From IMG/VR virus record IMGVR_UViG_3300031605_001661, positions 1 through 64,000 of that record: 64,000 bases of DNA. The stretch is one strand, 5' to 3'. Made by a program: the position numbers and the translations under genes. The notes under the pieces are model-generated. The model was not told the DNA's origin. It saw only the letters and a program-made list of their open reading frames with translations, and did no database searches. This stretch comes from a virus (taxonomy: Duplodnaviria; Caudoviricetes). Below, in pieces: positions 1 through 64,000 of this stretch; positions within the stretch are counted from its first letter, which is position 1, and every line of letters begins with the position of its first letter.

Positions 1-2
1 TG

Positions 3-3000
3 GCAACTGGTAGAACGATTGGAATGACAGGAGATGTCGTATGGACATCTGCAAGTTTCACTGGATCTGGCGATGTAACTGGCACGGCAACGATTCAAGC
101 CAATTCTGTCGATGGAACGATGATCGCTCTAGGCTCAGATGCTGGTGGCGACATCATGTACTACGACGGTACTAATTATATAAGACTCGCCAAGGGAAGC
201 AATGACCAAGTTTTAACACTTGCTAGTGGAGTTCCTTCTTGGGCCAATGCCAGTGGCGGCGGTGCCAGTGCTTTAAATGATTTGTCCGATGTAACATATT
301 CAAATGGCGACTTAACAATTTCCAGCTTGGACACAATTGTTGCTGGGCCTCTTACTGTCGATTCAAGCGAAAATATAACGCTAGACGCAGACGGCGGAAC
401 CATTCAGTTTGCCGACGCTGGAGTTTCATTGGGGGCTATTACTTCTTCTGGATATTCTGGGAATGCTGCCTCAGTGACAAACGGCGTTTATACTACTAAC
501 AATCTTTCGGTCATGGCTGCTACTACTTCTGCTCAATTAGCAGGAGTAGTGTCGGACAAAACAGGAAGTGGGGCATTAGTCTTTGCCACTAGCCCTACTT
601 TAGTCACCCCAGCATTAGGGACGCCAGCATCTGGCAATCTTGCAAACTGCACGTTCCCGACTCTTAATCAAGATACAACTGGTACGGCAACTATTGCGAC
701 TACCGTAACCGTGGCCGACGAATCTTCTGACACCACATGTTTTCCTTTGTTTGTTACTGCGGCAACTGGCAACTTGGCTCCAAAGTCTGGAACTAATCTA
801 GCATTTAATTCTAGCACGGGAATTTTGACGGCAACTGGGTTTGCGGGTGATATAACTGGCGACGTTACTGGCAACGCTGATACGGTAACCAATGGTGTTT
901 ATACTACTAACAATCTTTCGGTCATGGCTGCTACTACTTCTGCTCAATTAGCAGGAGTAATGTCGGACGAAACAGGCAGTGGGGCATTAGTCTTTGCTAC
1001 CAGTCCTACTTTAGTAACGCCTGCATTAGGGACGCCCTCTGCATTAGTAGGAACCAACATAAACGGAACTGCGGCAAGCTTGACAGTGGGCGCAGTAAAT
1101 TCAAGTATCCAAAATGCGGTTGAATTAAGTCCCCATGGAACAAGTGCTGGGAACACTGGAGAAATTAGGTTTTTAGAATTAGCAGCCACTGGAACCAACT
1201 ATGTTGGTTTCAAGGCTCCAGATGCAATTGGGACAGATGATTCTCAAATTTATGTGCTGCCTGCTGCTGATGGCAGCGATGGACAACAACTTACTACTGA
1301 CGGTGATGGAACCCTTTCTTGGGCTGCGGCAGCAACCGCCTCTGGGACTCCAACTACTATTACTGTGGCCGACACAACAGACACTAGTTCTTTTGTGGCT
1401 CTTTTTGAATCAGCCACTGGCGATCTTGGGCCAAAGACAGACGCAGGCATCACATATAATGCTGGCACAGGAATGTTGACCGCAACCGGACTAACTGGCC
1501 CGCTTACTGGAAATGCCACCACCGTGACAAACGGTGTTTATACTACTAACAACCTGTCGGTCATGGCCGCTACAACTTCTGCCCAATTAGCAGGAGTAAT
1601 ATCGGACGAAACAGGCAGTGGAGCATTAGTCTTTGCCACTAGCCCCACTTTAGTTACTCCTGCCTTAGGAACTCCAGCGTCAGGAACTCTAACAAACTGC
1701 ACGTTCCCGACTCTTAATCAAGATACAACTGGTACGGCAACTATTGCGACTACCGTAACCGTGGCCGACGAATCTTCTGACACCACATGTTTTCCAGTCT
1801 TCGTTACTGCGGCAACTGGGAACTTAGCTCCAAAATCTGGTACTAATTTAGCATTTAATTCCAGCACGGGAATTTTAACGGCGACTGGGTTTGCGGGTGA
1901 CATAACTGGCGACTTAACTGGCAATGCTGATACTGTAACAAACGGTGTTTATACTAGCAATAACCTTTCGGTCATGGCCGCTACAACTTCTGCTCAATTA
2001 GCAGGAGTAATGTCGGACGAAACAGGTAGTGGGGCATTAGTCTTCGGCACTAGCCCAACACTAGTAACTCCTGCCTTAGGAACTCCATCTGCATTAGTAG
2101 GAACCAACATAAGTGGAACTGCGGCAAGCTTAACAGCAGGGACAGTGACAAACGGGGTTTATACCAGCAATAACCTTTCAGTCATGGCCGCTACAACTTC
2201 TGCACAACTGGCGGGAGTAATATCGGACGAAACAGGAAGTGGAGCATTAGTCTTTGCCACTAGTCCTACTTTAGTAACGCCCGCATTAGGGACGCCCTCT
2301 GCATTAGTGGGAACTAACATAAGCGGAACTGCGGCAAGCTTGACAGTGGGCGCAGTAAATTCAAGTATCCAAAATGCGGTTGAATTAAGTCCCCATGGAA
2401 CAAGTGCTGGGAACACTGGAGAAATTAGGTTTTTAGAATTAGCAGCCACTGGAACCAACTATGTTGGTTTCAAGGCTCCAGATGCAATTGGGACAGATGA
2501 TTCTCAAATTTATGTGCTGCCTGCTGCTGATGGCAGCGATGGACAACAACTTACTACTGACGGTGATGGAACCCTTTCTTGGGCTGCGGCAGCAACCGCC
2601 TCTGGGACTCCAACTACTATTACTGTGGCCGACACAACAGACACTAGTTCTTTTGTGGCTCTTTTTGAATCAGCCACTGGCGATCTTGGGCCAAAGACAG
2701 ACGCAGGCATCACATATAATGCTGGCACAGGAATGTTGACCGCAACCGGACTAACTGGCCCACTTACTGGGAATGCCACCACCGTGACAAACGGTGTTTA
2801 TACTACTAACAACCTTTCGGTCATGGCTGCCACAACTTCTGCTCAATTAGCAGGAGTAATATCAGACGAAACAGGAAGTGGAGCATTAGTTTTTGCCACC
2901 AGTCCAACACTAGTAACTCCTGCTTTAGGAACTCCAGCATCTGGAACTCTAACAAACTGCACGTTCCCTACTCTAAATCAAGATACAACTGGGACAGCAA

Positions 3001-6000
3001 CTATTGCAACTACTGTAACCGTGGCCGACGAATCTTCTGATGCCACATGTTTCCCTTTGTTTGTTACTGCCGCCACGGGAAATCTAGCTCCAAAATCTGG
3101 AAGCAATCTAGCATTTAATTCCAGCACGGGAATTTTAACGACGACTGGATTTGCAGGTGACATAACTGGCGATGTCACAGGAAATGCTGATACGGTAACC
3201 AATGGAGTTTATACTAGCAACAACCTTTCGGTCATGGCTGCCACAACTTCTGCTCAATTAGCAGGAGTAATATCGGACGAAACGGGTAGTGGAGCATTAG
3301 TCTTCGGCACCAGTCCTACTTTAGTAACACCTGCCTTAGGGACACCCTCTGCATTAGTGGGAACTAACATAAGTGGAACTGCGGCAAACTTAACAGCAGG
3401 AGCAGTAACAAACGGCGTTTATACTAGCAACAACCTTTCGGTCATGTCCGCTACAACTTCTGCTCAATTAGCAGGAGTAATATCAGACGAAACGGGTAGT
3501 GGGGCATTAGTCTTCGGCACCAGTCCTACTTTAGTTACGCCTGCGCTAGGAACTCCATCTGCATTAGTGGGAACTAACATAAGTGGAACTGCGGCAAACT
3601 TAACAGCAGGAGCAGTAAATTCAAGTATCCAAAATGCGGTTGAATTAAGTCCCCATGGAACAAGTGCTGGAAACACCGGAGAAATTAGATTTTTAGAACT
3701 AGCCGCCAATGGAACCAACTATGTTGGTTTCAAGGCTCCAGATGCAACTGCTGGCCAAATCTATGTGCTTCCTGCTGCTGATGGTAGTGATGGACAACAA
3801 CTTACTACTGATGGCGATGGGACTCTTTCTTGGGCTGCGGCAGCAACCGCCGCTGGGACTCCAACTACTATTACCGTAGCTGACACAACAGATACTACTG
3901 CTTTTGTGGCCCTTTTCGAATCCGCTACTGGCGATCTTGGGCCAAAGACGGACGCAGGCATTACATATAATGCTGGCACTGGGACACTAAGTGCAACTGC
4001 TTTTTCAGGACCGCTTACGGGTAATGTTACAGGCAATGCAAGCGGTACTGCTCTCACCGTTACACAAGCAGCCCAAACTGCCATCACTTCCGTAGGAACT
4101 CTAACCGCACTGGCTGTAGACAACATCAGCATTGATGGAAACACTATATCCTCAACAGCCGGAACAGACTTAAACATTACCCCGCTTTCCGGTCAGCAAA
4201 TTGTCCTTGACGGTGCCATAGTTATAGATGCGGGCGTGGTGACAGGGGCCACCTCAATAACCAGCACTGCTTTTGTCGGAGACTTAACTGGAAACGCTGA
4301 TACTGTAACAAACGGTGTTTATACTAGCAACAACCTTTCAGTCATGGCTGCCACAACTTCTGCCCAACTTGCAGGAGTAATATCGGACGAAACAGGAAGT
4401 GGAGCATTAGTTTTTGGCACTAGTCCTACTTTAGTAACACCTGCCTTAGGGACACCAGCATCTGGAACTCTAACAAACTGCACGTTCCCAACTCTTAATC
4501 AAAATACGACTGGCACTGCGGCTATTGCGACTACTATAACTGTGGCCGATGAATCTTCTGATGCCACATGTTTTCCAGTCTTCGTTACTGCGGCAACTGG
4601 GAATTTAGCTCCAAAATCTGGTACTAATTTAGCGTTTAATTCTAGCACGGGAATTTTAACGGCGACTGGGTTTGCGGGTGATATAACTGGAGACTTAACT
4701 GGCAATGCAGATACTGTGACAAACGGTGTTTATACTAGCAATAACCTTTCAGTCATGGCCGCTACTACTTCTGCTCAATTGGCAGGAGTAATGTCGGACG
4801 AAACAGGTAGTGGGGCATTAGTCTTTGGCACCAGTCCTACTTTGACTACTCCAGCATTAGGGACGCCCTCTGCACTAGTGGGAACCAACATAAGTGGAAC
4901 TGCGGCAAGCTTAACAGCAGGAGCAGTAACCAATGGTGTTTATACATCTAACAATATTTCGGTCATGGCTGCTACTACTTCTGCACAGCTTGCAGGAGTA
5001 ATATCGGACGAAACAGGAAGTGGGGCATTAGTCTTTGGCACCAGTCCTACTTTAGTAACGCCTGCATTAGGGACGCCCTCTGCATTAGTAGGAACCAACA
5101 TAAGCGGAACTGCGGCAAACTTGACAGTGGGCGCAGTAAATTCAAGCATCCAGAATGCGGTTGAATTAAGTCCCCATGGAACAAGTGCTGGGAACACCGG
5201 AGAAATTAGGTTCTTGGAACTAGCCGCCAATGGAACCAACTATGTTGGCTTCAAGGCTCCAGATGCAACTGATGGCCAAATCTATGTGCTGCCTGCTGCT
5301 GATGGTGGGGATGGACAACAACTTACTACTGATGGTGATGGAACCCTTTCTTGGGCTGCGGCAGCAACCGCCTCTGGGACTCCAACTACTATTACTGTGG
5401 CCGACACAACAGACACTAGTTCTTTTGTGGCTCTTTTTGAATCAGCCACTGGCGATCTTGGGCCAAAGACAGATGCAGGCATTACATATAATGCTGGCAC
5501 AGGAATGTTGACTGCAACCGGACTAACTGGCCCGCTTACTGGGACGGCAAGTACTGCTACGGTTGCCACTAACTTTACAGTGAGCGCCAATGATAGCACT
5601 AACGAAACCGTATACCCTGTATTTGTGGATGGAGCAACTGGTTCGCAAGGTGCAGAAACCGACACGGGCTTGACGTATAATCCTAATTCAGGAACATTGA
5701 CTAGTGCTGCTTTTGTCGGAGCTTTAACTGGAAACGCCAGCGGTACTGCTGCCACAGTTACTGGTGCTGCTCAAACTGCTATTACTTCATTGGGAGACTT
5801 AACAGCACTAACAGTTGACGATGTTGTTATAGACGGCAAGGTTATCACGATGACCGGAAGTGCCGATGATACAGCCGTGTTTACCGCCGGTGCTGACGGC
5901 TCTTTGTCTATTGTTACAACTGATGCAACTGCGGATGCAGCAAATATACAAATCACCGCTGACGGAATGGTAGACATAGATTCAGCAGGTGCGTTAACTT

Positions 6001-9000
6001 TAGACTCAGGCGAAGCAATAAACCTTGAACCTGCTGCTGGTTCAGTAATCTTGTTAGATGGTACGATTAGCATAGATGCAGGCGTAGTAACTGGAGCAAC
6101 CTCAATAACCAGCACTGCTTTTGTCGGAGCTTTAACAGGAAACGCTGATACGGTAACCAATGGAGTTTATACATCTAACAATCTTTCGGTTATGGCCGCT
6201 ACTACTTCTGCTCAATTAGCAGGAGTAATATCAAACGAAACAGGTAGTGGAGCATTAGTCTTTGGCACTAGTCCAACATTAGTAACACCTGCGATAGGGA
6301 CGCCCGCATCTGGAAATCTTGCAAACTGCACGTTCCCCACTCTTAACCAAGACACAACAGGAACTGCGACTATTGCAACTACCGTAACCGTGGCCGACGA
6401 GTCTTCTGACACGACATGTTTTCCATTATTTGTCACCGCTGCGACTGGTAACTTAGGCCCAAAGTCTGGCACTAATCTAGCATTTAATTCTAGTAGTGGA
6501 GCGTTAACCGCAACATCTTTTGTGGGTGATATAACTGGTGACTTAACTGGCAACGCTGATACAGTAACAAACGGAGTTTATACTAGCAACAATCTTTCGG
6601 TCATGGCCGCTACAACTTCTGCGCAACTTGCAGGAGTAATATCGAACGAAACAGGAAGTGGAGCATTAGTCTTTGGCACTAGTCCTACTTTAGTAACACC
6701 GGCATTAGGGACACCCTCTGCATTAGTGGGAACTAACATAAGCGGAACTGCGGCAAATTTGACAGTAGGTGCAGTCACAAACGGTGTTTATACTACAGAT
6801 AGCGGAACTGTTAGCAACACGATGTTGGCCAATTCTTCCATTACTGTTAGTGATGGTTCAAATACTTCCCCAGTTGCTTTGGGGGGAACCATGACTTTTT
6901 CTGGGACGACCAATGAGGTTACTGTCGTTGAAGCGGCTGGCACAGTAACTATTGGGCTTCCAGATGATGTAACCATTGCAGGGGACTTAACTGTCAATGG
7001 AGATACCGTCACAGTTAATACGGCTACTCTTAGTGTTGAAGACCCGTTAATTATATTAGCCAGTGGAAACAACGGAGCCGACAGTGTTGATATTGGCTTC
7101 TACGGTCTTTATGACACCTCTGGCAGTCAGGATCTTTATGCGGGATTATTTAGAGACGCCAATGATTCCGGTAAGTTTAAGCTCTTCAAAGATCTACAGG
7201 CCGAACCAACTACTACAGTAAACACTTCTGGAACAGGTTATGCAAAAGCTACTTTAGTTGCGGATATAGAAGGAGCCTTAACTGGCAACGCTGATACAGT
7301 AACAAACGGAGTTTATACTAGCAACAATCTTTCGGTCATGGCCGCTACAACTTCTGCGCAACTTGCAGGAGTAATATCAGACGAAACAGGAAGTGGAGCA
7401 TTAGTCTTTGGCACTAGTCCTACTTTAGTAACACCTGCATTAGGGACACCCTCTGCATTAGTGGGAACTAACATAAGTGGAACTGCGGCAAGCTTGACAG
7501 CAGGGGCAGTGACAAACGGAGTTTATACTAGCAACAATCTTTCAGTCATGGCTGCTACTACTTCTGCTCAATTAGCAGGAGTAATATCAAACGAAACAGG
7601 AAGTGGAGCATTAGTCTTTGGCACCAGTCCGACATTAGTAACGCCTGTGCTAGGGACGCCCGCATCTGGAAATCTTGCAAACTGCACGTTCCCCACTCTT
7701 AACCAAGACACAACAGGAACTGCGACTATTGCGACCACCGTAACTGTAGCTGACGAGTCTTCCGATACGACATGTTTTCCATTATTTGTCACCGCTGTGA
7801 CTGGTAACTTAGGCCCAAAGTCTGGCACTAATCTAGCATTTAATTCTAGTAGTGGAGCGTTAACCGCAACATCTTTTGTGGGTGACATAACTGGCGACTT
7901 AACTGGCAACGCTAGTGGCACTGCTCTCACTGTTACACAAGCAGCCCAAACTGCCATTACTTCAGTAGGGACTCTGACCGCACTGGCTGTAGACAACATC
8001 GCCATTGATGGAAACACTATATCCTCAACAGCCGGAACAGACTTAAACATTACCCCTCTTGCCGGTCAGCAAATTGTCCTTGATGGTGCCATAGTTATAG
8101 ATGCTGGGGTTGTTACTGGGGCGACCTCGATAACCAGTACTGCTTTTGTCGGAGACATAACTGGCGATGTCACGGGTAATGCAAGTGGCACTGCCCTCAC
8201 TGTTACACAAGCGGCCCAAACTGCCATTACTTCAGTAGGGACTCTGACCGCACTGGCTGTAGACAACATCGCCATTGATGGAAACACTATATCCTCAACA
8301 GCCGGAACAGACTTAAACATTACCCCTCTTGCCGGTCAGCAAATTGTCCTTGATGGTGCCATAGTTATAGATGCGGGCGTTGTTACGGGAGCCACCTCAA
8401 TAACCAGTACAGCTTTTGTCGGAGACATAACTGGCGATGTTACAGGCAACGCAAGCGGTACTGCTCTCACTGTTACACAAGCAGCCCAAACTGCCATCAC
8501 TTCAGTAGGGACTCTGACCGCACTGGCTGTAGACAACATCACCATTGATGGAAACACTATATCCTCAACAGCCGGAACAGACTTAAACATTACCCCGCTT
8601 TCCGGTCAGCAAATTGTCCTTGATGGTGCCATAGTTATAGATGCTGGGGTTGTTACTGGGGCCACCTCAATAACCAGTACTGCTTTTGTCGGAGACATAA
8701 CTGGCGATGTCACGGGCAACGCTAGTGGCACTGCTCTCACTGTTACACAAGCAGCCCAAACTGCCATCACTTCAGTAGGAACTTTAGCAGGGCTTACAGT
8801 AGAGAAAAATGCTGGGTTGCTTGCAAGTTTCAAAAGAATAACTGGCGATGGCGCTGCTTATATTACTATTGACTCTTCTGCTGTCAATGATGATGAAGAT
8901 GCTCAACTTAGACTTAAGTCAGGAGTCGCTGGAAAGTGTCGAATCTATTTTGGAGACACTGCTGATTCCGATATAGGCCAGATTTGTTATGAGCATAGCG

Positions 9001-9395
9001 ATAATAGTCTAGGTATTAAAACCAATAACACAACGGCTATTTCAATTAGCAGTGCGCAGGTAACTACTTTTTCTAAAGCAACTAAACCCGCCCTTAAAGC
9101 CAACACAGACGGGACTACGGTTACCTTTGATGTGAATGAAGCAAACATGCATACAGTTACTCTGGGTGGCAATAGGACGTTTGCCATATCAAATGAAACA
9201 GCAGGTCAGAGATTCATAATTAGAATACTACAAGATGGAACAGGAAGTAGAACCGTGACGTGGTTTGGTACAATCAAATGGGCCGGAGGTTCTGCCCCTA
9301 CGTTAACTACAACAGCAAGCAAGGCAGATGTAGTTGGGTTTATTGTTACCGGAGCAGATACATACGATGGGTTTGTTGTAGGACAGAATGTATAA
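3..9395 (+). CDS. Giant modular repeat tail-fibre / virion fibre-like protein (5' truncated by window edge)
   Basis: The frame is open from position 3 (ATGRTIGMTGDVVW...), so the Met at 24 is probably internal. It is T/G/A/S-rich and built of recurring modules (VTNGVYTSNNLSVMAATTSAQLAGVISDETGSGALVFGTSPTLVTP; YVLPAADGSDGQQLTTDGDGTLSW). The C-terminal QDGTGSRTVTW...KWAGGSAPTLTT...D domain is typical of phage fibre tips. Confidence 0.8.
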   Translation, partial: ATGRTIGMTGDVVWTSASFTGSGDVTGTATIQANSVDGTMIALGSDAGGDIMYYDGTNYIRLAKGSNDQVLTLASGVPSWANASGGGASALNDLSDVTYSNGDLTISSLDTIVAGPLTVDSSENITLDADGGTIQFADAGVSLGAITSSGYSGNAASVTNGVYTTNNLSVMAATTSAQLAGVVSDKTGSGALVFATSPTLVTPALGTPASGNLANCTFPTLNQDTTGTATIATTVTVADESSDTTCFPLFVTAATGNLAPKSGTNLAFNSSTGILTATGFAGDITGDVTGNADTVTNGVYTTNNLSVMAATTSAQLAGVMSDETGSGALVFATSPTLVTPALGTPSALVGTNINGTAASLTVGAVNSSIQNAVELSPHGTSAGNTGEIRFLELAATGTNYVGFKAPDAIGTDDSQIYVLPAADGSDGQQLTTDGDGTLSWAAAATASGTPTTITVADTTDTSSFVALFESATGDLGPKTDAGITYNAGTGMLTATGLTGPLTGNATTVTNGVYTTNNLSVMAATTSAQLAGVISDETGSGALVFATSPTLVTPALGTPASGTLTNCTFPTLNQDTTGTATIATTVTVADESSDTTCFPVFVTAATGNLAPKSGTNLAFNSSTGILTATGFAGDITGDLTGNADTVTNGVYTSNNLSVMAATTSAQLAGVMSDETGSGALVFGTSPTLVTPALGTPSALVGTNISGTAASLTAGTVTNGVYTSNNLSVMAATTSAQLAGVISDETGSGALVFATSPTLVTPALGTPSALVGTNISGTAASLTVGAVNSSIQNAVELSPHGTSAGNTGEIRFLELAATGTNYVGFKAPDAIGTDDSQIYVLPAADGSDGQQLTTDGDGTLSWAAAATASGTPTTITVADTTDTSSFVALFESATGDLGPKTDAGITYNAGTGMLTATGLTGPLTGNATTVTNGVYTTNNLSVMAATTSAQLAGVISDETGSGALVFATSPTLVTPALGTPASGTLTNCTFPTLNQDTTGTATIATTVTVADESSDATCFPLFVTAATGNLAPKSGSNLAFNSSTGILTTTGFAGDITGDVTGNADTVTNGVYTSNNLSVMAATTSAQLAGVISDETGSGALVFGTSPTLVTPALGTPSALVGTNISGTAANLTAGAVTNGVYTSNNLSVMSATTSAQLAGVISDETGSGALVFGTSPTLVTPALGTPSALVGTNISGTAANLTAGAVNSSIQNAVELSPHGTSAGNTGEIRFLELAANGTNYVGFKAPDATAGQIYVLPAADGSDGQQLTTDGDGTLSWAAAATAAGTPTTITVADTTDTTAFVALFESATGDLGPKTDAGITYNAGTGTLSATAFSGPLTGNVTGNASGTALTVTQAAQTAITSVGTLTALAVDNISIDGNTISSTAGTDLNITPLSGQQIVLDGAIVIDAGVVTGATSITSTAFVGDLTGNADTVTNGVYTSNNLSVMAATTSAQLAGVISDETGSGALVFGTSPTLVTPALGTPASGTLTNCTFPTLNQNTTGTAAIATTITVADESSDATCFPVFVTAATGNLAPKSGTNLAFNSSTGILTATGFAGDITGDLTGNADTVTNGVYTSNNLSVMAATTSAQLAGVMSDETGSGALVFGTSPTLTTPALGTPSALVGTNISGTAASLTAGAVTNGVYTSNNISVMAATTSAQLAGVISDETGSGALVFGTSPTLVTPALGTPSALVGTNISGTAANLTVGAVNSSIQNAVELSPHGTSAGNTGEIRFLELAANGTNYVGFKAPDATDGQIYVLPAADGGDGQQLTTDGDGTLSWAAAATASGTPTTITVADTTDTSSFVALFESATGDLGPKTDAGITYNAGTGMLTATGLTGPLTGTASTATVATNFTVSANDSTNETVYPVFVDGATGSQGAETDTGLTYNPNSGTLTSAAFVGALTGNASGTAATVTGAAQTAITSLGDLTALTVDDVVIDGKVITMTGSADDTAVFTAGADGSLSIVTTDATADAANIQITADGMVDIDSAGALTLDSGEAINLEPAAGSVILLDGTISIDAGVVTGATSITSTAFVGALTGNADTVTNGVYTSNNLSVMAATTSAQLAGVISNETGSGALVFGTSPTLVTPAIGTPASGNLANCTFPTLNQDTTGTATIATTVTVADESSDTTCFPLFVTAATGNLGPKSGTNLAFNSSSGALTATSFVGDITGDLTGNADTVTNGVYTSNNLSVMAATTSAQLAGVISNETGSGALVFGTSPTLVTPALGTPSALVGTNISGTAANLTVGAVTNGVYTTDSGTVSNTMLANSSITVSDGSNTSPVALGGTMTFSGTTNEVTVVEAAGTVTIGLPDDVTIAGDLTVNGDTVTVNTATLSVEDPLIILASGNNGADSVDIGFYGLYDTSGSQDLYAGLFRDANDSGKFKLFKDLQAEPTTTVNTSGTGYAKATLVADIEGALTGNADTVTNGVYTSNNLSVMAATTSAQLAGVISDETGSGALVFGTSPTLVTPALGTPSALVGTNISGTAASLTAGAVTNGVYTSNNLSVMAATTSAQLAGVISNETGSGALVFGTSPTLVTPVLGTPASGNLANCTFPTLNQDTTGTATIATTVTVADESSDTTCFPLFVTAVTGNLGPKSGTNLAFNSSSGALTATSFVGDITGDLTGNASGTALTVTQAAQTAITSVGTLTALAVDNIAIDGNTISSTAGTDLNITPLAGQQIVLDGAIVIDAGVVTGATSITSTAFVGDITGDVTGNASGTALTVTQAAQTAITSVGTLTALAVDNIAIDGNTISSTAGTDLNITPLAGQQIVLDGAIVIDAGVVTGATSITSTAFVGDITGDVTGNASGTALTVTQAAQTAITSVGTLTALAVDNITIDGNTISSTAGTDLNITPLSGQQIVLDGAIVIDAGVVTGATSITSTAFVGDITGDVTGNASGTALTVTQAAQTAITSVGTLAGLTVEKNAGLLASFKRITGDGAAYITIDSSAVNDDEDAQLRLKSGVAGKCRIYFGDTADSDIGQICYEHSDNSLGIKTNNTTAISISSAQVTTFSKATKPALKANTDGTTVTFDVNEANMHTVTLGGNRTFAISNETAGQRFIIRILQDGTGSRTVTWFGTIKWAGGSAPTLTTTASKADVVGFIVTGADTYDGFVVGQNV
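900..3060 (+). repeat. Near-identical direct repeat, 1260-bp offset, within the fibre gene (ends approximate)
   Basis: Shadow ORFs 1201..1479/2461..2739 and 1250..1522/2510..2782 are identical at an offset of 1260; sequence lines 1081-1500 match 2341-2760. Confidence 0.9.
7885..8785 (+). repeat. 270-bp (90-aa) tandem repeat, about 3.3 copies
   Basis: The unit GDITGDVTGNASGTALTVTQAAQTAITSVGTLTALAVDNI...TAFV recurs with a period of 270 (shadow ORF ends 8066/8336/8606). A further single copy lies at about 4030-4290. Confidence 0.9.
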
Positions 9396-10804
9396 TGGCT
9401 ACTACTACTGTAAGTATAGGTTCAAATCAAAGTATAGACACAGAAACTCCTGGAGCGTCTTCTGGTGCTGGGCCTCTTTATACCGTCACATTCGGCACCA
9501 CTCCGAGTGGCATAGATGTTGGCGATATTGGATTCATGGACACTGAAGATGCTGGAGGAGGGAATGCTTCTGACTATACTTTTCTTGTCACGGCTATTAG
9601 TGGTTCGGATATAACCTTACAGTATTTGACTGACACGGGAGACAAGCTTGATCACTCTCCTCTTGGTCTTTATACTGGTGGCGGTAGTAGTGGTAGCGGA
9701 ACTCAGGCTCCTATGGTTTTCAAAAGAGCTTTCAGCACAATCACTTTATTTGAAGCTATGGTTGACGACGCTTCTCCAACATATTGGGAAACTGACCATG
9801 ATGTTGTTGGAGAGTGTCATGCAGACTCAACTTTTACTGACAATACGGTAAACTTCAGCGACAAACAAAGTTTGTCTTCTGTTAAGCTAACTGTGAACTC
9901 TGATGATAGACATGATGGCACAGCAGAAAGTGGTGTTCTATGGAAGCCAACTACTGGGTCTGGTCATGATCAAGGTATTATTAGAGTTGCTATAGACAAT
10001 CTTACCATTGAATGGCTAGATATAAGTCTTGCGAGTTTGGATTCAACCAACACCAATAAAACAGTAGTTCTTACGGGAACCAATGACGATTTCATTCTCA
10101 GGAACATGTTGGTTCATGATAAAGGCGGAAATCCGGGTTCTAATGGCCCTCATACCATTCATACAATAGGGGCAGGTGCTTCCACTGATACTTTAACTGT
10201 ACAGAATAATATTATATATGAAATAGTAGAGACAAATAATGATAGTACATCTGCTATAAATGTGAACCAATGGGCTGGAATTTCCAATATTTATAATAAC
10301 ACTATTTATAAGCTTACCTGTGCGGGCAGTAGCAAGGTATCCTCGGCAATTATTTGTGGCAATCCATCTTCTGCTGTAGCGAATGTAAAGAACAATATAG
10401 TTTCTCTACTGACTGTAGTTGGGGCTTCCACTCTAGCGAGGGCATATTGGAAAACAACGTCAGGCAGCACAATAAATACAGCCAATAACCTTTCAGACGA
10501 TACAACTCATGCAACCTATGACGCAGAAGATATGGGACAAGCACTGGATGATACTAGTGGCTTAATTGGAAAAACTTTGGCTGAAATAGATTTTGTTTCA
10601 ACGGGCGTTGGGTCAGAAGACTTACATATAGATACGGATTCGGTATGCCTAGAAGCGGGAGTTGACTTAGGGACTACAAATGAAGTTAACATAGATATAG
10701 ATGGTGTTGATAGAGATGCTACAGGCGTCACTTGGGATATAGGGGCAGATCAAGCGAGTGTTTCAGAAGCTGGCTCACCGGCCTTTATGATGTTTTTAGA
10801 TTAG
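9395..10804 (+). CDS. Right-handed beta-helix (pectin-lyase-like) virion/tailspike-like protein
   Basis: ATG at 9395 overlaps the upstream stop (TAATG). It has NNIIY/YNNTIY/KNNIV repeats and a C-terminal DLH...S.C...G...DIDG..R...WDIGADQ cap motif. Confidence 0.65.
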   Translation: MATTTVSIGSNQSIDTETPGASSGAGPLYTVTFGTTPSGIDVGDIGFMDTEDAGGGNASDYTFLVTAISGSDITLQYLTDTGDKLDHSPLGLYTGGGSSGSGTQAPMVFKRAFSTITLFEAMVDDASPTYWETDHDVVGECHADSTFTDNTVNFSDKQSLSSVKLTVNSDDRHDGTAESGVLWKPTTGSGHDQGIIRVAIDNLTIEWLDISLASLDSTNTNKTVVLTGTNDDFILRNMLVHDKGGNPGSNGPHTIHTIGAGASTDTLTVQNNIIYEIVETNNDSTSAINVNQWAGISNIYNNTIYKLTCAGSSKVSSAIICGNPSSAVANVKNNIVSLLTVVGASTLARAYWKTTSGSTINTANNLSDDTTHATYDAEDMGQALDDTSGLIGKTLAEIDFVSTGVGSEDLHIDTDSVCLEAGVDLGTTNEVNIDIDGVDRDATGVTWDIGADQASVSEAGSPAFMMFLD

Positions 10805-10812
10805 GAGAGAAG

Positions 10813-11682
10813 ATGGAAATTGTAGTAAAAGTAAATGATGGGCCTTCTTCTACGTCTTATAAGGATGGAGATATAGTACAGGCCTTTTCTATGCAGGGAA
10901 TATATGCCTGCCATGCCCAACACAAATGTCATGTGAACAATTTTGGATTGGATACGGATGGCTCAAGGTCTGCCGACCCGCTGCTGATTAAGTTTTTAGA
11001 GAAGACTAAGACTTATAAGTTCGAGCGAGTCAATTCTAATGACGTACTAAGAACTAATCTGGTTACAGATGAGCAAAAAACCATAAACACAAACATGGAT
11101 GCCGATGGAGAACGTATAGATGTTTATCAATATGTTTCAAGACGGTTAAAAAACAAGAAGCATTTAATGTTTAGGTCTAATGGATTAGAGTATTGGTATG
11201 GTAAATCCAGAAGTGATATAGATGTCGATTCAATATGGAATGATATAGAAACACATACAAATTTCTTGCAGTCAGATCATATCCATTTTCCACTTAGTGA
11301 TATTGAAAAAAGAATGTTTTTACCTATGAGTTGCTGTGCACATGGTCATGCACACGATCATACAGACCTTCCTGTTCACAACGCCTGCTTGGACTGTACT
11401 TGTGGATGTGTACTATCTGAGTCCTCAAATGAATTCATAGGTGAAAGACTTTCGTCTATTCTCATTGTTCATGACGAAGGAACAGACGAAGAATACAACG
11501 AGATTCTACACAAGAGAAAGTATCAAGTTCCATATTGGGATCTTACTTCAACTCTATCTCTAGACGTAGACGACATAAGAAACACCAACAAGGAAGTAGA
11601 TCTAAGGAAACCATTATCATTGAGACCTGCTGCCGATCTATTAATTCAAGATAAAATCGCCGCAGGGGTAGTAAATGAATAA
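10813..11682 (+). CDS. Hypothetical protein with His/Cys-rich segment
   Basis: AGGAG RBS before ATG 10813; contains CCAHGHAHDHTDLPVHNACLDCTCGC. Confidence 0.6.
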   Translation: MEIVVKVNDGPSSTSYKDGDIVQAFSMQGIYACHAQHKCHVNNFGLDTDGSRSADPLLIKFLEKTKTYKFERVNSNDVLRTNLVTDEQKTINTNMDADGERIDVYQYVSRRLKNKKHLMFRSNGLEYWYGKSRSDIDVDSIWNDIETHTNFLQSDHIHFPLSDIEKRMFLPMSCCAHGHAHDHTDLPVHNACLDCTCGCVLSESSNEFIGERLSSILIVHDEGTDEEYNEILHKRKYQVPYWDLTSTLSLDVDDIRNTNKEVDLRKPLSLRPAADLLIQDKIAAGVVNE

Positions 11683-13525
11683 ATGCCAGTGCCCACAATC
11701 AGGATTTTGTGAATTCTTTAGACAGGAAATGACATATAGTCCTCCTAATTGGCAATGGTGTCAAAATGCTACCCAAAAAAAAAGAGAAGAATATAAAATA
11801 ACTTGCGATAAAAAACACGATAGAAAAATGAGATTACGGGATGAAAGTTTTTTCATTACATGTAAAGCTATGGTGGACGATTGTGTTAATCTTTTAATTC
11901 CCAAAATATCAACAATGCAAATCTCTGGAATTGTTGGCATACCACGATCTGGAATGCTTGTGTCTTCTATTTGTGCTACACTCTTGAACTTGCCGCTTTA
12001 TACTTTAAGCCAAGGTGAAATTGTTCCTTGTAATTCTATATCTGAATTTGGCGGGGACAGGATGTCGGGTTACGAACCGAGTTCTGGAAAGTCATTGGTG
12101 TTAGATGATACAGTATTTGGCGGCGGCACTTTAGAAAAAATAAAGACATCCCTTGGCAATAATTATTATTATGGCGCACTTTATGTAAGACCCGACCTTA
12201 TAGAAAAGGTTGATATTTTTGGCAAAGAATTAAATAGTCCACATCTACTTGAATGGCACTTCTTTAAGTCCAACCATACTGAAAATTCGCTATTTGATTT
12301 AGACGGAATTCTCTCGCCAAACGTGCCATCAGAATGTCAGGATGAAGAATCTTATATTCGCTATATAAAAAATGTAAAACCTTTTTATCACAGGATACCC
12401 AAGACACGTTGCAAAGGCATAGCTACTGCACGCTTAGAAAAATATCGATCAATTACAGAAGATTGGCTAAAGCGATATGGTATTAAATATGGGTTCTTAA
12501 AAATGTATCCCACAGAGAAGGAAGAAGTAAGAAACAAAAATCATGTAAAAGAAGCGGCATCCTTCAAATCTAAAGTTTTTTATGAGTCAGACGCTAAGTT
12601 CTTTGTAGAGAGCGAAACGGCAGAAGCTGCTTTGATAAGAGCAGAAACGAAGAAGCTTGTCATTTGTCCAAACGTTTATCCAAACATTTATCCAAACAAT
12701 ACAAAACAACTTCCACCCCCTTTAGACTTAGTTGATCCAATATCACTCAACGACACATTGCCTGAAAAGAAATCTGACTTGGCCATTTGTGTAATTCCGG
12801 CAAACAAACAGGCAATGGATCAGCTTAATATCACGAGAGGAAACATTATAAAATACGCAAAAAGATGCAAAGCTGATTATGTAGAACTTAAAGGAGACAA
12901 ATCACCCGACTGGCCCATGTATAACAAATTCAGATTAAGGCAGGTTGTAGAAAATTACGAACACACCTTGTATCTTGATTGCGACGTAGTAATTAAGGAT
13001 GACGCTCCAAATATTTACAAAAATTTCAAGTCAGATAAGGTTTGCTTTGCTAATGAGTGGGACATTCTCGAAGAATCTTATGATAAACTATTAGAAGGAA
13101 TGTTAAGAGAAAGACAGAATGCCATTGAAGAGTATTCACACCTCGCTAAAAACAACAGAGCGGTGCAGCCGAATGGAGGGGTAATGCTGTTCCCAAAGAG
13201 TTTGGCCTGCAAGTATTCCCAACCTCCGAACCCCTATGCTAAAAGGTGGTGTTTTGATCAAGACTATCTGTTGTTAAACTTAAAAGACGATGAATTCGAG
13301 ATAATAGACTGGAGATATAACTTGGAATTCATTGATTCAAATTTTTGGAATAAGATAGAAGATGCTTATTTCATTCATTTAAACGGTTCTAAACCGATCA
13401 AGTACAGACTTGAATTGTTAAGCAGGTTGACTAAAGGAGATTATTCTTTCTTTAATCCGCCAAAACCAAAAGATGACGATTCTACGATGGAAAAATTCAG
13501 ACCAAGCTGGTGGCGTCCATGCTAA
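11675..13525 (+). CDS. Multidomain phosphoribosyltransferase-like + HAD-like + GT-A glycosyltransferase fusion
   Basis: GIPRSG and VLDDTVFGGGT (PRPP-binding loop); FDLDG...ATAR (HAD motifs I/II); YLDCD, NGGVML, DQDYL, FIHLNG (GT8/GT34-like). Confidence 0.65.
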   Translation: MNKCQCPQSGFCEFFRQEMTYSPPNWQWCQNATQKKREEYKITCDKKHDRKMRLRDESFFITCKAMVDDCVNLLIPKISTMQISGIVGIPRSGMLVSSICATLLNLPLYTLSQGEIVPCNSISEFGGDRMSGYEPSSGKSLVLDDTVFGGGTLEKIKTSLGNNYYYGALYVRPDLIEKVDIFGKELNSPHLLEWHFFKSNHTENSLFDLDGILSPNVPSECQDEESYIRYIKNVKPFYHRIPKTRCKGIATARLEKYRSITEDWLKRYGIKYGFLKMYPTEKEEVRNKNHVKEAASFKSKVFYESDAKFFVESETAEAALIRAETKKLVICPNVYPNIYPNNTKQLPPPLDLVDPISLNDTLPEKKSDLAICVIPANKQAMDQLNITRGNIIKYAKRCKADYVELKGDKSPDWPMYNKFRLRQVVENYEHTLYLDCDVVIKDDAPNIYKNFKSDKVCFANEWDILEESYDKLLEGMLRERQNAIEEYSHLAKNNRAVQPNGGVMLFPKSLACKYSQPPNPYAKRWCFDQDYLLLNLKDDEFEIIDWRYNLEFIDSNFWNKIEDAYFIHLNGSKPIKYRLELLSRLTKGDYSFFNPPKPKDDDSTMEKFRPSWWRPC

Positions 13526-14082
13526 TCAACGAAAAGCTGGAGATGATCGTGTGGCAACCATTTAAGAACTACAGCACGTCACTGGCTAAGTACCTTCTGG
13601 ATCATAGAGTTTTCGGACGGGGAAACCAGTTTAAGTTTGTACAGGGGCCGGTTCCCTATCTAGATAATGATTTAAAAGAATTTGATCGTGCACCATCTCT
13701 AGGGCATACGAATTGGTTTCCAAAAGTATCCACTCACTATACTAAGGTTCTGCCAATAAGAAACCCTTACGACAGAGTAATAAGCCAATGGAAACATGCA
13801 TTAAAATATGATGGAGGACTTTCCTTTGACGATTTTTTATTCAATAACTCAAAACAACTAATACAATTCCCGGCAACCAAAGTCTATAAATACGATAAAC
13901 TGATTAAAGTTGAAAACATAGAGCAGGAACTCAAAGACTTATCGTTGTTTAACGATAAGTACAATTTTCCTCATGAGAACAAATCAAAAGAGTCTGATAA
14001 CTTTCAGTTAGAAGAAAAACAAAAGGAACTGATATATTACCTGCACTATAGTGATTTTCAGACAGGTGGGTATGATAAATGA
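13510..14082 (+). CDS. Sulfotransferase family 2-like protein
   Basis: KNYSTS (5'-PSB-like), IRNPYDRVISQW (3'-PB), C-terminal Y..DF...GY. The true start may be a few codons downstream. Confidence 0.6.
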   Translation: MASMLINEKLEMIVWQPFKNYSTSLAKYLLDHRVFGRGNQFKFVQGPVPYLDNDLKEFDRAPSLGHTNWFPKVSTHYTKVLPIRNPYDRVISQWKHALKYDGGLSFDDFLFNNSKQLIQFPATKVYKYDKLIKVENIEQELKDLSLFNDKYNFPHENKSKESDNFQLEEKQKELIYYLHYSDFQTGGYDK

Positions 14083-14804
14083 GATTGTTAGAATTGTCTA
14101 AATTTGAACCTATATTTGGCGAGCTTAAGGGGCTTCGTATTGGAATCGTAGACGGTGTTGGAAACGTTGGCGACGACTTGCTTTATTTGGCCACAAGACA
14201 ACTTTGCGACGAATTTGACATAGACCATTTTACGGTAAACCCTTTAGCCGAAGACCCTATTCCGAAGTGCGATAAGCTACTACTCTTTGCTGGAGGCAAT
14301 GTCGGATACCCAAAGTGTGCCGCCATAAGAAGAAAAGCATATGAATCTGGAACACCCTGCTGGATGCTTCCCCAATCCGTATTCAGGAAAGAAGAGTTGC
14401 CTTTTGAGAGGTTGTTCTTCAGGGAGTCTAAAAGCAGGGACATAATTGGAAAAGGAGAGATAGTGCCTGACTTAGCTTTAGGCTTTGACTTTCCAGAAAT
14501 AGAGTGTGAAAAGTCTGGCGATGAGCGGTTTTTAAGAGCGACCAACGAGAGTGTCTTTATTTATATTCCAAGAGAGCAGAGGAAAGATCCGGCTTCCTTC
14601 TGTCATACCCCCATTCAGTACTGGGAGTACGCAGCAAAATATGATCGCATAACAACAGACAGGCTTCATTTTGCTATTTGTGGCATCGCCATGAAGTCAA
14701 AAGTAACACTATTGCCAATGTATTATCACAAAAACAAGACTATGTTTGATGAATATCTAAAAGAGCTTGGATGCCTTTATACAGATGAAATAAGTAACCA
14801 GTGA
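14079..14804 (+). CDS. Polysaccharide pyruvyl transferase family protein
   Basis: GNVGDDL, AGGN, PQS, FRE..S, PDLA and TDRLH motifs. Confidence 0.8.
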   Translation: MRLLELSKFEPIFGELKGLRIGIVDGVGNVGDDLLYLATRQLCDEFDIDHFTVNPLAEDPIPKCDKLLLFAGGNVGYPKCAAIRRKAYESGTPCWMLPQSVFRKEELPFERLFFRESKSRDIIGKGEIVPDLALGFDFPEIECEKSGDERFLRATNESVFIYIPREQRKDPASFCHTPIQYWEYAAKYDRITTDRLHFAICGIAMKSKVTLLPMYYHKNKTMFDEYLKELGCLYTDEISNQ

Positions 14805-15838
14805 GTAAAATTCGAATATTACAACCACTTGTTGAATTTCACAATACATTCAGTAAAATTACATACGAATACTTATACGATAACCAAAAATACTCATTCA
14901 CAAATAAGTTTCTATCAAAAATTGATAATCTGTATGCGGGGGTAGAGGGGTTAATCAGCGTCTTTATACCTCACTGTATTTTGACCGGAGCCAGAATTGA
15001 GACAGATATACCAGTTGACCAAAAATATTTAGATAGCGTACAAAATCTAGTAGGTGTCTTCAGAAGGTGGCATGATGACAATGATCTCAAGTTAGACATT
15101 AAAGCTCCCCCCGCAGACTCAGCAGTTCAGATCGAAAACAGCAGGAATCTAGCATCGTTCACCATGGGGGTCGATAGCTTCTATACTCTGTATGCCAATT
15201 TAGAAAACATAGACAGTATCATGTTTGTAGTTGGTTTTGACATCAGAAAAAAACAAAACACTTTGCTAGAAACAACTTTAAAAAAACTTAAGGAAGTATC
15301 TAAAATTTATGGAAAAAGGCTAATTTTATGCGAAACAGATTTGAAAAATGAGGCCAACCACGGCAAAGGGTTTGATTGGGGCAATTATCTTCATGGAGCC
15401 GCTATATTTAATGTCGCTTATGGTTTGTCTAATATATTTAATAAATTCATGATGCCAAGCACCTTTAAGTCAAACGATGATTTTAAATGGGGTTCACACT
15501 TCTTTCTAGACAAGCATTACTCATCCAGTGTGTTAAAAATCAGACATGATGGGGATTTAAGCAGAACAGACAAGGTTAAATTCATAACCAATCATGATCT
15601 CAGATGCTTGGAGTATCTAAGAGTTTGCCACATAAACAAAAATCAAGACTATAATTGCACAGACTGTAAGAAGTGTTTAAGAACTCTCTGTACGTTGGAA
15701 ATACTAGGCTATAAAGATGAAGCGACAACATTTAAAAAGAATGTAGATGGAAGAGATTTTTTTAAATTGGACATTAGCGACGAAATGGAACAGGGCGTTG
15801 TTGATGACATAAGAAAATTAGAATCAGACTTGAAATAG
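14801..15838 (+). CDS. PP-loop (adenine-nucleotide alpha-hydrolase / QueC-like) protein associated with glycan genes
   Basis: FTMGVDSF (SGGxDS-like), WGSH, R..K, VC...NC..C.KC.RT zinc motif. Confidence 0.55.
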   Translation: MSKIRILQPLVEFHNTFSKITYEYLYDNQKYSFTNKFLSKIDNLYAGVEGLISVFIPHCILTGARIETDIPVDQKYLDSVQNLVGVFRRWHDDNDLKLDIKAPPADSAVQIENSRNLASFTMGVDSFYTLYANLENIDSIMFVVGFDIRKKQNTLLETTLKKLKEVSKIYGKRLILCETDLKNEANHGKGFDWGNYLHGAAIFNVAYGLSNIFNKFMMPSTFKSNDDFKWGSHFFLDKHYSSSVLKIRHDGDLSRTDKVKFITNHDLRCLEYLRVCHINKNQDYNCTDCKKCLRTLCTLEILGYKDEATTFKKNVDGRDFFKLDISDEMEQGVVDDIRKLESDLK

Positions 15839-15897
15839 ACAGAAAAGCCCTAGGGCTTCATATATATTATATAAAACATTAGTTAAGAGGAAACAAA

Positions 15898-16227
15898 ATG
15901 CCTAGCGTAACCTTTACATACCCCGATGAATTGCAAGAATTGGTTCATAGTGCTGCGTGTTCTCAATATGGATATTTAGAAGAAATTGAAAATCCTGAAT
16001 TCATCACAACAGAAACAATAAGTGAATCAAATCCTAAAATGATACCAAACCCAGTATCAAAGGGAGAATTCACCAGACAGGTTGTCATTGATTTCATATC
16101 AGAGGTCGTTAAGTCTTACTCTATGACGGTTGCAAAAGAGCAAGCTATCGAAGGCGCCTTGGCTCAATGGGATGCAATCGTCGCATCTAGTGAAAATCTT
16201 ATCACCTCAGAGGAAGTCCCTAATTAA
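15898..16227 (+). CDS. Hypothetical protein
   Basis: GAGG RBS; stop overlaps the next start (TAATG). Confidence 0.6.
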   Translation: MPSVTFTYPDELQELVHSAACSQYGYLEEIENPEFITTETISESNPKMIPNPVSKGEFTRQVVIDFISEVVKSYSMTVAKEQAIEGALAQWDAIVASSENLITSEEVPN

Positions 16228-16775
16228 TGGCATTTATTCTTGACATAACCGATTTTCCAGACGAAACATTATTCGCAACAATCGAACGAATAAACGATGG
16301 TTACTTTTGGAATAATACTACTAGCGACTATGCAGCAAGCCCTAGTTTGAGTGATAAAAAAATATCTCTCGCTGAGGGGGCCAATGAGAACAAAGGATCA
16401 TATACAGCAAGTATAAGCGGCCTGGGGTCTACCAAACTAAGAATTAGAATACATGACGACAATGATTCAGATATAGTCATATCCATGGGAACAGTGCTTG
16501 TAGACAATGGCGTTGAAGTCACAGGATCTATAACTTCTGGCACTCTAGAAGCATCTGCTTCTAATGAAATAGCAGATGCTATTCTATCTAGAAGTGTTTC
16601 TAATGTTGAGGCTACAGCGCCAGAACATTCATTGGCGACAATTATACTAGCAACTTTAGAATCAAGTATTGCAGGATCAACATGGAAGATAAAAAGAACA
16701 AATGGCACCACAGTGCATGCGTCTAAGACTGTTACGACTGATCCTAATGCCACGCCAATTATTGCGGTAGATTGA
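16227..16775 (+). CDS. Hypothetical, probably virion structural protein
   Basis: Acidic, S/T-rich ORF coupled to the upstream gene. Confidence 0.5.
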   Translation: MAFILDITDFPDETLFATIERINDGYFWNNTTSDYAASPSLSDKKISLAEGANENKGSYTASISGLGSTKLRIRIHDDNDSDIVISMGTVLVDNGVEVTGSITSGTLEASASNEIADAILSRSVSNVEATAPEHSLATIILATLESSIAGSTWKIKRTNGTTVHASKTVTTDPNATPIIAVD

Positions 16776-16796
16776 CATCAAAAACATACATCAAAG

Positions 16797-16804
16797 TATA
16801 AATA
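16797..16804 (+). promoter_or_regulatory. T4-type late promoter TATAAATA
   Basis: Exact TATAAATA in an intergenic gap, about 35 nt before a leader-bearing ORF. Confidence 0.45.
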
Positions 16805-16837
16805 ATATACTAGAATATCAATGCCTTGGAGAAAACA

Positions 16838-17323
16838 ATGACCTTTAAAAAATATTGCATTAATAGAAATATTGAAGAAGCCGTACAAATATTAGAATAC
16901 CTAGAATCTCAAGGTGTTGTGGAAGAAGGGGTTTTAGGAAACTTGGCTGGAAGAGCCGCTAAAGGCATTGTAAACGCTGGCGTTGCCGTTGGAAAACGTG
17001 CTTTAGATACCGCCGTCAGTGGTGTTGGACAAGGAGCTATAGAAGGTGGGAAAAGAGCTTTAAACGTAGCGATGGGAAAAGGAAAAGATCCTGCCCCAAT
17101 GATTGGTAACGCAATTTCCAATTTAAATGCTGCCATAAAGCTTTCCCCTGACTTGTCGAAAACATTATCCCCTGTTTTAAGAGATCTTGGCAAACAACAA
17201 AAACATCTCGCCACCCAGAAAGCACCCGCTGCACCCGCTGCACCCGCTGCACCTAAAACCACCAGCGTAGCCGCCCGGTCGGTGGCAGCGATGAAGTCAA
17301 GTAAATCTGCTGCGGGAGTTTAA
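16838..17323 (+). CDS. Putative head-internal protein with targeting leader (MTFKKY...IEE)
   Basis: GGAG RBS at 16828; Ala/Gly/Lys-rich amphipathic body; APA x3 repeat (gcacccgct) at about 17222-17250. Confidence 0.6.
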   Translation: MTFKKYCINRNIEEAVQILEYLESQGVVEEGVLGNLAGRAAKGIVNAGVAVGKRALDTAVSGVGQGAIEGGKRALNVAMGKGKDPAPMIGNAISNLNAAIKLSPDLSKTLSPVLRDLGKQQKHLATQKAPAAPAAPAAPKTTSVAARSVAAMKSSKSAAGV

Positions 17324-17832
17324 GACTTTAAAAAGGCTGCATAAGTGTTAGAAATGGTATCAGACATTCTAGCCGCTTGAACGGCACTCATAAAAATCCT
17401 GCAATTGACTGTGGCTCTTGGCACAAAATTAGATAAAAAGTCAAACTTAAACTCTGCGTCTGTGTATCGCATCATAATTCCATTTGCATAGAATCCCATT
17501 ATAGTTTCATCTGTAATCGACAGATCATCATAAATTTCTTGAGGCGTAGGAGCGGCAGATTCTTTTACGATTTCTTCTTTCAAAGGTTCCACTTTTTTAC
17601 CGACAGGCGATGAACCATGCACAGATTCATAATCCTCTAGGTTCTTTTTAAGTGCCGCAGCAAATGAACCCATTACAGCATGCGGAATTATAACACGAGC
17701 ACATACCACGGCGGGAGTTTCAAAGCCTTGTACGAAATCTAAGATAAATTCATGGGACCCAGTAACAATAATTACGCTTGTGCAAAAAAATCCATTTTTA
17801 ACGGACTCTGGGACTCTAGCGGATAATTTCAT
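17320..17832 (-). CDS. DUF3467-like protein, two tandem domains
   Basis: Twice-repeated G.F/Y.N/T...EF.LDF...A.V..RI/V.. pattern. Confidence 0.65.
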   Translation of the reverse strand: MKLSARVPESVKNGFFCTSVIIVTGSHEFILDFVQGFETPAVVCARVIIPHAVMGSFAAALKKNLEDYESVHGSSPVGKKVEPLKEEIVKESAAPTPQEIYDDLSITDETIMGFYANGIMMRYTDAEFKFDFLSNFVPRATVNCRIFMSAVQAARMSDTISNTYAAFLKS

Positions 17833-18857
17833 ATCTCATCAACCTCTAAATCATAATCAAATTGTAGTGCTATGCTTTCAATCTCATTATATAGGTCAGG
17901 ATGGATTTCAATTTTATCTGATTTATTTTCAAACTCAATGTCGCCCGGAACCAATACATGATTTCCTGTTTTTTTCAATTCATCTCTAACTTCAGAAACC
18001 TTGTTTTTAAACAATTCAACTTCTATAAAATGTGCAGGATTTATGACTAAAAAAAAGTGCCCTATATCATATGGCATTCCTTTCAATCCTTCATAATGAC
18101 CTCGCAATTTGCTTAACGCAGACCCATTACTAAGTGCGGAACAAAACAACTCTATAGCTACAGACAATCCATATCCCTTATGCCCTCCTATAGTTTTTAA
18201 AGCAGCTTCCCCAATTTTTAACAATTCCAACAAATCAGTTGGATTCTCAGTCTCTGGAATTGCCATGTCCTTGGGAACAGACTTGCCCTCTCTTTCCCAC
18301 ACTTCAACATTTCCTCGCTGAACAGCAGAAGTGGCACAATCAATAAGAAAAGGATGTGTGTTAGAAGGCATCCCAATAGAAAATGGGTTAGTCCCTAAAA
18401 TAGATTTGTTCCCACCAAAAGCGGCAACAGATGGCCGAGCATTAGTGAAAACGATACCGATCATATCCTCTTCAACCGCCATCAAAGAATAATACCCACA
18501 TATCCCAAAATGAGAGGAGTTTTTGGCAACTACACATCCTACCCCATATTCAGATGCCCTCTCAATTGCCATATTCATTGAATTATATCCAACAACTTGC
18601 CCCATGCCATTATTCCCATCGACAACAGCAGTGGCATGATTGGAATTGACTATTTTAAATAACGTAGAGGTATTTTGAATTCCGTCATATATTCTTTGTA
18701 TATAATATCCTAAGCGACTTACCCCATGAGTATTAAAGCCATACATATCAGCTTTGACTATCACGTCTGATACAATTAAACTATCTTCTAAAGGAACACC
18801 CAGTTCAACAAAAACATGTGAAACAAATTTTTTCAATAAATTAAATTTAATTTTCAT
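17829..18857 (-). CDS. Ldh_2 (type-2 malate/L-lactate dehydrogenase family) oxidoreductase
   Basis: D..G..THG, DGNNGMG, NSSHFG, GTNP, D.ATS and GGHKGYGL motifs. Confidence 0.9.
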   Translation of the reverse strand: MKIKFNLLKKFVSHVFVELGVPLEDSLIVSDVIVKADMYGFNTHGVSRLGYYIQRIYDGIQNTSTLFKIVNSNHATAVVDGNNGMGQVVGYNSMNMAIERASEYGVGCVVAKNSSHFGICGYYSLMAVEEDMIGIVFTNARPSVAAFGGNKSILGTNPFSIGMPSNTHPFLIDCATSAVQRGNVEVWEREGKSVPKDMAIPETENPTDLLELLKIGEAALKTIGGHKGYGLSVAIELFCSALSNGSALSKLRGHYEGLKGMPYDIGHFFLVINPAHFIEVELFKNKVSEVRDELKKTGNHVLVPGDIEFENKSDKIEIHPDLYNEIESIALQFDYDLEVDEI

Positions 18858-18893
18858 GGGCTGGCATATTCTTTAAATAGGGATAAATAATAT

Positions 18894-19568
18894 ATGTTTA
18901 AAGTAGCACATCGAGGAGCCAGTGGATATGAACCAGAAAATACCATTTTGGCATTTGAAAAAGCACTTGAATTACAAGTGGACATAATTGAGTTAGATGC
19001 TCGCTTGTGCAAAACTGGGGAGCTAGTAATACTTCACGATGAAGATTTGAAACGAACTACTGACGGCGAAGGTCTTGTACACTTTAAAAGCATAGAAGAA
19101 CTTAAATTATTAAATGCGGGGAAAACCGAAACAATACCTACATTGATTGAAGCATTAAATTACCTTAATCAACAATGCCAAGTCAACATTGAATTGGTTT
19201 CTAAAGGAGCAGGAGCAGCCACAGCAGAATTGCTTAAATCAAATAAATGGCAATTAGACAATATCCTTATTTCAAGCTTTAGAATTAATGAACTGAAAGC
19301 ATTAAACTCATTAATTCCTGATGTGCGGTTGGGATACTTGGCTATGGAGATAACATCAAAACAAGCTAAAGAATTAAGACAATTAAATTTTTATTCAATT
19401 GGATTAGAAAAAAATTGTCTTAAAAAAGATGTGTTTGTTCAATTGCATGACATGGGGTTGAAAATTTTTGTCTTTACTGTTAATGACGTTGAAGAAATTG
19501 AACATTTTGCAAGAATGGGGGTGGACGGAATTATTTCCGATTACCCTGACAGGATATCTCAGTTTTGA
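18894..19568 (+). CDS. Glycerophosphodiester phosphodiesterase (UgpQ/GlpQ family)
   Basis: AHRGAS..PENT..AF, ELD, HD..L.RTT, IPTL.E, FTVND, GVDGIISDYP. Confidence 0.95.
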   Translation: MFKVAHRGASGYEPENTILAFEKALELQVDIIELDARLCKTGELVILHDEDLKRTTDGEGLVHFKSIEELKLLNAGKTETIPTLIEALNYLNQQCQVNIELVSKGAGAATAELLKSNKWQLDNILISSFRINELKALNSLIPDVRLGYLAMEITSKQAKELRQLNFYSIGLEKNCLKKDVFVQLHDMGLKIFVFTVNDVEEIEHFARMGVDGIISDYPDRISQF

Positions 19569-19580
19569 TATAATATAAAT

Positions 19581-20987
19581 ATGAATCTACTTAAAATCCA
19601 GAATGATTATTCTTGGCTAACCTCTGAAGATAATGAACTCAAAACAAAGCTTTGGAGTTCATTAAGATTTAGAGAAAAAAACTATTTTCATAGTCGTTTA
19701 TACAAACAAAAATTATGGGACGGATATACTGAATTCTTCAACAAATTGACCGGCAAATTTCTTACCGGACTTCTTCCAGAAGTAACAACCGCCTTAAAGA
19801 TATTAGAATCAGAATACGAAATAAATGACTGCCGAGAAGTAATTGAATTTAACATTGAAAATGTTGATGAAGATTTTTTAGGCAATGATATAACTTTACA
19901 CGATTACCAAGTAGATTTTATAAATCAGATAATAAAAAATAAAAGAGGGATAATTTACTCCCCAACATCTTCAGGCAAGACATTCATAATGGTTGGCACC
20001 TTAAAGGCACTCCCGCCAAACACACCCACTTTGGTCTTAGCCAACAGAAAAAGTCTTGTATCCCAAAACTATGAAGAAATTAAAAAATGGGGGTTTAAAG
20101 ATGTAGGGAGATTATATGACAAATACAAAGAACCAAATATGATAACCTGTGCAACCGTTCAATCACTGCACAAAATAGAAAAACTGCTCCCAAAAATACA
20201 AGTGGTTATGGTAGATGAAATTCATGAAAACATGAGCAAAAGACCAAAAGCAATATATAAAAAACTTAAGGCCGCTGGTGTGAGGATCGCCTTAAGCGCC
20301 ACACCATTCAAATTTGGAGGGAAAGATAAAACCCAAAAATACTCGGTCAAAGGATTCTTCGGACCAGTGTTAAAAACAAAAGCTTCTAAAACCGGCATCC
20401 TTACTACAAAAAGTTTGCAAGATAGAAACATATTGTCGCCATCTAAAGCAACTTTCTATCCCATCAATGAACCACAACTGCCTTACGACATTTATCTTGA
20501 CGCTGTCACCCATGGAATTGCAGAATCGTGGCATTTCCATGAAATTGTTTCACGATTGACTACCAGTCTAAAAGGAAGAACTTTAATATTGGTTGATCGA
20601 CTTGCTCACGGAGATGCTTTGAAAAGTTTGTTGCCGAATTCATTATGGGTGCAAGGGAAAGACGACATCGAGACAAGAAAACAAGTAATTGAACAACTTC
20701 AAAAATCTAAAGATGATGTTGTAGCCATAGCAACACAAGGAATCTTTAACTCAGGCATTAATGTTTTTACACACAACCTAATCAACGCCGCAGGGGGACA
20801 GGCAGACCACCAAATAATACAAAGAATGGGGCGTGGATTAAGAACGGCAGACGATAAAGAAATATTACAATACTATGATTTCATTTTTAATATAAATGAT
20901 TATCTTCTTGAACATTCTAAAAAGAGAATAAAAATTCTAACTAAAGAAGGTCATGATGTGACTGTAAAAGAAGAAATTGATTTTTAA
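19581..20987 (+). CDS. uvsW: UvsW-like SF2 DNA helicase
   Basis: WDG N-terminal motif, DYQ, PTSSGKT, DEIH, SATP, GIN, QRMGRGLR, YDF. Confidence 0.85.
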   Translation: MNLLKIQNDYSWLTSEDNELKTKLWSSLRFREKNYFHSRLYKQKLWDGYTEFFNKLTGKFLTGLLPEVTTALKILESEYEINDCREVIEFNIENVDEDFLGNDITLHDYQVDFINQIIKNKRGIIYSPTSSGKTFIMVGTLKALPPNTPTLVLANRKSLVSQNYEEIKKWGFKDVGRLYDKYKEPNMITCATVQSLHKIEKLLPKIQVVMVDEIHENMSKRPKAIYKKLKAAGVRIALSATPFKFGGKDKTQKYSVKGFFGPVLKTKASKTGILTTKSLQDRNILSPSKATFYPINEPQLPYDIYLDAVTHGIAESWHFHEIVSRLTTSLKGRTLILVDRLAHGDALKSLLPNSLWVQGKDDIETRKQVIEQLQKSKDDVVAIATQGIFNSGINVFTHNLINAAGGQADHQIIQRMGRGLRTADDKEILQYYDFIFNINDYLLEHSKKRIKILTKEGHDVTVKEEIDF

Positions 20988-20999
20988 TCTCACCAGTTC

Positions 21000-21536
21000 T
21001 CATTTATCAAAAGGAGACTTAGAATTCAATATATTATCTACAGTAATGTTTGGCTCATATCTTTGAAGCATTCTTTCAATTGCCTTTTTTGGAACACCAT
21101 GCTTATTCAAACTAGAAAGTTTTTCAGCTACTGAGTCAAGATCTCCATCCTTTTCTATAGTGTCTATAACCACTTTCCACATAGGAGAATTTGGTTCTTT
21201 TATAATAACTTCATAACCGTTTTTAAGAGCGGCTTCCACATACGGTTTTGCCTCCCAAGCTTGCGTATGAGTGTTATCGACTACTATAGGATTGATTCCT
21301 TTCGACATAGCTTCAACAACTCTATCTTGATTCCATTGGTGAGCTTCCCCCAATTTAGATGGATTAAAATTTTTAATATACTCATCTCCATGACCAAAAA
21401 AATCATCCGTAGAAAAAATGCTAGAAGGGTCAGCAAGGCCGTTGGCTAACGTGCTTTTTCCAGAGCCAGAAACTCCACGCATTATGTAAAGAATTTTAGA
21501 TTCTTTGGCTTCCATCCATTTTGAAAAATTAATCAT
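21000..21536 (-). CDS. AAA_33 / N4BP2-type polynucleotide kinase with targeting leader
   Basis: MRGVSGSGKST, STDDFF, AH.WNQ, VDNT...WE..PY, N.HGVP...I.RM..RYE; N-terminus MINFSKWME. Confidence 0.85.
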   Translation of the reverse strand: MINFSKWMEAKESKILYIMRGVSGSGKSTLANGLADPSSIFSTDDFFGHGDEYIKNFNPSKLGEAHQWNQDRVVEAMSKGINPIVVDNTHTQAWEAKPYVEAALKNGYEVIIKEPNSPMWKVVIDTIEKDGDLDSVAEKLSSLNKHGVPKKAIERMLQRYEPNITVDNILNSKSPFDK

Positions 21537-22113
21537 AAACCACCTTAGAAAGATATTTCAAATTATCGTTTTCTAACCAAGTTATACTCGAATTTGCTAT
21601 TGAATCTGACCACTCAGGGACTTCTCTAATGCCTTGCATCAAATTAGACATAGTATGTACTGGCGATCCGTGGGAAACAATTAAATATTTTCCATCCTTA
21701 TCTAAGCCGGATAAAAACGATTCTACCCTACAAAGAAAGTCTTCTAAATTTTCTTCAGCAGCAAATCTACCATCCCACACAGACGGCCAATCGAACTCAA
21801 AATCACGCTTAGGGACATCTAAAAAATCAATGCGTTCTCTGGATTCGCTGGAGTTATAGTAAATTGTTAATTCAGCAGGGCCGTTGTCTACTCGAAACGG
21901 AATATCCGTTTCTCCCTGAATAATTTTAGCCGTTTGAAGAGTCCTCAAATAAGGAGACGTTATTCCTTCAAATCCACTTAAATCAATTTTTTTTAAGTAC
22001 TCGGCTGTCTTTTTAACTTGTAAAATACCTTTAGTAGTCAGACTGCTATCTAAACTCTCGGAAACATCAGTGTTATATTCACTTTCTCCGTGTCGAACGA
22101 TTATTAATTCCAT
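21529..22113 (-). CDS. Histidine phosphatase (phosphoglycerate mutase family)
   Basis: IVRHGES, SPYLRTLQTA, VSHG, NSSIT. Start reassigned to MELIIVRHG. Confidence 0.92.
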   Translation of the reverse strand: MELIIVRHGESEYNTDVSESLDSSLTTKGILQVKKTAEYLKKIDLSGFEGITSPYLRTLQTAKIIQGETDIPFRVDNGPAELTIYYNSSESRERIDFLDVPKRDFEFDWPSVWDGRFAAEENLEDFLCRVESFLSGLDKDGKYLIVSHGSPVHTMSNLMQGIREVPEWSDSIANSSITWLENDNLKYLSKVVYD

Positions 22114-22155
22114 AAAGATATATATTAATATGTTGAGTTTTAATGGGAAATCATC

Positions 22156-22761
22156 ATGAAAACGTTTTCGCAATGGTTAGAAAATCAAGAAGAAACAGTT
22201 TCACTTAATCATATCACAAGTGAATTTAATGCCGATGCAATAAGGAAAGCTAATGGTTTCAAATCTAAATCCTGGAAAACAGCTTTTGAAGATGTCGCTA
22301 AACTTGTGGGCGTAGGAGATGATAAATCATTAGAAGATTACATTAAAAAATCTTGGAACAATGTTCCTGATGCTGACTGGGCAGAGCAAAGAAATATATT
22401 CTTTTTTAACGACGCAGGCAGCAATGCCTTTATACCTGACTACACCGCAAAAGAAACAATGATCTCAGAAGCTTTTCGTAGTATTTTGCATACAATGAAA
22501 GAATACTATAAATCTGAACAGTCTATATTGCAGAGAATAAACAACGCCCAAAACGAATTGGATAATTCTAAAAGAGTCATGATTACTATTCAATTTCCCA
22601 AAGGAATAAAAGACGCAAAAGGTCATCCGGTCATAGAGACAGGACGTGAAGAAATACCAAATCCAGATGGCGGAACTTACCACGGTCTTAAATACGAATA
22701 TCAATTTAAACCAGAAGAAATAAACAAATACATCAATACAATGCAGGTAAAGAATCTATGA
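22156..22761 (+). CDS. Hypothetical protein with targeting leader (MKTFSQWLE)
   Basis: Intact ORF preceded by an ATATATA box. Confidence 0.65.
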   Translation: MKTFSQWLENQEETVSLNHITSEFNADAIRKANGFKSKSWKTAFEDVAKLVGVGDDKSLEDYIKKSWNNVPDADWAEQRNIFFFNDAGSNAFIPDYTAKETMISEAFRSILHTMKEYYKSEQSILQRINNAQNELDNSKRVMITIQFPKGIKDAKGHPVIETGREEIPNPDGGTYHGLKYEYQFKPEEINKYINTMQVKNL

Positions 22762-23201
22762 AAACGTTTTCGCAATGGTTTGGGAAAAAAGAAATAACGC
22801 CTGAAAGAACGGCGAAGCGTGATGAATTAGGGTTCTGGTCTGATAATCCAAATGACCCACAATGGCTTAAGCATAACAAAACAAGTATTACGGCCAAATA
22901 CAGTACTGTCATTATACCAATCGAACATGTTGAAAGACTGCCCGGTCAAAATGATGAACATAAAAATGTAATACCAGAAAAATACGACCACTGGAAAGAA
23001 GTCTTGAAAAATGACCCTGAAGTTCTTTACAAGAACCCCATTCAAGTAAATGTTTTCCACAATGGAGAAACCAAAATCAATGAAGGGAATCATAGAATGC
23101 GAGCAGCAAAAGATCTAGGCATCAAAACTATTGCTGTAAGCATTCACTACTTCGGAGGGTCAGAAACAAATCCAAATTCGTTTGACCCAGCAAATCTATG
23201 A
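22758..23201 (+). CDS. ParB/Srx-like domain protein with targeting leader (MKTFSQWF)
   Basis: NPIQV...INEGNHRMRAAKDLG motif. Confidence 0.75.
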   Translation: MKTFSQWFGKKEITPERTAKRDELGFWSDNPNDPQWLKHNKTSITAKYSTVIIPIEHVERLPGQNDEHKNVIPEKYDHWKEVLKNDPEVLYKNPIQVNVFHNGETKINEGNHRMRAAKDLGIKTIAVSIHYFGGSETNPNSFDPANL

Positions 23202-24019
23202 ACATATTTGAACTCATTCCTAAAAAACTTGTTAAAAAAATATCGGAACAATACATCGCAGGAGATTCTTTTGCAGACGCAGAGAGTGTTGTAAAATATT
23301 TAAATAAAGAAAACATCTACGGAATATACGATTTACTAGGAGAATCAAATAAAGAGGCAAGAGACAATCTAGAAAAATATTTAGAAGTCATAGACTTATC
23401 GAAAAATACAAAATCATCTCTATCTGTCAAATTAACAAACATTGGAATACTTAAAGGATATTGGAAGTGTAGAGATAACTTGCTTGAGATTGCGTCTGCT
23501 TGTGATAAAGAAAAAAAGCAAATCACCGTGGATATGGAAGATGCAAAATACACAGAAAGAACACTGGTTTTAATTAAAGAAATAAATGAAAAATATCCAG
23601 TTGGTTGTGTTTTACAAGCCAATTTGAAAAGAAGTTTAATCGATGCAAGGGATCTTAAAAATATACATGTGCGAGTATGTAAAGGATCATATAGAGAAAA
23701 TAAGAATGTGGCTTTTAGAGGGACGAATATACTTACAAATTTTGCAAGAGTAGTTGAAAAATTAATAAAAAACAATTGCCAAGTTGCGGTAGCTACGCAC
23801 GATTTAAGATTAGCTAAAAGATGGTTTGGTCAAGATGTAGACTATCAATTTTTATTTGGAGTAAAGCATGTGCGACCATTTATAAATGAAGTCAAATACA
23901 AACACAAAACATCAATTTATGTTCCTTTTGGGGATAGCTGGTATGCGTACTCATTAAGAAGATTTAAAGAAAATCCATTATTGGCAATAACAGTTTTAAA
24001 AAACTTATTTAGATTTTAA
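23198..24019 (+). CDS. Monofunctional proline dehydrogenase
   Basis: YIAG, DLLGE, SVKLT, DMED, LQANL.R, RVCKGSY.E, ATHD, QFLFG, YVPFG.SWY.Y..RR..E. Confidence 0.9.
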   Translation: MNIFELIPKKLVKKISEQYIAGDSFADAESVVKYLNKENIYGIYDLLGESNKEARDNLEKYLEVIDLSKNTKSSLSVKLTNIGILKGYWKCRDNLLEIASACDKEKKQITVDMEDAKYTERTLVLIKEINEKYPVGCVLQANLKRSLIDARDLKNIHVRVCKGSYRENKNVAFRGTNILTNFARVVEKLIKNNCQVAVATHDLRLAKRWFGQDVDYQFLFGVKHVRPFINEVKYKHKTSIYVPFGDSWYAYSLRRFKENPLLAITVLKNLFRF

Positions 24020-24797
24020 TAGTAAGACACTTGCAAGCACCGCCTGCAAGAATGAATTGATCCATATCTACATCAAATACAATCATCCCTAAATCTTCAA
24101 GTATCTTTCTAGTTTCGTTACAACCTGATGGGATTATAACTTGGTTATCTATCACAACGGCATTGCAAGCAAATTTCTTTGCATCTTTTTTGGGAACCTC
24201 ATGCAGTTCAATTTCTTTGGACATTGCTTCTAAAGAAATTGAACTGAAAGCTTTGGGATAAACAATTGCATGGCCATTTCCCAAAGGACAAAAACAAGTA
24301 TCCAAATGATAGAAGTAATCATCAACTAAGTGGCAGAAAACTAAGTTGTCTATTTCCAAAACCTTACATATCGTGCCATAAGCCTCTTTGTCAGTTCTTA
24401 TGCCATAACCCGCAAAAAGAGTTTCCCCTTCAAACAAAGCATCCCCTGCCCCCTCACAGCTAATCTCTGGGTGTACTTCGTAGACTTGATACCCTTCATT
24501 TTTAAACCACCTTTTAAAGTGCTCTTTTTCACCTTGTCTCTCTTTATGTCGAAAATTAGAAGGTAAAAAAGTATCCCCCTTTAATATGCCTGCATTTGCT
24601 GTAAACACCATGTCGGGAAGAATGGAAGAAGGGCTTAAATGATGTATCTTGGCCTTACATTTAGAAATGACTGCTTTAAGTTTGTCCCATTGGCGATTTG
24701 CTTTAGCCAAACTAGGTGGTTTTTCAACATCCATCCATGGGTTTATCTCATAAGAAACCCCATAAAAAGTTGGTTTGCATAGGAGAAATTTTGTCAT
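24009..24797 (-). CDS. Amidinotransferase superfamily enzyme (arginine dihydrolase / DDAH-like)
   Basis: YEINPWM, PDMVFTANAG, ER.GE, EGAGD, YHLDTCFCPL, FACNAV, GGACKCLT. Confidence 0.9.
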   Translation of the reverse strand: MTKFLLCKPTFYGVSYEINPWMDVEKPPSLAKANRQWDKLKAVISKCKAKIHHLSPSSILPDMVFTANAGILKGDTFLPSNFRHKERQGEKEHFKRWFKNEGYQVYEVHPEISCEGAGDALFEGETLFAGYGIRTDKEAYGTICKVLEIDNLVFCHLVDDYFYHLDTCFCPLGNGHAIVYPKAFSSISLEAMSKEIELHEVPKKDAKKFACNAVVIDNQVIIPSGCNETRKILEDLGMIVFDVDMDQFILAGGACKCLTIKI

Positions 24798-25075
24798 ATT
24801 ATTTTATCTATTAATTCAGATACTGTTTGCTTTCCCTTGTCGAGTATTTCAATAATATCATTATATTTATTCAGGTCATCATCCTTGATATCAGTTAAAA
24901 TGCCTAAATTCTTAATCTTTCTTTTAGTATCAGTATCAATATTATTTACATGAAAATTAAGTCTATCCTTTTCCGAATCACCTAAAAAGTCCAATAATCC
25001 AAGAATGGTGTCTTTTACCACCTTTTTATCTTCCAGCCACAATTTATTTTCTAACCAAGATTCGAATGATTTCAT
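24794..25075 (-). CDS. Small protein with targeting leader (MKSFESWLE)
   Basis: Start reassigned to ATG 25075, which avoids overlap with the divergent ORF at 25109. Confidence 0.6.
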   Translation of the reverse strand: MKSFESWLENKLWLEDKKVVKDTILGLLDFLGDSEKDRLNFHVNNIDTDTKRKIKNLGILTDIKDDDLNKYNDIIEILDKGKQTVSELIDKII

Positions 25076-25108
25076 AAAATATATACGATCCAAACAATAA
25101 ATAATGTT

Positions 25109-25882
25109 ATGAGATATAAAGACTTTATGGAATGGAAAGACATATTCGGGTTTGAATCTAAGCCAAAAGTTCAACAAAAAGAACCTAAAGCAAAGACTCC
25201 AACTCGCAAGTTTGATGTTGAAGGTATGTGTCAATACCTGTCCGAACAGAAACTAGGGGAAAAAGTTCCTTCTTTGAAATTTGTAGATGTCGTGCAATGG
25301 GGGGAAGGCGAAGGATCTATAAAAATAAGATTAGGCACAGGAATCAATGTGTTTATTGAACGTTTATCCCATGACCTGCAAGGTTCTCCACATTGGTTAG
25401 CAAAAAAAGTATATCAAATAAACAGAGAAGGCTACGGGGGTTTTGAAACTTATGTTGCTAAAGAACTCATGTCAGAAGTGCTAAAAATTAATGAGAAAAA
25501 ATTAGATGCTCCTAATAACAAATGGGAGAATATGGAAAAACTCATTGTCGATATGGCAAATAGACTAAGGTCGGTAGCAAGATCAATATTTATCTTCGAA
25601 GGGGTTCATAAACTAAAAGACAACCATTATGTGATTTGTTTTTCAGTTAGAGGTCATGGAGTAGAAGCACCAGACCACAAAAGGGTGATACAAAATCAAA
25701 CTGACGTAGTGTTTGAAGAAGATTCTGGGCTACTTAAAATTGTCAATACAAATATTGAAGTAGGAGTAGGATCGGGGAACCAGTGGGAGATCATGCCCGC
25801 AGATAGCATCACAAGATTTGCCCCAACTCAAAGCAATGACGAAATAATAGAGACTATAGCAACAGTTTTGAAATATTATTGA
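25109..25882 (+). CDS. Hypothetical protein (leader-like N-terminus MRYKDFMEW)
   Basis: 257-aa ORF; ATAAATA 5 nt upstream. Confidence 0.65.
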   Translation: MRYKDFMEWKDIFGFESKPKVQQKEPKAKTPTRKFDVEGMCQYLSEQKLGEKVPSLKFVDVVQWGEGEGSIKIRLGTGINVFIERLSHDLQGSPHWLAKKVYQINREGYGGFETYVAKELMSEVLKINEKKLDAPNNKWENMEKLIVDMANRLRSVARSIFIFEGVHKLKDNHYVICFSVRGHGVEAPDHKRVIQNQTDVVFEEDSGLLKIVNTNIEVGVGSGNQWEIMPADSITRFAPTQSNDEIIETIATVLKYY

Positions 25883-25890
25883 GAATCGAA

Positions 25891-26271
25891 ATGAACTTTT
25901 TCCAATTAAATGAAATGATGAATGAAGACTCTTGCTGGGTTTGCAAAAACAAACTCAGTCACGGGAAGTTCGTTGTCAACATTTTCAGTTTGCACGACGA
26001 TGGACTGAAACCTTTGGAGATTGCACAAAAATTAAGCATCAGCAAACAACATGTATATGAAATTCTCAATCAGAATGGCCATCGTCAAAAATCATTGAAA
26101 AGAAGCAAAGCAATGAAAGAAATGCATGCTTCCAAAAAAAAAAGTAAATTAGTGGCAAGCTGTTGTGGGAAACCTCTCGGAGATGACATTAAAACATGTT
26201 GTCCAGGATGTCCCGGAGGAATGACGCTTATGCCAAAAATTGATTATATAAAAATTAAAATTCGTAACTAA
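25891..26271 (+). CDS. HTH- and Cys-motif-containing protein
   Basis: GLKPLEIAQKLSISKQHVYEIL helix-turn-helix; CxxC and CC..CPGC; N-terminus MNFFQLNE. Confidence 0.6.
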   Translation: MNFFQLNEMMNEDSCWVCKNKLSHGKFVVNIFSLHDDGLKPLEIAQKLSISKQHVYEILNQNGHRQKSLKRSKAMKEMHASKKKSKLVASCCGKPLGDDIKTCCPGCPGGMTLMPKIDYIKIKIRN

Positions 26272-26941
26272 ACAAAGACCTGTACTCTTCATCTACAGTC
26301 CCCGTAATGCCCCCAGAGTAAAACGGGATGTTAAAGTTGACCTTAGATTCGTCTTTGAAGTATTTCTTCATCAGAGGAGATAACACGGCATAATACGGAC
26401 TTACTTTCCCCTGTATCAGCCATCGTGTCATTGTGCGATTTTCAATTGCTTCAATGACATCTTCCTTTTTAAGGTCATTTTCAAATATTCTCAATAAGAA
26501 GTTTTTTGTTTTCTCTAATTCTCTTATTGTGTGCGAATCTTTATGAGATTTTATGCCCGCCTCTTTAGTGTTTGAAGCTAGTGCTTTTTTATCGTATCTC
26601 TTTTTCCAAACCAACCATCTTTTCCATGCTTTTTCTCCAACAATTGCATTTGGAGTTATCATCGCATTGACTTGACCGTCTGTAATTGTCTTTAAAACAT
26701 CAAGCTGGGCTTTTATATAAAGTTTATACTCATCGTCATCTAAAAGTCCTTTAGTTTCTTTAATGAGCTTATAGCAATAACGAAATAATGCTGATTTCCT
26801 TGGATCGCCTTTTTTAACCCGCATATGATTATAGTCAGGAAAAATTTCTTTAGAAAGTTTCATCCATAGAATTCCAATTTTAACTGCTTTAGCCTCAATT
26901 GGAGTCATGTTGTGTTCTACAATTGCATCCAAACGCCACAT
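26255..26941 (-). CDS. Conserved-looking phage hypothetical protein
   Basis: 228-aa ORF with GGAG RBS; no motif recognised with confidence. Confidence 0.6.
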   Translation of the reverse strand: MWRLDAIVEHNMTPIEAKAVKIGILWMKLSKEIFPDYNHMRVKKGDPRKSALFRYCYKLIKETKGLLDDDEYKLYIKAQLDVLKTITDGQVNAMITPNAIVGEKAWKRWLVWKKRYDKKALASNTKEAGIKSHKDSHTIRELEKTKNFLLRIFENDLKKEDVIEAIENRTMTRWLIQGKVSPYYAVLSPLMKKYFKDESKVNFNIPFYSGGITGTVDEEYRSLFSYEF

Positions 26942-26972
26942 ATATCACTCCTTTAACTTACCTTTAACTTAT

Positions 26973-28265
26973 CTATTTCTTTTTCCAACCTTCTAACAAA
27001 ATTCTCAAGGCATTTCCACCTAAAAACTTTTCAACAACATCGTCACTATAGTCTAAACCCTTTAAATAACAAGTTAATCTGGGCAATTCAGACATATCAA
27101 CTATTTCATCTGGAGGGTCAGTAAAACCGTCTAAATCTGTTCCAAGAGCAGGTGTTTCTGACCCGCAAACATTTATGATGTGATTTAGCGTCTGTTCTAT
27201 GTATTTTAAACCCAAACCACTGTCCACAGGGGAAGTCCAATAATTCATAAATATTATTCCTGCCACGCAACCATGATCGGCAAGCCATTTGAATTCCCAA
27301 TCTTGGATATTATAAGTAACTCTGTTTATTTCAAAACATCCTACATGTGTAGCGATAAGACAATTTTCACAATTATTAGAATCGACTATGTCATATATTT
27401 GTTTTCTTGCTGCCAATGTGCAATGGGAAATATCTATTAACATCCCTAGCTCAAGCATTTTTTCTACTACTTTAATTCCAATGGGAGTTAAACCCTTGGT
27501 TTCATCCCATTTCCCTAATATTTTTCTCCATTTTAGATGCTTGGCACCATATTCTGGGTATGGGAAAACTGGGTTGGCACATTGATTAGGATAAAAATGT
27601 GCCAGAGTTAGATAAGCAACGCCTCTATTAAAGAAATGTTCTAAATTAGATAATATTTCCGTTTCAACTTCGGGAGAATCATTCCAACCATTAGTGCCGG
27701 GTATCTTTCCAGCAAGTGAATCTTGCAAACTATGTGCTCCTTCGATGGAATGAACCACACACATATCACCACTGTTAATCCCTTCTTGCAGTTTATCGCT
27801 AGAGGTCACAAGTCTTGCTAAACGTGTTTTTTGTAGGTCGTTCTCATCTACTCCTGAAAAATCCTCCCACTTTATTTGGATTGCTTTAGTTTTTTTATTA
27901 TATTGGTCAATTTGTTTCTTCATCTCATCTAGCATAATGTTTGTGGCATCAAAGTAAGTGGGATCGACTACTTTTTTACGAGCACCAGGGGCTATTTTAA
28001 ATAACCATTTAATTAAAGATATATCGTCTATCCAACCTTGTTCTAAGACATACGCTGTAGATAAAAGCACATCCATGCCTCCCGCTTCCATCTTTGGGAA
28101 AGTGACTCTTCCGCTAAAGGGCCAAAATTTTTCCTTAAAAAATCGTTGAAGGAATTTACCTGTCGTGGAACTTAAATTTCTATGAAATACAGTTGATTTA
28201 AGGGCAGGATGAGTATGGAGATCGACAACTGTTGTCTTATGATGTAAGTCGTTCCAGTCAGACAT
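26973..28265 (-). CDS. Membrane (renal-type) dipeptidase, peptidase M19
   Basis: VDLHTH, SIEGAH, YLTLAH, GLT..G, IDISH, ATH, YNIQD, LGTDLDG, KFLGGN. Confidence 0.88.
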   Translation of the reverse strand: MSDWNDLHHKTTVVDLHTHPALKSTVFHRNLSSTTGKFLQRFFKEKFWPFSGRVTFPKMEAGGMDVLLSTAYVLEQGWIDDISLIKWLFKIAPGARKKVVDPTYFDATNIMLDEMKKQIDQYNKKTKAIQIKWEDFSGVDENDLQKTRLARLVTSSDKLQEGINSGDMCVVHSIEGAHSLQDSLAGKIPGTNGWNDSPEVETEILSNLEHFFNRGVAYLTLAHFYPNQCANPVFPYPEYGAKHLKWRKILGKWDETKGLTPIGIKVVEKMLELGMLIDISHCTLAARKQIYDIVDSNNCENCLIATHVGCFEINRVTYNIQDWEFKWLADHGCVAGIIFMNYWTSPVDSGLGLKYIEQTLNHIINVCGSETPALGTDLDGFTDPPDEIVDMSELPRLTCYLKGLDYSDDVVEKFLGGNALRILLEGWKKK

Positions 28266-28389
28266 AATAGGCCTCGCATTTTAAAATAAATTATTTGACT
28301 AGACATGTTTTAAATTATTTTATAATATTGTCAATGTAACTTTGGAGAACCAAACTAAACTAAGGCTGGACTAATAAAAAACAAAACCC

Positions 28390-28700
28390 ACTGCGTTATC
28401 GCTCTAAACAAGGAATACTAACACACAACCAACAGCCGTCCTTACGATGACGGCAGGGAAAGAACTTTGGCCTGTACCCGCTAAATGCCTTTCTTGTTAA
28501 AAACTCTAGGTGGCCGGTTATCAACCGGAACCAGACAGGGCTTTCAACTGGCCCTGATCCCTCCGCCGACCGAGAATAAGAGTCCGCTATAGTCTGAGAT
28601 TAAGCCGAAACGGGTCAACATTAATTTGTTGTGAATTTTGTCTTCTGAAGTAATGAGTACGAAGACTAAAGGCTATAGTTAGAAGTTCTCAATAGGTGCA
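28390..28700 (+). ncRNA. Candidate structured non-coding RNA, unassigned family
   Basis: GC-enriched stems in an ORF-free gap: 28435-40/28449-54, 28514-19/28523-28, 28536-41/28551-56, 28640-45/28661-66; long-range 28586-94/28671-79 and 28572-77/28685-90. Confidence 0.5.
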
Positions 28701-28980
28701 CTGAATTAGTATATTTAAGTTTTTTGATTGTTGATCAATATTATTGAAGGAAAGTTTATGTTGAATAACTTATTGAATGAAAGAATGAAGAGTAATGATC
28801 TTTGTTCTTCTTATTCTTGTTATTCAATAGTAAAAGATAATTATCTTATCTTTTCTTCTTCTAACAGTGTTATATCTCTTACTGTTTAAGATATTCTCTT
28901 ACTGTTTAGTTAATATTGATTAAATGAAATAATCATTTAACCCATGGGGCGTTGTGTGCGCTGAAAAAATAGGATTAAAT
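28600..28980. other. Candidate replication origin (AT-rich hairpins, direct repeat, strand-skew switch)
   Basis: The + strand appears A/C-rich to the left and G/T-rich to the right regardless of gene orientation (judged by eye). Inverted repeats at 28771-28829 and 28832-28854; direct repeat TCTCTTACTGTTTA at 28875 and 28895. Confidence 0.5.
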
Positions 28981-28982
28981 AG

Positions 28983-29011
28983 TTGCAAAGTCTTTTGTTC
29001 TGATCTACAAT
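28983..29011 (+). promoter_or_regulatory. Sigma70-like promoter for the polymerase operon
   Basis: TTGCAA-17 nt-TACAAT. Confidence 0.55.
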
Positions 29012-29046
29012 CTTGATGTAATACTTGTTTTTATATTTGATGGTCT

Positions 29047-30339
29047 ATGGACATAGAAAAATTATCTAAGATATCTCAAGACAAGGAAGCCTTGTTCTTG
29101 TTCTCCCCTAGCTATCTGGATTTCACCAGCAAGGGGGGTGTTGTTTTTTATGTTATTGGGAAATCTGATTATGTTGAAATCAAAGTTGATAAGAAAAATG
29201 CATTTACGGTTTTTTCCTACCTGAAGCAGTCCATTTTCAAACCGGAAAAACTTGTTTATTGCTGGGGGATAAAGAGCTTTTTTAGTTATGTTTTAGCTAT
29301 TTCTGGCAAGGCATTTAGTACGGAAGCAGTCATTCTCGATTTGAAGGTTTTAGAGTCTTTTTTGGATTGTAAAGGCCAAGTTCCCAAAGGCATGGCAGAA
29401 TGCAAGACAAGAATCCGATTTATGATGGGTAATAAATCGTGGCAAAATCTTCAGGAAGTCTATAAAAAAATACATTTGCCATTAATAAATAAAACACTGC
29501 CTGGGATAGAGACTGTTGGCCTTATCAACAAAGAACTTCGCAGAGAAGTTTTTCCCACCTACCAAATTGAAGGCCAATTGAACGGACGATTACTTTGTTC
29601 GAAAGTTCTAGAAGACAGTTTCAACCCTCACACCTTGAGCAAGGAAGACAAACTCAATCTTTGCTCACGCCAACCTAATGATCTGTTTTTACATTTTGAT
29701 TATCGACATATGGAAGTAAGTGTGCTTCAGTGGTTATCTGGAGATGCGGTGCTTGGTGACATGATTAATTCAGGGGAGGATTTGTATAGTTCTATATTTA
29801 AAAAGATATTTGGAGTTGAATGCGAAACCAGTAAGCAAAGAAAGCTGTGTAAAAGTTTTTTCTTGCCTGTTGTATATGGTTTGTCCAAGAATGCTTTGTC
29901 AAAGAAACTGGGCGTTTCGATAAGCATGGCCGACCACATTTACAATGGTATTTGCCGCCATTTCAAAACTGCAATATCTTGGGTAGAACAACGCCAAACC
30001 TGTATAGCGGATGTCTCAATAGATTATTTTGGTCGGAACCGAATTTTTAAAGAGAAAAAATATCGTGCTAGAAACTTTGCCATCCAAGCGCCTGCATCTT
30101 TAGTTTGCCTTGATAAACTTATAAAGCTTTATGATTTGTTAGAATCGTCCGATGCGGAAGTTGTCTTTCATGTACATGATGCTTTTGTTATATTGGCACG
30201 ACCATTAGGCGTCACCAGTCTGTGTAAGGATATTAAAATTCTTTTAGAGGAGAATTGTGAAATGTATGATGGATTAAAATTGACGACTGAATGTCGAGTT
30301 GGCAATCGACTTGTAGAGTTAAATAATTTAAAAATTTAG
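29047..30339 (+). CDS. Compact family-A DNA polymerase
   Basis: NGRL (TGRL-like), motif A FDYRHMEVSVL, DLY, motif B RKLCKSFFLPVVYG, FGRNR, NFAIQAPAS, motif C HVHDAF. Confidence 0.85.
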   Translation: MDIEKLSKISQDKEALFLFSPSYLDFTSKGGVVFYVIGKSDYVEIKVDKKNAFTVFSYLKQSIFKPEKLVYCWGIKSFFSYVLAISGKAFSTEAVILDLKVLESFLDCKGQVPKGMAECKTRIRFMMGNKSWQNLQEVYKKIHLPLINKTLPGIETVGLINKELRREVFPTYQIEGQLNGRLLCSKVLEDSFNPHTLSKEDKLNLCSRQPNDLFLHFDYRHMEVSVLQWLSGDAVLGDMINSGEDLYSSIFKKIFGVECETSKQRKLCKSFFLPVVYGLSKNALSKKLGVSISMADHIYNGICRHFKTAISWVEQRQTCIADVSIDYFGRNRIFKEKKYRARNFAIQAPASLVCLDKLIKLYDLLESSDAEVVFHVHDAFVILARPLGVTSLCKDIKILLEENCEMYDGLKLTTECRVGNRLVELNNLKI

Positions 30340-30350
30340 AGAGGAGACAT

Positions 30351-30917
30351 ATGAAGTCCATATTTGAAAGTTTTCCTGTTACGGAGACCGAATATAGTGA
30401 ATTAGATGAGAAATTTGGAAACTTGGCGCATTATGCGGCATGGCAGCTTGTAAAAAAAAACCTAAATAACAACTACACGGATGATGTTGATGATATTTCT
30501 CAAGAGTTAAGATTGTCTATGGTACGAGCCGGATCATATTACAAGAGACAAGTTTATATTGAATCTTGTTTAAGGTGCGCAAAAGATTATGTTAAAGACG
30601 GGTTTGTTTCTACCGTTGTTGAGGAATTACAGTATTTGTGGGATAATCGTACTCGCCACGGCGCAAACCGTCAAAAGTTTGGCCCTTTCCAAGAAATATT
30701 GTTAGACAAAATTGTTAAAGAGGTTGTCCCACTTAATGTAAGGCCTTCTAAAACACAGAAACTTAAGATCGATACTAAGTTTTCAACTTATTGCAAAGCA
30801 ATTGCTTGGAATACTCAAAAGTCAATGGGCAAGAAAATAACTAAAGAAAAGGCAATTAGATCGGGGCAGGTGAGTTTATCTGAGTTCAGTTATTTGGGTG
30901 CCGGGGAGACACTTTAG
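30351..30917 (+). CDS. Putative sigma-factor region-2-like protein
   Basis: DDVDDISQELRLSM and KFSTYCKAIAWN resemble ECF sigma region 2 (DAEDLVQE; F.TY...I..N); GAGGAG RBS. Confidence 0.4.
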   Translation: MKSIFESFPVTETEYSELDEKFGNLAHYAAWQLVKKNLNNNYTDDVDDISQELRLSMVRAGSYYKRQVYIESCLRCAKDYVKDGFVSTVVEELQYLWDNRTRHGANRQKFGPFQEILLDKIVKEVVPLNVRPSKTQKLKIDTKFSTYCKAIAWNTQKSMGKKITKEKAIRSGQVSLSEFSYLGAGETL

Positions 30918-32453
30918 ATGAAATTAAGCGATAGTGACCAAGCTGTGCTTGAATCTTTGATTGACCCTGATGGTCCGGGGGAAGCGAAGTATCGATGGGA
31001 TGATGATTATCAAAAAAACATTCTTGGAATGCTTTTGGTTGATCGTTACTTTTTAGTACAGAGTGTAGATTTAGTTGATCCATCTTATTTCGTCAATGAT
31101 GCGCATTCAGTTGTTGCCAAGATTTTATTTTCATATTTTAAAAAATACAAATCGCCGCCTTCTAAATCTGTTTTGATTCAGGAAATAAAAGACAAAGTTT
31201 CAGACCGAAACGAAGATGTTGAACTTCGTTATCTGGGGGAATTAGATGCTCTTTATGAATATTATGTTCCTGGTTTAGACGCTAAAGAGTATTTGCTTGA
31301 TAAGATTGTTAACTTTGCAAAGATGCAAGGTCTTCGCAAAGCCTTTAATGAATCCATTCAGGAGATTAAAAGAAACCCAGAGAAAGAGGAAACATGGACC
31401 AAGGTGTATGGAATACTTCGTGATTCCATGAACATTGATCGTGATTTCAATATTGGTTTAGAGTATTTTGAAGACCCTGTTTCTCGTTATGAAAAAATGG
31501 GTGAGGAGCAAAAGTCTGTAGAAAGATTTACTTCTGGATTCCCTTCTATTGATAACGAGATTACAGGCGGGGGAATTTGTCGTGGTGAACTTGGATCTTG
31601 GATGGGAATTTCAGGATCTGGTAAATCTTTAGCTCTTGTGGCTGGTGCTGTAGAAAACATCAACAAGGGCAAAAAGGTGCTTTATGTGTCTCTAGAAATG
31701 GATGAGGATCGGATTGCCCAGAGATTTGATGCCCAATTTACTGGGCAACCTATTCAAGATCTTTATGAAAATCGGGATATTGTTATAGCGAGCCTAGAGA
31801 GCCATTTGAAAGATTTTGAGTGGTATGATGAGTCGGCCAACAACAATCTTTTAGTTATTAAGCAATTTCCTGCTGGTGGTGCTGATGTTAATACGTTGCG
31901 AGCCTATTTTTCTCAATGTGTTATGAATGGATTTCGACCTGATATGATTATTGTCGATTATGTTGGCGAAATGAAAGACGTAGCTGGGTTGCCTACTCAT
32001 GAATCTAGGTATCGGCTTGTTCGTGATTTAAGAGGATTTGCGACCGAAGAGAGTATTTGTATTTTAACAGCAATGCAACCGGGTAGGGCGGCAAGGGAAG
32101 CGCAGCAAAATGGCGGGTTTATCGATGATGATATGATTGCCGACTCTCAAGCACAAGTTCGCCCTCTTGATTGCCTTTGGTCTTTGAATCAAAGTCATCA
32201 AGAAAAGAAACAGGGTGTTGGTCGTGTGTTTGTCGTTAAGCATCGTAATGGGAAAAGTAGATATCATTTTTATGTCGAGTATGACCCGCAGACATTAAAG
32301 ATGAGTGAGATTGATAGTTCTGTATATCATGCTAAGATGAATGAATACAAAGAAGAAAACATGGACGACGTTAAACTTGACAAAACTCTTGCTGCCACCT
32401 TTAATGACGATGGCAGCGTTTCAAATGACGCCCTGAATGGGCTTCCAGATTAA
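30918..32453 (+). CDS. Replicative DnaB / T4 gp41-like helicase
   Basis: SGF..ID, GISGSGKS, YVSLEM, IKQFP, IVDY, TAMQ, KHRNGK. Confidence 0.92.
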   Translation: MKLSDSDQAVLESLIDPDGPGEAKYRWDDDYQKNILGMLLVDRYFLVQSVDLVDPSYFVNDAHSVVAKILFSYFKKYKSPPSKSVLIQEIKDKVSDRNEDVELRYLGELDALYEYYVPGLDAKEYLLDKIVNFAKMQGLRKAFNESIQEIKRNPEKEETWTKVYGILRDSMNIDRDFNIGLEYFEDPVSRYEKMGEEQKSVERFTSGFPSIDNEITGGGICRGELGSWMGISGSGKSLALVAGAVENINKGKKVLYVSLEMDEDRIAQRFDAQFTGQPIQDLYENRDIVIASLESHLKDFEWYDESANNNLLVIKQFPAGGADVNTLRAYFSQCVMNGFRPDMIIVDYVGEMKDVAGLPTHESRYRLVRDLRGFATEESICILTAMQPGRAAREAQQNGGFIDDDMIADSQAQVRPLDCLWSLNQSHQEKKQGVGRVFVVKHRNGKSRYHFYVEYDPQTLKMSEIDSSVYHAKMNEYKEENMDDVKLDKTLAATFNDDGSVSNDALNGLPD

Positions 32454-32463
32454 GGATGTTATA

Positions 32464-32967
32464 ATGGCCGAATCAAACTATAAAAAACAAGTGATTAAAT
32501 TGGGTTCAATGGAAGTTATTATTGATCCTGAAAATATGAAATTTAATGAATCAAATTTAAGCATATACCTAGAACGTGAAGGTTCGTGGTATGACTATTT
32601 TGGGCAACGACTTGCTGATGCCGAAGCGTTTTTGGCAAGGCATGATTTAGAGTATGATGTTAAATATGCTGAAAAATTCAAACATTACAAAGAACAGGGT
32701 TCAAGCGATAAATTAGCTGAGGCTTATTCAAAAAGCGAACCTGAAGTAGAAGAAGCTAAAAAAAGATCAATTGCTTCTAAACATAAAGTAAGATTGCTTC
32801 AACAGCATTTAAGGGCGTGGGATAAAAACCATGATAATGCTCAAAGTCGAGGGCATATGATTCGCAAGGAAATGGACAAGCTTAATATCGACATTTATAA
32901 AAGCAAACAGCTTGATGAAGATATTGATAGCAAAGTGAGTGCGATAATTAAGGAAGCAGACGTTTAA
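32464..32967 (+). CDS. UvsY-like recombination mediator
   Basis: Helical protein with Y..YK...SDKLAEAY..S.P pattern, directly after the helicase; AGGA RBS before ATG 32464. Confidence 0.6.
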   Translation: MAESNYKKQVIKLGSMEVIIDPENMKFNESNLSIYLEREGSWYDYFGQRLADAEAFLARHDLEYDVKYAEKFKHYKEQGSSDKLAEAYSKSEPEVEEAKKRSIASKHKVRLLQQHLRAWDKNHDNAQSRGHMIRKEMDKLNIDIYKSKQLDEDIDSKVSAIIKEADV

Positions 32968-33001
32968 TCCGATTTGGAAGGAAACAAAAAGGGCAAAGTC
33001 A

Positions 33002-33319
33002 ATGAATGACGTAGATTTCGGTTTGTTTGTTAAGAAAGCTGATCTTGAGCTTTATCAAATCCCAAGACCAGGGAATTACTCTGGAAGAGGCAGAAGGCAT
33101 TCTAATTTAGAAAGGTATATTACAGATAGGGTTGAAGTGTTAAGAGAACTCTATGAGAAGCATGAACCTGAACTTAAGAGGATTTTGACATATAAACACC
33201 CAAGTGATGGGAGATGTAATAATTATGGCTTGTTCCCAGTGAATGAGGATGAAATCAATTCCCCCTTTGATTTGCCCAATCTGGAAGAATATATGCCAAA
33301 TAAAGAAGATTATGTTTGA
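33002..33319 (+). CDS. Hypothetical protein
   Basis: 105-aa ORF filling a gap. Confidence 0.5.
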   Translation: MNDVDFGLFVKKADLELYQIPRPGNYSGRGRRHSNLERYITDRVEVLRELYEKHEPELKRILTYKHPSDGRCNNYGLFPVNEDEINSPFDLPNLEEYMPNKEDYV

Positions 33320-33331
33320 GTTTGTAACAAC

Positions 33332-33529
33332 TCACTGGTCGTCTGGGGCACATTTATAGTCTCGTTCAATATAGTTTCGTTCAATTGTTTGAAGCCATTG
33401 GAGTTGTATGAACTCTATAAACAATGATTCATCCATTTCAAACTCGACCTCACCGTTTTCATCTATAGTGACTGATATATTTTCGTTTTCAGATGCTAGT
33501 TTTTGTAACGCCAGTATAAAGTCGGACAT
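33332..33529 (-). CDS. Small acidic hypothetical protein
   Basis: AGGAGAG RBS upstream on the minus strand. Confidence 0.6.
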   Translation of the reverse strand: MSDFILALQKLASENENISVTIDENGEVEFEMDESLFIEFIQLQWLQTIERNYIERDYKCAPDDQ

Positions 33530-33541
33530 TATTCTCTCCTT

Positions 33542-34102
33542 TTATAGATCAGAGTCAGGAGAAATTTGTCCGCTGGGTAATGGTTTTACGATATTGCTTG
33601 GGCGGTTCATTCCTGAACGTGCTTGTGCGGCATTTGCTTGTCCGCTTTTTGACAATTCAACTGTAGTATGCCAAAGTCCGTCATCTCCTTTTTTTGTGCC
33701 CTGTTCAGCGCCAGGAGGTATCTGATCTGTGTTTAGATGTTTAGCAAGCATGTCAAAAGCTTTGGCTTGACTGTATTTCATGTTTTTATGGGAGAAGCGG
33801 ACTGTGATAGTGTTCCCTTTAACCGTGACTCCATCTTCAGCTTGTTGTTCTTGAGATTGAGATTGAGTTTGTGGTTGTTTTGATGGGGCATCTGAATCGC
33901 CTTGTGGCATTACTCCAAGTGCTGCGGCTCCTAAGACTCCTGCTAAAGCGGCTCCTTTGCCCCACTTTTTAGCTTTTTCCCACGCACCAGCTTCTAGTAG
34001 TGATTCTAGATCTAGCGTTTGTGGATCGTAACCTTGAGATTCCAACCATTGGGAAAATTCTTTAATTTCTTGTTCTTTATGATATTCTAAAAATGTTTTC
34101 AT
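33542..34102 (-). CDS. Putative head-internal protein with leader (MKTFLEY...IKE) and hydrophobic helix
   Basis: Leader nearly identical to T4 MKT(F/Y)xE(F); GAALAGVLGAAALGV segment; Gln-rich linker. Confidence 0.65.
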   Translation of the reverse strand: MKTFLEYHKEQEIKEFSQWLESQGYDPQTLDLESLLEAGAWEKAKKWGKGAALAGVLGAAALGVMPQGDSDAPSKQPQTQSQSQEQQAEDGVTVKGNTITVRFSHKNMKYSQAKAFDMLAKHLNTDQIPPGAEQGTKKGDDGLWHTTVELSKSGQANAAQARSGMNRPSNIVKPLPSGQISPDSDL

Positions 34103-34383
34103 GATTTTCCCGTTATTTCTTTATTCCTTTTCTTGACCTTGAGCTTTCTTTTTTTTTGTAAATCTATTGTAGTTGGCTCAGGATAAAATTGTTGAACATC
34201 TGGTGTCAGAGGTGTTGGGAAAGGGATGCCTGCGTTATGTGCTTGTCTTCGAGCCGCTTCTTCTGGTGGCATATAACTTCCGCTGCCCGTGTTTATAAGG
34301 GCTTGGTCATAGTGTGCACCACCTCCGGTGTCGCCTATGTTTGATCCGGCTTCTAGGTATTGTTTGAAATTTAGTAATTCCAC
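34099..34383 (-). CDS. Small protein with targeting leader (MELLNFKQYLE) and basic tail
   Basis: Overlapping chain of minus-strand ORFs. Confidence 0.55.
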   Translation of the reverse strand: MELLNFKQYLEAGSNIGDTGGGAHYDQALINTGSGSYMPPEEAARRQAHNAGIPFPTPLTPDVQQFYPEPTTIDLQKKRKLKVKKRNKEITGKS

Positions 34384-34817
34384 TTTTGCCCTCGTTCAGA
34401 TTTTCTTTGTGACCGCTGTTTTTTCTTTCCAATTCTTTTTTCAACTGAGCTAGTGGTTGGGGCGGTTGTTCGTCTTTCTACTGGTTCTTTTAATGCTTCT
34501 TCAATTGCCCTTTTTAGTTTATTGATGCATGCTTCTTTATTTTGTCCTTGGCTTCTTTGTTCTTGGCAATCGGCACGGAAGTGTCCTTTATTGCTTGTTT
34601 TGTTGGCTGATAAAAATCGGCTTAGTGCTTCTTGGTTATCCGCCCAGATAACGCTACTTTTGACGTGCCAAGATAGAACCGCTTTTGAGGCCGTCTTATT
34701 TACTTTTTGCCCACCGGGTCCACTGCTTCGCACGAATGAAAAGTTTAATTCGCCCTCAGGCAAATTTATATCTTCAAGTGCGTTTTCGCTAATTAACAGA
34801 TATTCTTTGAAGTCCAT
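34371..34817 (-). CDS. arfB: Alternative ribosome-rescue factor ArfB/YaeJ (peptidyl-tRNA hydrolase) with targeting leader
   Basis: FVRSSGPGGQKVNK...QEQRSQ.QNK..C..KL and basic tail R..T.PT.SS.EKR...KK.RS.RK..R; N-terminus MDFKEYLLISE. Confidence 0.92.
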   Translation of the reverse strand: MDFKEYLLISENALEDINLPEGELNFSFVRSSGPGGQKVNKTASKAVLSWHVKSSVIWADNQEALSRFLSANKTSNKGHFRADCQEQRSQGQNKEACINKLKRAIEEALKEPVERRTTAPTTSSVEKRIGKKKQRSQRKSERGQKWNY

Positions 34818-35376
34818 CTTCTTGTCCTTTTAGTTCAGGATGTTTGTCCTGAATTCTTTTTATATTTTGTTTGGCCCAGTTCATGAATTCTCTTTCGGCT
34901 CTTTGGGGGCCTACTTCGCTGGTCTGACCAGTTTCTTCTCGTTCCATTTCATGTGTGCATTCGTGAACTATGGTTGATGCTATTTGCAGAACAGCATCTA
35001 AATCGGTTTTTGACTCTTTAACTATTCGGCTTATGTTGACGTGAATAGTGTCGCTTTCTTTAATTTGTTTTTCATCTATCTCAGGGAACTGTTGTTTGAT
35101 AACAGACTTAGGAAGTAAGTCGATGGTCTTTGGATCTATATGTTTTTGATCAAAAATAAATTTAGCATTTGTAGGGAGAACTTTTTTATTTTCACCTGAG
35201 TTGTAAAGGCCATAAGCTCCGCTGGCTAAATTTGCAATTGTAGATACATTATTTAATAATTCTGGTTTATATTCACGTACCAATTCTACAGATATATGGG
35301 CTTTATCGTATAATCGATCTATTTCAGCCTCATCTACTTCTGTATCTTGTTTGCCAAACCAGTTTTTAAATTCCAT
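34789..35376 (-). CDS. Putative HExxH zinc metallopeptidase-like protein with leader (MEFKNWF)
   Basis: IHVNI...ASTIVHECTHE.E...SE..P..AE. Confidence 0.6.
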   Translation of the reverse strand: MEFKNWFGKQDTEVDEAEIDRLYDKAHISVELVREYKPELLNNVSTIANLASGAYGLYNSGENKKVLPTNAKFIFDQKHIDPKTIDLLPKSVIKQQFPEIDEKQIKESDTIHVNISRIVKESKTDLDAVLQIASTIVHECTHEMEREETGQTSEVGPQRAEREFMNWAKQNIKRIQDKHPELKGQEDGLQRISVN

Positions 35377-35429
35377 GATAATCCTTAATTTACATTTAAA
35401 TTATTTATGGTTGTCATTACAATATATAG

Positions 35430-35700
35430 TGTAGATTTAGGTCGCATTACGTGCCTAAGTAATATCTCGTGCCGTGCGGCGGATCTTTTTTAGAGAATTG
35501 GTGATGCTTGATGAACAAGGATTCCCTGAGCCAACTCTCAAGAATGGCATATTAGAGTTGAAATGGACATATAAACCTGTTAAGGTTGTCCTGAAATTAA
35601 GAAACATCTATTAAACGATTGATTGGTTAACCTCAATAATCGTTTATTGGGTTTATAATAGAGGCTGTGTTGGAGAAATCCGGCGCAGCCTCACTTTTAT
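35430..35700 (+). ncRNA. Candidate structured RNA or leader (also holds a 36-codon ORF, 35504..35614)
   Basis: Consecutive stems: 35437-41/35454-58, 35532-38/35554-60, 35565-69/35587-91, 35613-20/35638-45, and a 14-bp stem 35661-74/35679-92 with a GAAA loop and three G-U pairs. Confidence 0.45.
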
Positions 35701-35706
35701 AATGGT

Positions 35707-36336
35707 ATGGACAAAGTGGATTTAAATAAGTTAGAAGAGAATGTCAATTCTGATCTCAAGAAACAGTTGATTAGTTCTAGAGTGTTGATGAATAGTTTTC
35801 GATTTATCGATGAGTCCTCTAGAAAAACCCCAGCGTATAGCGATCCTTTATTTGTTCCGTTTTATTATTATTTAGGGAAATATATTAAGCCAAAGACAGT
35901 CGTAGAGATGGGGTTTAGGTTAGGGTTGTTTAGTGGGTCATTTTTTAAATCTTGTTCTACCGTTGATTATTTTTTTGCTTTTCAAAATAAACCTGAGACA
36001 TTTTATTCGCCTCGTTTGGCTAGAGCTAATGTAAAACAGAGTTATAAGGGTTTGATTGATTTTTATGTAGGAACAGTGTTGGACAATGTTTTTGTTGATA
36101 AACTTTCTTGTAAAAGTTGGGATTTAGTTATAATCAATGAGGAAGAAAACTATGATACTCACAGAACTTATCTTGATTATATTTGGCCAAACATTTCTCA
36201 TGAGGGTTTAGTAGTTGTGGATTATGTAAACTCGCATAAGCCAGCAAGAGACGCTTTGGTGGATTTTTGCAAAGGCAATAATAGAGATCCTATTTTTTTT
36301 AAAACACGCTATGGTGTTGGGATGGTTAAGAAGTAA
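35707..36336 (+). CDS. Class I SAM-dependent methyltransferase-like (Methyltransf_24-like) protein
   Basis: KPKTVVEMGFRLG, WDLVII, GLVVVD, YGVGM. Confidence 0.6.
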   Translation: MDKVDLNKLEENVNSDLKKQLISSRVLMNSFRFIDESSRKTPAYSDPLFVPFYYYLGKYIKPKTVVEMGFRLGLFSGSFFKSCSTVDYFFAFQNKPETFYSPRLARANVKQSYKGLIDFYVGTVLDNVFVDKLSCKSWDLVIINEEENYDTHRTYLDYIWPNISHEGLVVVDYVNSHKPARDALVDFCKGNNRDPIFFKTRYGVGMVKK

Positions 36337-36339
36337 ATT

Positions 36340-37062
36340 ATGGGTTACGAAGTAAAATATCATTATCACGATAAAACTGAGTCAGGCTATGACACTGATG
36401 ATGTCAAGATTTTTACAAAACGAGTTGGAAAATCTTTTGAGGATACATCTTTGGGTGCTGTTGCCTCGGCCATTATAAGACAACTGGCCAGAAGGGATAT
36501 TTGGGTCGTTAATGTTGAAATTGTAGAATTTGTTAAAAAGGAAATTAGTTTTAGAGAGTCTAAAGGCGGCATTGTCATAAAGAATAAAAAATTTAATTTT
36601 GATTCTATTTCTCAATCCATTGTTGAAGATGAGGATGTTGAGGATGTTGACGATGTTGAGGATGTTGACGATGTTGACGAAGGCACAGTTGATACACCGG
36701 CAGTTCCTTTGCCGGTAAAGCCCCCAGTAGTAGAGAGTTTGGGCCGTCCATTGAGGAAGGAGTCTTTTAATCCTGAAATTCCTGGTTTAGCACAGGAGTG
36801 TCAGCGACGTGGTTATGCCTTTACTCTTGGGAAACTTTATGATATTTATAAAGAAACCCCAGATTTTAGAGGCTTAATGCACGGAATGGTTTATACGGTA
36901 TTAGATGATAATGGGAAGAAGAGAGAGATGAATGACAAGCATTTCGCATCTGATGCGGTCTTAAAAGGTTTTGAAAATCCTGCCACACCAAGGTCTGCTG
37001 GTGGCACGGGGCTTAATTGGCAGGGCACAGTTTCTTCAGATATGCCTGATTTAAGGGGTTAA
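36340..37062 (+). CDS. Hypothetical protein with acidic DV(E/D) linker
   Basis: 240-aa ORF. Confidence 0.65.
   Translation: MGYEVKYHYHDKTESGYDTDDVKIFTKRVGKSFEDTSLGAVASAIIRQLARRDIWVVNVEIVEFVKKEISFRESKGGIVIKNKKFNFDSISQSIVEDEDVEDVDDVEDVDDVDEGTVDTPAVPLPVKPPVVESLGRPLRKESFNPEIPGLAQECQRRGYAFTLGKLYDIYKETPDFRGLMHGMVYTVLDDNGKKREMNDKHFASDAVLKGFENPATPRSAGGTGLNWQGTVSSDMPDLRG
36634..36678 (+). repeat. 9-bp in-frame tandem repeat GATGTTGA(G/C) x5
   Basis: Directly visible; encodes DVEDVDDVEDVDDVD. Confidence 0.9.
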
Positions 37063-37066
37063 CTTA

Positions 37067-37690
37067 ATGGTAAAAAAACAGAAAAATAAAAAGCAAATTG
37101 CAAAAGATATAAAAAGAAAAGAAAAAGCAAAAAAACGTGTTCTTTCACGTCGGAAGGTAATTCGGGCAGACGCTAAAGAGAAAAAAGAAATCGAGTACAT
37201 TGAATGGAAATATCGTGAAAGGCAAACTCCTTTAAGGAAAGCACACGTAGAGTCGGAGAATGTTTTGGAAGGTTCAAATGGAGTAGATAAAATGGTAGAA
37301 AATGCAAATTCTTCGGCGGAGACTGCTGAAGAAAGAGATGAAAAAATCGTAGATAAATTAAAACATAATTTAGAAGTCCTCAATGCTCTTCAAGATCAGT
37401 ATTTTGCTGAAGAATCTGGTCGTGAAGAACTTAATCAGGAATTTTTAGATGCGGGGGTGGTAACTGCGGCTGAAAAGATGGAGTATCTTAAGGAGAAATG
37501 TAAAAAAGAATATGACGAGAAATCTTTAACAGATCCAACTAATTATCCTCCAATGCTGAGTGACAATATAAAGCCGGTAAAGGCAAAGATGGAAGCGGGT
37601 GCGGATGGTATCGGCAGAGTTGTGGATGTTACATATGAAAAGATTGATAACGAAAAGTCTACAAAAAAAGAACTTAAAGGAGGTGACTAA
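37067..37690 (+). CDS. Hypothetical protein, basic N-terminus and coiled coil
   Basis: 207-aa ORF with AGGGG RBS. Confidence 0.6.
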   Translation: MVKKQKNKKQIAKDIKRKEKAKKRVLSRRKVIRADAKEKKEIEYIEWKYRERQTPLRKAHVESENVLEGSNGVDKMVENANSSAETAEERDEKIVDKLKHNLEVLNALQDQYFAEESGREELNQEFLDAGVVTAAEKMEYLKEKCKKEYDEKSLTDPTNYPPMLSDNIKPVKAKMEAGADGIGRVVDVTYEKIDNEKSTKKELKGGD

Positions 37691-37702
37691 AAACCTAGTT
37701 CT

Positions 37703-37731
37703 TTGAACTTGACTTGAAAGAAAACTATAAT
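37703..37731 (+). promoter_or_regulatory. Sigma70-like promoter upstream of SSB
   Basis: TTGAAC-17 nt-TATAAT. Confidence 0.55.
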
Positions 37732-37790
37732 TAAACTGAATGACAAGAACGAAAACAATTTCTTAACTTTTTAAAAACGAGGTAACAAAC

Positions 37791-38816
37791 GTGAGTAACT
37801 ATGAAAAACTAAATATTGGTGACATTAATCAGGAATCGAGTCGGCTATCCGACTCAGGGCAAAATAGTAATAATTTTTTAAACAATTTTGTTCGCATGCC
37901 TGAAGGAAATGGCGCTGTCACCTTGAGATTTCTACCGCCTTCTAAGGGGTCTAGTTTTTATTGTGCGACTAGAACACATAGAATGAATGGTCGTAACGTA
38001 CATTGTCCGAGAGAACTTGAAGGCGCCAGATGGCTCGGCCAGTGTTCGGTTTGTGAATATTATAATTGGTTGTGGAGAGAGTCGGAGAAGGATGGCGTTA
38101 GTGCTGATGAAGCAGACGCTTTTCAAACTAAGGCTCGTTCTATTAAGCCGATTGAGAGATATTACTATAACGTCATAGTACGTTCTCAAATTGGTGCTAA
38201 TGGAGAAACTGAGGAAAATGTTGGTCCTAAGATTTTTTCATGTGGCAAGACTGTTCACAAAATGATCATTCGTGCTATTGTGGGTGATGAGGAACTTGGC
38301 GAGTCTCCGTTGGGTGACATTAGTGACTTGGTGGAAGGTCGTGATTTTAAATTAATTAAGAGAATGAGAAAATCAGGATCTCAATCTTATCCTAATTATA
38401 ACGAATCCAAGTTCCTTGAACCTTCCCCTCTTGGCACTAAAGATAGTGCGAAAGAATGGCTTTCGGGACTTCATGACCTTTCTTCTCTTCGAAGCTTAAA
38501 GACAGAAGAGGAGCTTAAGCATGAACTTAAGATGTTCCTTGGAGTGGCACAGGAGAACGCTTCTGGCGGGTTTGATCCTTCGGAATTTAAACTTGAAGGC
38601 GCACCGGCTGTTACTCTTCCCGTGCCTGATTCAATGAAGTCTCAAGAGGTCGCAGGTGCGGCGAGTGGTGAGACCGCACCTTTTGATGTAGAAGAGTCTA
38701 CCACACCAGAAGAGTCTGCCCCGCCAGCAGAAAAGGTAGAAGCGTCATCTGATGACGGGGATGATGAGGTTTTGGCTGATGACGACTTTCTTAAAGAGTT
38801 AAGAAATTTAGGGTAA
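37791..38816 (+). CDS. T4 gp32-like single-stranded DNA-binding protein
   Basis: GNGAVTLRFLP, CP...C.VCE, RYYYNVIV, KIFSCGK, GRDFKL, YPNY..SKF, acidic tail DDDF; GAGG RBS with GTG start. Confidence 0.88.
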   Translation: MSNYEKLNIGDINQESSRLSDSGQNSNNFLNNFVRMPEGNGAVTLRFLPPSKGSSFYCATRTHRMNGRNVHCPRELEGARWLGQCSVCEYYNWLWRESEKDGVSADEADAFQTKARSIKPIERYYYNVIVRSQIGANGETEENVGPKIFSCGKTVHKMIIRAIVGDEELGESPLGDISDLVEGRDFKLIKRMRKSGSQSYPNYNESKFLEPSPLGTKDSAKEWLSGLHDLSSLRSLKTEEELKHELKMFLGVAQENASGGFDPSEFKLEGAPAVTLPVPDSMKSQEVAGAASGETAPFDVEESTTPEESAPPAEKVEASSDDGDDEVLADDDFLKELRNLG

Positions 38817-38839
38817 AAACAAGTTTTTTGACAATCTTG

Positions 38840-38876
38840 AAAACGCCTGAGTGGTTCTGCTGCTCAGGCGTTTTTA
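38840..38876 (+). terminator. Rho-independent terminator after SSB
   Basis: AAAACGCCTGAG...CTCAGGCGTTTTT hairpin with T tract. Confidence 0.85.
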
Positions 38877-38940
38877 TATTGTTTTTATTTTTGGATTAAG
38901 ATATAATTTGAATGTCTTATTGGTAGGGGAATGAATTACA

Positions 38941-39144
38941 ATGGATAAAGATTATCTTATTTTATCAAGGCAAAATGGACTTTGTCTTGTTGAAAAATTT
39001 TGTTGTATATGTCAGCATGATAAAACATATTGGATGTTCATAGATGACGTGGGATTTAATCCAATCAAACCTTGCCCTGATTGCAGTCGTTATATTTCTA
39101 TCATTGATACTTTAGGCGAGATAATAAATGGCGAAGAAGAATAA
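38941..39144 (+). CDS. Small putative zinc-binding protein
   Basis: CCIC...CPDC. Confidence 0.45.
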   Translation: MDKDYLILSRQNGLCLVEKFCCICQHDKTYWMFIDDVGFNPIKPCPDCSRYISIIDTLGEIINGEEE

Positions 39145-40321
39145 AAAAACAACGGCATCCGACGACCCAGTAGCCGATCTGTTCTCGGATCTTGCTGCCG
39201 ATACGGGGGGCAGCGTCTTAGACGATATAGATAGTATTAAATATTTTGTGGATACTGGGAATCTGGCAGTTAACTTTGTTTGCAGCGGCAGATATATAAA
39301 TGGCGGAGTTCCGGGCGGTAGACTTACAGAGATATATGGTCCGGCCTCATCAGGCAAATCTCTTATTGCTACTAATGTTATTCGTGGCTGCCAGAAGCTT
39401 GGTGGGTTCCCAATATATTTAGATTGTGAAAATACTATAAACAAAGATTTTGTTCAATCGGCTAGTCATGTCGATGTATCTAAAGTTATTAGATACACCC
39501 CCCAGACATTGGAGGAGGTGTTTACGAAGGTACACACGGTAATCAAGAAGGTTAGATCGGTTAAAGGCATAGAGGTTCCCATAGTAATTGTATATGACTC
39601 TATTAGTGTGTCGCCTAGTGCTAGAGAATACAGAGAGGTTGACCTTCCTGAAGGCTACACAGATGCTGATTGGAAGAGGATTGTTGGTGGCAAGGAACAA
39701 CCTGGCGAGCGTGCCAAGATTTGCAGTCGGGAGTTTAGAAAGTTGACTCCTATATTGGAAGAACAGAATGCAACTATGGTTGTGATTAATCAGACTCGTG
39801 AAAAAATAGGCGTTATGTTTGGTAGCCCTGAAACGACAGGAGGAGGGGGCAATGCGTTGCCTTTTTATGCTTCATGTCGTATTAGAACACAAACTCAAAA
39901 GAAAATTGAGAATTCCAAGATCGGGTCTATTGTTGGAATTAATATGAAAATTAAAAATGTGAAAAATAAAACTTTTCGGCCTTTCATGGAAACCGAAAAT
40001 GTTCAACTTTATTTTGATCGTGGTATAAATCCGCTTTCTGGCCTTTTAAATACTTTGATTATGTCTGAGAGAATTGATGTAAGTGGAAAAGGAAGTTTTA
40101 CTGTTAAAGAACCTTGGGCCGCTGGCGAGGAGATCAAGTTTAGAAGCAGTATGGCTCGCAATGATGTGCCGGAAGATGTTTTATATCGGTGTCCTTCCTT
40201 GATTGATGCGGAGTCTAAAGAACAGGTGAAAGATTACTTGTCGGAGTATCAGTTGGCCATTCACAGAGAAGATGCTAAAGATTTAGAAGAAATAGAATTA
40301 AAAAGCGAAGAGGATCTCTAA
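39128..40321 (+). CDS. uvsX: UvsX/RecA-like recombinase
   Basis: DTG, [63 protein letters not shown]..RPF. Confidence 0.92.
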   Translation: [397 protein letters not shown]

Positions 40322-40518
40322 TGTCGGAAGATACATCGGTAAGAAACAGTTGCACGTTGAGTTCGACTAGATACACAGAGTATGAATGGAAGGTTATTCG
40401 CTCTAGTGTTTTGGATTTAGAAGAGGAATTAAATAATCTTTCTCTTAATGGTCGGTGGGAAGTTTTTAGCGTAGCTCCAGATGGTCCTGCCTGGTTTGTT
40501 ATTGTCGCTCGTAGATAA
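40321..40518 (+). CDS. DUF4177-like small protein
   Basis: YEWKV...LEEELNNL...GRWEV pattern. Confidence 0.5.
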   Translation: MSEDTSVRNSCTLSSTRYTEYEWKVIRSSVLDLEEELNNLSLNGRWEVFSVAPDGPAWFVIVARR

Positions 40519-40526
40519 AATGCTTT

Positions 40527-41003
40527 TTAAATAATATTATATTCTGATTTATCTTTGTTTATTTTATATCCTTCCGCTTCTAATTCTTTCCGTATTTTTC
40601 TTATGTGGTTGCATAAGCAGGAATCAGTCAGTTCGTATCCTGAAAATCTTCTTTTAAGTTTTTTTAATGATACAATTTTACTTGCTAAAAATTCTTTCTT
40701 TATATATTCATCTAATCTTTCTGAAGTTTTTATAATGTTATTGCGAGGTTTTTTAATTTGAGATATTTTTGTTTCAATTAATTCATAAGTTATTTCTTCA
40801 TTTAAATGATTCGGATTACAGAAAGCAGCGGCAAGTTCGCTTAGTTCTAGGAGTGTTGCTTTTTTTATTTTTACGACAGACACTTCGAGACTAAATTTTT
40901 TAGAAAATTCCAAAAGCAAAGAATAATTGCTTTTCTCAGTTAGGAATTCTCTTTTGTCTTTAGTTTTCAGCAAAAGGCATTGTCTATTTTTAATTTTTTT
41001 CAT
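40527..41003 (-). CDS. Hypothetical basic protein, possible C-terminal winged helix
   Basis: L..HIRKIRKELEAEGY.I pattern. Confidence 0.5.
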   Translation of the reverse strand: MKKIKNRQCLLLKTKDKREFLTEKSNYSLLLEFSKKFSLEVSVVKIKKATLLELSELAAAFCNPNHLNEEITYELIETKISQIKKPRNNIIKTSERLDEYIKKEFLASKIVSLKKLKRRFSGYELTDSCLCNHIRKIRKELEAEGYKINKDKSEYNII

Positions 41004-41073
41004 ATCACCATTTTATTACATTGTAGTTTTAAATCAAGCTTGATTTAAATTTGTAGGTTTTTAAAATAAATTT

Positions 41074-42102
41074 ATGGATATGAGTGATGATTATTTGGGA
41101 TTCGATTACAGCAGACGTTTTGGTGTTGAGATTGAATTGAATTCGCTGGACGGACGCAGCAGACCGCTGACAAGGGAGAACCCTGTTGGTTCTGATTATG
41201 TCGCTAATTTAATTTCTAGATCTTTAAGCAAAACTGTAGAAATAGCCAAGTGGCATCATACTCATAATAACGAATTCTGGATTGTCAAACCTGATTCGAG
41301 TTGTGGCATAGAGGTCTGTTCTCCCGTGTCTAAGGGGTGGAAAGGTCTTAAAGACATATGCCGTGTTGTTGAAGGGTTTTCTAATGATGAGTCAATTGCG
41401 GCGGATGAGAGGTGCTCTTTACACGTTCATGTTGAAGTGGCGGACCTGTCAGAGAGCGAGTTGGCCTCGGTTTTGTATTATTGGATCAAATGCGAGCCGG
41501 TTTTTTTTGACTCGGTTCCTCACGAGAGAAAGAGCAATCGTTATTGTCAGTTTATAGGTTTGACTGATCTAATTGGACATGATGCGGAAATGTCCCCATC
41601 TCTTCTTATTTCTAGGTTAGGAAATGTAAAATATTATTCTTTAAACACCTATCACCTCAAGAAGGGGAAGCGGGAAACTATAGAGTTTAGGATTATAGGA
41701 AATTCGGGGTGTCTTGACCCATTTTTGGTTAAAAACTGGGTTAGGCTTATTGTCCATTTTATCAATGTCACCAGCAAAATGGGAATCCCCGGACATTATG
41801 CAGAGGGAGATCCATGGTCGTCTTTTTTATGGCTAGATGCAAAAGACGTTTTTAGATTATTGGGATTTTGGGATAGCAACAAGACTCTATCAGAAGGGGT
41901 CAAGCAAACTAGGGATTGGTTTTTAGCAAGATTAAAGAAGAATGGTTCTCTATTAGATTGTGATGGGTTTTGGAGTACGCATTCTAGATTTGTTTCTAAT
42001 TCTCAAGTTTCTGAGATGTTTTTAATACTAGGATTAGGTGAGATTAATAAATTATTATACCCAGTAGGGGGAGATCTTATTTATTCTAAGAAATTTATTT
42101 AG
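41074..42102 (+). CDS. Putative amidoligase (Amidoligase_2, glutamine synthetase-like COOH-NH2 ligase)
   Basis: FGVEIE, W....DSSCGIEVCSP, CSLHVHV, R..NRYC, KYYSLN, TIEFR. Confidence 0.85.
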   Translation: MDMSDDYLGFDYSRRFGVEIELNSLDGRSRPLTRENPVGSDYVANLISRSLSKTVEIAKWHHTHNNEFWIVKPDSSCGIEVCSPVSKGWKGLKDICRVVEGFSNDESIAADERCSLHVHVEVADLSESELASVLYYWIKCEPVFFDSVPHERKSNRYCQFIGLTDLIGHDAEMSPSLLISRLGNVKYYSLNTYHLKKGKRETIEFRIIGNSGCLDPFLVKNWVRLIVHFINVTSKMGIPGHYAEGDPWSSFLWLDAKDVFRLLGFWDSNKTLSEGVKQTRDWFLARLKKNGSLLDCDGFWSTHSRFVSNSQVSEMFLILGLGEINKLLYPVGGDLIYSKKFI

Positions 42103-42135
42103 CATCTTTTTTTTCATATATAATATGGAGGCATA

Positions 42136-42582
42136 ATGAGAGATAGAAATTTTGATAAAGAAATTATTAACTTAAAACGATTAGGCGAAAGGTTGATAGT
42201 TCATAATTACCCTTTAGGAAGTCGTTCTGAAGAAGATGTCTTAAGCCCATTGAAAACATCATCTTTTTGTGTCGATGGATACGATGTTGATATTCACTAT
42301 AGCAAGGCTGATTATGAAAGTCATTATTTAGAAAGCATTCAAATAATGGGAAGAAACGTTCCGTTTCTTCCGTTCGTTCTTATTTGCAAAATAGCCAGAA
42401 GGGTTTTAGGCGACGAAGCTTTATCGTTTATAGAATTTTTTTCGGACTCAAATAAAGTTTATTGTTGGACACGATCAATTGATAAAGTCGGTAATTTATT
42501 ATACCCACCAGAGGATAAGGAGTGTTCTTACGAAGGTTTTAATTATGCCTGTATCAAACCTAGTGAGGTTAATTTTTATTAA
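42136..42582 (+). CDS. Hypothetical protein
   Basis: GGAGG RBS. Confidence 0.65.
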   Translation: MRDRNFDKEIINLKRLGERLIVHNYPLGSRSEEDVLSPLKTSSFCVDGYDVDIHYSKADYESHYLESIQIMGRNVPFLPFVLICKIARRVLGDEALSFIEFFSDSNKVYCWTRSIDKVGNLLYPPEDKECSYEGFNYACIKPSEVNFY

Positions 42583-42633
42583 AGGCTATATAATTCCAAA
42601 TCCAGTTATTATAGGTTTTGGAGGCATATAGTC

Positions 42634-42942
42634 ATGGCAAGTTCAAAAGCACAGAGTGCTAAAATTCAAAGATTACTTATTTCTCAACTTGAAGAACATG
42701 GTTCTATAGAGTTGCTTTTGCCTAATCGGGTTGTTCTAGAGATTGGAATTACGCAAGAAGGAAAAAGCGGGACAGTTAAAGCTGATGAATACTGTTGGAT
42801 CACAGCCTGCCAAAATGAGAGAGAGATCAGTTTGGATTCTTATAATCTGGGCTTGAGGTTCTTAGACTATAATAGTATGCTTCTTGAATCAGATATAATT
42901 AATGAAGATGGTGAAAACATTCGTTTGGTAAATGTTGTTTAA
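42634..42942 (+). CDS. Hypothetical protein
   Basis: GGAGG RBS. Confidence 0.65.
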   Translation: MASSKAQSAKIQRLLISQLEEHGSIELLLPNRVVLEIGITQEGKSGTVKADEYCWITACQNEREISLDSYNLGLRFLDYNSMLLESDIINEDGENIRLVNVV

Positions 42943-43265
42943 TTGTTAATAAAGTAAAGGTTGCCTATGGTTTTAATATGACTGAGATCGCCAGAGGCCA
43001 ATAATTTTAGTTCGCTGGTTCCTATTGCGATTTTGTTTTCTTCTTTTGGAACCTTAAATTCTACCCATATTAAGAATCCGTTGTGTGTTAATTCAAACCT
43101 GGAGAGGCTAATTTGTATTCCTATTTTTGGAATTGTTGATTGTTCCACTACAGCTAGTTCTGTGTCACGAACTATTTCTAGGATTTGGGCCATAAGTTTG
43201 CTGTAGTTTATGAAGCTGGTCCAATTTGCGATCAGCAATTCTTCAAGTTTTTTGGAGTTTATCAT
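42939..43265 (-). CDS. Hypothetical protein
   Basis: 108-aa ORF filling a gap. Confidence 0.55.
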   Translation of the reverse strand: MINSKKLEELLIANWTSFINYSKLMAQILEIVRDTELAVVEQSTIPKIGIQISLSRFELTHNGFLIWVEFKVPKEENKIAIGTSELKLLASGDLSHIKTIGNLYFINN

Positions 43266-43296
43266 TTAAGTCATTAGTTACGAACGAGGTGAAATC

Positions 43297-43563
43297 ATGA
43301 CAAGTTCAAATAGTGTATTAAAAGAGTATGTGTCATCTTTATCCTATAAGGAACTGCTTTTTTTAAAAACTAGATTTTCTCAAAGAGTAGGAGGGGATCT
43401 TGGAGAAGCTGTTAATTTCGTTTCTAAGAATGAAGAAATGGATAAATGGCTTTCGGTGGCGGAAGGTGCTGAAGATTTTTATCAAATGTTAGAGGTTTTA
43501 TCTATTGAAGTTGGCATAGGATTGAATAGGCTTAAAAGGCCTCAATCTTCTAGAAGATCCTAA
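43297..43563 (+). CDS. Hypothetical protein
   Basis: GAGGTG RBS. Confidence 0.6.
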   Translation: MTSSNSVLKEYVSSLSYKELLFLKTRFSQRVGGDLGEAVNFVSKNEEMDKWLSVAEGAEDFYQMLEVLSIEVGIGLNRLKRPQSSRRS

Positions 43564-43632
43564 TTTGTTATTGTTATTAAAAGCGGTCGTCCCATTTTGT
43601 TTTCAAATGAGGGCGTATAATGAGGGTGTATT

Positions 43633-45654
43633 ATGCCAGCGATTATTAAACTTGGAGACCAAAATGAGTTAATTCCAGCTAGCAGTTTCCCTGATTATGC
43701 TAATTTTTCTTTTGATGAATTTAATCCTGTTCAATCAAGAGCTTATGAGATTTATAATAGGGATTGTAACGCCATAATAGCCTCTTCAACGTCTTCTGGC
43801 AAAACGGCGATAGCGGAGATGTTTCTTAGCAACGAAGTGCGTGAGAGAGGCGGCAAGGGCCTTTATTTGAGTCCTTTGAAGGCATTGGCACAAGAAAAGA
43901 TTGATGATTGGTCGTCTGATGATCACCATTTTAAAGATTTGAAGATTTCTATTTGCACAGGTGATTATCGCATAACTGAAGATCGCAAAAAAGAGTTGGC
44001 TGCGGCAAATTTAATCTTGATGACAAGCGAAATGCTTAGTCATAGATGTCGCAACCATAAATCAGAGGGAAATAGATTTCTTTCTGAAGTTGGGACTTTG
44101 GTTGTTGATGAATTTCATCTTATAGGAGTCGATGGCAGAGGGGATCACTTAGAAGCAGCATTGATGAAATTTACAGAAGTCAATCCAAACATTAGACTTG
44201 TGTTTTTATCTGCTACGATGCCAAATGTGGATCAAATTGGGGAATGGGTAAGTTACGAATTAACAAAAAAAGAAACATATTTAATTGAATCTTCCTATCG
44301 GCCTTGTCCTTTAACTATCCATTATGAGAAATGCTATGATGGTGATAAAAAATATGAGGACAGAGAGCTTCAGAAGGTCGCTCATGCCCTACAGATCGTA
44401 GAAGACTACCCAGATGACAAGTTCCTTGTGTTTTCTCATACCAAGCGAACTGGGCGACATATGAAGACGGCTCTTGAGCGTGCAGGGATTAATTGTGGGT
44501 ATCATAATGCGGATTTGACAAAAGCTAAAAGACTCAAATTAGAGAGGGACTTTAAGGAAGATCCAGACCTTAGAGTTTTGGTTGCCACATCAACAGTAGC
44601 GTGGGGATTAAACTTACCGGCTCGTCGTGTTGTAATCTTGGGGGTTCATCGTGGTTTGAGCCAAGTAGAAAATTATGACATTCAACAAATGTCAGGTCGT
44701 GCTGGTCGCCCAAAATATGATCCGTCAGGGGATGTTTATATTTTAATTCCTGAGAGTCAGGCGGATCATTATGTAAAGAAATTAAATAGGAAACAAAATA
44801 TTGAATCACAAATGCTTGACACTTTAGGTGGTCATCATAAAATAATGGCGTTTCATGTAGTAAGTGAAATCCATCATGGAAATATAAGAAATAAAGATGA
44901 TTTTCGTGACTGGTACGCCAGAAGTCTGGCTGCATTTCAGTCGATGCAATTAGATGATGATGTTATTGATCAATTGGTTGATTTGTTGTTAAAAAAAGGA
45001 ATTATTAGAGAGTATGAAGGAGAATATAAGGTCAATGCGGTAGGAAAGATATCCAGCATGTTTTATTTTGATCCTTTTGACGTTGCTGATCTTAGAAGGA
45101 ATTTTTCTAGTATATTTGAAAATAATAGACAGGATAATGATTATGCAATTTCAATGGCTCTTGCTAGTGTGGAATCTTGTAGGCTTGGCATAGTTAGTAA
45201 AAATGAAGAAGAAGAAATGGTTTCTTTTTCTGCTCGTATAAGGAAAATGTTTGGGAACATTAAAAAGCCTGTCATAAAAGCAGCTTATGCATATCACCTT
45301 TTGCTTAAAGGCTTGCCCAGTCAGACCTTTAACCCATATATGAGAGGGCTTCAAATGGATTTTCCTCGTCTGGCAACGGTTTTAAAGTCGATTGATTCCA
45401 TGAGTGCAAAATGGGATCAAAAAGAGTGGTTGGGGGATCTTCAAACCAGAGTTGTTTATGGGGTAGACGATTATTTGGTTGGCTTGTGCAATCTACCTCA
45501 TATTGGAAAAGTTAGAGCAAATAAACTTTGGAATTCCAACATAAGATCTTATAGAGATATTGTTAATAAATCTTCTCTCGTAAGCAAAATTCTTAGATTA
45601 GATGATGATAAGACCGAAGATGTTATTCGAAAGGCGAAGTCTCTATATAAGTAA
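43633..45654 (+). CDS. Ski2/Hel308-like SF2 helicase with C-terminal HhH
   Basis: FNPVQ, TSSGKT, PLKALAQE, TGD, DEFH, RG..LE, LSATMPN, RPCPL, ATSTVAWGLNLPA, QMSGRAGRP.YD, LPHIGKVRA. Confidence 0.9.
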   Translation: MPAIIKLGDQNELIPASSFPDYANFSFDEFNPVQSRAYEIYNRDCNAIIASSTSSGKTAIAEMFLSNEVRERGGKGLYLSPLKALAQEKIDDWSSDDHHFKDLKISICTGDYRITEDRKKELAAANLILMTSEMLSHRCRNHKSEGNRFLSEVGTLVVDEFHLIGVDGRGDHLEAALMKFTEVNPNIRLVFLSATMPNVDQIGEWVSYELTKKETYLIESSYRPCPLTIHYEKCYDGDKKYEDRELQKVAHALQIVEDYPDDKFLVFSHTKRTGRHMKTALERAGINCGYHNADLTKAKRLKLERDFKEDPDLRVLVATSTVAWGLNLPARRVVILGVHRGLSQVENYDIQQMSGRAGRPKYDPSGDVYILIPESQADHYVKKLNRKQNIESQMLDTLGGHHKIMAFHVVSEIHHGNIRNKDDFRDWYARSLAAFQSMQLDDDVIDQLVDLLLKKGIIREYEGEYKVNAVGKISSMFYFDPFDVADLRRNFSSIFENNRQDNDYAISMALASVESCRLGIVSKNEEEEMVSFSARIRKMFGNIKKPVIKAAYAYHLLLKGLPSQTFNPYMRGLQMDFPRLATVLKSIDSMSAKWDQKEWLGDLQTRVVYGVDDYLVGLCNLPHIGKVRANKLWNSNIRSYRDIVNKSSLVSKILRLDDDKTEDVIRKAKSLYK

Positions 45655-45684
45655 TAATACTTCACATATAGATAGAGACTTCAT

Positions 45685-47235
45685 ATGCCGATTAAGGATT
45701 GTTTTAGTTGTTGTGAGTGTGATTGTTGTTCCATCGAATGCGAGGGAGTGTGCACATGGGTTTATCGATGCGAGGAATGTCAGTGCAACGGTAGTTGCGA
45801 ATGGGTTTGGACACCATGCGGCGAGCCAATCCCAGAGTCAATCGGACTACTAAGTGAGTGTGAAGATGGCACATGGACACAAAACAGTACGTGCTCTCAG
45901 TGCCCTGGATGCTCATGTACACCGTTCGACTCATATACATGGGGCACACCTGGCGTTGATGTGCCAGATGCTGCGACCATTCCCCAGACGTATACCGGAA
46001 CACCCGGATCAGCCGGTGGTTGTGGTGGTGGATATTACGTAGGCGTGCACGCAACGTCCCACTCTGATCCATACGTTCCCGGTGGGGAAGAAGATTGCTA
46101 TTGGGAGCTTACATCTGATTGTGGGGAAAGTAATAATTCCGGTTGCCAATGTGCCAGCAGAACATGCGAATGGACGTGGGAAGTTTCTGAGGAAGAGTGC
46201 CATCAATGCTCATGTACTGTTGCCGAAGAGGTATGGGGCACACCTGGCGTTGATCCTGCACCCATCATCAACAATGAAATCAATGTTCAGACGTTTACCG
46301 GAACATGTGGTGGTGGCGGGGAATGTCAGTGCGACGGTAGTTGCGAATGGGTTTGGACACCATGCTACGGGCGGCCTAATTGTACCTATGGCACATGGGC
46401 ACTCGACAGTACGTGCTATCCAATCATTACTCCTGCAACTTGGACTCAGACAAGTGATTGTGGTTGTGATAATTGTGATTGCCCCGAACCGTCAGGTCAG
46501 GGTTCTCCTATTCCTGGCGGACCTGTCGTGACGATGACAACTCATTGCTCTGGCACAGGTACATCGGGGGGTGCGGGGCCAACGGTTGATTGCGATTGTG
46601 ATATTCCGATTGCAGTTCTCGGTTCGTGCGGCACCGGAACATGTGAATATACACACACGACCGACCCCGACACGGCGGTAGTGACTTATATCTTAGACAG
46701 CGACGACTGTGAACCTGGATGTGGTTGTCCAGATGCTGCCGACGTTTACGACACTAGCGCCCCCTGTCAGGATTCCAATGCTACTGGTTATGAAGATGGA
46801 GAAACAGCGACAACTCCTTGCTATGGTGGCGACTGCGACACATCTAATGCTTCTTGTTGTGGAAGCGGCGATTGCATGTATACCTGGAGTGGCGGTGCGT
46901 GGAATGTTGATACGGACACTTGCAGTGCAGCGTGCGAAGATCCAGATGTGCTATGTGAATGCCACGAGCCAACTTACCCTGGCGGAGTGGATAACGAAGC
47001 AGGCAACGGGACTTGTATGCCTGTCGCTACTACTGCGGCGTTATCTAATAGGACTTTTGGGCTTGTCAATAAGATTCCCCAGATTAGGAATAGTCGTGAG
47101 GGAATCAGGGATTCCTCAGTGGTTAAGGTCACCAGAAAAGGAGTTTCTAAAGTTTATTTGAATGTAAAAGCTATTAAAAGAAAAAGGCAAGCGATGGCCC
47201 GAAATGTAGCCGGTAGAAGACAGAGGATGAGATGA
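45685..47235 (+). CDS. Cysteine-rich repeat protein with basic C-terminal tail
   Basis: About 57 Cys (hand count); repeated ECQC(N/D)GSCEWVWTPC and WGTPGVD; GC-rich DNA relative to the flanks. Confidence 0.75.
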   Translation: MPIKDCFSCCECDCCSIECEGVCTWVYRCEECQCNGSCEWVWTPCGEPIPESIGLLSECEDGTWTQNSTCSQCPGCSCTPFDSYTWGTPGVDVPDAATIPQTYTGTPGSAGGCGGGYYVGVHATSHSDPYVPGGEEDCYWELTSDCGESNNSGCQCASRTCEWTWEVSEEECHQCSCTVAEEVWGTPGVDPAPIINNEINVQTFTGTCGGGGECQCDGSCEWVWTPCYGRPNCTYGTWALDSTCYPIITPATWTQTSDCGCDNCDCPEPSGQGSPIPGGPVVTMTTHCSGTGTSGGAGPTVDCDCDIPIAVLGSCGTGTCEYTHTTDPDTAVVTYILDSDDCEPGCGCPDAADVYDTSAPCQDSNATGYEDGETATTPCYGGDCDTSNASCCGSGDCMYTWSGGAWNVDTDTCSAACEDPDVLCECHEPTYPGGVDNEAGNGTCMPVATTAALSNRTFGLVNKIPQIRNSREGIRDSSVVKVTRKGVSKVYLNVKAIKRKRQAMARNVAGRRQRMR

Positions 47236-47876
47236 GTCGAAATATTAGGTGGGCTTATTTTGTTCTTTCTTTAATTTCTGGGATTGTCATTTATAATGAA
47301 ATTTCAAAACCTGTTTACCCTGATAAATGTTTTATAAGTAAATTTCCCCTAATAAAACAATTGGATCAAATAAGTTGTGGTCCGGTTGCTGCTACTATGT
47401 TATTGAATTTTTATGGGGAAGAAGTAAAAGTATCTAAAGTTAAAAGCAAGACTAAAACTAAATGGTTTAGTTATAAAGGGGAAGAAGTTGGAATGACCTC
47501 GCCAGACTATATTGCTTCCGCTTTAAGTTATTATGGGGTTTATTCTGTTGTTAGAAAGAGTGATTTGGATCATGTTAAATCATATGTGTCGGAGAATCGT
47601 CCCCCTATATGTCTGATAAGGAGTTCCAATACTACGTGGCACTATGTTATTGTTGTGGGGTACAACGATGACGATGGTACCATTTCTTTAGCGGACCCAG
47701 CAGGCGGGTACATAATAATGATGTCTCAATATGATTTTGTTGAAGCTTGGAGCTTTAATCGTGATATGTTTGGAAGAAAGATACATCCCCCAGATTTTAT
47801 TGGATGTTTGTTGAGACTGGCAGATGTCAGCAATTATACTTTAATTGTTCCAATGCATGCAAATGCTGCTGGATGA
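47232..47876 (+). CDS. C39-family cysteine peptidase with N-terminal membrane anchor
   Basis: Q.DQISCGP.A..M.L.FYG (catalytic Cys), HYVIVVGY (His), ADP (Asp), F..AW; ATGA overlap with the Cys-rich gene. Confidence 0.85.
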   Translation: MSRNIRWAYFVLSLISGIVIYNEISKPVYPDKCFISKFPLIKQLDQISCGPVAATMLLNFYGEEVKVSKVKSKTKTKWFSYKGEEVGMTSPDYIASALSYYGVYSVVRKSDLDHVKSYVSENRPPICLIRSSNTTWHYVIVVGYNDDDGTISLADPAGGYIIMMSQYDFVEAWSFNRDMFGRKIHPPDFIGCLLRLADVSNYTLIVPMHANAAG

Positions 47877-48299
47877 AAAGTCCTCTGAATAAATGCTCCA
47901 ATTTTTAAATTTGTTTTTCATAAGCATGATGGTTGTTTTCATTAATGGGCTTACTTTCTGATTGTCTTTTATTTCCATCCAACTTTGCCATGAATGATAA
48001 TCTTCTGTTGCTTTTTTTTCATTAAAATTTATCACGGGGACGTGGATACAGTGTATTTTTCCCCATGACCCTAATATGACCCCTAATTTGATTGCTGGCA
48101 TGCACGATTCGTGCTTATTTTTTTTGTTATCAATAGTATATGATTTTGCTCGTTGTAGCCCTAATGTCTCCAAGAGGTCTATTGCATCTTCTAGTTCGCA
48201 ATTTTTAATTTCTTTTGTGGGCAGTTCCATGTCCTTATTCATAAAGATTGAGTTTGGACTATTCACAGACTTTGGAAATAAAATAATGTATTCGGACAT
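47841..48299 (-). CDS. Hypothetical protein
   Basis: 152-aa ORF. Confidence 0.5.
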   Translation of the reverse strand: MSEYIILFPKSVNSPNSIFMNKDMELPTKEIKNCELEDAIDLLETLGLQRAKSYTIDNKKNKHESCMPAIKLGVILGSWGKIHCIHVPVINFNEKKATEDYHSWQSWMEIKDNQKVSPLMKTTIMLMKNKFKNWSIYSEDFSSSSICMHWNN

Positions 48300-48359
48300 T
48301 CTTAAAATCTATATAAAATATTTTTATTATTAATAGATAATTAAAACAAAGGAGGTTTT

Positions 48360-48449
48360 ATGTGTGATTGTAGTTGTGAGCATTGTGTGGAAGATTGTTG
48401 TTTGAATAACGAACACCCATGTTGTGATGAGTGCACTTGTTGCGAATAG
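48360..48449 (+). CDS. 29-aa metallothionein-like Cys-rich peptide (absent from the ORF track)
   Basis: AAGGAGG RBS, then MCDCSCEHCVEDCCLNNEHPCCDECTCCE* (11 Cys, 2 His). Confidence 0.7.
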   Translation: MCDCSCEHCVEDCCLNNEHPCCDECTCCE

Positions 48450-48481
48450 AATAATTCATTTTTATTTTTATGCAACCCCAT

Positions 48482-48754
48482 TTAAATCGGGGTTTCAATA
48501 AAAATTGGAGTATGTGTTCCCATATAAGCGGACACAACATTAAACTCCATCCATTCTATAGCCTCTTCATGTGACATGCTTTGGTTCATTAGTGTTTGGA
48601 TGCATTTGTCGTAACTATAAGTCACGACTGGCGAGCTTCCTGCTCCTGCTTTTCTGCAAATGCCTATAATGGCATCATCAAATCCGTCTGCAAATAAGGC
48701 TTCTGGATTTTCTTCTTCCATTATTTCTTCCATTATATCTTTTATTTCATTCAT
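48482..48754 (-). CDS. Conserved phage hypothetical protein
   Basis: ADGFDDAIIG...Y...C...L...M..EEA.EW..FNV..AY.G..TP.F pattern common in aquatic phages. Confidence 0.75.
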   Translation of the reverse strand: MNEIKDIMEEIMEEENPEALFADGFDDAIIGICRKAGAGSSPVVTYSYDKCIQTLMNQSMSHEEAIEWMEFNVVSAYMGTHTPIFIETPI

Positions 48755-49013
48755 TTTTTTCTTCTCCGAAAAATCCTTTGGGGTATTCCATTTTTACAAC
48801 TCCATTATTATTTGTTTTTTCTCCTGTTTCAGCATCTTCCGTCCACCATCTTACTTGTTGAATTTCGATTCCTAATTCCTCCATGTGACACTTATCTTCG
48901 GGAGAGACAGGCATATTATATCGCTCTCCTTCGTGCAAAACGGTTATTTTGCATCTTTGTTCGGAGGATTCGTATAATCTACAATTACCGCAAATTTTCT
49001 TAATTTTATTCAT
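48747..49013 (-). CDS. Small Cys-motif protein
   Basis: CGNC.L...C...C. Confidence 0.6.
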   Translation of the reverse strand: MNKIKKICGNCRLYESSEQRCKITVLHEGERYNMPVSPEDKCHMEELGIEIQQVRWWTEDAETGEKTNNNGVVKMEYPKGFFGEEKNE

Positions 49014-49122
49014 CTTGAATAATGATAGTATATTTAATATCCTTTATCAATGGTTTAATTTTATAGGTAGCAATGACATTAATATCCTTTATGGTTTTTG
49101 ATTTCATAGGGAGCAATGAGTT

Positions 49123-49716
49123 ATGGTAAATATTGTAGGGTTTGCAGGCCAGATGCAGAATGGAAAGGATACAGCGGCAGATTATCTGTTTGAAAAAATT
49201 AAATTTAAATGGGCGGATGTAGAGCGAGCGTCTTTTGCTGACAATGTTAAACGAATATTTTGTGAGACTTTTAATGTAGATCGCTCTTTTGTGGAAGAGT
49301 GGAAAACAAAGTCAGAAATTCCTGAAGGTTTTGATTTGCCGGTGAGACAGGGCTTGCAGCAGATCGGTGATGGGTTTAGAAAAATTCAGGGCAAAATTTG
49401 GATAGAACTTGCTTTTAGAGATAGGGTAAGATCTGCAATATTTTCTGATGTAAGATATATTAATGAGCTTAAAAAGATTAAAAAAGTTGGGGGAACAACG
49501 GTGTTGGTGTGGAGGCCAGGTCACGAGAATGAGGACCCTAATGGTTCTGAAGCTCAAATAAGGCCATTGGTAGATTGGTTTGCATTACACCCGTGTTCGA
49601 CCCCTGCCCCCTTTCTGTCGCCAGAGGGTGCTGAGTATGTTGACCATTTTTTAGTAAATGATGGATCGATAGAGGATTTGTATAGCAAAGTGGACGATAT
49701 TGTTTTGAGTTTATAA
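49123..49716 (+). CDS. Deoxynucleoside monophosphate kinase (T4 gp1-like)
   Basis: GFAGQMQNGKDT.A, SFAD.VK, R..LQ.IG...R, DVRY.NE, SE, NDGSIEDL. Confidence 0.88.
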   Translation: MVNIVGFAGQMQNGKDTAADYLFEKIKFKWADVERASFADNVKRIFCETFNVDRSFVEEWKTKSEIPEGFDLPVRQGLQQIGDGFRKIQGKIWIELAFRDRVRSAIFSDVRYINELKKIKKVGGTTVLVWRPGHENEDPNGSEAQIRPLVDWFALHPCSTPAPFLSPEGAEYVDHFLVNDGSIEDLYSKVDDIVLSL

Positions 49717-50846
49717 TGAAAATCGCTGCAATAATACAAGCACATAATGACGATGATGTCGTCTTGGATACTATAGACTCTGTCAAGAGGTGGATGACCA
49801 CGGATATTTTGACGGTGATGGATGGTGTATCTTGGGATGATCTTGATAAAGATAAATTTTCTTCATCTCATCTTGTTAGGGGGCTTAATCATGGTCTTCC
49901 TAATAATCCTTATCGTAATGTTTTTTTTGGTTTGAAACAGGTATATGATAAATGGCCTGATAAGGATTGGTATTGTTATTTAGAATATGATTGCTTAGTC
50001 ACTTCTAATTCTTTTGAATCAGATTTGAAAAAAGCTGAAAAATCGAATTATTGGGTGCTGGGCACAGATCTTAGGATGAAGAAGTGCAAGTTCCCTTTTG
50101 TAGAAAAAATAATTGATAAGAAATTTAATGAAACTTTTTATATTCTTGGATGTTTTTATTTTTTACACAGAGACTATCTTTCTGCTCTTAATGATTTGAA
50201 TTTTTTTGATAAATTTTTAAGTTTGACGAACCATTTTTCTAATGGGTTTTTCCCTATGGGTGCAGGAGGAGGACTATCTGGGAAGCTTGGTCAATTCCCA
50301 CGACCGCACCCGCATGATGCTCAGAACATGGCAGGTGTCTTTGATCTTTCAGAAGAATTGATACCGACTTTGGCTTATTATTTAGGGGGCAAAATTGGTT
50401 CTTTATCTTTTTGGGGGGATGGATCTACTCATCCCCACAATTCTGTTGCGGGGGTCAATGGAATGCCAACAACCAGTCAGACGGCAACTCATAATTCTTT
50501 GGGATGGTATGGGAATTATAGAAAATACCCAGTTAGGTGGAAACCAGACTTAAATGAGAATGAGAATTTTATTGAGTCTGCAATAATGCATCCTTTGAAA
50601 ACCTATGATCATCCGATACGCCAGTATCATAGACATATGCGAGATTCTGCCTTAGTTGCAGCATGTTCGGAATATGTGGATGCAAAAATTTATCCTTCTT
50701 TAATAGACATTAATTGGTTCCATCAAAATGGTGTTTTTAATGTAAACGTAAAAGATGAAATCGGACGATTGTGGAACATCACATCGGATGATGGGAAGGG
50801 GGTGACTGGGATTTCAATGTCTGGTCCGTTTGATTTTTCTTTTTAA
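49716..50846 (+). CDS. Putative GT-A fold glycosyltransferase
   Basis: DWYCYLEYDCLV (DxD-like), C-terminal HPLK. Confidence 0.5.
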   Translation: MKIAAIIQAHNDDDVVLDTIDSVKRWMTTDILTVMDGVSWDDLDKDKFSSSHLVRGLNHGLPNNPYRNVFFGLKQVYDKWPDKDWYCYLEYDCLVTSNSFESDLKKAEKSNYWVLGTDLRMKKCKFPFVEKIIDKKFNETFYILGCFYFLHRDYLSALNDLNFFDKFLSLTNHFSNGFFPMGAGGGLSGKLGQFPRPHPHDAQNMAGVFDLSEELIPTLAYYLGGKIGSLSFWGDGSTHPHNSVAGVNGMPTTSQTATHNSLGWYGNYRKYPVRWKPDLNENENFIESAIMHPLKTYDHPIRQYHRHMRDSALVAACSEYVDAKIYPSLIDINWFHQNGVFNVNVKDEIGRLWNITSDDGKGVTGISMSGPFDFSF

Positions 50847-51485
50847 TTTTCCGATTCCCACTTCTGTCATTACAACAAATTCCCATCCACGATGTTTGCA
50901 ATAATCATTGCATGCGGTCCATTTGGAATGATTAACATCCAGCATTGTCTGGGATGCGGGTTTAATTTCCCATATTTCTATTCGGCCATCGGAAAATTTA
51001 ACAGATAAATCAGGAGTATACTTTCTTTGTTTTCCTTTATGAACGTATGGAACTTTGAATGGCTCAACATCATATGCTAGAACTTCTGAGATTAATTCTA
51101 GACATCCATACACGTCGCACTCATATCCAGACCTATAGTGCATTTCTTTTCCTCCCATTTTTTTTGAAGTAAAGAAACCTTCTCTGAACACTGGTTTTCT
51201 GGTTTTGGGCTTTGCTCCTTTTTTCTTATGGTCTTTCCATATCATTGCTTTCATTTGGCCTTTTTTGGGCATAGTTTCGTGAGGATGTTTTGCTTTGAAA
51301 TGCATTCTTATATCTCTCACTGGGGCTTTACATCGTTCAAGAGAGCAAATTACATACTCTCTTCCTTCCTCGTGCGATTCTAGTATGTGAGTTTTGAATA
51401 AATCAAAATCTTGGAACATTATTCCACATACAAAGCACTGGTATTTTCTTTTGTCTTTGTTGGAATTATCGAAGGGGAGGGTCAT
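50814..51485 (-). CDS. TnsA-like / T4 gp4-like PD-(D/E)xK endonuclease with N-terminal C2H2 zinc fingers
   Basis: YRSGYE, EP..VPY, YTPD, EIKP, KW...YC...GWEF.V.TE; C-x2-C-x12-H-x4-H finger. Confidence 0.8.
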   Translation of the reverse strand: MTLPFDNSNKDKRKYQCFVCGIMFQDFDLFKTHILESHEEGREYVICSLERCKAPVRDIRMHFKAKHPHETMPKKGQMKAMIWKDHKKKGAKPKTRKPVFREGFFTSKKMGGKEMHYRSGYECDVYGCLELISEVLAYDVEPFKVPYVHKGKQRKYTPDLSVKFSDGRIEIWEIKPASQTMLDVNHSKWTACNDYCKHRGWEFVVMTEVGIGKLKRKIKRTRH

Positions 51486-51844
51486 TCGCTGAGTTTTTCT
51501 TTTATTTCTTTAATGTCAATTATTTTCATTTTATCAACATCTTCTTCCGAAAATGTCTTTTCTAGTTTTGACGTAGAGTCGTCTTCCGCATGTCTGTCAA
51601 TTAGTCTTTTTATGTTAATTGCTGAAAACGTAGGTTTTTCGTCAAGGCTTAATGGAGGGCCTTTATCTGATTTATCTTTCATTCTTGCAAACATGACACG
51701 ATTTTCTTCTGTTCCGCCATAGATATTTTTGCCTTTTTTGAAAAAGAATATTAAGTCTTGGCTCTTTACAAGTTCGTCTATTTTGCTTTCTTTTAGACAT
51801 ATATCCATAAAATTTCTAAAACTATAAAAACGTGTAGACTTCAT
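51482..51844 (-). CDS. Hypothetical protein (leader-like SFRNFM...LKE)
   Basis: 120-aa ORF with AAGGA RBS. Confidence 0.6.
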   Translation of the reverse strand: MKSTRFYSFRNFMDICLKESKIDELVKSQDLIFFFKKGKNIYGGTEENRVMFARMKDKSDKGPPLSLDEKPTFSAINIKRLIDRHAEDDSTSKLEKTFSEEDVDKMKIIDIKEIKEKLSE

Positions 51845-51898
51845 TATGATTTTCCTTTATTAAGATCTGTATAATATATATTTAGAGCGAGGTAAAAA

Positions 51899-52234
51899 AT
51901 GCAATTTAAAGAATGGTTTACAGAAGATGCTGATTTTGTCACATCACTTAGTGATGAGCTTAATATTCGTCCTAAAGATTTAAAAAATATTATTGTTGCT
52001 AATTTCACGTTGAATGGTAAGAGTTATAATTTGGCTTCCATTGATGTTGAATTAGTTAAGAATGGCGCATTGATTAAGATAAATAGTGATAAGCATCCTC
52101 ATTTGGCACAGAAAATAGTGAAAAATGGCAAGCGAACTAGCCAGCCAGATAAAGATACGCACTTTGTTGACAAAGACACCCTCACGAAAATTCTTATGCA
52201 AGGGTATGAGCAAGCAGGCGAAGCGCCAGTTTGA
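51899..52234 (+). CDS. Hypothetical protein with targeting leader (MQFKEWFTE)
   Basis: GAGG RBS; ATATATA box upstream. Confidence 0.65.
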   Translation: MQFKEWFTEDADFVTSLSDELNIRPKDLKNIIVANFTLNGKSYNLASIDVELVKNGALIKINSDKHPHLAQKIVKNGKRTSQPDKDTHFVDKDTLTKILMQGYEQAGEAPV

Positions 52235-52235
52235 A

Positions 52236-52304
52236 ATGAAATCATTTTCGAATTGGCTGGTAGGAAAAGAAAACATAGGCCCTGATAGGCATTGGAGTAT
52301 TTGA
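52236..52304 (+). CDS. 22-aa leader-only mini-ORF MKSFSNWLVGKENIGPDRHWSI
   Basis: Fits exactly between neighbours (TGA-A-ATG at both ends). Confidence 0.45.
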   Translation: MKSFSNWLVGKENIGPDRHWSI

Positions 52305-52305
52305 A

Positions 52306-52767
52306 ATGAATTTTAAAAAGTGGTTTTGCGACATTGAGGAAGTGGCTACTACTACGGCTAGCGTTGCTGGATTTATGAGAAGAGTTGGTTCTCCGACAAG
52401 ACGAAAGTGGCCGGGCCTAACAGAAGATCCTTTTTTTAAGAAAAAGAAGAAAAAAGGATGTAAGTCTTATGGTGCTGAAGCCCCCGCCAAGGGAATGGGC
52501 GGGAGTTGCCAGTTGCAAGAGTTTGATGGAAATTTTGTAAGTAATTCTTATGAGCCTTCTGTAGGGGATGAGATTGTCAATAACAACCCTAAATGCAAGC
52601 ATTATAAAAGTCGGGGAATTGTTTTAAAAATTAATATTCTTCCTAAGGACAATGGTAAAACTGCTACATATTCTTGCACTAATAATGGCCCATTGTGGGA
52701 AAAAGACGATCTTCTTACTAAAACCATGGATCAATTAATGCCAGCAGAGTCAACTTGCGAAGATTAG
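52306..52767 (+). CDS. Hypothetical protein with targeting leader (MNFKKWF...IEE)
   Basis: GGAG RBS; C-terminal VGD.I.N.NP.CKHY.S.G.V small beta domain. Confidence 0.65.
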   Translation: MNFKKWFCDIEEVATTTASVAGFMRRVGSPTRRKWPGLTEDPFFKKKKKKGCKSYGAEAPAKGMGGSCQLQEFDGNFVSNSYEPSVGDEIVNNNPKCKHYKSRGIVLKINILPKDNGKTATYSCTNNGPLWEKDDLLTKTMDQLMPAESTCED

Positions 52768-52771
52768 TTTA

Positions 52772-52813
52772 ATGAATTTTAAAAAATGGTTATTTGATAT
52801 TAATAAAACTTGA
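52772..52813 (+). pseudogene. 13-aa leader-only remnant MNFKKWLFDINKT
   Basis: DNA nearly identical to the start of the 52306 gene (atgaattttaaaaa(g/a)tggtt). Confidence 0.45.
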
Positions 52814-52838
52814 TCTTATATTTTTATTTTGTTAAAAT
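52810..52838 (+). promoter_or_regulatory. Sigma70-like promoter for thyA
   Basis: TTGATC-17 nt-TAAAAT with TG extended -10. Confidence 0.5.
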
Positions 52839-52869
52839 CATTCAAGGCAATTATAACGGGAGCCTTGAG

Positions 52870-53733
52870 ATGTCTTATATTTTAAAATCGTATGACGATG
52901 CTCTTGAAAACATTTTGAGTAATGGGGTCAAGAAGGTTAACCGTACCGGGATTGAAACAGTCGCAGTGTTTGGCCTGCAATCTCGTTATTTAATTAAAGA
53001 CCAATTCCCTCTTTTGACGGGCAGGAAAGTTTGGCCCAAGTCGATATTCGCTGAGTTGCTTTGGTTTCTTTCTGGTTCAACTTTAAATAGCGATCTACAA
53101 AAATTAGAATCTAACATATGGACTCCGTGGGTGGATGAAGATTTTGAAAGAAAAAATGGATATGTTGAAGGAGCATTTGGCCCGGTGTATGGGTTCCAAT
53201 TACGTCATTTTGGCGGGGAATATGCCAATGGAGATGTTGGCAATCCTAATTATGGAAAGGGCGGATTCGATCAACTTAGTTGGATGGTGAATAGAATAAA
53301 AGAAAATCCTGATTGTAGAAGAATATTATTTTCATTATGGAACCCAAGTCAAATGGGCGGAATGAGACTTCCTCCTTGTCATTATACATTTCAAATATTT
53401 ACTCATGAAAACAGAATGAGCGGGATGTTAACTCAAAGGAGTTGTGATTTCCCTGTCGGAGTTCCTGCTAACATTCAATTTTACAGTGCTTTAATTTATA
53501 TGTTGGCACAACAAACAGGATTTGAGCCTTATGAATTTGTCCATTCAACTGTGGACAGTCATATTTATGTAGATCAGATTCCTGCTGTTGAGGAGTATTT
53601 GTCTAGAACCAAACCACATTCTCCTAGGTTGGCGTTGAATAAGGCAAAAGATATTTTTTCCTATTCTTTAGAAGATTTTGGTATTGTGGACTATAATCCC
53701 GAATCTAAAATCCCAATGCCGGTGGCCGTTTGA
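52870..53733 (+). CDS. thyA: Thymidylate synthase
   Basis: RTG, FPLLT, ELLWFLSG, IW..W, GPVYGFQLR, DQL, LPPCH, QRSCD...GVPANI, HIY; GGAG RBS before ATG 52870. Confidence 0.97.
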   Translation: MSYILKSYDDALENILSNGVKKVNRTGIETVAVFGLQSRYLIKDQFPLLTGRKVWPKSIFAELLWFLSGSTLNSDLQKLESNIWTPWVDEDFERKNGYVEGAFGPVYGFQLRHFGGEYANGDVGNPNYGKGGFDQLSWMVNRIKENPDCRRILFSLWNPSQMGGMRLPPCHYTFQIFTHENRMSGMLTQRSCDFPVGVPANIQFYSALIYMLAQQTGFEPYEFVHSTVDSHIYVDQIPAVEEYLSRTKPHSPRLALNKAKDIFSYSLEDFGIVDYNPESKIPMPVAV

Positions 53734-54014
53734 TGATTTATATTGTAGAAGAAATCGTCCCCGTTAAAAAATTCTATGTTGTTGAATCTGAAGGAAAACC
53801 TGATTTAAGTGATGGCTCAAATAGTGATGAATTTATGTATCTTGATTCATGGGACGAGGAAAATTGGGATAAGGCGAAATATAAATCCAGAAAGCCAACG
53901 GATAAAGAATTAGATGATTATTCTTTTAAAAAAAGGCTATCTTGGATAGAGCAAATGAAAGCTCCTGCTCCTGAACCCGAACCGAAAAGAAAACGGAGCC
54001 GTCGTAAGAAATGA
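53733..54014 (+). CDS. Hypothetical protein between thyA and folA
   Basis: TGATG and ATGA overlaps with both neighbours. Confidence 0.6.
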   Translation: MIYIVEEIVPVKKFYVVESEGKPDLSDGSNSDEFMYLDSWDEENWDKAKYKSRKPTDKELDDYSFKKRLSWIEQMKAPAPEPEPKRKRSRRKK

Positions 54015-54538
54015 TAACAATATTAGTTGCATATGATCAAAATAGAGTTATTGGCAACAAAGGGGGAATCCCGTGGGATATTCCCAGAGACTGGCAGCTT
54101 TTTAAAAAAAGAACAGTTAACAATGTGGTTATCATGGGCAGGAAGACATGGGAATCTCTTCCTGTTAGACCATTGCCAGGTCGCACTAATATAGTTGTTT
54201 CTAAATCTATGGACGCAGGGGATGAAATTAGTTCTGGAGGGGCATTTTTTAATGGAATGCGACCTCTTTATGTTAAACGCAATTTGGAAGAAGCTGTTTT
54301 ATTCGCCAGAAATTTAGCGGCGAGATCTGCTCCCCAAAAAGAAGTTTTTGTAATCGGAGGGGGATTTGTTTATAAAGAGTCTCTTGAAATGGGCATAGTG
54401 GATAGGATTATTGCCACTAAGGTGAAAGGGAATTATGAAGGAGACGTATATTTCCCTGAGTTAAACGATAACTGGCAACCAGAAAATCTGGTTGCCAGTT
54501 ACAAGGAATTTGATGTTGTTGAATTTAGTAGGATTTAA
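54011..54538 (+). CDS. folA: Dihydrofolate reductase
   Basis: VIG..G.IPW..P.D...FK..T, VIMGRKTWESLP.RPLPGR.NIVVS, VIGGG.VY, GDVYFP. Confidence 0.96.
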   Translation: MITILVAYDQNRVIGNKGGIPWDIPRDWQLFKKRTVNNVVIMGRKTWESLPVRPLPGRTNIVVSKSMDAGDEISSGGAFFNGMRPLYVKRNLEEAVLFARNLAARSAPQKEVFVIGGGFVYKESLEMGIVDRIIATKVKGNYEGDVYFPELNDNWQPENLVASYKEFDVVEFSRI

Positions 54539-54571
54539 CTATAATAATGTAACACCATTTCTTTTCTCCGG

Positions 54572-54607
54572 GACCGGCATCTCTAATGTTTAGATGTCGG
54601 TCTTTTT
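54572..54607 (+). terminator. Rho-independent terminator after folA
   Basis: GACCGGCATCT...AGATGTCGGTC followed by T6. Confidence 0.8.
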
Positions 54608-55004
54608 ATATATCTACATATGGGTCGATTTTTATGAAGGCAATTGGTTTGTTGAATAATTCTTTTTCCACACTGTTGCTGTCGTCGTAGTGTTTTTTGG
54701 AATTAAGTTTTTTTAAGGTGGGCCATTTTGGTTTCATGTTTGTGCAAATTATTTTTTCTACTGGGAGGTTAAATTTTGTTATAAATTTTTCAATATGTGG
54801 TTTATGTTTTTGATATCTTTTTGTAACTATTATTATTCTATTTTTTTTAGAATCGTCTCTTAGACATTGATGCATTTCTTTGAAAGGAATCCATTCATCC
54901 CATTTTGTGTAGCTAATTGGACCAGTTTGCTTGACCGGCTTCATGCTTTTGTGTAGAACGCCATCAAAGTCATATGTTATTGTTGGTTTTAATTTCATCA
55001 TCAT
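54606..55004 (-). CDS. Small HAD-family hydrolase
   Basis: YDFDGVL, IVTKR, K, HYDDS; TATAAATA on the minus strand at 55007-55014. Confidence 0.75.
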   Translation of the reverse strand: MMMKLKPTITYDFDGVLHKSMKPVKQTGPISYTKWDEWIPFKEMHQCLRDDSKKNRIIIVTKRYQKHKPHIEKFITKFNLPVEKIICTNMKPKWPTLKKLNSKKHYDDSNSVEKELFNKPIAFIKIDPYVDI

Positions 55005-55030
55005 TTTATTTATATTACTAACTTATTTTT

Positions 55031-56413
55031 ATGAACATTATTGATTTTATCTCATTGGTTGAAAAGAAGAAACCAAGAATTTCTGTAGTTGGAGATTCTA
55101 TTGTAGATGAGTATTATCAGGTGCAAGCGGACAGGATAAGTCCTGAATTCCCAATACCAGTCATGACATCCCCTGATTCTAATTCTTTTAAGAGTTTGCC
55201 TGGGGGAGCAGCAAATGTAGTTTATCAATTTAGTCATTTTAATGTAGATGTAAAATTTTTCAGTTTAGTTGGAAGATATTCTAAGGAAATATTTAGGGAT
55301 TATAATATTGATATGTCGTATTGTATTGAATTTGACGACCAATCAGTTGAAGTCCCTATAAAAAGAAGATTTTATGATGGGGATTTTCCTTTAAGTAGAT
55401 GGGATGTAGAATCTGAAAATTATAGTTTGGCAGGTTCAGAGTTGGTTGATCACCAAAATAGAATCTTTCATCATGTTTGTAATTCTAATAGAGGCGTGCC
55501 AAAGTCGGTGGTGATTTTTTCAGATTATGACAAAGGGGTTTTTAGTGGTGTGGAGGAGAGTTTTGTTCCTCTTGATGTGGGGATCACTATTGTTGATCCT
55601 AAAAAAGGCCCAATAGAAAAGTGGATTGGGTGTTCTATTTTTAAGCCCAATGCTAAGGAGGCTTTTAATTTAAGTGGGATTCGTGATTGGAAGGAACAAT
55701 GTAAATGGTTTCAGGATATTCTTGGGTGCGAGAGTGTTGTGATTACTCATGGTGGCGATGGGGTTAAGGGTTTGGTGGGTAAAGATTATTTTGATATTGT
55801 TGGAAAATGTTCATTGGTCAATAGTGTTATAGGAGCAGGCGATTGTTTCACGGCTTTTTTAGCTATGGGGATTTCATGCGGACTAAGTGTTATAGAATCA
55901 TCATCTATCGCTTATGAGGCCAGTACTTTTTATGTTTCTAGGAAGTATAATGAGCCACTTTCTAGGTTCGATTTTTGTGGCAAATTTGTTAATATTGAAG
56001 AGTTGAATGATAGAAATTTTAAATTGGTATTTACTAATGGGTGCTTTGATTTAATCCACAGAGGCCATTTAGAGCTTTTAAAATATGCTAAGTCTTTGGG
56101 AGATAAATTGGTTGTTGCTGTGAACAGTGACTCAAGTGTTAAGAAGTTAAAGGGAAACTCTCGTCCGATTAACAATTTAATTGATAGAATGGAAGTGTTA
56201 TCTGGCTTGGAAGTAGTAGATTATGTTGTATCATTTGATGACATTACGCCTTATGGGGTCATTAAGGAAATATCTCCTGATATTCTCGTAAAGGGGTCAG
56301 ACTGGTCTGGAAATATAGTAGGTTCGGATCTGGTCTCAGAGGTTAAGGAATTTAAGTTGGTGGAAGATTTATCGACAACTTTAGTTATAGATAGAATAAA
56401 GAAAAGCTCTTGA
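55031..56413 (+). CDS. hldE: Bifunctional heptose-7-phosphate kinase / heptose-1-phosphate nucleotidyltransferase
   Basis: VGD..VDEY, RISPE.PIPV, PGGAANV, SDYDKG, VDPK, KPN.KE, GAGD; FTNGCFDLIHRGH, VAVNSD.SV..LKG..RP, VKG.DW, STT. Confidence 0.93.
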   Translation: MNIIDFISLVEKKKPRISVVGDSIVDEYYQVQADRISPEFPIPVMTSPDSNSFKSLPGGAANVVYQFSHFNVDVKFFSLVGRYSKEIFRDYNIDMSYCIEFDDQSVEVPIKRRFYDGDFPLSRWDVESENYSLAGSELVDHQNRIFHHVCNSNRGVPKSVVIFSDYDKGVFSGVEESFVPLDVGITIVDPKKGPIEKWIGCSIFKPNAKEAFNLSGIRDWKEQCKWFQDILGCESVVITHGGDGVKGLVGKDYFDIVGKCSLVNSVIGAGDCFTAFLAMGISCGLSVIESSSIAYEASTFYVSRKYNEPLSRFDFCGKFVNIEELNDRNFKLVFTNGCFDLIHRGHLELLKYAKSLGDKLVVAVNSDSSVKKLKGNSRPINNLIDRMEVLSGLEVVDYVVSFDDITPYGVIKEISPDILVKGSDWSGNIVGSDLVSEVKEFKLVEDLSTTLVIDRIKKSS

Positions 56414-56426
56414 AAAAGGAAGAATA

Positions 56427-57299
56427 ATGAAATTAAATGAAATTAAAAGTGCTGTTGATGGTCTTTCTTTAGATGAAATTAATGAATTAAAAGCTCATAT
56501 GGATTTTTCTGAGATTAAAGAATTAGTTAAATCTCCGCTTTGGCCTTCTGCCGTACCTGAGGAGTTAATATGTAAAGCGGAGTCGGAAGAGGACAAACAG
56601 GAGAGAGCAGAGGGTATAATTTATTTAATGATTAATGAGGACTTAAGTAATAAAAGGTTTCTTGACTTTGGATGTGGTGAAGGCCATGTCGTGTTTCAAG
56701 CTGCTAAAAACAATGTTGAGAAATCAGTTGGATATGATCCCCATTCTTCTTTGCCTGACTCAGACGATAAATGTTATTTTTCTAATGACTTTGAAAAAGT
56801 TCGTGAGCAAGGGCCTTTTGATATTGTTCTTATGTATGATGTTTTGGACCATTTAGACGGGATTGATAGTAGTGTTGACGATGCTGAGATGGGTCATCGC
56901 ATGGCGAAAGTTTTATCTCAAGTCAAGTTGGTTACCCATGAAAATTCTAAGATATATTTAAGATGTCATCCTTGGTGTTCTCGTCATGGTGGGCATTTGT
57001 ACAATTCTTTAAATAAGGCTTTTGCTCATGTTGTTTTCTCTAAATCCGAGTTAGAGGATATGGGATATGAAGTTGAAGGTGTTGCCAAAGTTACTTTCCC
57101 ACGAGCCACGTATGACGCAGCGATTGAAAATGCTGGGCTGAAGGCTATTTCTCAAGATATAATTCAAACTAAAGCAGAAGGTTTTTTCAAGGAAGGTTTG
57201 ATTGCGGAAAGAATTGTTTCACATTGGCCAGAAGACAAGAATAAATTCCCAGATTATCAAGTTTCGCAAGATTTTTTAGATTATATTTTGAGTCATTGA
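56427..57299 (+). CDS. Class I SAM-dependent methyltransferase
   Basis: FLDFGCGEG, GYD, FDIVLMYDVLDH, HPW.SRHGGH. Confidence 0.85.
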   Translation: MKLNEIKSAVDGLSLDEINELKAHMDFSEIKELVKSPLWPSAVPEELICKAESEEDKQERAEGIIYLMINEDLSNKRFLDFGCGEGHVVFQAAKNNVEKSVGYDPHSSLPDSDDKCYFSNDFEKVREQGPFDIVLMYDVLDHLDGIDSSVDDAEMGHRMAKVLSQVKLVTHENSKIYLRCHPWCSRHGGHLYNSLNKAFAHVVFSKSELEDMGYEVEGVAKVTFPRATYDAAIENAGLKAISQDIIQTKAEGFFKEGLIAERIVSHWPEDKNKFPDYQVSQDFLDYILSH

Positions 57300-58429
57300 T
57301 CTCCTGTCGATCCTGTTGGTTTGTCCTCTTCGATTCCTGTGAGTTTATAGACATTAAATCCTTCCCATAGAGTTCCTAACCATTCCCCTTGTTTGGTTTT
57401 TGTAAATTGTCCAAGGGGAATGCCGCACTCATCAACTAACATTAGTTCTTTTAATTCTTTATTGTACATCCAATTGCAAAACCATGTATTTATTGCTGAC
57501 ATTCTTTCGGCACTTGGTGTGGCTGTCATCCTGGCAGAATATTCTTCATTAAATTTTAATTCATTTGAGTTTAAGTCTAATGTTCCGATTTCAAATGGTG
57601 CGGTGTATCCCATCCCTAGCAGTCCTGATTGTTGTATTACTTTATGCTTCATGTGTGGTGGATTATCATATGCTTTTAATTTTTCTCTCATAAAGCTATA
57701 CGAAGCTTCATTTTTATCATAAGCAACTTCATGTACGTGATGTATGTCTCCTCCAAAGCACGACAATCTACATACCTTAGCTTCTCTGTCTAACCAGGGG
57801 ACATCCCGTGGACGTTCTCCGGCAATGTGTGCGCCACATCCAAAACATCTGTCGCACACCTCTACTGGGTAGCTTGCCCTGCTTTCAAATATTGTTTTTG
57901 ATTCTTTATTTGATAATATTTTATTCATCGTTGCATGAGAAACTACACAGCATTCGTGTTCATGTCTTATTTCTTCTATTACGTTTGGGGGGTATTTTAA
58001 ATCTGCTAATATTTTTCTTTCAATGATACCATCCCAGAGGTGGTGCAAATATGTTGTAAAATAATTACTTTTGGACACGTCGAATTTTGATAGTTCAGCC
58101 ATAAGACCTTCAATGTTTGTAATACTATCATCGTCTATTCTCATGTACCAATCTGCATTTAACTCATTTGGATCTTGCTTTGCAAAGAAATTATATATTT
58201 TCGAGGCAGGATGGTCGTTGAAATGCCGCACAGTGGTTATGTCTATATTTTCGGCCCATCCCTCTTTTATATCTGGTATTTGTTCCGTTCCAGTTAAGAG
58301 GATCAACTTTATTTTTACATTTTCGGAGTTTAAAAGACCATACTTTTTGAAGTGAAACAATCTTCCGCCAAATATTCCCTTGCCGGAAATTGGCATTAAT
58401 ACTTCTAAATCATATTTGTTTTTTGGCAT
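57293..58429 (-). CDS. Putative GT31/Fringe-like glycosyltransferase
   Basis: ADWYMRIDDDS...I..L...L. Confidence 0.6.
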   Translation of the reverse strand: MPKNKYDLEVLMPISGKGIFGGRLFHFKKYGLLNSENVKIKLILLTGTEQIPDIKEGWAENIDITTVRHFNDHPASKIYNFFAKQDPNELNADWYMRIDDDSITNIEGLMAELSKFDVSKSNYFTTYLHHLWDGIIERKILADLKYPPNVIEEIRHEHECCVVSHATMNKILSNKESKTIFESRASYPVEVCDRCFGCGAHIAGERPRDVPWLDREAKVCRLSCFGGDIHHVHEVAYDKNEASYSFMREKLKAYDNPPHMKHKVIQQSGLLGMGYTAPFEIGTLDLNSNELKFNEEYSARMTATPSAERMSAINTWFCNWMYNKELKELMLVDECGIPLGQFTKTKQGEWLGTLWEGFNVYKLTGIEEDKPTGSTGDQ

Positions 58430-58443
58430 TTCATTTCTTTCTA

Positions 58444-59220
58444 TTATGTTTGTTTTAGGAAATATCCGTATTGAGTTCCTATTTTAATTAATTCTTTTTT
58501 TATGCTTGGGTGGAAGTCATTTAATTGGATTTTTATATCTTTCCTTTTTCTTGAATTTCTTTTTGTATTATCATAATAGGATTTATTTTTTGTGTTTAAA
58601 AAATTCATTAAAACTTCTGGAGATTTTTCTACTTGTACAAATAAATCTATTTTATTGGATTTTTCTATCATTCTGTTCCATTCAATATAATACACTGCCC
58701 CTCGATCTATTGGGTTTAATTTTTTTGAGAGGAGAGGTAGGTTTTTATATATGAATTGTTGAGGTGCGTCTATTGCATCGCTCTTTGTGGGAGCGGAAGT
58801 TTTATGAAAATAATTAAAGTCTTCCACAAAGGACGATATGACGTTTAAGGGGTGCCGGACAACATGGATTATTTTTGTGTTTTTTAATAGATTATGATTT
58901 AAAAATGGTGCTGAAAAGTAACTAGAATCTGCGATGATTTCTGATTCTTCAACCCATGGCGGGTGTTTAGCAGGCTTTCCCTTGGTATCTCTTGATGGCT
59001 GCATTGACACTTTGCTGAGTTGTGGTTTGATTCTTTTTGTTATTACTTTTTCAAATGTTTTTTCTACATGAGAAGCTTCTTTTGAGTTTTCTGGCATTTG
59101 AAAGAAGCTTTCGTGTCCGCATGGAATTCCTAGACTGGTCAGCAGTTCGGCCATATAGACGGTTCCACATCGCCCTGTTCCGGTTACTAAAAAATCAAGT
59201 TTTTGTTTATCGGTTTTCAT
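58444..59220 (-). CDS. Sulfotransferase-like protein
   Basis: VTGTGRCGTVY (PAPS loop), GHE, IIHVVRHP..VISS, Y..WN, C-terminal YGY. Confidence 0.75.
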   Translation of the reverse strand: MKTDKQKLDFLVTGTGRCGTVYMAELLTSLGIPCGHESFFQMPENSKEASHVEKTFEKVITKRIKPQLSKVSMQPSRDTKGKPAKHPPWVEESEIIADSSYFSAPFLNHNLLKNTKIIHVVRHPLNVISSFVEDFNYFHKTSAPTKSDAIDAPQQFIYKNLPLLSKKLNPIDRGAVYYIEWNRMIEKSNKIDLFVQVEKSPEVLMNFLNTKNKSYYDNTKRNSRKRKDIKIQLNDFHPSIKKELIKIGTQYGYFLKQT

Positions 59221-59243
59221 AAGTAGCTTTCTCTCTTTAGTAT

Positions 59244-59519
59244 ATGACTAAGAAGTACTCCAAAAAAATGATTAAAAAGCTCTTTGATGGGAAATGTTAT
59301 TTTTGTGAGGAAGATGATTATGACCTTCTTGACACACATAGAATTGTGCCAGGATCTGAGGGAGGGAGATATACTCGCCACAACTCGCTCACAGTTTGTT
59401 GCAAATGCCATAGGAAAATACATAGTGATAAGATAAAAATTGTTGGCAAGCACTTTTCTACAACTGGGCAACATGTTTTGAATTTTATTGATGAAAATGA
59501 TGTTGAGAGATGGAAGTAG
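59244..59519 (+). CDS. HNH endonuclease
   Basis: CYFC...L.THRI.P...GG.Y...N...VC.KCH..IH. Confidence 0.85.
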   Translation: MTKKYSKKMIKKLFDGKCYFCEEDDYDLLDTHRIVPGSEGGRYTRHNSLTVCCKCHRKIHSDKIKIVGKHFSTTGQHVLNFIDENDVERWK

Positions 59520-59520
59520 T

Positions 59521-59712
59521 ATGAAGTCTTATACTTTGCACAATAAAGATTTAGGAATTAATTTAGAACACCCCAGTGTTGGTTTGTGGTTTACTACTGA
59601 TATTAATGAGGCAAATGAAATGCTTGAAGCTTGCCATGAATACTTAGTTTCTATAAACGCTTCTGAAATGACTGAAAACTTTATAATAGTTGAAGTAGAA
59701 ACTGAAAAATAA
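59521..59712 (+). CDS. Small hypothetical protein
   Basis: ATG immediately after the HNH stop. Confidence 0.5.
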   Translation: MKSYTLHNKDLGINLEHPSVGLWFTTDINEANEMLEACHEYLVSINASEMTENFIIVEVETEK

Positions 59713-59743
59713 GTAAAAATCTAATTGCTTTCTATAATAAGGC

Positions 59744-60370
59744 ATGGTTACTTCGACTGGAAAGGGTTTGAATGTTCTGATTAGGGCTGAATATTCTTTT
59801 TCTTCAAATTGGATGTCTTTTGGAAGTTGGTATTCTGTTCAAAAGAATTTACCTGATGCCAATGTTGCGATTGTTTGCGATGGGGTTTCTGAGTTGAATA
59901 ATATCAGCGGTTGTTTTGTGTGGACTGGTAAGTTTGGCGTAAATGTTTTTAAGTGTGAGAATTTTGATGATTTTTTTATTAAGTTGTTCGATAGAAAGAA
60001 TTGTAACTTATTTGATCTTCCTCTTTTGATTTTAGATAAGGGGGTTATAGTTGTAGACGAACTTTCTAGTTCTGTTTTAGATTGTTTTAATGAGGAAAAC
60101 ATTTTGTCTGATGATTTTGTTATGTTTTTAAAAGATAAAAGTTTGAAAAAAGATTTTTTAAATAGAAAATTTAAAGATTTTAGGTTTTCCGCAGATGTGG
60201 AAAGCGATGTGGATTCTTGTTTCGTTTCTTTTGGAGAAAATTTTGTTCCGCACGAATGGATACATAGTAATAAAGTAGGGTTTTATGAAGATGTTTGCCC
60301 CAGCAACTTTAATGAAACGAAAGTTTGGGACATTTGGAGCCAAGCAAGAGGGGCCTTCTCGGTTGTTTAG
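59744..60370 (+). CDS. Hypothetical protein (possibly degenerate glycosyltransferase)
   Basis: 208-aa ORF; S..KNLPDA.VAI pattern only. Confidence 0.5.
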   Translation: MVTSTGKGLNVLIRAEYSFSSNWMSFGSWYSVQKNLPDANVAIVCDGVSELNNISGCFVWTGKFGVNVFKCENFDDFFIKLFDRKNCNLFDLPLLILDKGVIVVDELSSSVLDCFNEENILSDDFVMFLKDKSLKKDFLNRKFKDFRFSADVESDVDSCFVSFGENFVPHEWIHSNKVGFYEDVCPSNFNETKVWDIWSQARGAFSVV

Positions 60371-60375
60371 GATAA

Positions 60376-60666
60376 ATGATGCGTAATTTTTTTAACGATT
60401 TTGACAATGATAATGACGAAGATGAATTGGAGTTTTTTATCCCACAAGGAGAAGAAGGCATTCCTTTAGATAGGTTGGTTGTGGACTTGTTTCAAAATGG
60501 TTTAGATACTTATAATTTGAAGATGCTGGAGTTATCTGTTGAAATATCCAGCAAGTCGTTTTTCTGGAGATTTAAATCTGTAGAAAAAAAGCTTAAAATG
60601 ATTATCACGATTTACAAAAGTTTAAGTTTTATCATGAATGAGGATTCTATTGAGAATGAGGAGTAA
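60376..60666 (+). CDS. Hypothetical acidic protein
   Basis: AGGA RBS. Confidence 0.55.
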   Translation: MMRNFFNDFDNDNDEDELEFFIPQGEEGIPLDRLVVDLFQNGLDTYNLKMLELSVEISSKSFFWRFKSVEKKLKMIITIYKSLSFIMNEDSIENEE

Positions 60667-60668
60667 TA

Positions 60669-60998
60669 ATGCCACTTTATGAATTTAAGTGTGACAAGTG
60701 TGATGTTGTTTATGAAGAGTTGACTAGTTATGATAAAACGGAAAAGTATGATGGAATTTCGTGCCCGGATTGTGGTTCTAAAAGTAAAATAAAATTAATT
60801 TCTGGTTGCGGAGTCGCTTTTGGCAATCCTAAGGACACCAGCAAGTGGGATAGTCGTTCTTATCGTGCTGGCCACAATCATGAGCGGGCAAAGGGCGAGC
60901 GAAGACACGCAGAGGCTAACTCTCATATGGGCACCAATCCTTATGGAAAGTCAGGAGATAATCTTAATGTTAGCGGTAGCGAACACATTGATCTTTAA
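60669..60998 (+). CDS. FmdB-family zinc-ribbon protein
   Basis: MPLYEFKCDKC...CPDCGS....KLIS. Confidence 0.88.
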   Translation: MPLYEFKCDKCDVVYEELTSYDKTEKYDGISCPDCGSKSKIKLISGCGVAFGNPKDTSKWDSRSYRAGHNHERAKGERRHAEANSHMGTNPYGKSGDNLNVSGSEHIDL

Positions 60999-61016
60999 AA
61001 TGATTGATTTTCAGTA

Positions 61017-61045
61017 TTGATTATTAATTAAATTGAAAATATACT
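61017..61045 (+). promoter_or_regulatory. Sigma70-like promoter for prkA
   Basis: TTGATT-17 nt-TATACT. Confidence 0.5.
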
Positions 61046-61085
61046 TATTAAATTGTCGTGGATTTGTTTTTAAAAGGAACTCCTA

Positions 61086-63182
61086 ATGCCATCGAAAACG
61101 GTTAAAAATTCAAAATTGGATAAAGTTGCGAAGAGCTTTGATATAGAAGAATTTAAGGTTCTTCATGAAGAGATGACTTTTTCTGAATATCTAGAAAAGA
61201 TACATGAAAATCCACTTCTCATTAGAACAGCATATCAAAGATTGTATGATATGATCATGGAGAAGGGATTCACGGAGTTTGAGCGGTATAGAAAAAAGCT
61301 TAATCGTTATCATTTTTTTGAAAATGAAAAAATTCCTATTTTTGGGTTAGAAGAAACACTTGATAACTTTGTTAAATTTGTCAGAGGGGCCGCAGGCGGG
61401 TACGGGACTGAAAAACGTGTTTTATTGTTTCATGGGCCTGTGGGATCTGCTAAGTCTACTATTTGCCGAGCGATAAAAACAGGTTTAGAGGCATACTCCA
61501 AAACGGACGCTGGTGCGTGGTATTCATATAAGTGGATTAATTTGCCTACTGGACAAGATGGAATTTATACGCATGACGAAGACGACTGTCCGATGCACGA
61601 AGATCCCATCAAGCTTATCCCTGATAAAATAAGGTCTAAAGTTGTTGAAGATCTCAATGTGATTTTAAGAGAAAATTGTCCTGAAGATAAGAGATCGACT
61701 TTATATTCTTTAAAATGTGATGGGAATCTTAATCCACGGTGCAAACTGTTTCTTGCCGAGATGCTGGACAGATATGATGGAGATTGGAAAAAAGTTGTTA
61801 ACGAACACATTGTTGTCGTTAGAAAAGTATATTCCGAGGCGGATCGTATGGGAATTGCAACTTTTCAGCCTAAAGACGAAAAAAATCAGGATGCAACTGA
61901 ATTGACTGGTGATATTAATTATGCCAAGTTGCCTCACTTCGGATCTGATTCTGATCCTAGAGCATTTAATTTTGATGGCGAGTTTTGTGTGGGTAATCGA
62001 GGTGTTGTTGAATTTATAGAGATGCTTAAGTTGGCGCAAGAGTTTCTTTATGATTTGTTGGGGGCATCACAAGAACGTCAGATTAAACCCAAGAAGTTTG
62101 CCCAAATATCTGTTGACACGGTTTTAATAGGTCATACTAACAACCCAGAATACGAGAAGCTTAAGAGCAATCAGTATATGGAAGCTTTGAGAGATAGAAC
62201 ATATAAAATTGATGTGCCTTATCTTCTTAAGTGGTCTGAAGAGGTTAAGGTTTTAGAGCAGGATTATGGTGAGGGTCAGGTGCAGCAGCATGTTGCTCCT
62301 CATACTTTGGAGATTGCGGCTCTTTGGGCAGTTTTGACCAGATTGCATGAAGATAAAGATGGAAAATTATCTTTGGTTGATAAAGCTAAACTTTACGATG
62401 GCCGAGCTTTGCCAGGGTGGACTGATGATTCTGTTAAAGAGCTTAGAGATAAATATCCTGGTGAGGGCATGAGTGGTGGCGTTAGTGCAAGATACGTTCA
62501 AGACAAAGTTTCTAATTGCTTGAGTGATAATCATGCCTATATAAATCCATTTATGGTTCTTAACGAGCTTAAAGCTGGGCTAGATCATTCTTCCTTGTTT
62601 ACCAACAAAGAAGATGTTGCAAGGTATTTGAGTGCTGTGGATTTGACGATTAAGGAATATGACGAAATTGTTAAATCGGAGGTTCAAAAGGCTTTGGTTG
62701 GAGACGAAGATTCAGTTATTAGACTTTGCTCTAATTACATTGATAACGTGATGGCTTACATCAATAAGTCTAAGGTTAAAAATCCGTATACGGGACAAGA
62801 CCAAGAGGCAGATGAAAGATTGATGAGAAGTATAGAAGAAAAAATTGATGTCCCTGAACAAGCGGCAGATGATTTCAGACGTTCGTTGGCAGCTTTTATT
62901 GGCGATTTGGCTCATAAGGGGAAAGAATTCCAATGGGATTCTAATCCTCAATTAAAGAAGGCTCTTGAGGCCAAATTGTTTGAAGATACTAAAGATCACA
63001 TTAAGCTTTCTGCTCTTAATGTAAAGGGGGCAACGGTGGTGGATCAAGATCTTCAAGATAAGATAGATGCTATTAAGACGAGACTTGTTAAGCAGTGTGG
63101 ATATAATGATCAATCGGCTACTGATGTGTTAGATTATGTTGGTAGCATATTTGCTCGTGGCGACTTGGCCGGAAACGAATAA
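61086..63182 (+). CDS. prkA: PrkA/YeaG AAA+ serine protein kinase
   Basis: AYQRLYDMI, IFG, GPVGSAKST, CPMHEDP, P.D.KNQD...LTG.I, DPRAF.FDG, NRG..EF.EM.K, H.N..EY, EALRDR, VPY.L...E, APHTLE, GVSARY. Confidence 0.95.
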   Translation: MPSKTVKNSKLDKVAKSFDIEEFKVLHEEMTFSEYLEKIHENPLLIRTAYQRLYDMIMEKGFTEFERYRKKLNRYHFFENEKIPIFGLEETLDNFVKFVRGAAGGYGTEKRVLLFHGPVGSAKSTICRAIKTGLEAYSKTDAGAWYSYKWINLPTGQDGIYTHDEDDCPMHEDPIKLIPDKIRSKVVEDLNVILRENCPEDKRSTLYSLKCDGNLNPRCKLFLAEMLDRYDGDWKKVVNEHIVVVRKVYSEADRMGIATFQPKDEKNQDATELTGDINYAKLPHFGSDSDPRAFNFDGEFCVGNRGVVEFIEMLKLAQEFLYDLLGASQERQIKPKKFAQISVDTVLIGHTNNPEYEKLKSNQYMEALRDRTYKIDVPYLLKWSEEVKVLEQDYGEGQVQQHVAPHTLEIAALWAVLTRLHEDKDGKLSLVDKAKLYDGRALPGWTDDSVKELRDKYPGEGMSGGVSARYVQDKVSNCLSDNHAYINPFMVLNELKAGLDHSSLFTNKEDVARYLSAVDLTIKEYDEIVKSEVQKALVGDEDSVIRLCSNYIDNVMAYINKSKVKNPYTGQDQEADERLMRSIEEKIDVPEQAADDFRRSLAAFIGDLAHKGKEFQWDSNPQLKKALEAKLFEDTKDHIKLSALNVKGATVVDQDLQDKIDAIKTRLVKQCGYNDQSATDVLDYVGSIFARGDLAGNE

Positions 63183-63196
63183 AAAGGAGCATTGTC

Positions 63197-64000
63197 ATGC
63201 CACGTCGAATCGAATCTGATCATAAAGACTTTAGGGACGTTGTCTCTGGCCGTATAAGAAAATCTCTTAAAAAGTATATTAATACGGGCAAGGTTTTTAG
63301 AAGAAGATCTAAAAACGGAAAAGTAACAATATCCATTCCTAGAATTGATATTCCTAGACTTGTTTTTGGAGACAATGGGGATGGGGTAGGTCGTGGCGAA
63401 GGAAAGGAAGGGGACGTTGTAGGCAGAGACCCGCAAAAAGGCAAAGGGAATAAGGCGGGAGATCAAGAAGGAGAAGGGATATTAATTAATTTAGATCTGG
63501 AGGATGTCCTTTATTTCTTGCAGGACGAATTAAAGCTTCCTAACATTAAACCCAAGCCTAATGAAACTTTTCAAGAAGTTAAACTAAAATATAACAATAT
63601 TGCTTTGACCGGACCTGAGTCTCTTCGTCATAATCGTCGAACTATGTTGCAGGCGTTAAAGCGAATGGCCGCAGGCGGCGAGTTAGACAAATTGCATTAT
63701 ATACCTGGGTATTCTGACCCGGTGCGATTAATCACTCCAATCAATTCTGACCGTCGTTATAAGCAATATACTGAGATTAAAGTTCCTGCTAGCAATGCTG
63801 TGATTTTCTTTGCTAGAGATGGTTCGGCTTCAATGGATCAATATAAATGTGATATTGTTTCTGATATGTCTTGGTGGATTGATGCTTGGATTAGACATTT
63901 TTATGAAAGAGTGGAAAGATGTTATATTTGGCATGACACAGTGGCCCAAGAGGTAGACGAGGAAACATTTTATAGATATCGTTATGGTGGTGGGACAAAG
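63197..64000 (+). CDS. yeaH: YeaH/YhbH (DUF444, vWA) protein, 3' truncated (absent from the ORF track)
   Basis: AGGAG RBS; MPRRIESDH...IPRLVFG..G.GVGRGEG..GDV, AGDQEG, ELKLPN..PK, D.RY, NAVIFFARDGSASM, Y..VE..YIWHDT.A.EVDEETF...GGGT. Confidence 0.92.
   Translation, partial: MPRRIESDHKDFRDVVSGRIRKSLKKYINTGKVFRRRSKNGKVTISIPRIDIPRLVFGDNGDGVGRGEGKEGDVVGRDPQKGKGNKAGDQEGEGILINLDLEDVLYFLQDELKLPNIKPKPNETFQEVKLKYNNIALTGPESLRHNRRTMLQALKRMAAGGELDKLHYIPGYSDPVRLITPINSDRRYKQYTEIKVPASNAVIFFARDGSASMDQYKCDIVSDMSWWIDAWIRHFYERVERCYIWHDTVAQEVDEETFYRYRYGGGTK

Follow-up and report, generated by a model that had tools for sequence, protein, structure and literature searches.

What function is encoded in the gap upstream of a DNA polymerase gene in a marine huge phage, where a GC-rich stretch lacks protein-coding capacity? 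The record of this phage covers 95 kb and is 19% complete by CheckV; the window analyzed here is a stretch of 64 kb. The first-pass annotation had described positions 28390-28700 as an ORF-free, GC-enriched island and had read it as a new phage ncRNA, possibly a folded primer at a replication origin. There is good support for a structured, non-coding RNA of ~590 nt, encoded on the + strand from ~28335/28354 to 28941, with the island as its GC-rich core. The span given at first is too narrow for this RNA. The reading as a new phage ncRNA was borne out and extended, as the RNA is transcribed, folds, matches no Rfam family, and has a covarying family upstream of genes for family A DNA polymerases (PolA). 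Such an RNA upstream of huge-phage PolA was not described in the literature searched. Candidate structured RNAs in IMG/VR have been catalogued (PMC10690425); the words "polymerase," "jumbo," and "huge" are absent from the main text of that catalogue, and its supplementary tables may list the family as an unnamed candidate.

Locus and Transcript

The RNA gene lies between an oppositely oriented gene for a 228-aa protein and a small PolA gene in the same orientation as the RNA. The gap that contains it (28266-29046, 781 nt) is bordered by an ORF for an M19 dipeptidase-like protein on the - strand (26973-28265; Pfam Peptidase_M19, E 2.2e-42) and by the PolA gene on the + strand (29047-30339). PolA has 430 aa, matches Pfam DNA_pol_A at residues 206-421 (E 1.5e-22), and consists of the polymerase domain only, with no exonuclease. 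In total, 117 PolA homologues were found, the full-length ones being mostly 415-545 aa long. GC content is 0.41-0.49 across 28325-28700 versus 0.21-0.30 in the flanks, and 0.21-0.27 in the AT-rich stretch at 28625-28925 of the window lineage. Within 28390-28700, ORFs of at least 40 aa are limited to one on the - strand, a TTG frame of 42 aa; both the GC enrichment and the lack of ORFs were therefore confirmed.

The 228-aa protein is all-alpha and is encoded at 26255-26941 on the - strand. It is 30-46% identical to the products of the divergent genes upstream of the gap in 10 other loci. In those loci the homologue directly borders the gap, whereas in the window lineage the dipeptidase gene separates it from the RNA. 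No match to this protein was found in Pfam, PHROG, or among PDB sequences. Its AF2 model (pLDDT 84) could be aligned with T4 gp59 (1c1k_A) over 170 residues with a VIA-align Z of 5.4 and an rmsd of 5.7, and a "DNA helicase loader" was found at rank 10 in BFVD (TM 0.43, E 1.4). As a weak lead, the modeled fold suggests that the protein may be a gp59-like helicase loader.

Transcription of the island, on which the first-pass annotation had made its reading depend, was found in assembled contigs of four metatranscriptome runs with four study codes, three of which have year and habitat in common and may represent one campaign. Contigs start at 28355 in runs X9 and X15 and at 28354 in run X18, and they end at 28941 in X9 and X15; a single X9 contig spans 28355-28816. 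The transcribed RNA thus covers 28354-28941 (~588 nt), with a primary 5' end that may be located ~20 nt further upstream, although assembled contigs cannot reveal the strand, the level, or the true ends of an RNA. Because the contigs carry no strand information, we infer the + strand from the G-U pairs of the fold. No RNA contigs were found for 27953-28303 and 28942-29436 in the four runs, and such a contig gap proves nothing about silence.

A consensus scan, the only source for this element, gave a candidate promoter for the RNA, TAGACA-17-TAATAT (28300-28328, + strand; 9/12 matches), which would place the transcription start near 28335. Both of its hexamers are unchanged in the relative L002. 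The TATAAT box pointed out in the first-pass annotation is present at 28321-26; it reads TCTAAT in L002, whereas the overlapping TAGACA-17-TAATAT is kept there. Between the RNA and PolA, the same kind of scan gave a candidate PolA promoter, TTGCAA-17-TACAAT (28983-29011, + strand), both hexamers of which are kept in all four relatives. Bacteroidota-type promoter boxes, TAACTTTG at 28337-44 and TATATTTG at 29033-40, were set aside because the sigma-70-like promoters fit and are conserved. Just past the 3' end of the RNA, a box CCCATGGGGCGTTGTGTGCGCTG (28942-28965) is invariant in the four close relatives. Comparison by eye showed a box of similar type, AACC...TATGCGC, after the RNA in L055, L027, L047, and L018.

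Fold in the Window Lineage

Three close relatives, 87-97% identical to the window, retain the fold, and most of the changes are G-U changes valid only for the + strand. The consensus of these four sequences contains 86 pairs with 98.8% of cells paired (4/344 unpaired), and one-sided switches to G-U or Watson-Crick pairs account for 15 additional pair types. Both long-range stems named at first, GCUAUAGUC (28586-94) with GGCUAUAGU (28671-79) and GAGAAU (28572-77) with GUUCUC (28685-90), are present together with the local hairpins in the MFE fold and in both consensus folds.

Folding energy gave a different result. A value like that of shuffled controls had been named in advance as an argument against the RNA, and formally such a value was found for the island: z = -1.39 on the + strand, where 8/100 shuffles fold as well, and z = -0.17 on the - strand. 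The window-only MFE structure has fewer substitutions at paired positions (0.074 vs. 0.121, p 0.009). The pair is preserved in just 20 of 41 such substitutions, and the pair-breaking ones are found mainly in MFE helices unused by the consensus fold.

The RNA comprises three domains. The 5' domain (28355-28499) contains an A/C-rich stretch followed by hairpins H1 (28435-40 / 28449-54) and H2 (28456-62 / 28489-95), the latter with GUACCCG in its loop. Variation in H1 and H2 is limited to G-U or Watson-Crick switches, pair 130/167 being represented by GU, GC, and AU. A similar loop motif, GUAYCCC, was found in family members of subtype B.

The conserved core (28500-28682, + strand) is the region matched by the family model R3. 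It consists of helix P1 (ACU 28503-05 / AGU 28581-83), helix P2 (GGUGG 28509-13 / CCGCC 28563-67), hairpin H3 (CCGGUU/AACCGG, 28514-19 / 28523-28) followed by AACC, hairpin H4 (CAGGGCU/GGCCCUG, 28536-42 / 28550-56), and helix P5, formed by the GCUAUAGUC/GGCUAUAGU stem. P5 encloses three hairpins (28604-15, 28616-31, 28640-66), with AGUUAG after it. The GAGAAU/GUUCUC stem is an outer helix specific to this lineage, with a change from U-G to U-A in L118 and L002.

The AT-rich 3' domain (28719-28941, + strand) is bounded by a closing helix (28719-43 / 28911-41), the outermost pair of which ends at 28941, where the contigs end as well. It also contains a long hairpin (28771-28829). Among the close relatives, two pairs of this domain have changes on both sides: a full compensatory change from U-A to G-C was found at 28739/28915 in L002, and pair 28778/28813 is represented by U-A, U-G, and C-G. 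A small + strand frame within the domain (28758-28889, 43 codons from ATG) is probably not a gene, its ATG being ATT in L118 and L002. Past the internal ATG of this frame, a hand count gave ~8 amino-acid-changing versus 2 silent differences, and the differences are located in the hairpin arms.

An RNA Family Upstream of Huge-Phage PolA

Searches with the window lineage alone were confined to that lineage. The gap had no blastn match in GenBank phages, and nhmmer and blastn searches of 80 PolA loci with the island found the same lineage only. Models R1 and R2, built from the four close sequences, had no match among 79 loci of PolA homologues. In 35 whole huge-phage records, R1 gave a single row, a 22-nt fragment with 11.8 bits and E 0.78, and thus no real match. 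An initial motif scan returned 34 stretches, with a real one only at a known relative.

Other huge phages, whose PolA homologues are 32-41% identical, have at the same place a gap of 550-810 nt with no ORF; such gaps were found in many of 59 distinct PolA-upstream regions, including 18 representative loci. These gaps contain a structured RNA family with subtypes A and B. In eight subtype A sequences, double changes were found in 18/31 predicted pairs. In the model-fitted alignment, 88.2% of cells pair, compared with 35-51% when the partner is slid, and both-sided changes affect 21/29 pairs, while shuffles had a mean of 12.0 (sd 2.0) and none of 500 reached as high. Thus, the covariation test that had been proposed for regions upstream of polA homologues is positive. 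In subtype B, double changes were found in 9/23 pairs. Crossing helices at the same positions, forming a pseudoknot inside P5, are the top solution in 7/10 subtype A sequences. The version of P1 in R3, AACC/GGUU, probably has the wrong partner, because subtype B pairs the 5' AACYU with the ARGU motif.

The family is tightly linked to PolA. R3 matches were found in 8/36 whole records, one per record and every one at the PolA locus. Huge phages with genomes of ~0.5 Mb keep the RNA in a single copy, at the head of the replication module. PolA is located 395-501 nt downstream on the same strand in 15/16 R3-confirmed motif hits, the 16th having no downstream sequence, and 421-565 nt downstream in 23/32 subtype B motif hits. 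Some members of the PolA clade have neither gap nor RNA upstream (L059, L060, L010, and GenBank LR756511.1). In the last of these, a huge phage, coding sequence is found directly upstream of a PolA homologue (34% identical). The phages with family members, none of which is known in culture, range in GC content from ~0.30 to 0.57, L018 and L069 being examples of GC-rich members.

The relation of the window RNA to this family was assessed with R3, a covariance model built from eight subtype A sequences with the window lineage left out. R3 found a full-length, syntenic match at 28500-28682, yet a weak one of 14.0 bits; its E-value depends on the space searched, from 0.21 for 709 kb through 0.018 for the window to 2.3e-4 for the 781-nt gap alone. 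Once filters are switched off, it is outscored by a junk match of 25 nt elsewhere in the window (57376-57400), leaving it at rank 2. In the three close relatives, R3 scored 14.5-16.8 bits at the homologous place. The helix layout of the window core is common to 16 strong R3 members, in which the order is AAAACY, P1, P2 enclosing H3, AACC, and H4, then the RGU motif, P5, and RGUUAG; the elements given above for the window follow it. The switch from C-G to U-A in P1 agrees with subtype B. The position in an ORF-free gap just upstream of a short PolA on the same strand agrees as well, and so does the divergent 228-aa homologue upstream, but with the dipeptidase gene in between. The best crossing pair in the window, on the other hand, was no better than in shuffles (23/100 as good), so that the family pseudoknot is not significant there. 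The GGGURRGUCUU motif, conserved in the family in or after H3, is absent from the window, where H3 has a short AUC loop; because of this missing motif, the lineage is regarded as a divergent variant. The window RNA is probably a divergent member of the RNA family upstream of huge-phage PolA.

Possible Roles and Comparison With Known Systems

The replication genes of five records were checked. PolB was found in none of them, a single PolA in all five, Pol III alpha in four, including the record of the window, and RNase HI in only one. Genes downstream of the RNA encode gp32-like, RecA/UvsX-like, and DnaB-like proteins. With each record turned so that the RNA is on the + strand, cumulative GC skew reaches its record-wide minimum at most 1 kb from the RNA in 3/6 records (G015, G029, and G025), 4 kb from it in G017, and 18 kb from it in G005 (459 kb, 91% complete), a genome with a nearly monotonic rise in skew. 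The record that contains the window has its global minimum at 8 kb and only a local one at 27-28 kb. The skew minima coincide with coding-strand switches, which could create them without an origin. Across the family, the stretch downstream of the core is not consistently more AT-rich than the locus average.

Taken as a whole, the best explanation, favored at somewhat less than an even chance, is a structured family RNA that primes replication in the manner of ColE1. Under this explanation, the RNA locus would be at or beside a replication origin. The RNA would fold during its synthesis, its 3' part remaining on the template as an RNA-DNA hybrid, and its 3' end, at the conserved box past 28941, would be extended by the adjacent Pol I-like PolA. 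The Pol III alpha-type replicase of the phage would then take over, following the logic of ColE1 RNA II. By itself, a primer or R-loop role at an origin is plausible, at about the same or slightly lower confidence. In its favor are the presence of Pol III alpha next to an exonuclease-less PolA, the direction of the RNA toward PolA, and the skew minima on the locus; the distant minimum in G005, the scarcity of RNase HI, and the PolA clade members with no RNA upstream argue against it. A more specific version is doubtful: here an ornate origin RNA of ~600 nt, common to huge phages with Pol III-type replicases, would use its pseudoknotted fold to set the 3' end for leading-strand initiation by the minimal Pol I, and the gp59-like neighbor would load the helicase on the displaced strand. 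If this version were true, the RNA would represent a viral replication origin specified by RNA structure as well as a new class of large functional RNA.

Nearly as probable as priming is that the RNA stands alone, as an RNP scaffold, a ribozyme-like RNA, or a regulator that is merely encoded in the replication block and primes nothing; it may then work with the 228-aa neighbor or with PolA. Its complex covarying fold, with multi-helix junctions, a pseudoknot in most subtype A sequences, and three domains, is characteristic of RNAs whose shape determines their action. The discrete RNA ends and the separate predicted promoter of PolA also agree with this. R-loop origins of T4 require no specific RNA sequence (PMC3016281), so that a conserved pseudoknotted fold exceeds the apparent need of a primer. 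However, a purely trans-acting RNA would need neither the strict position and orientation relative to PolA nor the GC-skew minimum found on the locus in half of the six records, and neither a partner nor a catalytic motif was identified.

A long cis-regulatory leader of the PolA or replication operon, which might, for instance, control read-through or translation by binding a replication protein, is improbable. The core always shares its strand with PolA and precedes the PolA start by 395-565 nt, and autogenous control of gp32 via upstream RNA structures is known in phage, as mentioned in the main text of the IMG/VR catalogue (PMC10690425). Against this, a conserved candidate promoter separates the RNA from PolA, two runs have contigs that stop at the end of the closing helix, and an RNA of ~590 nt with multiple closed domains far exceeds known operators in size.

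Far less credible is a DNA-level element, such as origin repeats or protein-binding sites, with inverted repeats that merely resemble RNA helices. Direct repeats (28875-88, 28895-908) as well as inverted repeats do occur in the divergent intergenic region, and the G-C change at 28739/28915 would equally preserve a DNA inverted repeat; but G-U occurs at many pairs in one sequence or another and would become A-C on the complementary strand or in a cruciform, the region occurs in RNA libraries, and in L002 the direct repeats do not stay identical.

Some large known RNA classes occur in huge phages, and the RNA is comparable to them in size and complexity; nevertheless, a diverged tmRNA, RNase P, group I/II intron, GOLLD, ROOL, or HEARO RNA missed by the models is very improbable, as the Rfam search recommended at the outset gave no match at gathering score with Rfam 15 in the 64-kb window or in 18 family loci, ARAGORN found no tRNA or tmRNA in the window, and + strand flanking exons are absent. 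In E-value mode, Rfam 15 returned only chance-level rows for the window (E ≥ 3.7), and an miRNA was the sole row with E ≤ 1 for eight family loci. These results agree with the initial statement that the island is not a tRNA, tmRNA, RNase P, SRP RNA, or intron.

Few large RNAs have a strongly conserved structure, and those known are mostly central machines or still puzzles. For the RNA described here, a fixed partner (the minimal Pol I), a fixed orientation, and defined ends in ocean metatranscriptomes make the function directly testable. If it specifies or primes an origin, it would explain how replication of half-megabase phage genomes starts and would carry the ColE1 principle beyond small plasmids, into viruses. 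If it is unrelated to an origin, it would still be a new covarying multi-domain RNA family absent from Rfam 15.

The closest functional parallel to the favored priming role is ColE1. There, RNA II forms a persistent RNA-DNA hybrid at the origin, is cut by RNase H, and is extended by Pol I, and the antisense RNA I controls folding of the primer. Like RNA II, the phage RNA is a folded transcript of several hundred nt with its own candidate promoter; it is directed at a site that would allow its extension by a Pol I-type polymerase, in a genome with a Pol III-type replicase that could take over. Unlike RNA II, to which it has no sequence or model similarity, the phage RNA has a much more elaborate fold, which includes a pseudoknot as well as three domains and is kept by phages very distant from one another. 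The likeness is drawn from genomic context and contigs, the hybrid in the phage being hypothetical.

The origins oriF and oriG of T4 offer a second parallel. As in T4, a candidate promoter is followed by a transcript that would enter an AT-rich stretch in the window lineage, with genes for gp32-like, UvsX/RecA-like, and helicase proteins nearby and a neighbor with a weak gp59-like fold match. In contrast to the T4 origins, which span ~100 bp and have R-loops independent of specific sequence (PMC3016281), the phage structure of ~590 nt is conserved.

In its architecture, the phage RNA resembles GOLLD and ROOL, Rfam families of unknown function, which are likewise large, ornate, covarying phage RNAs in environmental sequence. 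It differs from them in matching no Rfam 15 model and in having a fixed partner, PolA, in a fixed orientation.

Genomic context of the PolA-upstream gap

The window covers the initial 64 kb of an IMG/VR virus record of 95,283 bp, the completeness of which was estimated by CheckV at 19%. Homologues of its family A DNA polymerase (PolA) were found on contigs as long as 572 kb; the record thus represents only part of a huge-phage genome, about half a megabase in size. Sequencing runs in which the locus occurs are metagenomes of marine or seawater origin.

The RNA region is located in a 781-nt gap without ORFs between the genes for an M19-dipeptidase-like protein (26973–28265, − strand) and PolA (430 aa; 29047–30339, + strand). 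Genes for a DnaB-like helicase, a gp32-like single-strand-binding protein, and a RecA/UvsX-like protein were found downstream of PolA; a 188-aa ORF between PolA and the helicase gene (30351–30917) has no match in Pfam or PHROG. Upstream of the gap, the replication module adjoins a run of metabolic genes (23198–28265), including proline-dehydrogenase-like (23198–24019) and DDAH-like (24009–24797, − strand) genes. The M19-dipeptidase-like gene separates the window RNA from its usual neighbor gene, encoding a 228-aa protein. Elsewhere in the window, positions 24–9395 form a single ORF of 3,123 aa (GC about 0.47 vs. 0.38 for the record), and a 1-kb stretch of GC 0.525 (46001–47000; genome 0.38) lies within the ORF at 45685–47235.

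Expression and fold of the window RNA

The GC-enriched island reported at 28390–28700 by the first-pass annotation was confirmed, GC being 0.41–0.49 across 28325–28700 vs. 0.21–0.30 in the flanks, and the stems named there are present in both the minimum-free-energy and consensus folds. No match to a known RNA class was found: ARAGORN found no tRNA or tmRNA in the window, and Rfam 15 gave zero matches at gathering score across the entire window and only chance-level rows (E at least 3.7) in E-value mode. The folding energy of the island is formally like that of shuffled controls (+ strand, z = −1.39; − strand, z = −0.17), which counts against the proposed structure; therefore, the case for an RNA rests on comparison and expression.

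Sequence words of the stretch were found in six RNA runs, and contigs of four aligned to the locus; these have four study codes, three with a common year and habitat, maybe from one campaign. Contigs start at 28355 (runs X9 and X15), 28354 (X18), and 28379 (X17); one X9 contig spans 28355–28816, and in both X9 and X15 contigs end at 28941, the matching ends being a weak hint. Contigs show neither strand, level, nor true ends. The X18 contigs bear variant letters of the type of L117, a close relative. Additionally, the 3′ two-thirds of PolA (29436–30216) are covered in all four runs, with no contig over its first 390 nt; contig gaps prove nothing.

The TATAAT box noted in the first-pass annotation is not kept in the relative L002, unlike a candidate promoter TAGACA-17 nt-TAATAT (28300–28328). 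The latter predicts a start near 28335; on that basis, the contig starts at 28354/55 may reflect RNA processing or the limit of the assembly. A candidate PolA promoter, TTGCAA-17 nt-TACAAT (28983–29011), is kept in all four sequences of the lineage. TAACTTTG (28337–28344) and TATATTTG (29033–29040), located just before the observed 5′ end of the RNA and the PolA start codon, respectively, fit TAnnTTTG, a box of Bacteroidota promoters, and are a possible hint to the host.

The same gap was found on three further contigs: L117 and L118 from metagenomes (96.7 and 90.5% identity over 3.5 kb) and L002 from IMG/VR (86.6% over 3.5 kb). Together, the four sequences give a consensus fold of 86 pairs, with standard pairing in 98.8% of 344 cells (4 unpaired) and 15 additional pair types, all from one-sided G-U or Watson-Crick switches; it was fitted to the same alignment that scores it, and formal covariation measures are powerless at such divergence. 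The + strand is favored as the likelier RNA strand, because its G-U pairs read as A-C on the opposite one. In a less biased test, for which only the window sequence was folded, substitutions were rarer at paired than at unpaired positions (0.074 vs. 0.121 per site, p 0.009), yet of the 41 that hit paired positions, just 20 kept the pair. Pair-breaking substitutions cluster in helices that the consensus fold replaces. Thus, the lineage by itself gives suggestive rather than strong evidence for the fold.

In these sequences, a conserved fold was also predicted for the AT-rich stretch on the right side of the island. The predicted closing helix of this 3′ domain (28719–43/28911–41, + strand) contains a full compensatory change in L002 (28739/28915, U-A to G-C), and the last base of its outermost pair is exactly 28941, where the X9 and X15 contigs end. 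In the long hairpin (28771–28829, + strand), pair 28778/28813 is U-A, U-G, or C-G. A 43-codon frame in this stretch was rejected as a gene and is read as non-coding, its ATG being lost in two of four sequences and its changes being mostly amino-acid-changing. The 3′ domain also contains two exact 14-nt copies of TCTCTTACTGTTTA (28875–28888 and 28895–28908), 20 nt apart; both are altered in L002 and are therefore unlikely to be iterons. Overall, it is very likely that this locus yields a structured + strand transcript of about 590 nt.

A wider family of PolA-upstream RNAs

In the PolA-homologue loci, neither sequence searches nor models based on the four close sequences gave a match. A profile of PolA homologues yielded 80 loci, 59 with distinct upstream regions. 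Many have an ORF-free gap of 550–810 nt upstream of PolA, and in 10 loci the divergent gene beyond it is 30–46% identical to window ORF 26255–26941. The gaps are similar at the nucleotide level within subgroups, though the PolAs are just 32–41% identical to that of the window. Motifs and helix order are common to these gaps and the window: an A-rich run closing with AAAACY, helix P2 around two hairpins with AACC between them, an RGGU motif, helix P5 around a candidate pseudoknot, and RGUUAG. The window RNA has no GGGURRGUCUU motif.

In subtype A (8 sequences), 18 of 31 predicted pairs have both-sided changes. A covariance model, R3, was built from these sequences with the window lineage left out. 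Among 83 sources, it gave 16 strong matches. It also matched the window (28500–28682) and, at the homologous position, each of the three relatives; these matches are full length yet score only 14–17 bits. On the window alone, the match at 28500–28682 comes second to a 25-nt junk match; restricted to the gap, its E-value is 2.3e-4. In the model-fitted alignment, 88.2% of cells pair vs. 35–51% with the partner slid. The covariation sought for the proposed RNA was found at this level: 21 of 29 pairs changed on both sides (shuffle mean 12.0, sd 2.0), a count reached in 0 of 500 shuffles. In subtype B, double changes were found in 9 of 23 pairs, and the ARGU motif pairs with 5′ AACYU (U-A in four sequences, C-G in four); window ACU 28503–05 and AGU 28581–83 are consistent with this pairing. 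Crossing helices at the same positions, in differing sequences, ranked first in 7 of 10 subtype A members, whereas those of the window, by the same script, were no better than shuffles.

R3 was found as a single copy in 8 of 36 whole records, each time at the PolA locus. When IMG/VR was scanned for the subtype A motif, 35 stretches were found, 16 of them R3-confirmed; PolA lies 395–501 nt downstream on the same strand in 15 of these, the last having no room for it. The 19 stretches unconfirmed by R3 have no PolA downstream. For subtype B, 23 of 32 stretches have PolA 421–565 nt downstream. The gap is absent from some members of the clade: in L059, L060, L010, and GenBank LR756511.1, coding sequence runs right up to PolA. 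A conserved box of the AACC...TATGCGC type directly follows the RNA in the window (28942–28965), with equivalents in L018, L027, L047, and L055 and a different box, CTAAGTCGGCACTCGG, at this position in subtype B. The conserved box may act as an operator or terminator, or mark an RNA-DNA transition site.

Rfam searches gave nothing at gathering score in 18 family loci and nothing in E-value mode in 8. Neither the literature searched nor the main text of the catalogue of structured RNAs in IMG/VR (PMC10690425) gave a prior description; the supplementary tables of the latter may list the family as an unnamed candidate. The window RNA is accordingly regarded as divergent but belonging to a real family of structured RNAs that has so far escaped cataloguing, its pseudoknot in the window being unconfirmed; membership in the PolA-upstream family is likely. 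The first-pass proposal of a new phage ncRNA is supported as to transcription, structure, and novelty, while its extent of 28390–28700 gives way to about 590 nt.

Possible role in replication

PolA was found once in each of five records, and no family B polymerase was found in any of them. Pol III alpha was found in four, in split form; in the record of the window, the pieces (PF07733) lie beyond the window at 68601–68876 and 72090–72584, in frames of 449 and 846 aa, and the same split was found in G005, G012, and G013, which points to a phage replicase gene that is fragmented or interrupted. Since Pol III alpha is also encoded, PolA, which is a Pol I-like accessory enzyme and lacks exonuclease domains, is probably not the main replicase.

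Tentatively, the RNA would serve as a pre-primer that PolA extends when replication is initiated. With the RNA on the + strand, the cumulative GC-skew minimum of the whole record lies less than 1 kb from it in G015, G029, and G025, 4 kb away in G017, and 18 kb away in the 459-kb G005; the record of the window has just a local minimum at the locus. These minima coincide with coding-strand switches, and transcription alone could produce them. The 228-aa neighbor (26255–26941) has a confident all-alpha predicted fold (pLDDT 84), the sole whole-length structural match of which is the T4 helicase loader gp59 (weak, Z 5.4); a phage "helicase loader" ranks tenth in BFVD, and sequence searches give no support for this likeness. 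RNase HI was found in only one of five records; a host RNase H enzyme could serve instead.

In T4, the helicase is loaded faster on origin R-loops when gp59 is present, leading-strand synthesis is primed by R-loop RNA, and the origin R-loop is independent of specific sequence (PMC3016281). This independence cuts against a simple primer here, where the family RNA has an elaborate conserved fold. Such a fold suggests an RNA acting through its shape, either by directing hybrid formation as in ColE1 or in a non-priming role; the latter is nearly as plausible as the pre-primer. A cis-regulatory leader is unlikely. For the pre-primer reading, a parallel is found at ColE1 origins, which have the same division of labor between a Pol I-like accessory enzyme and a separate main replicase; these phages are alike in encoding a Pol I-like accessory enzyme beside another replicase.
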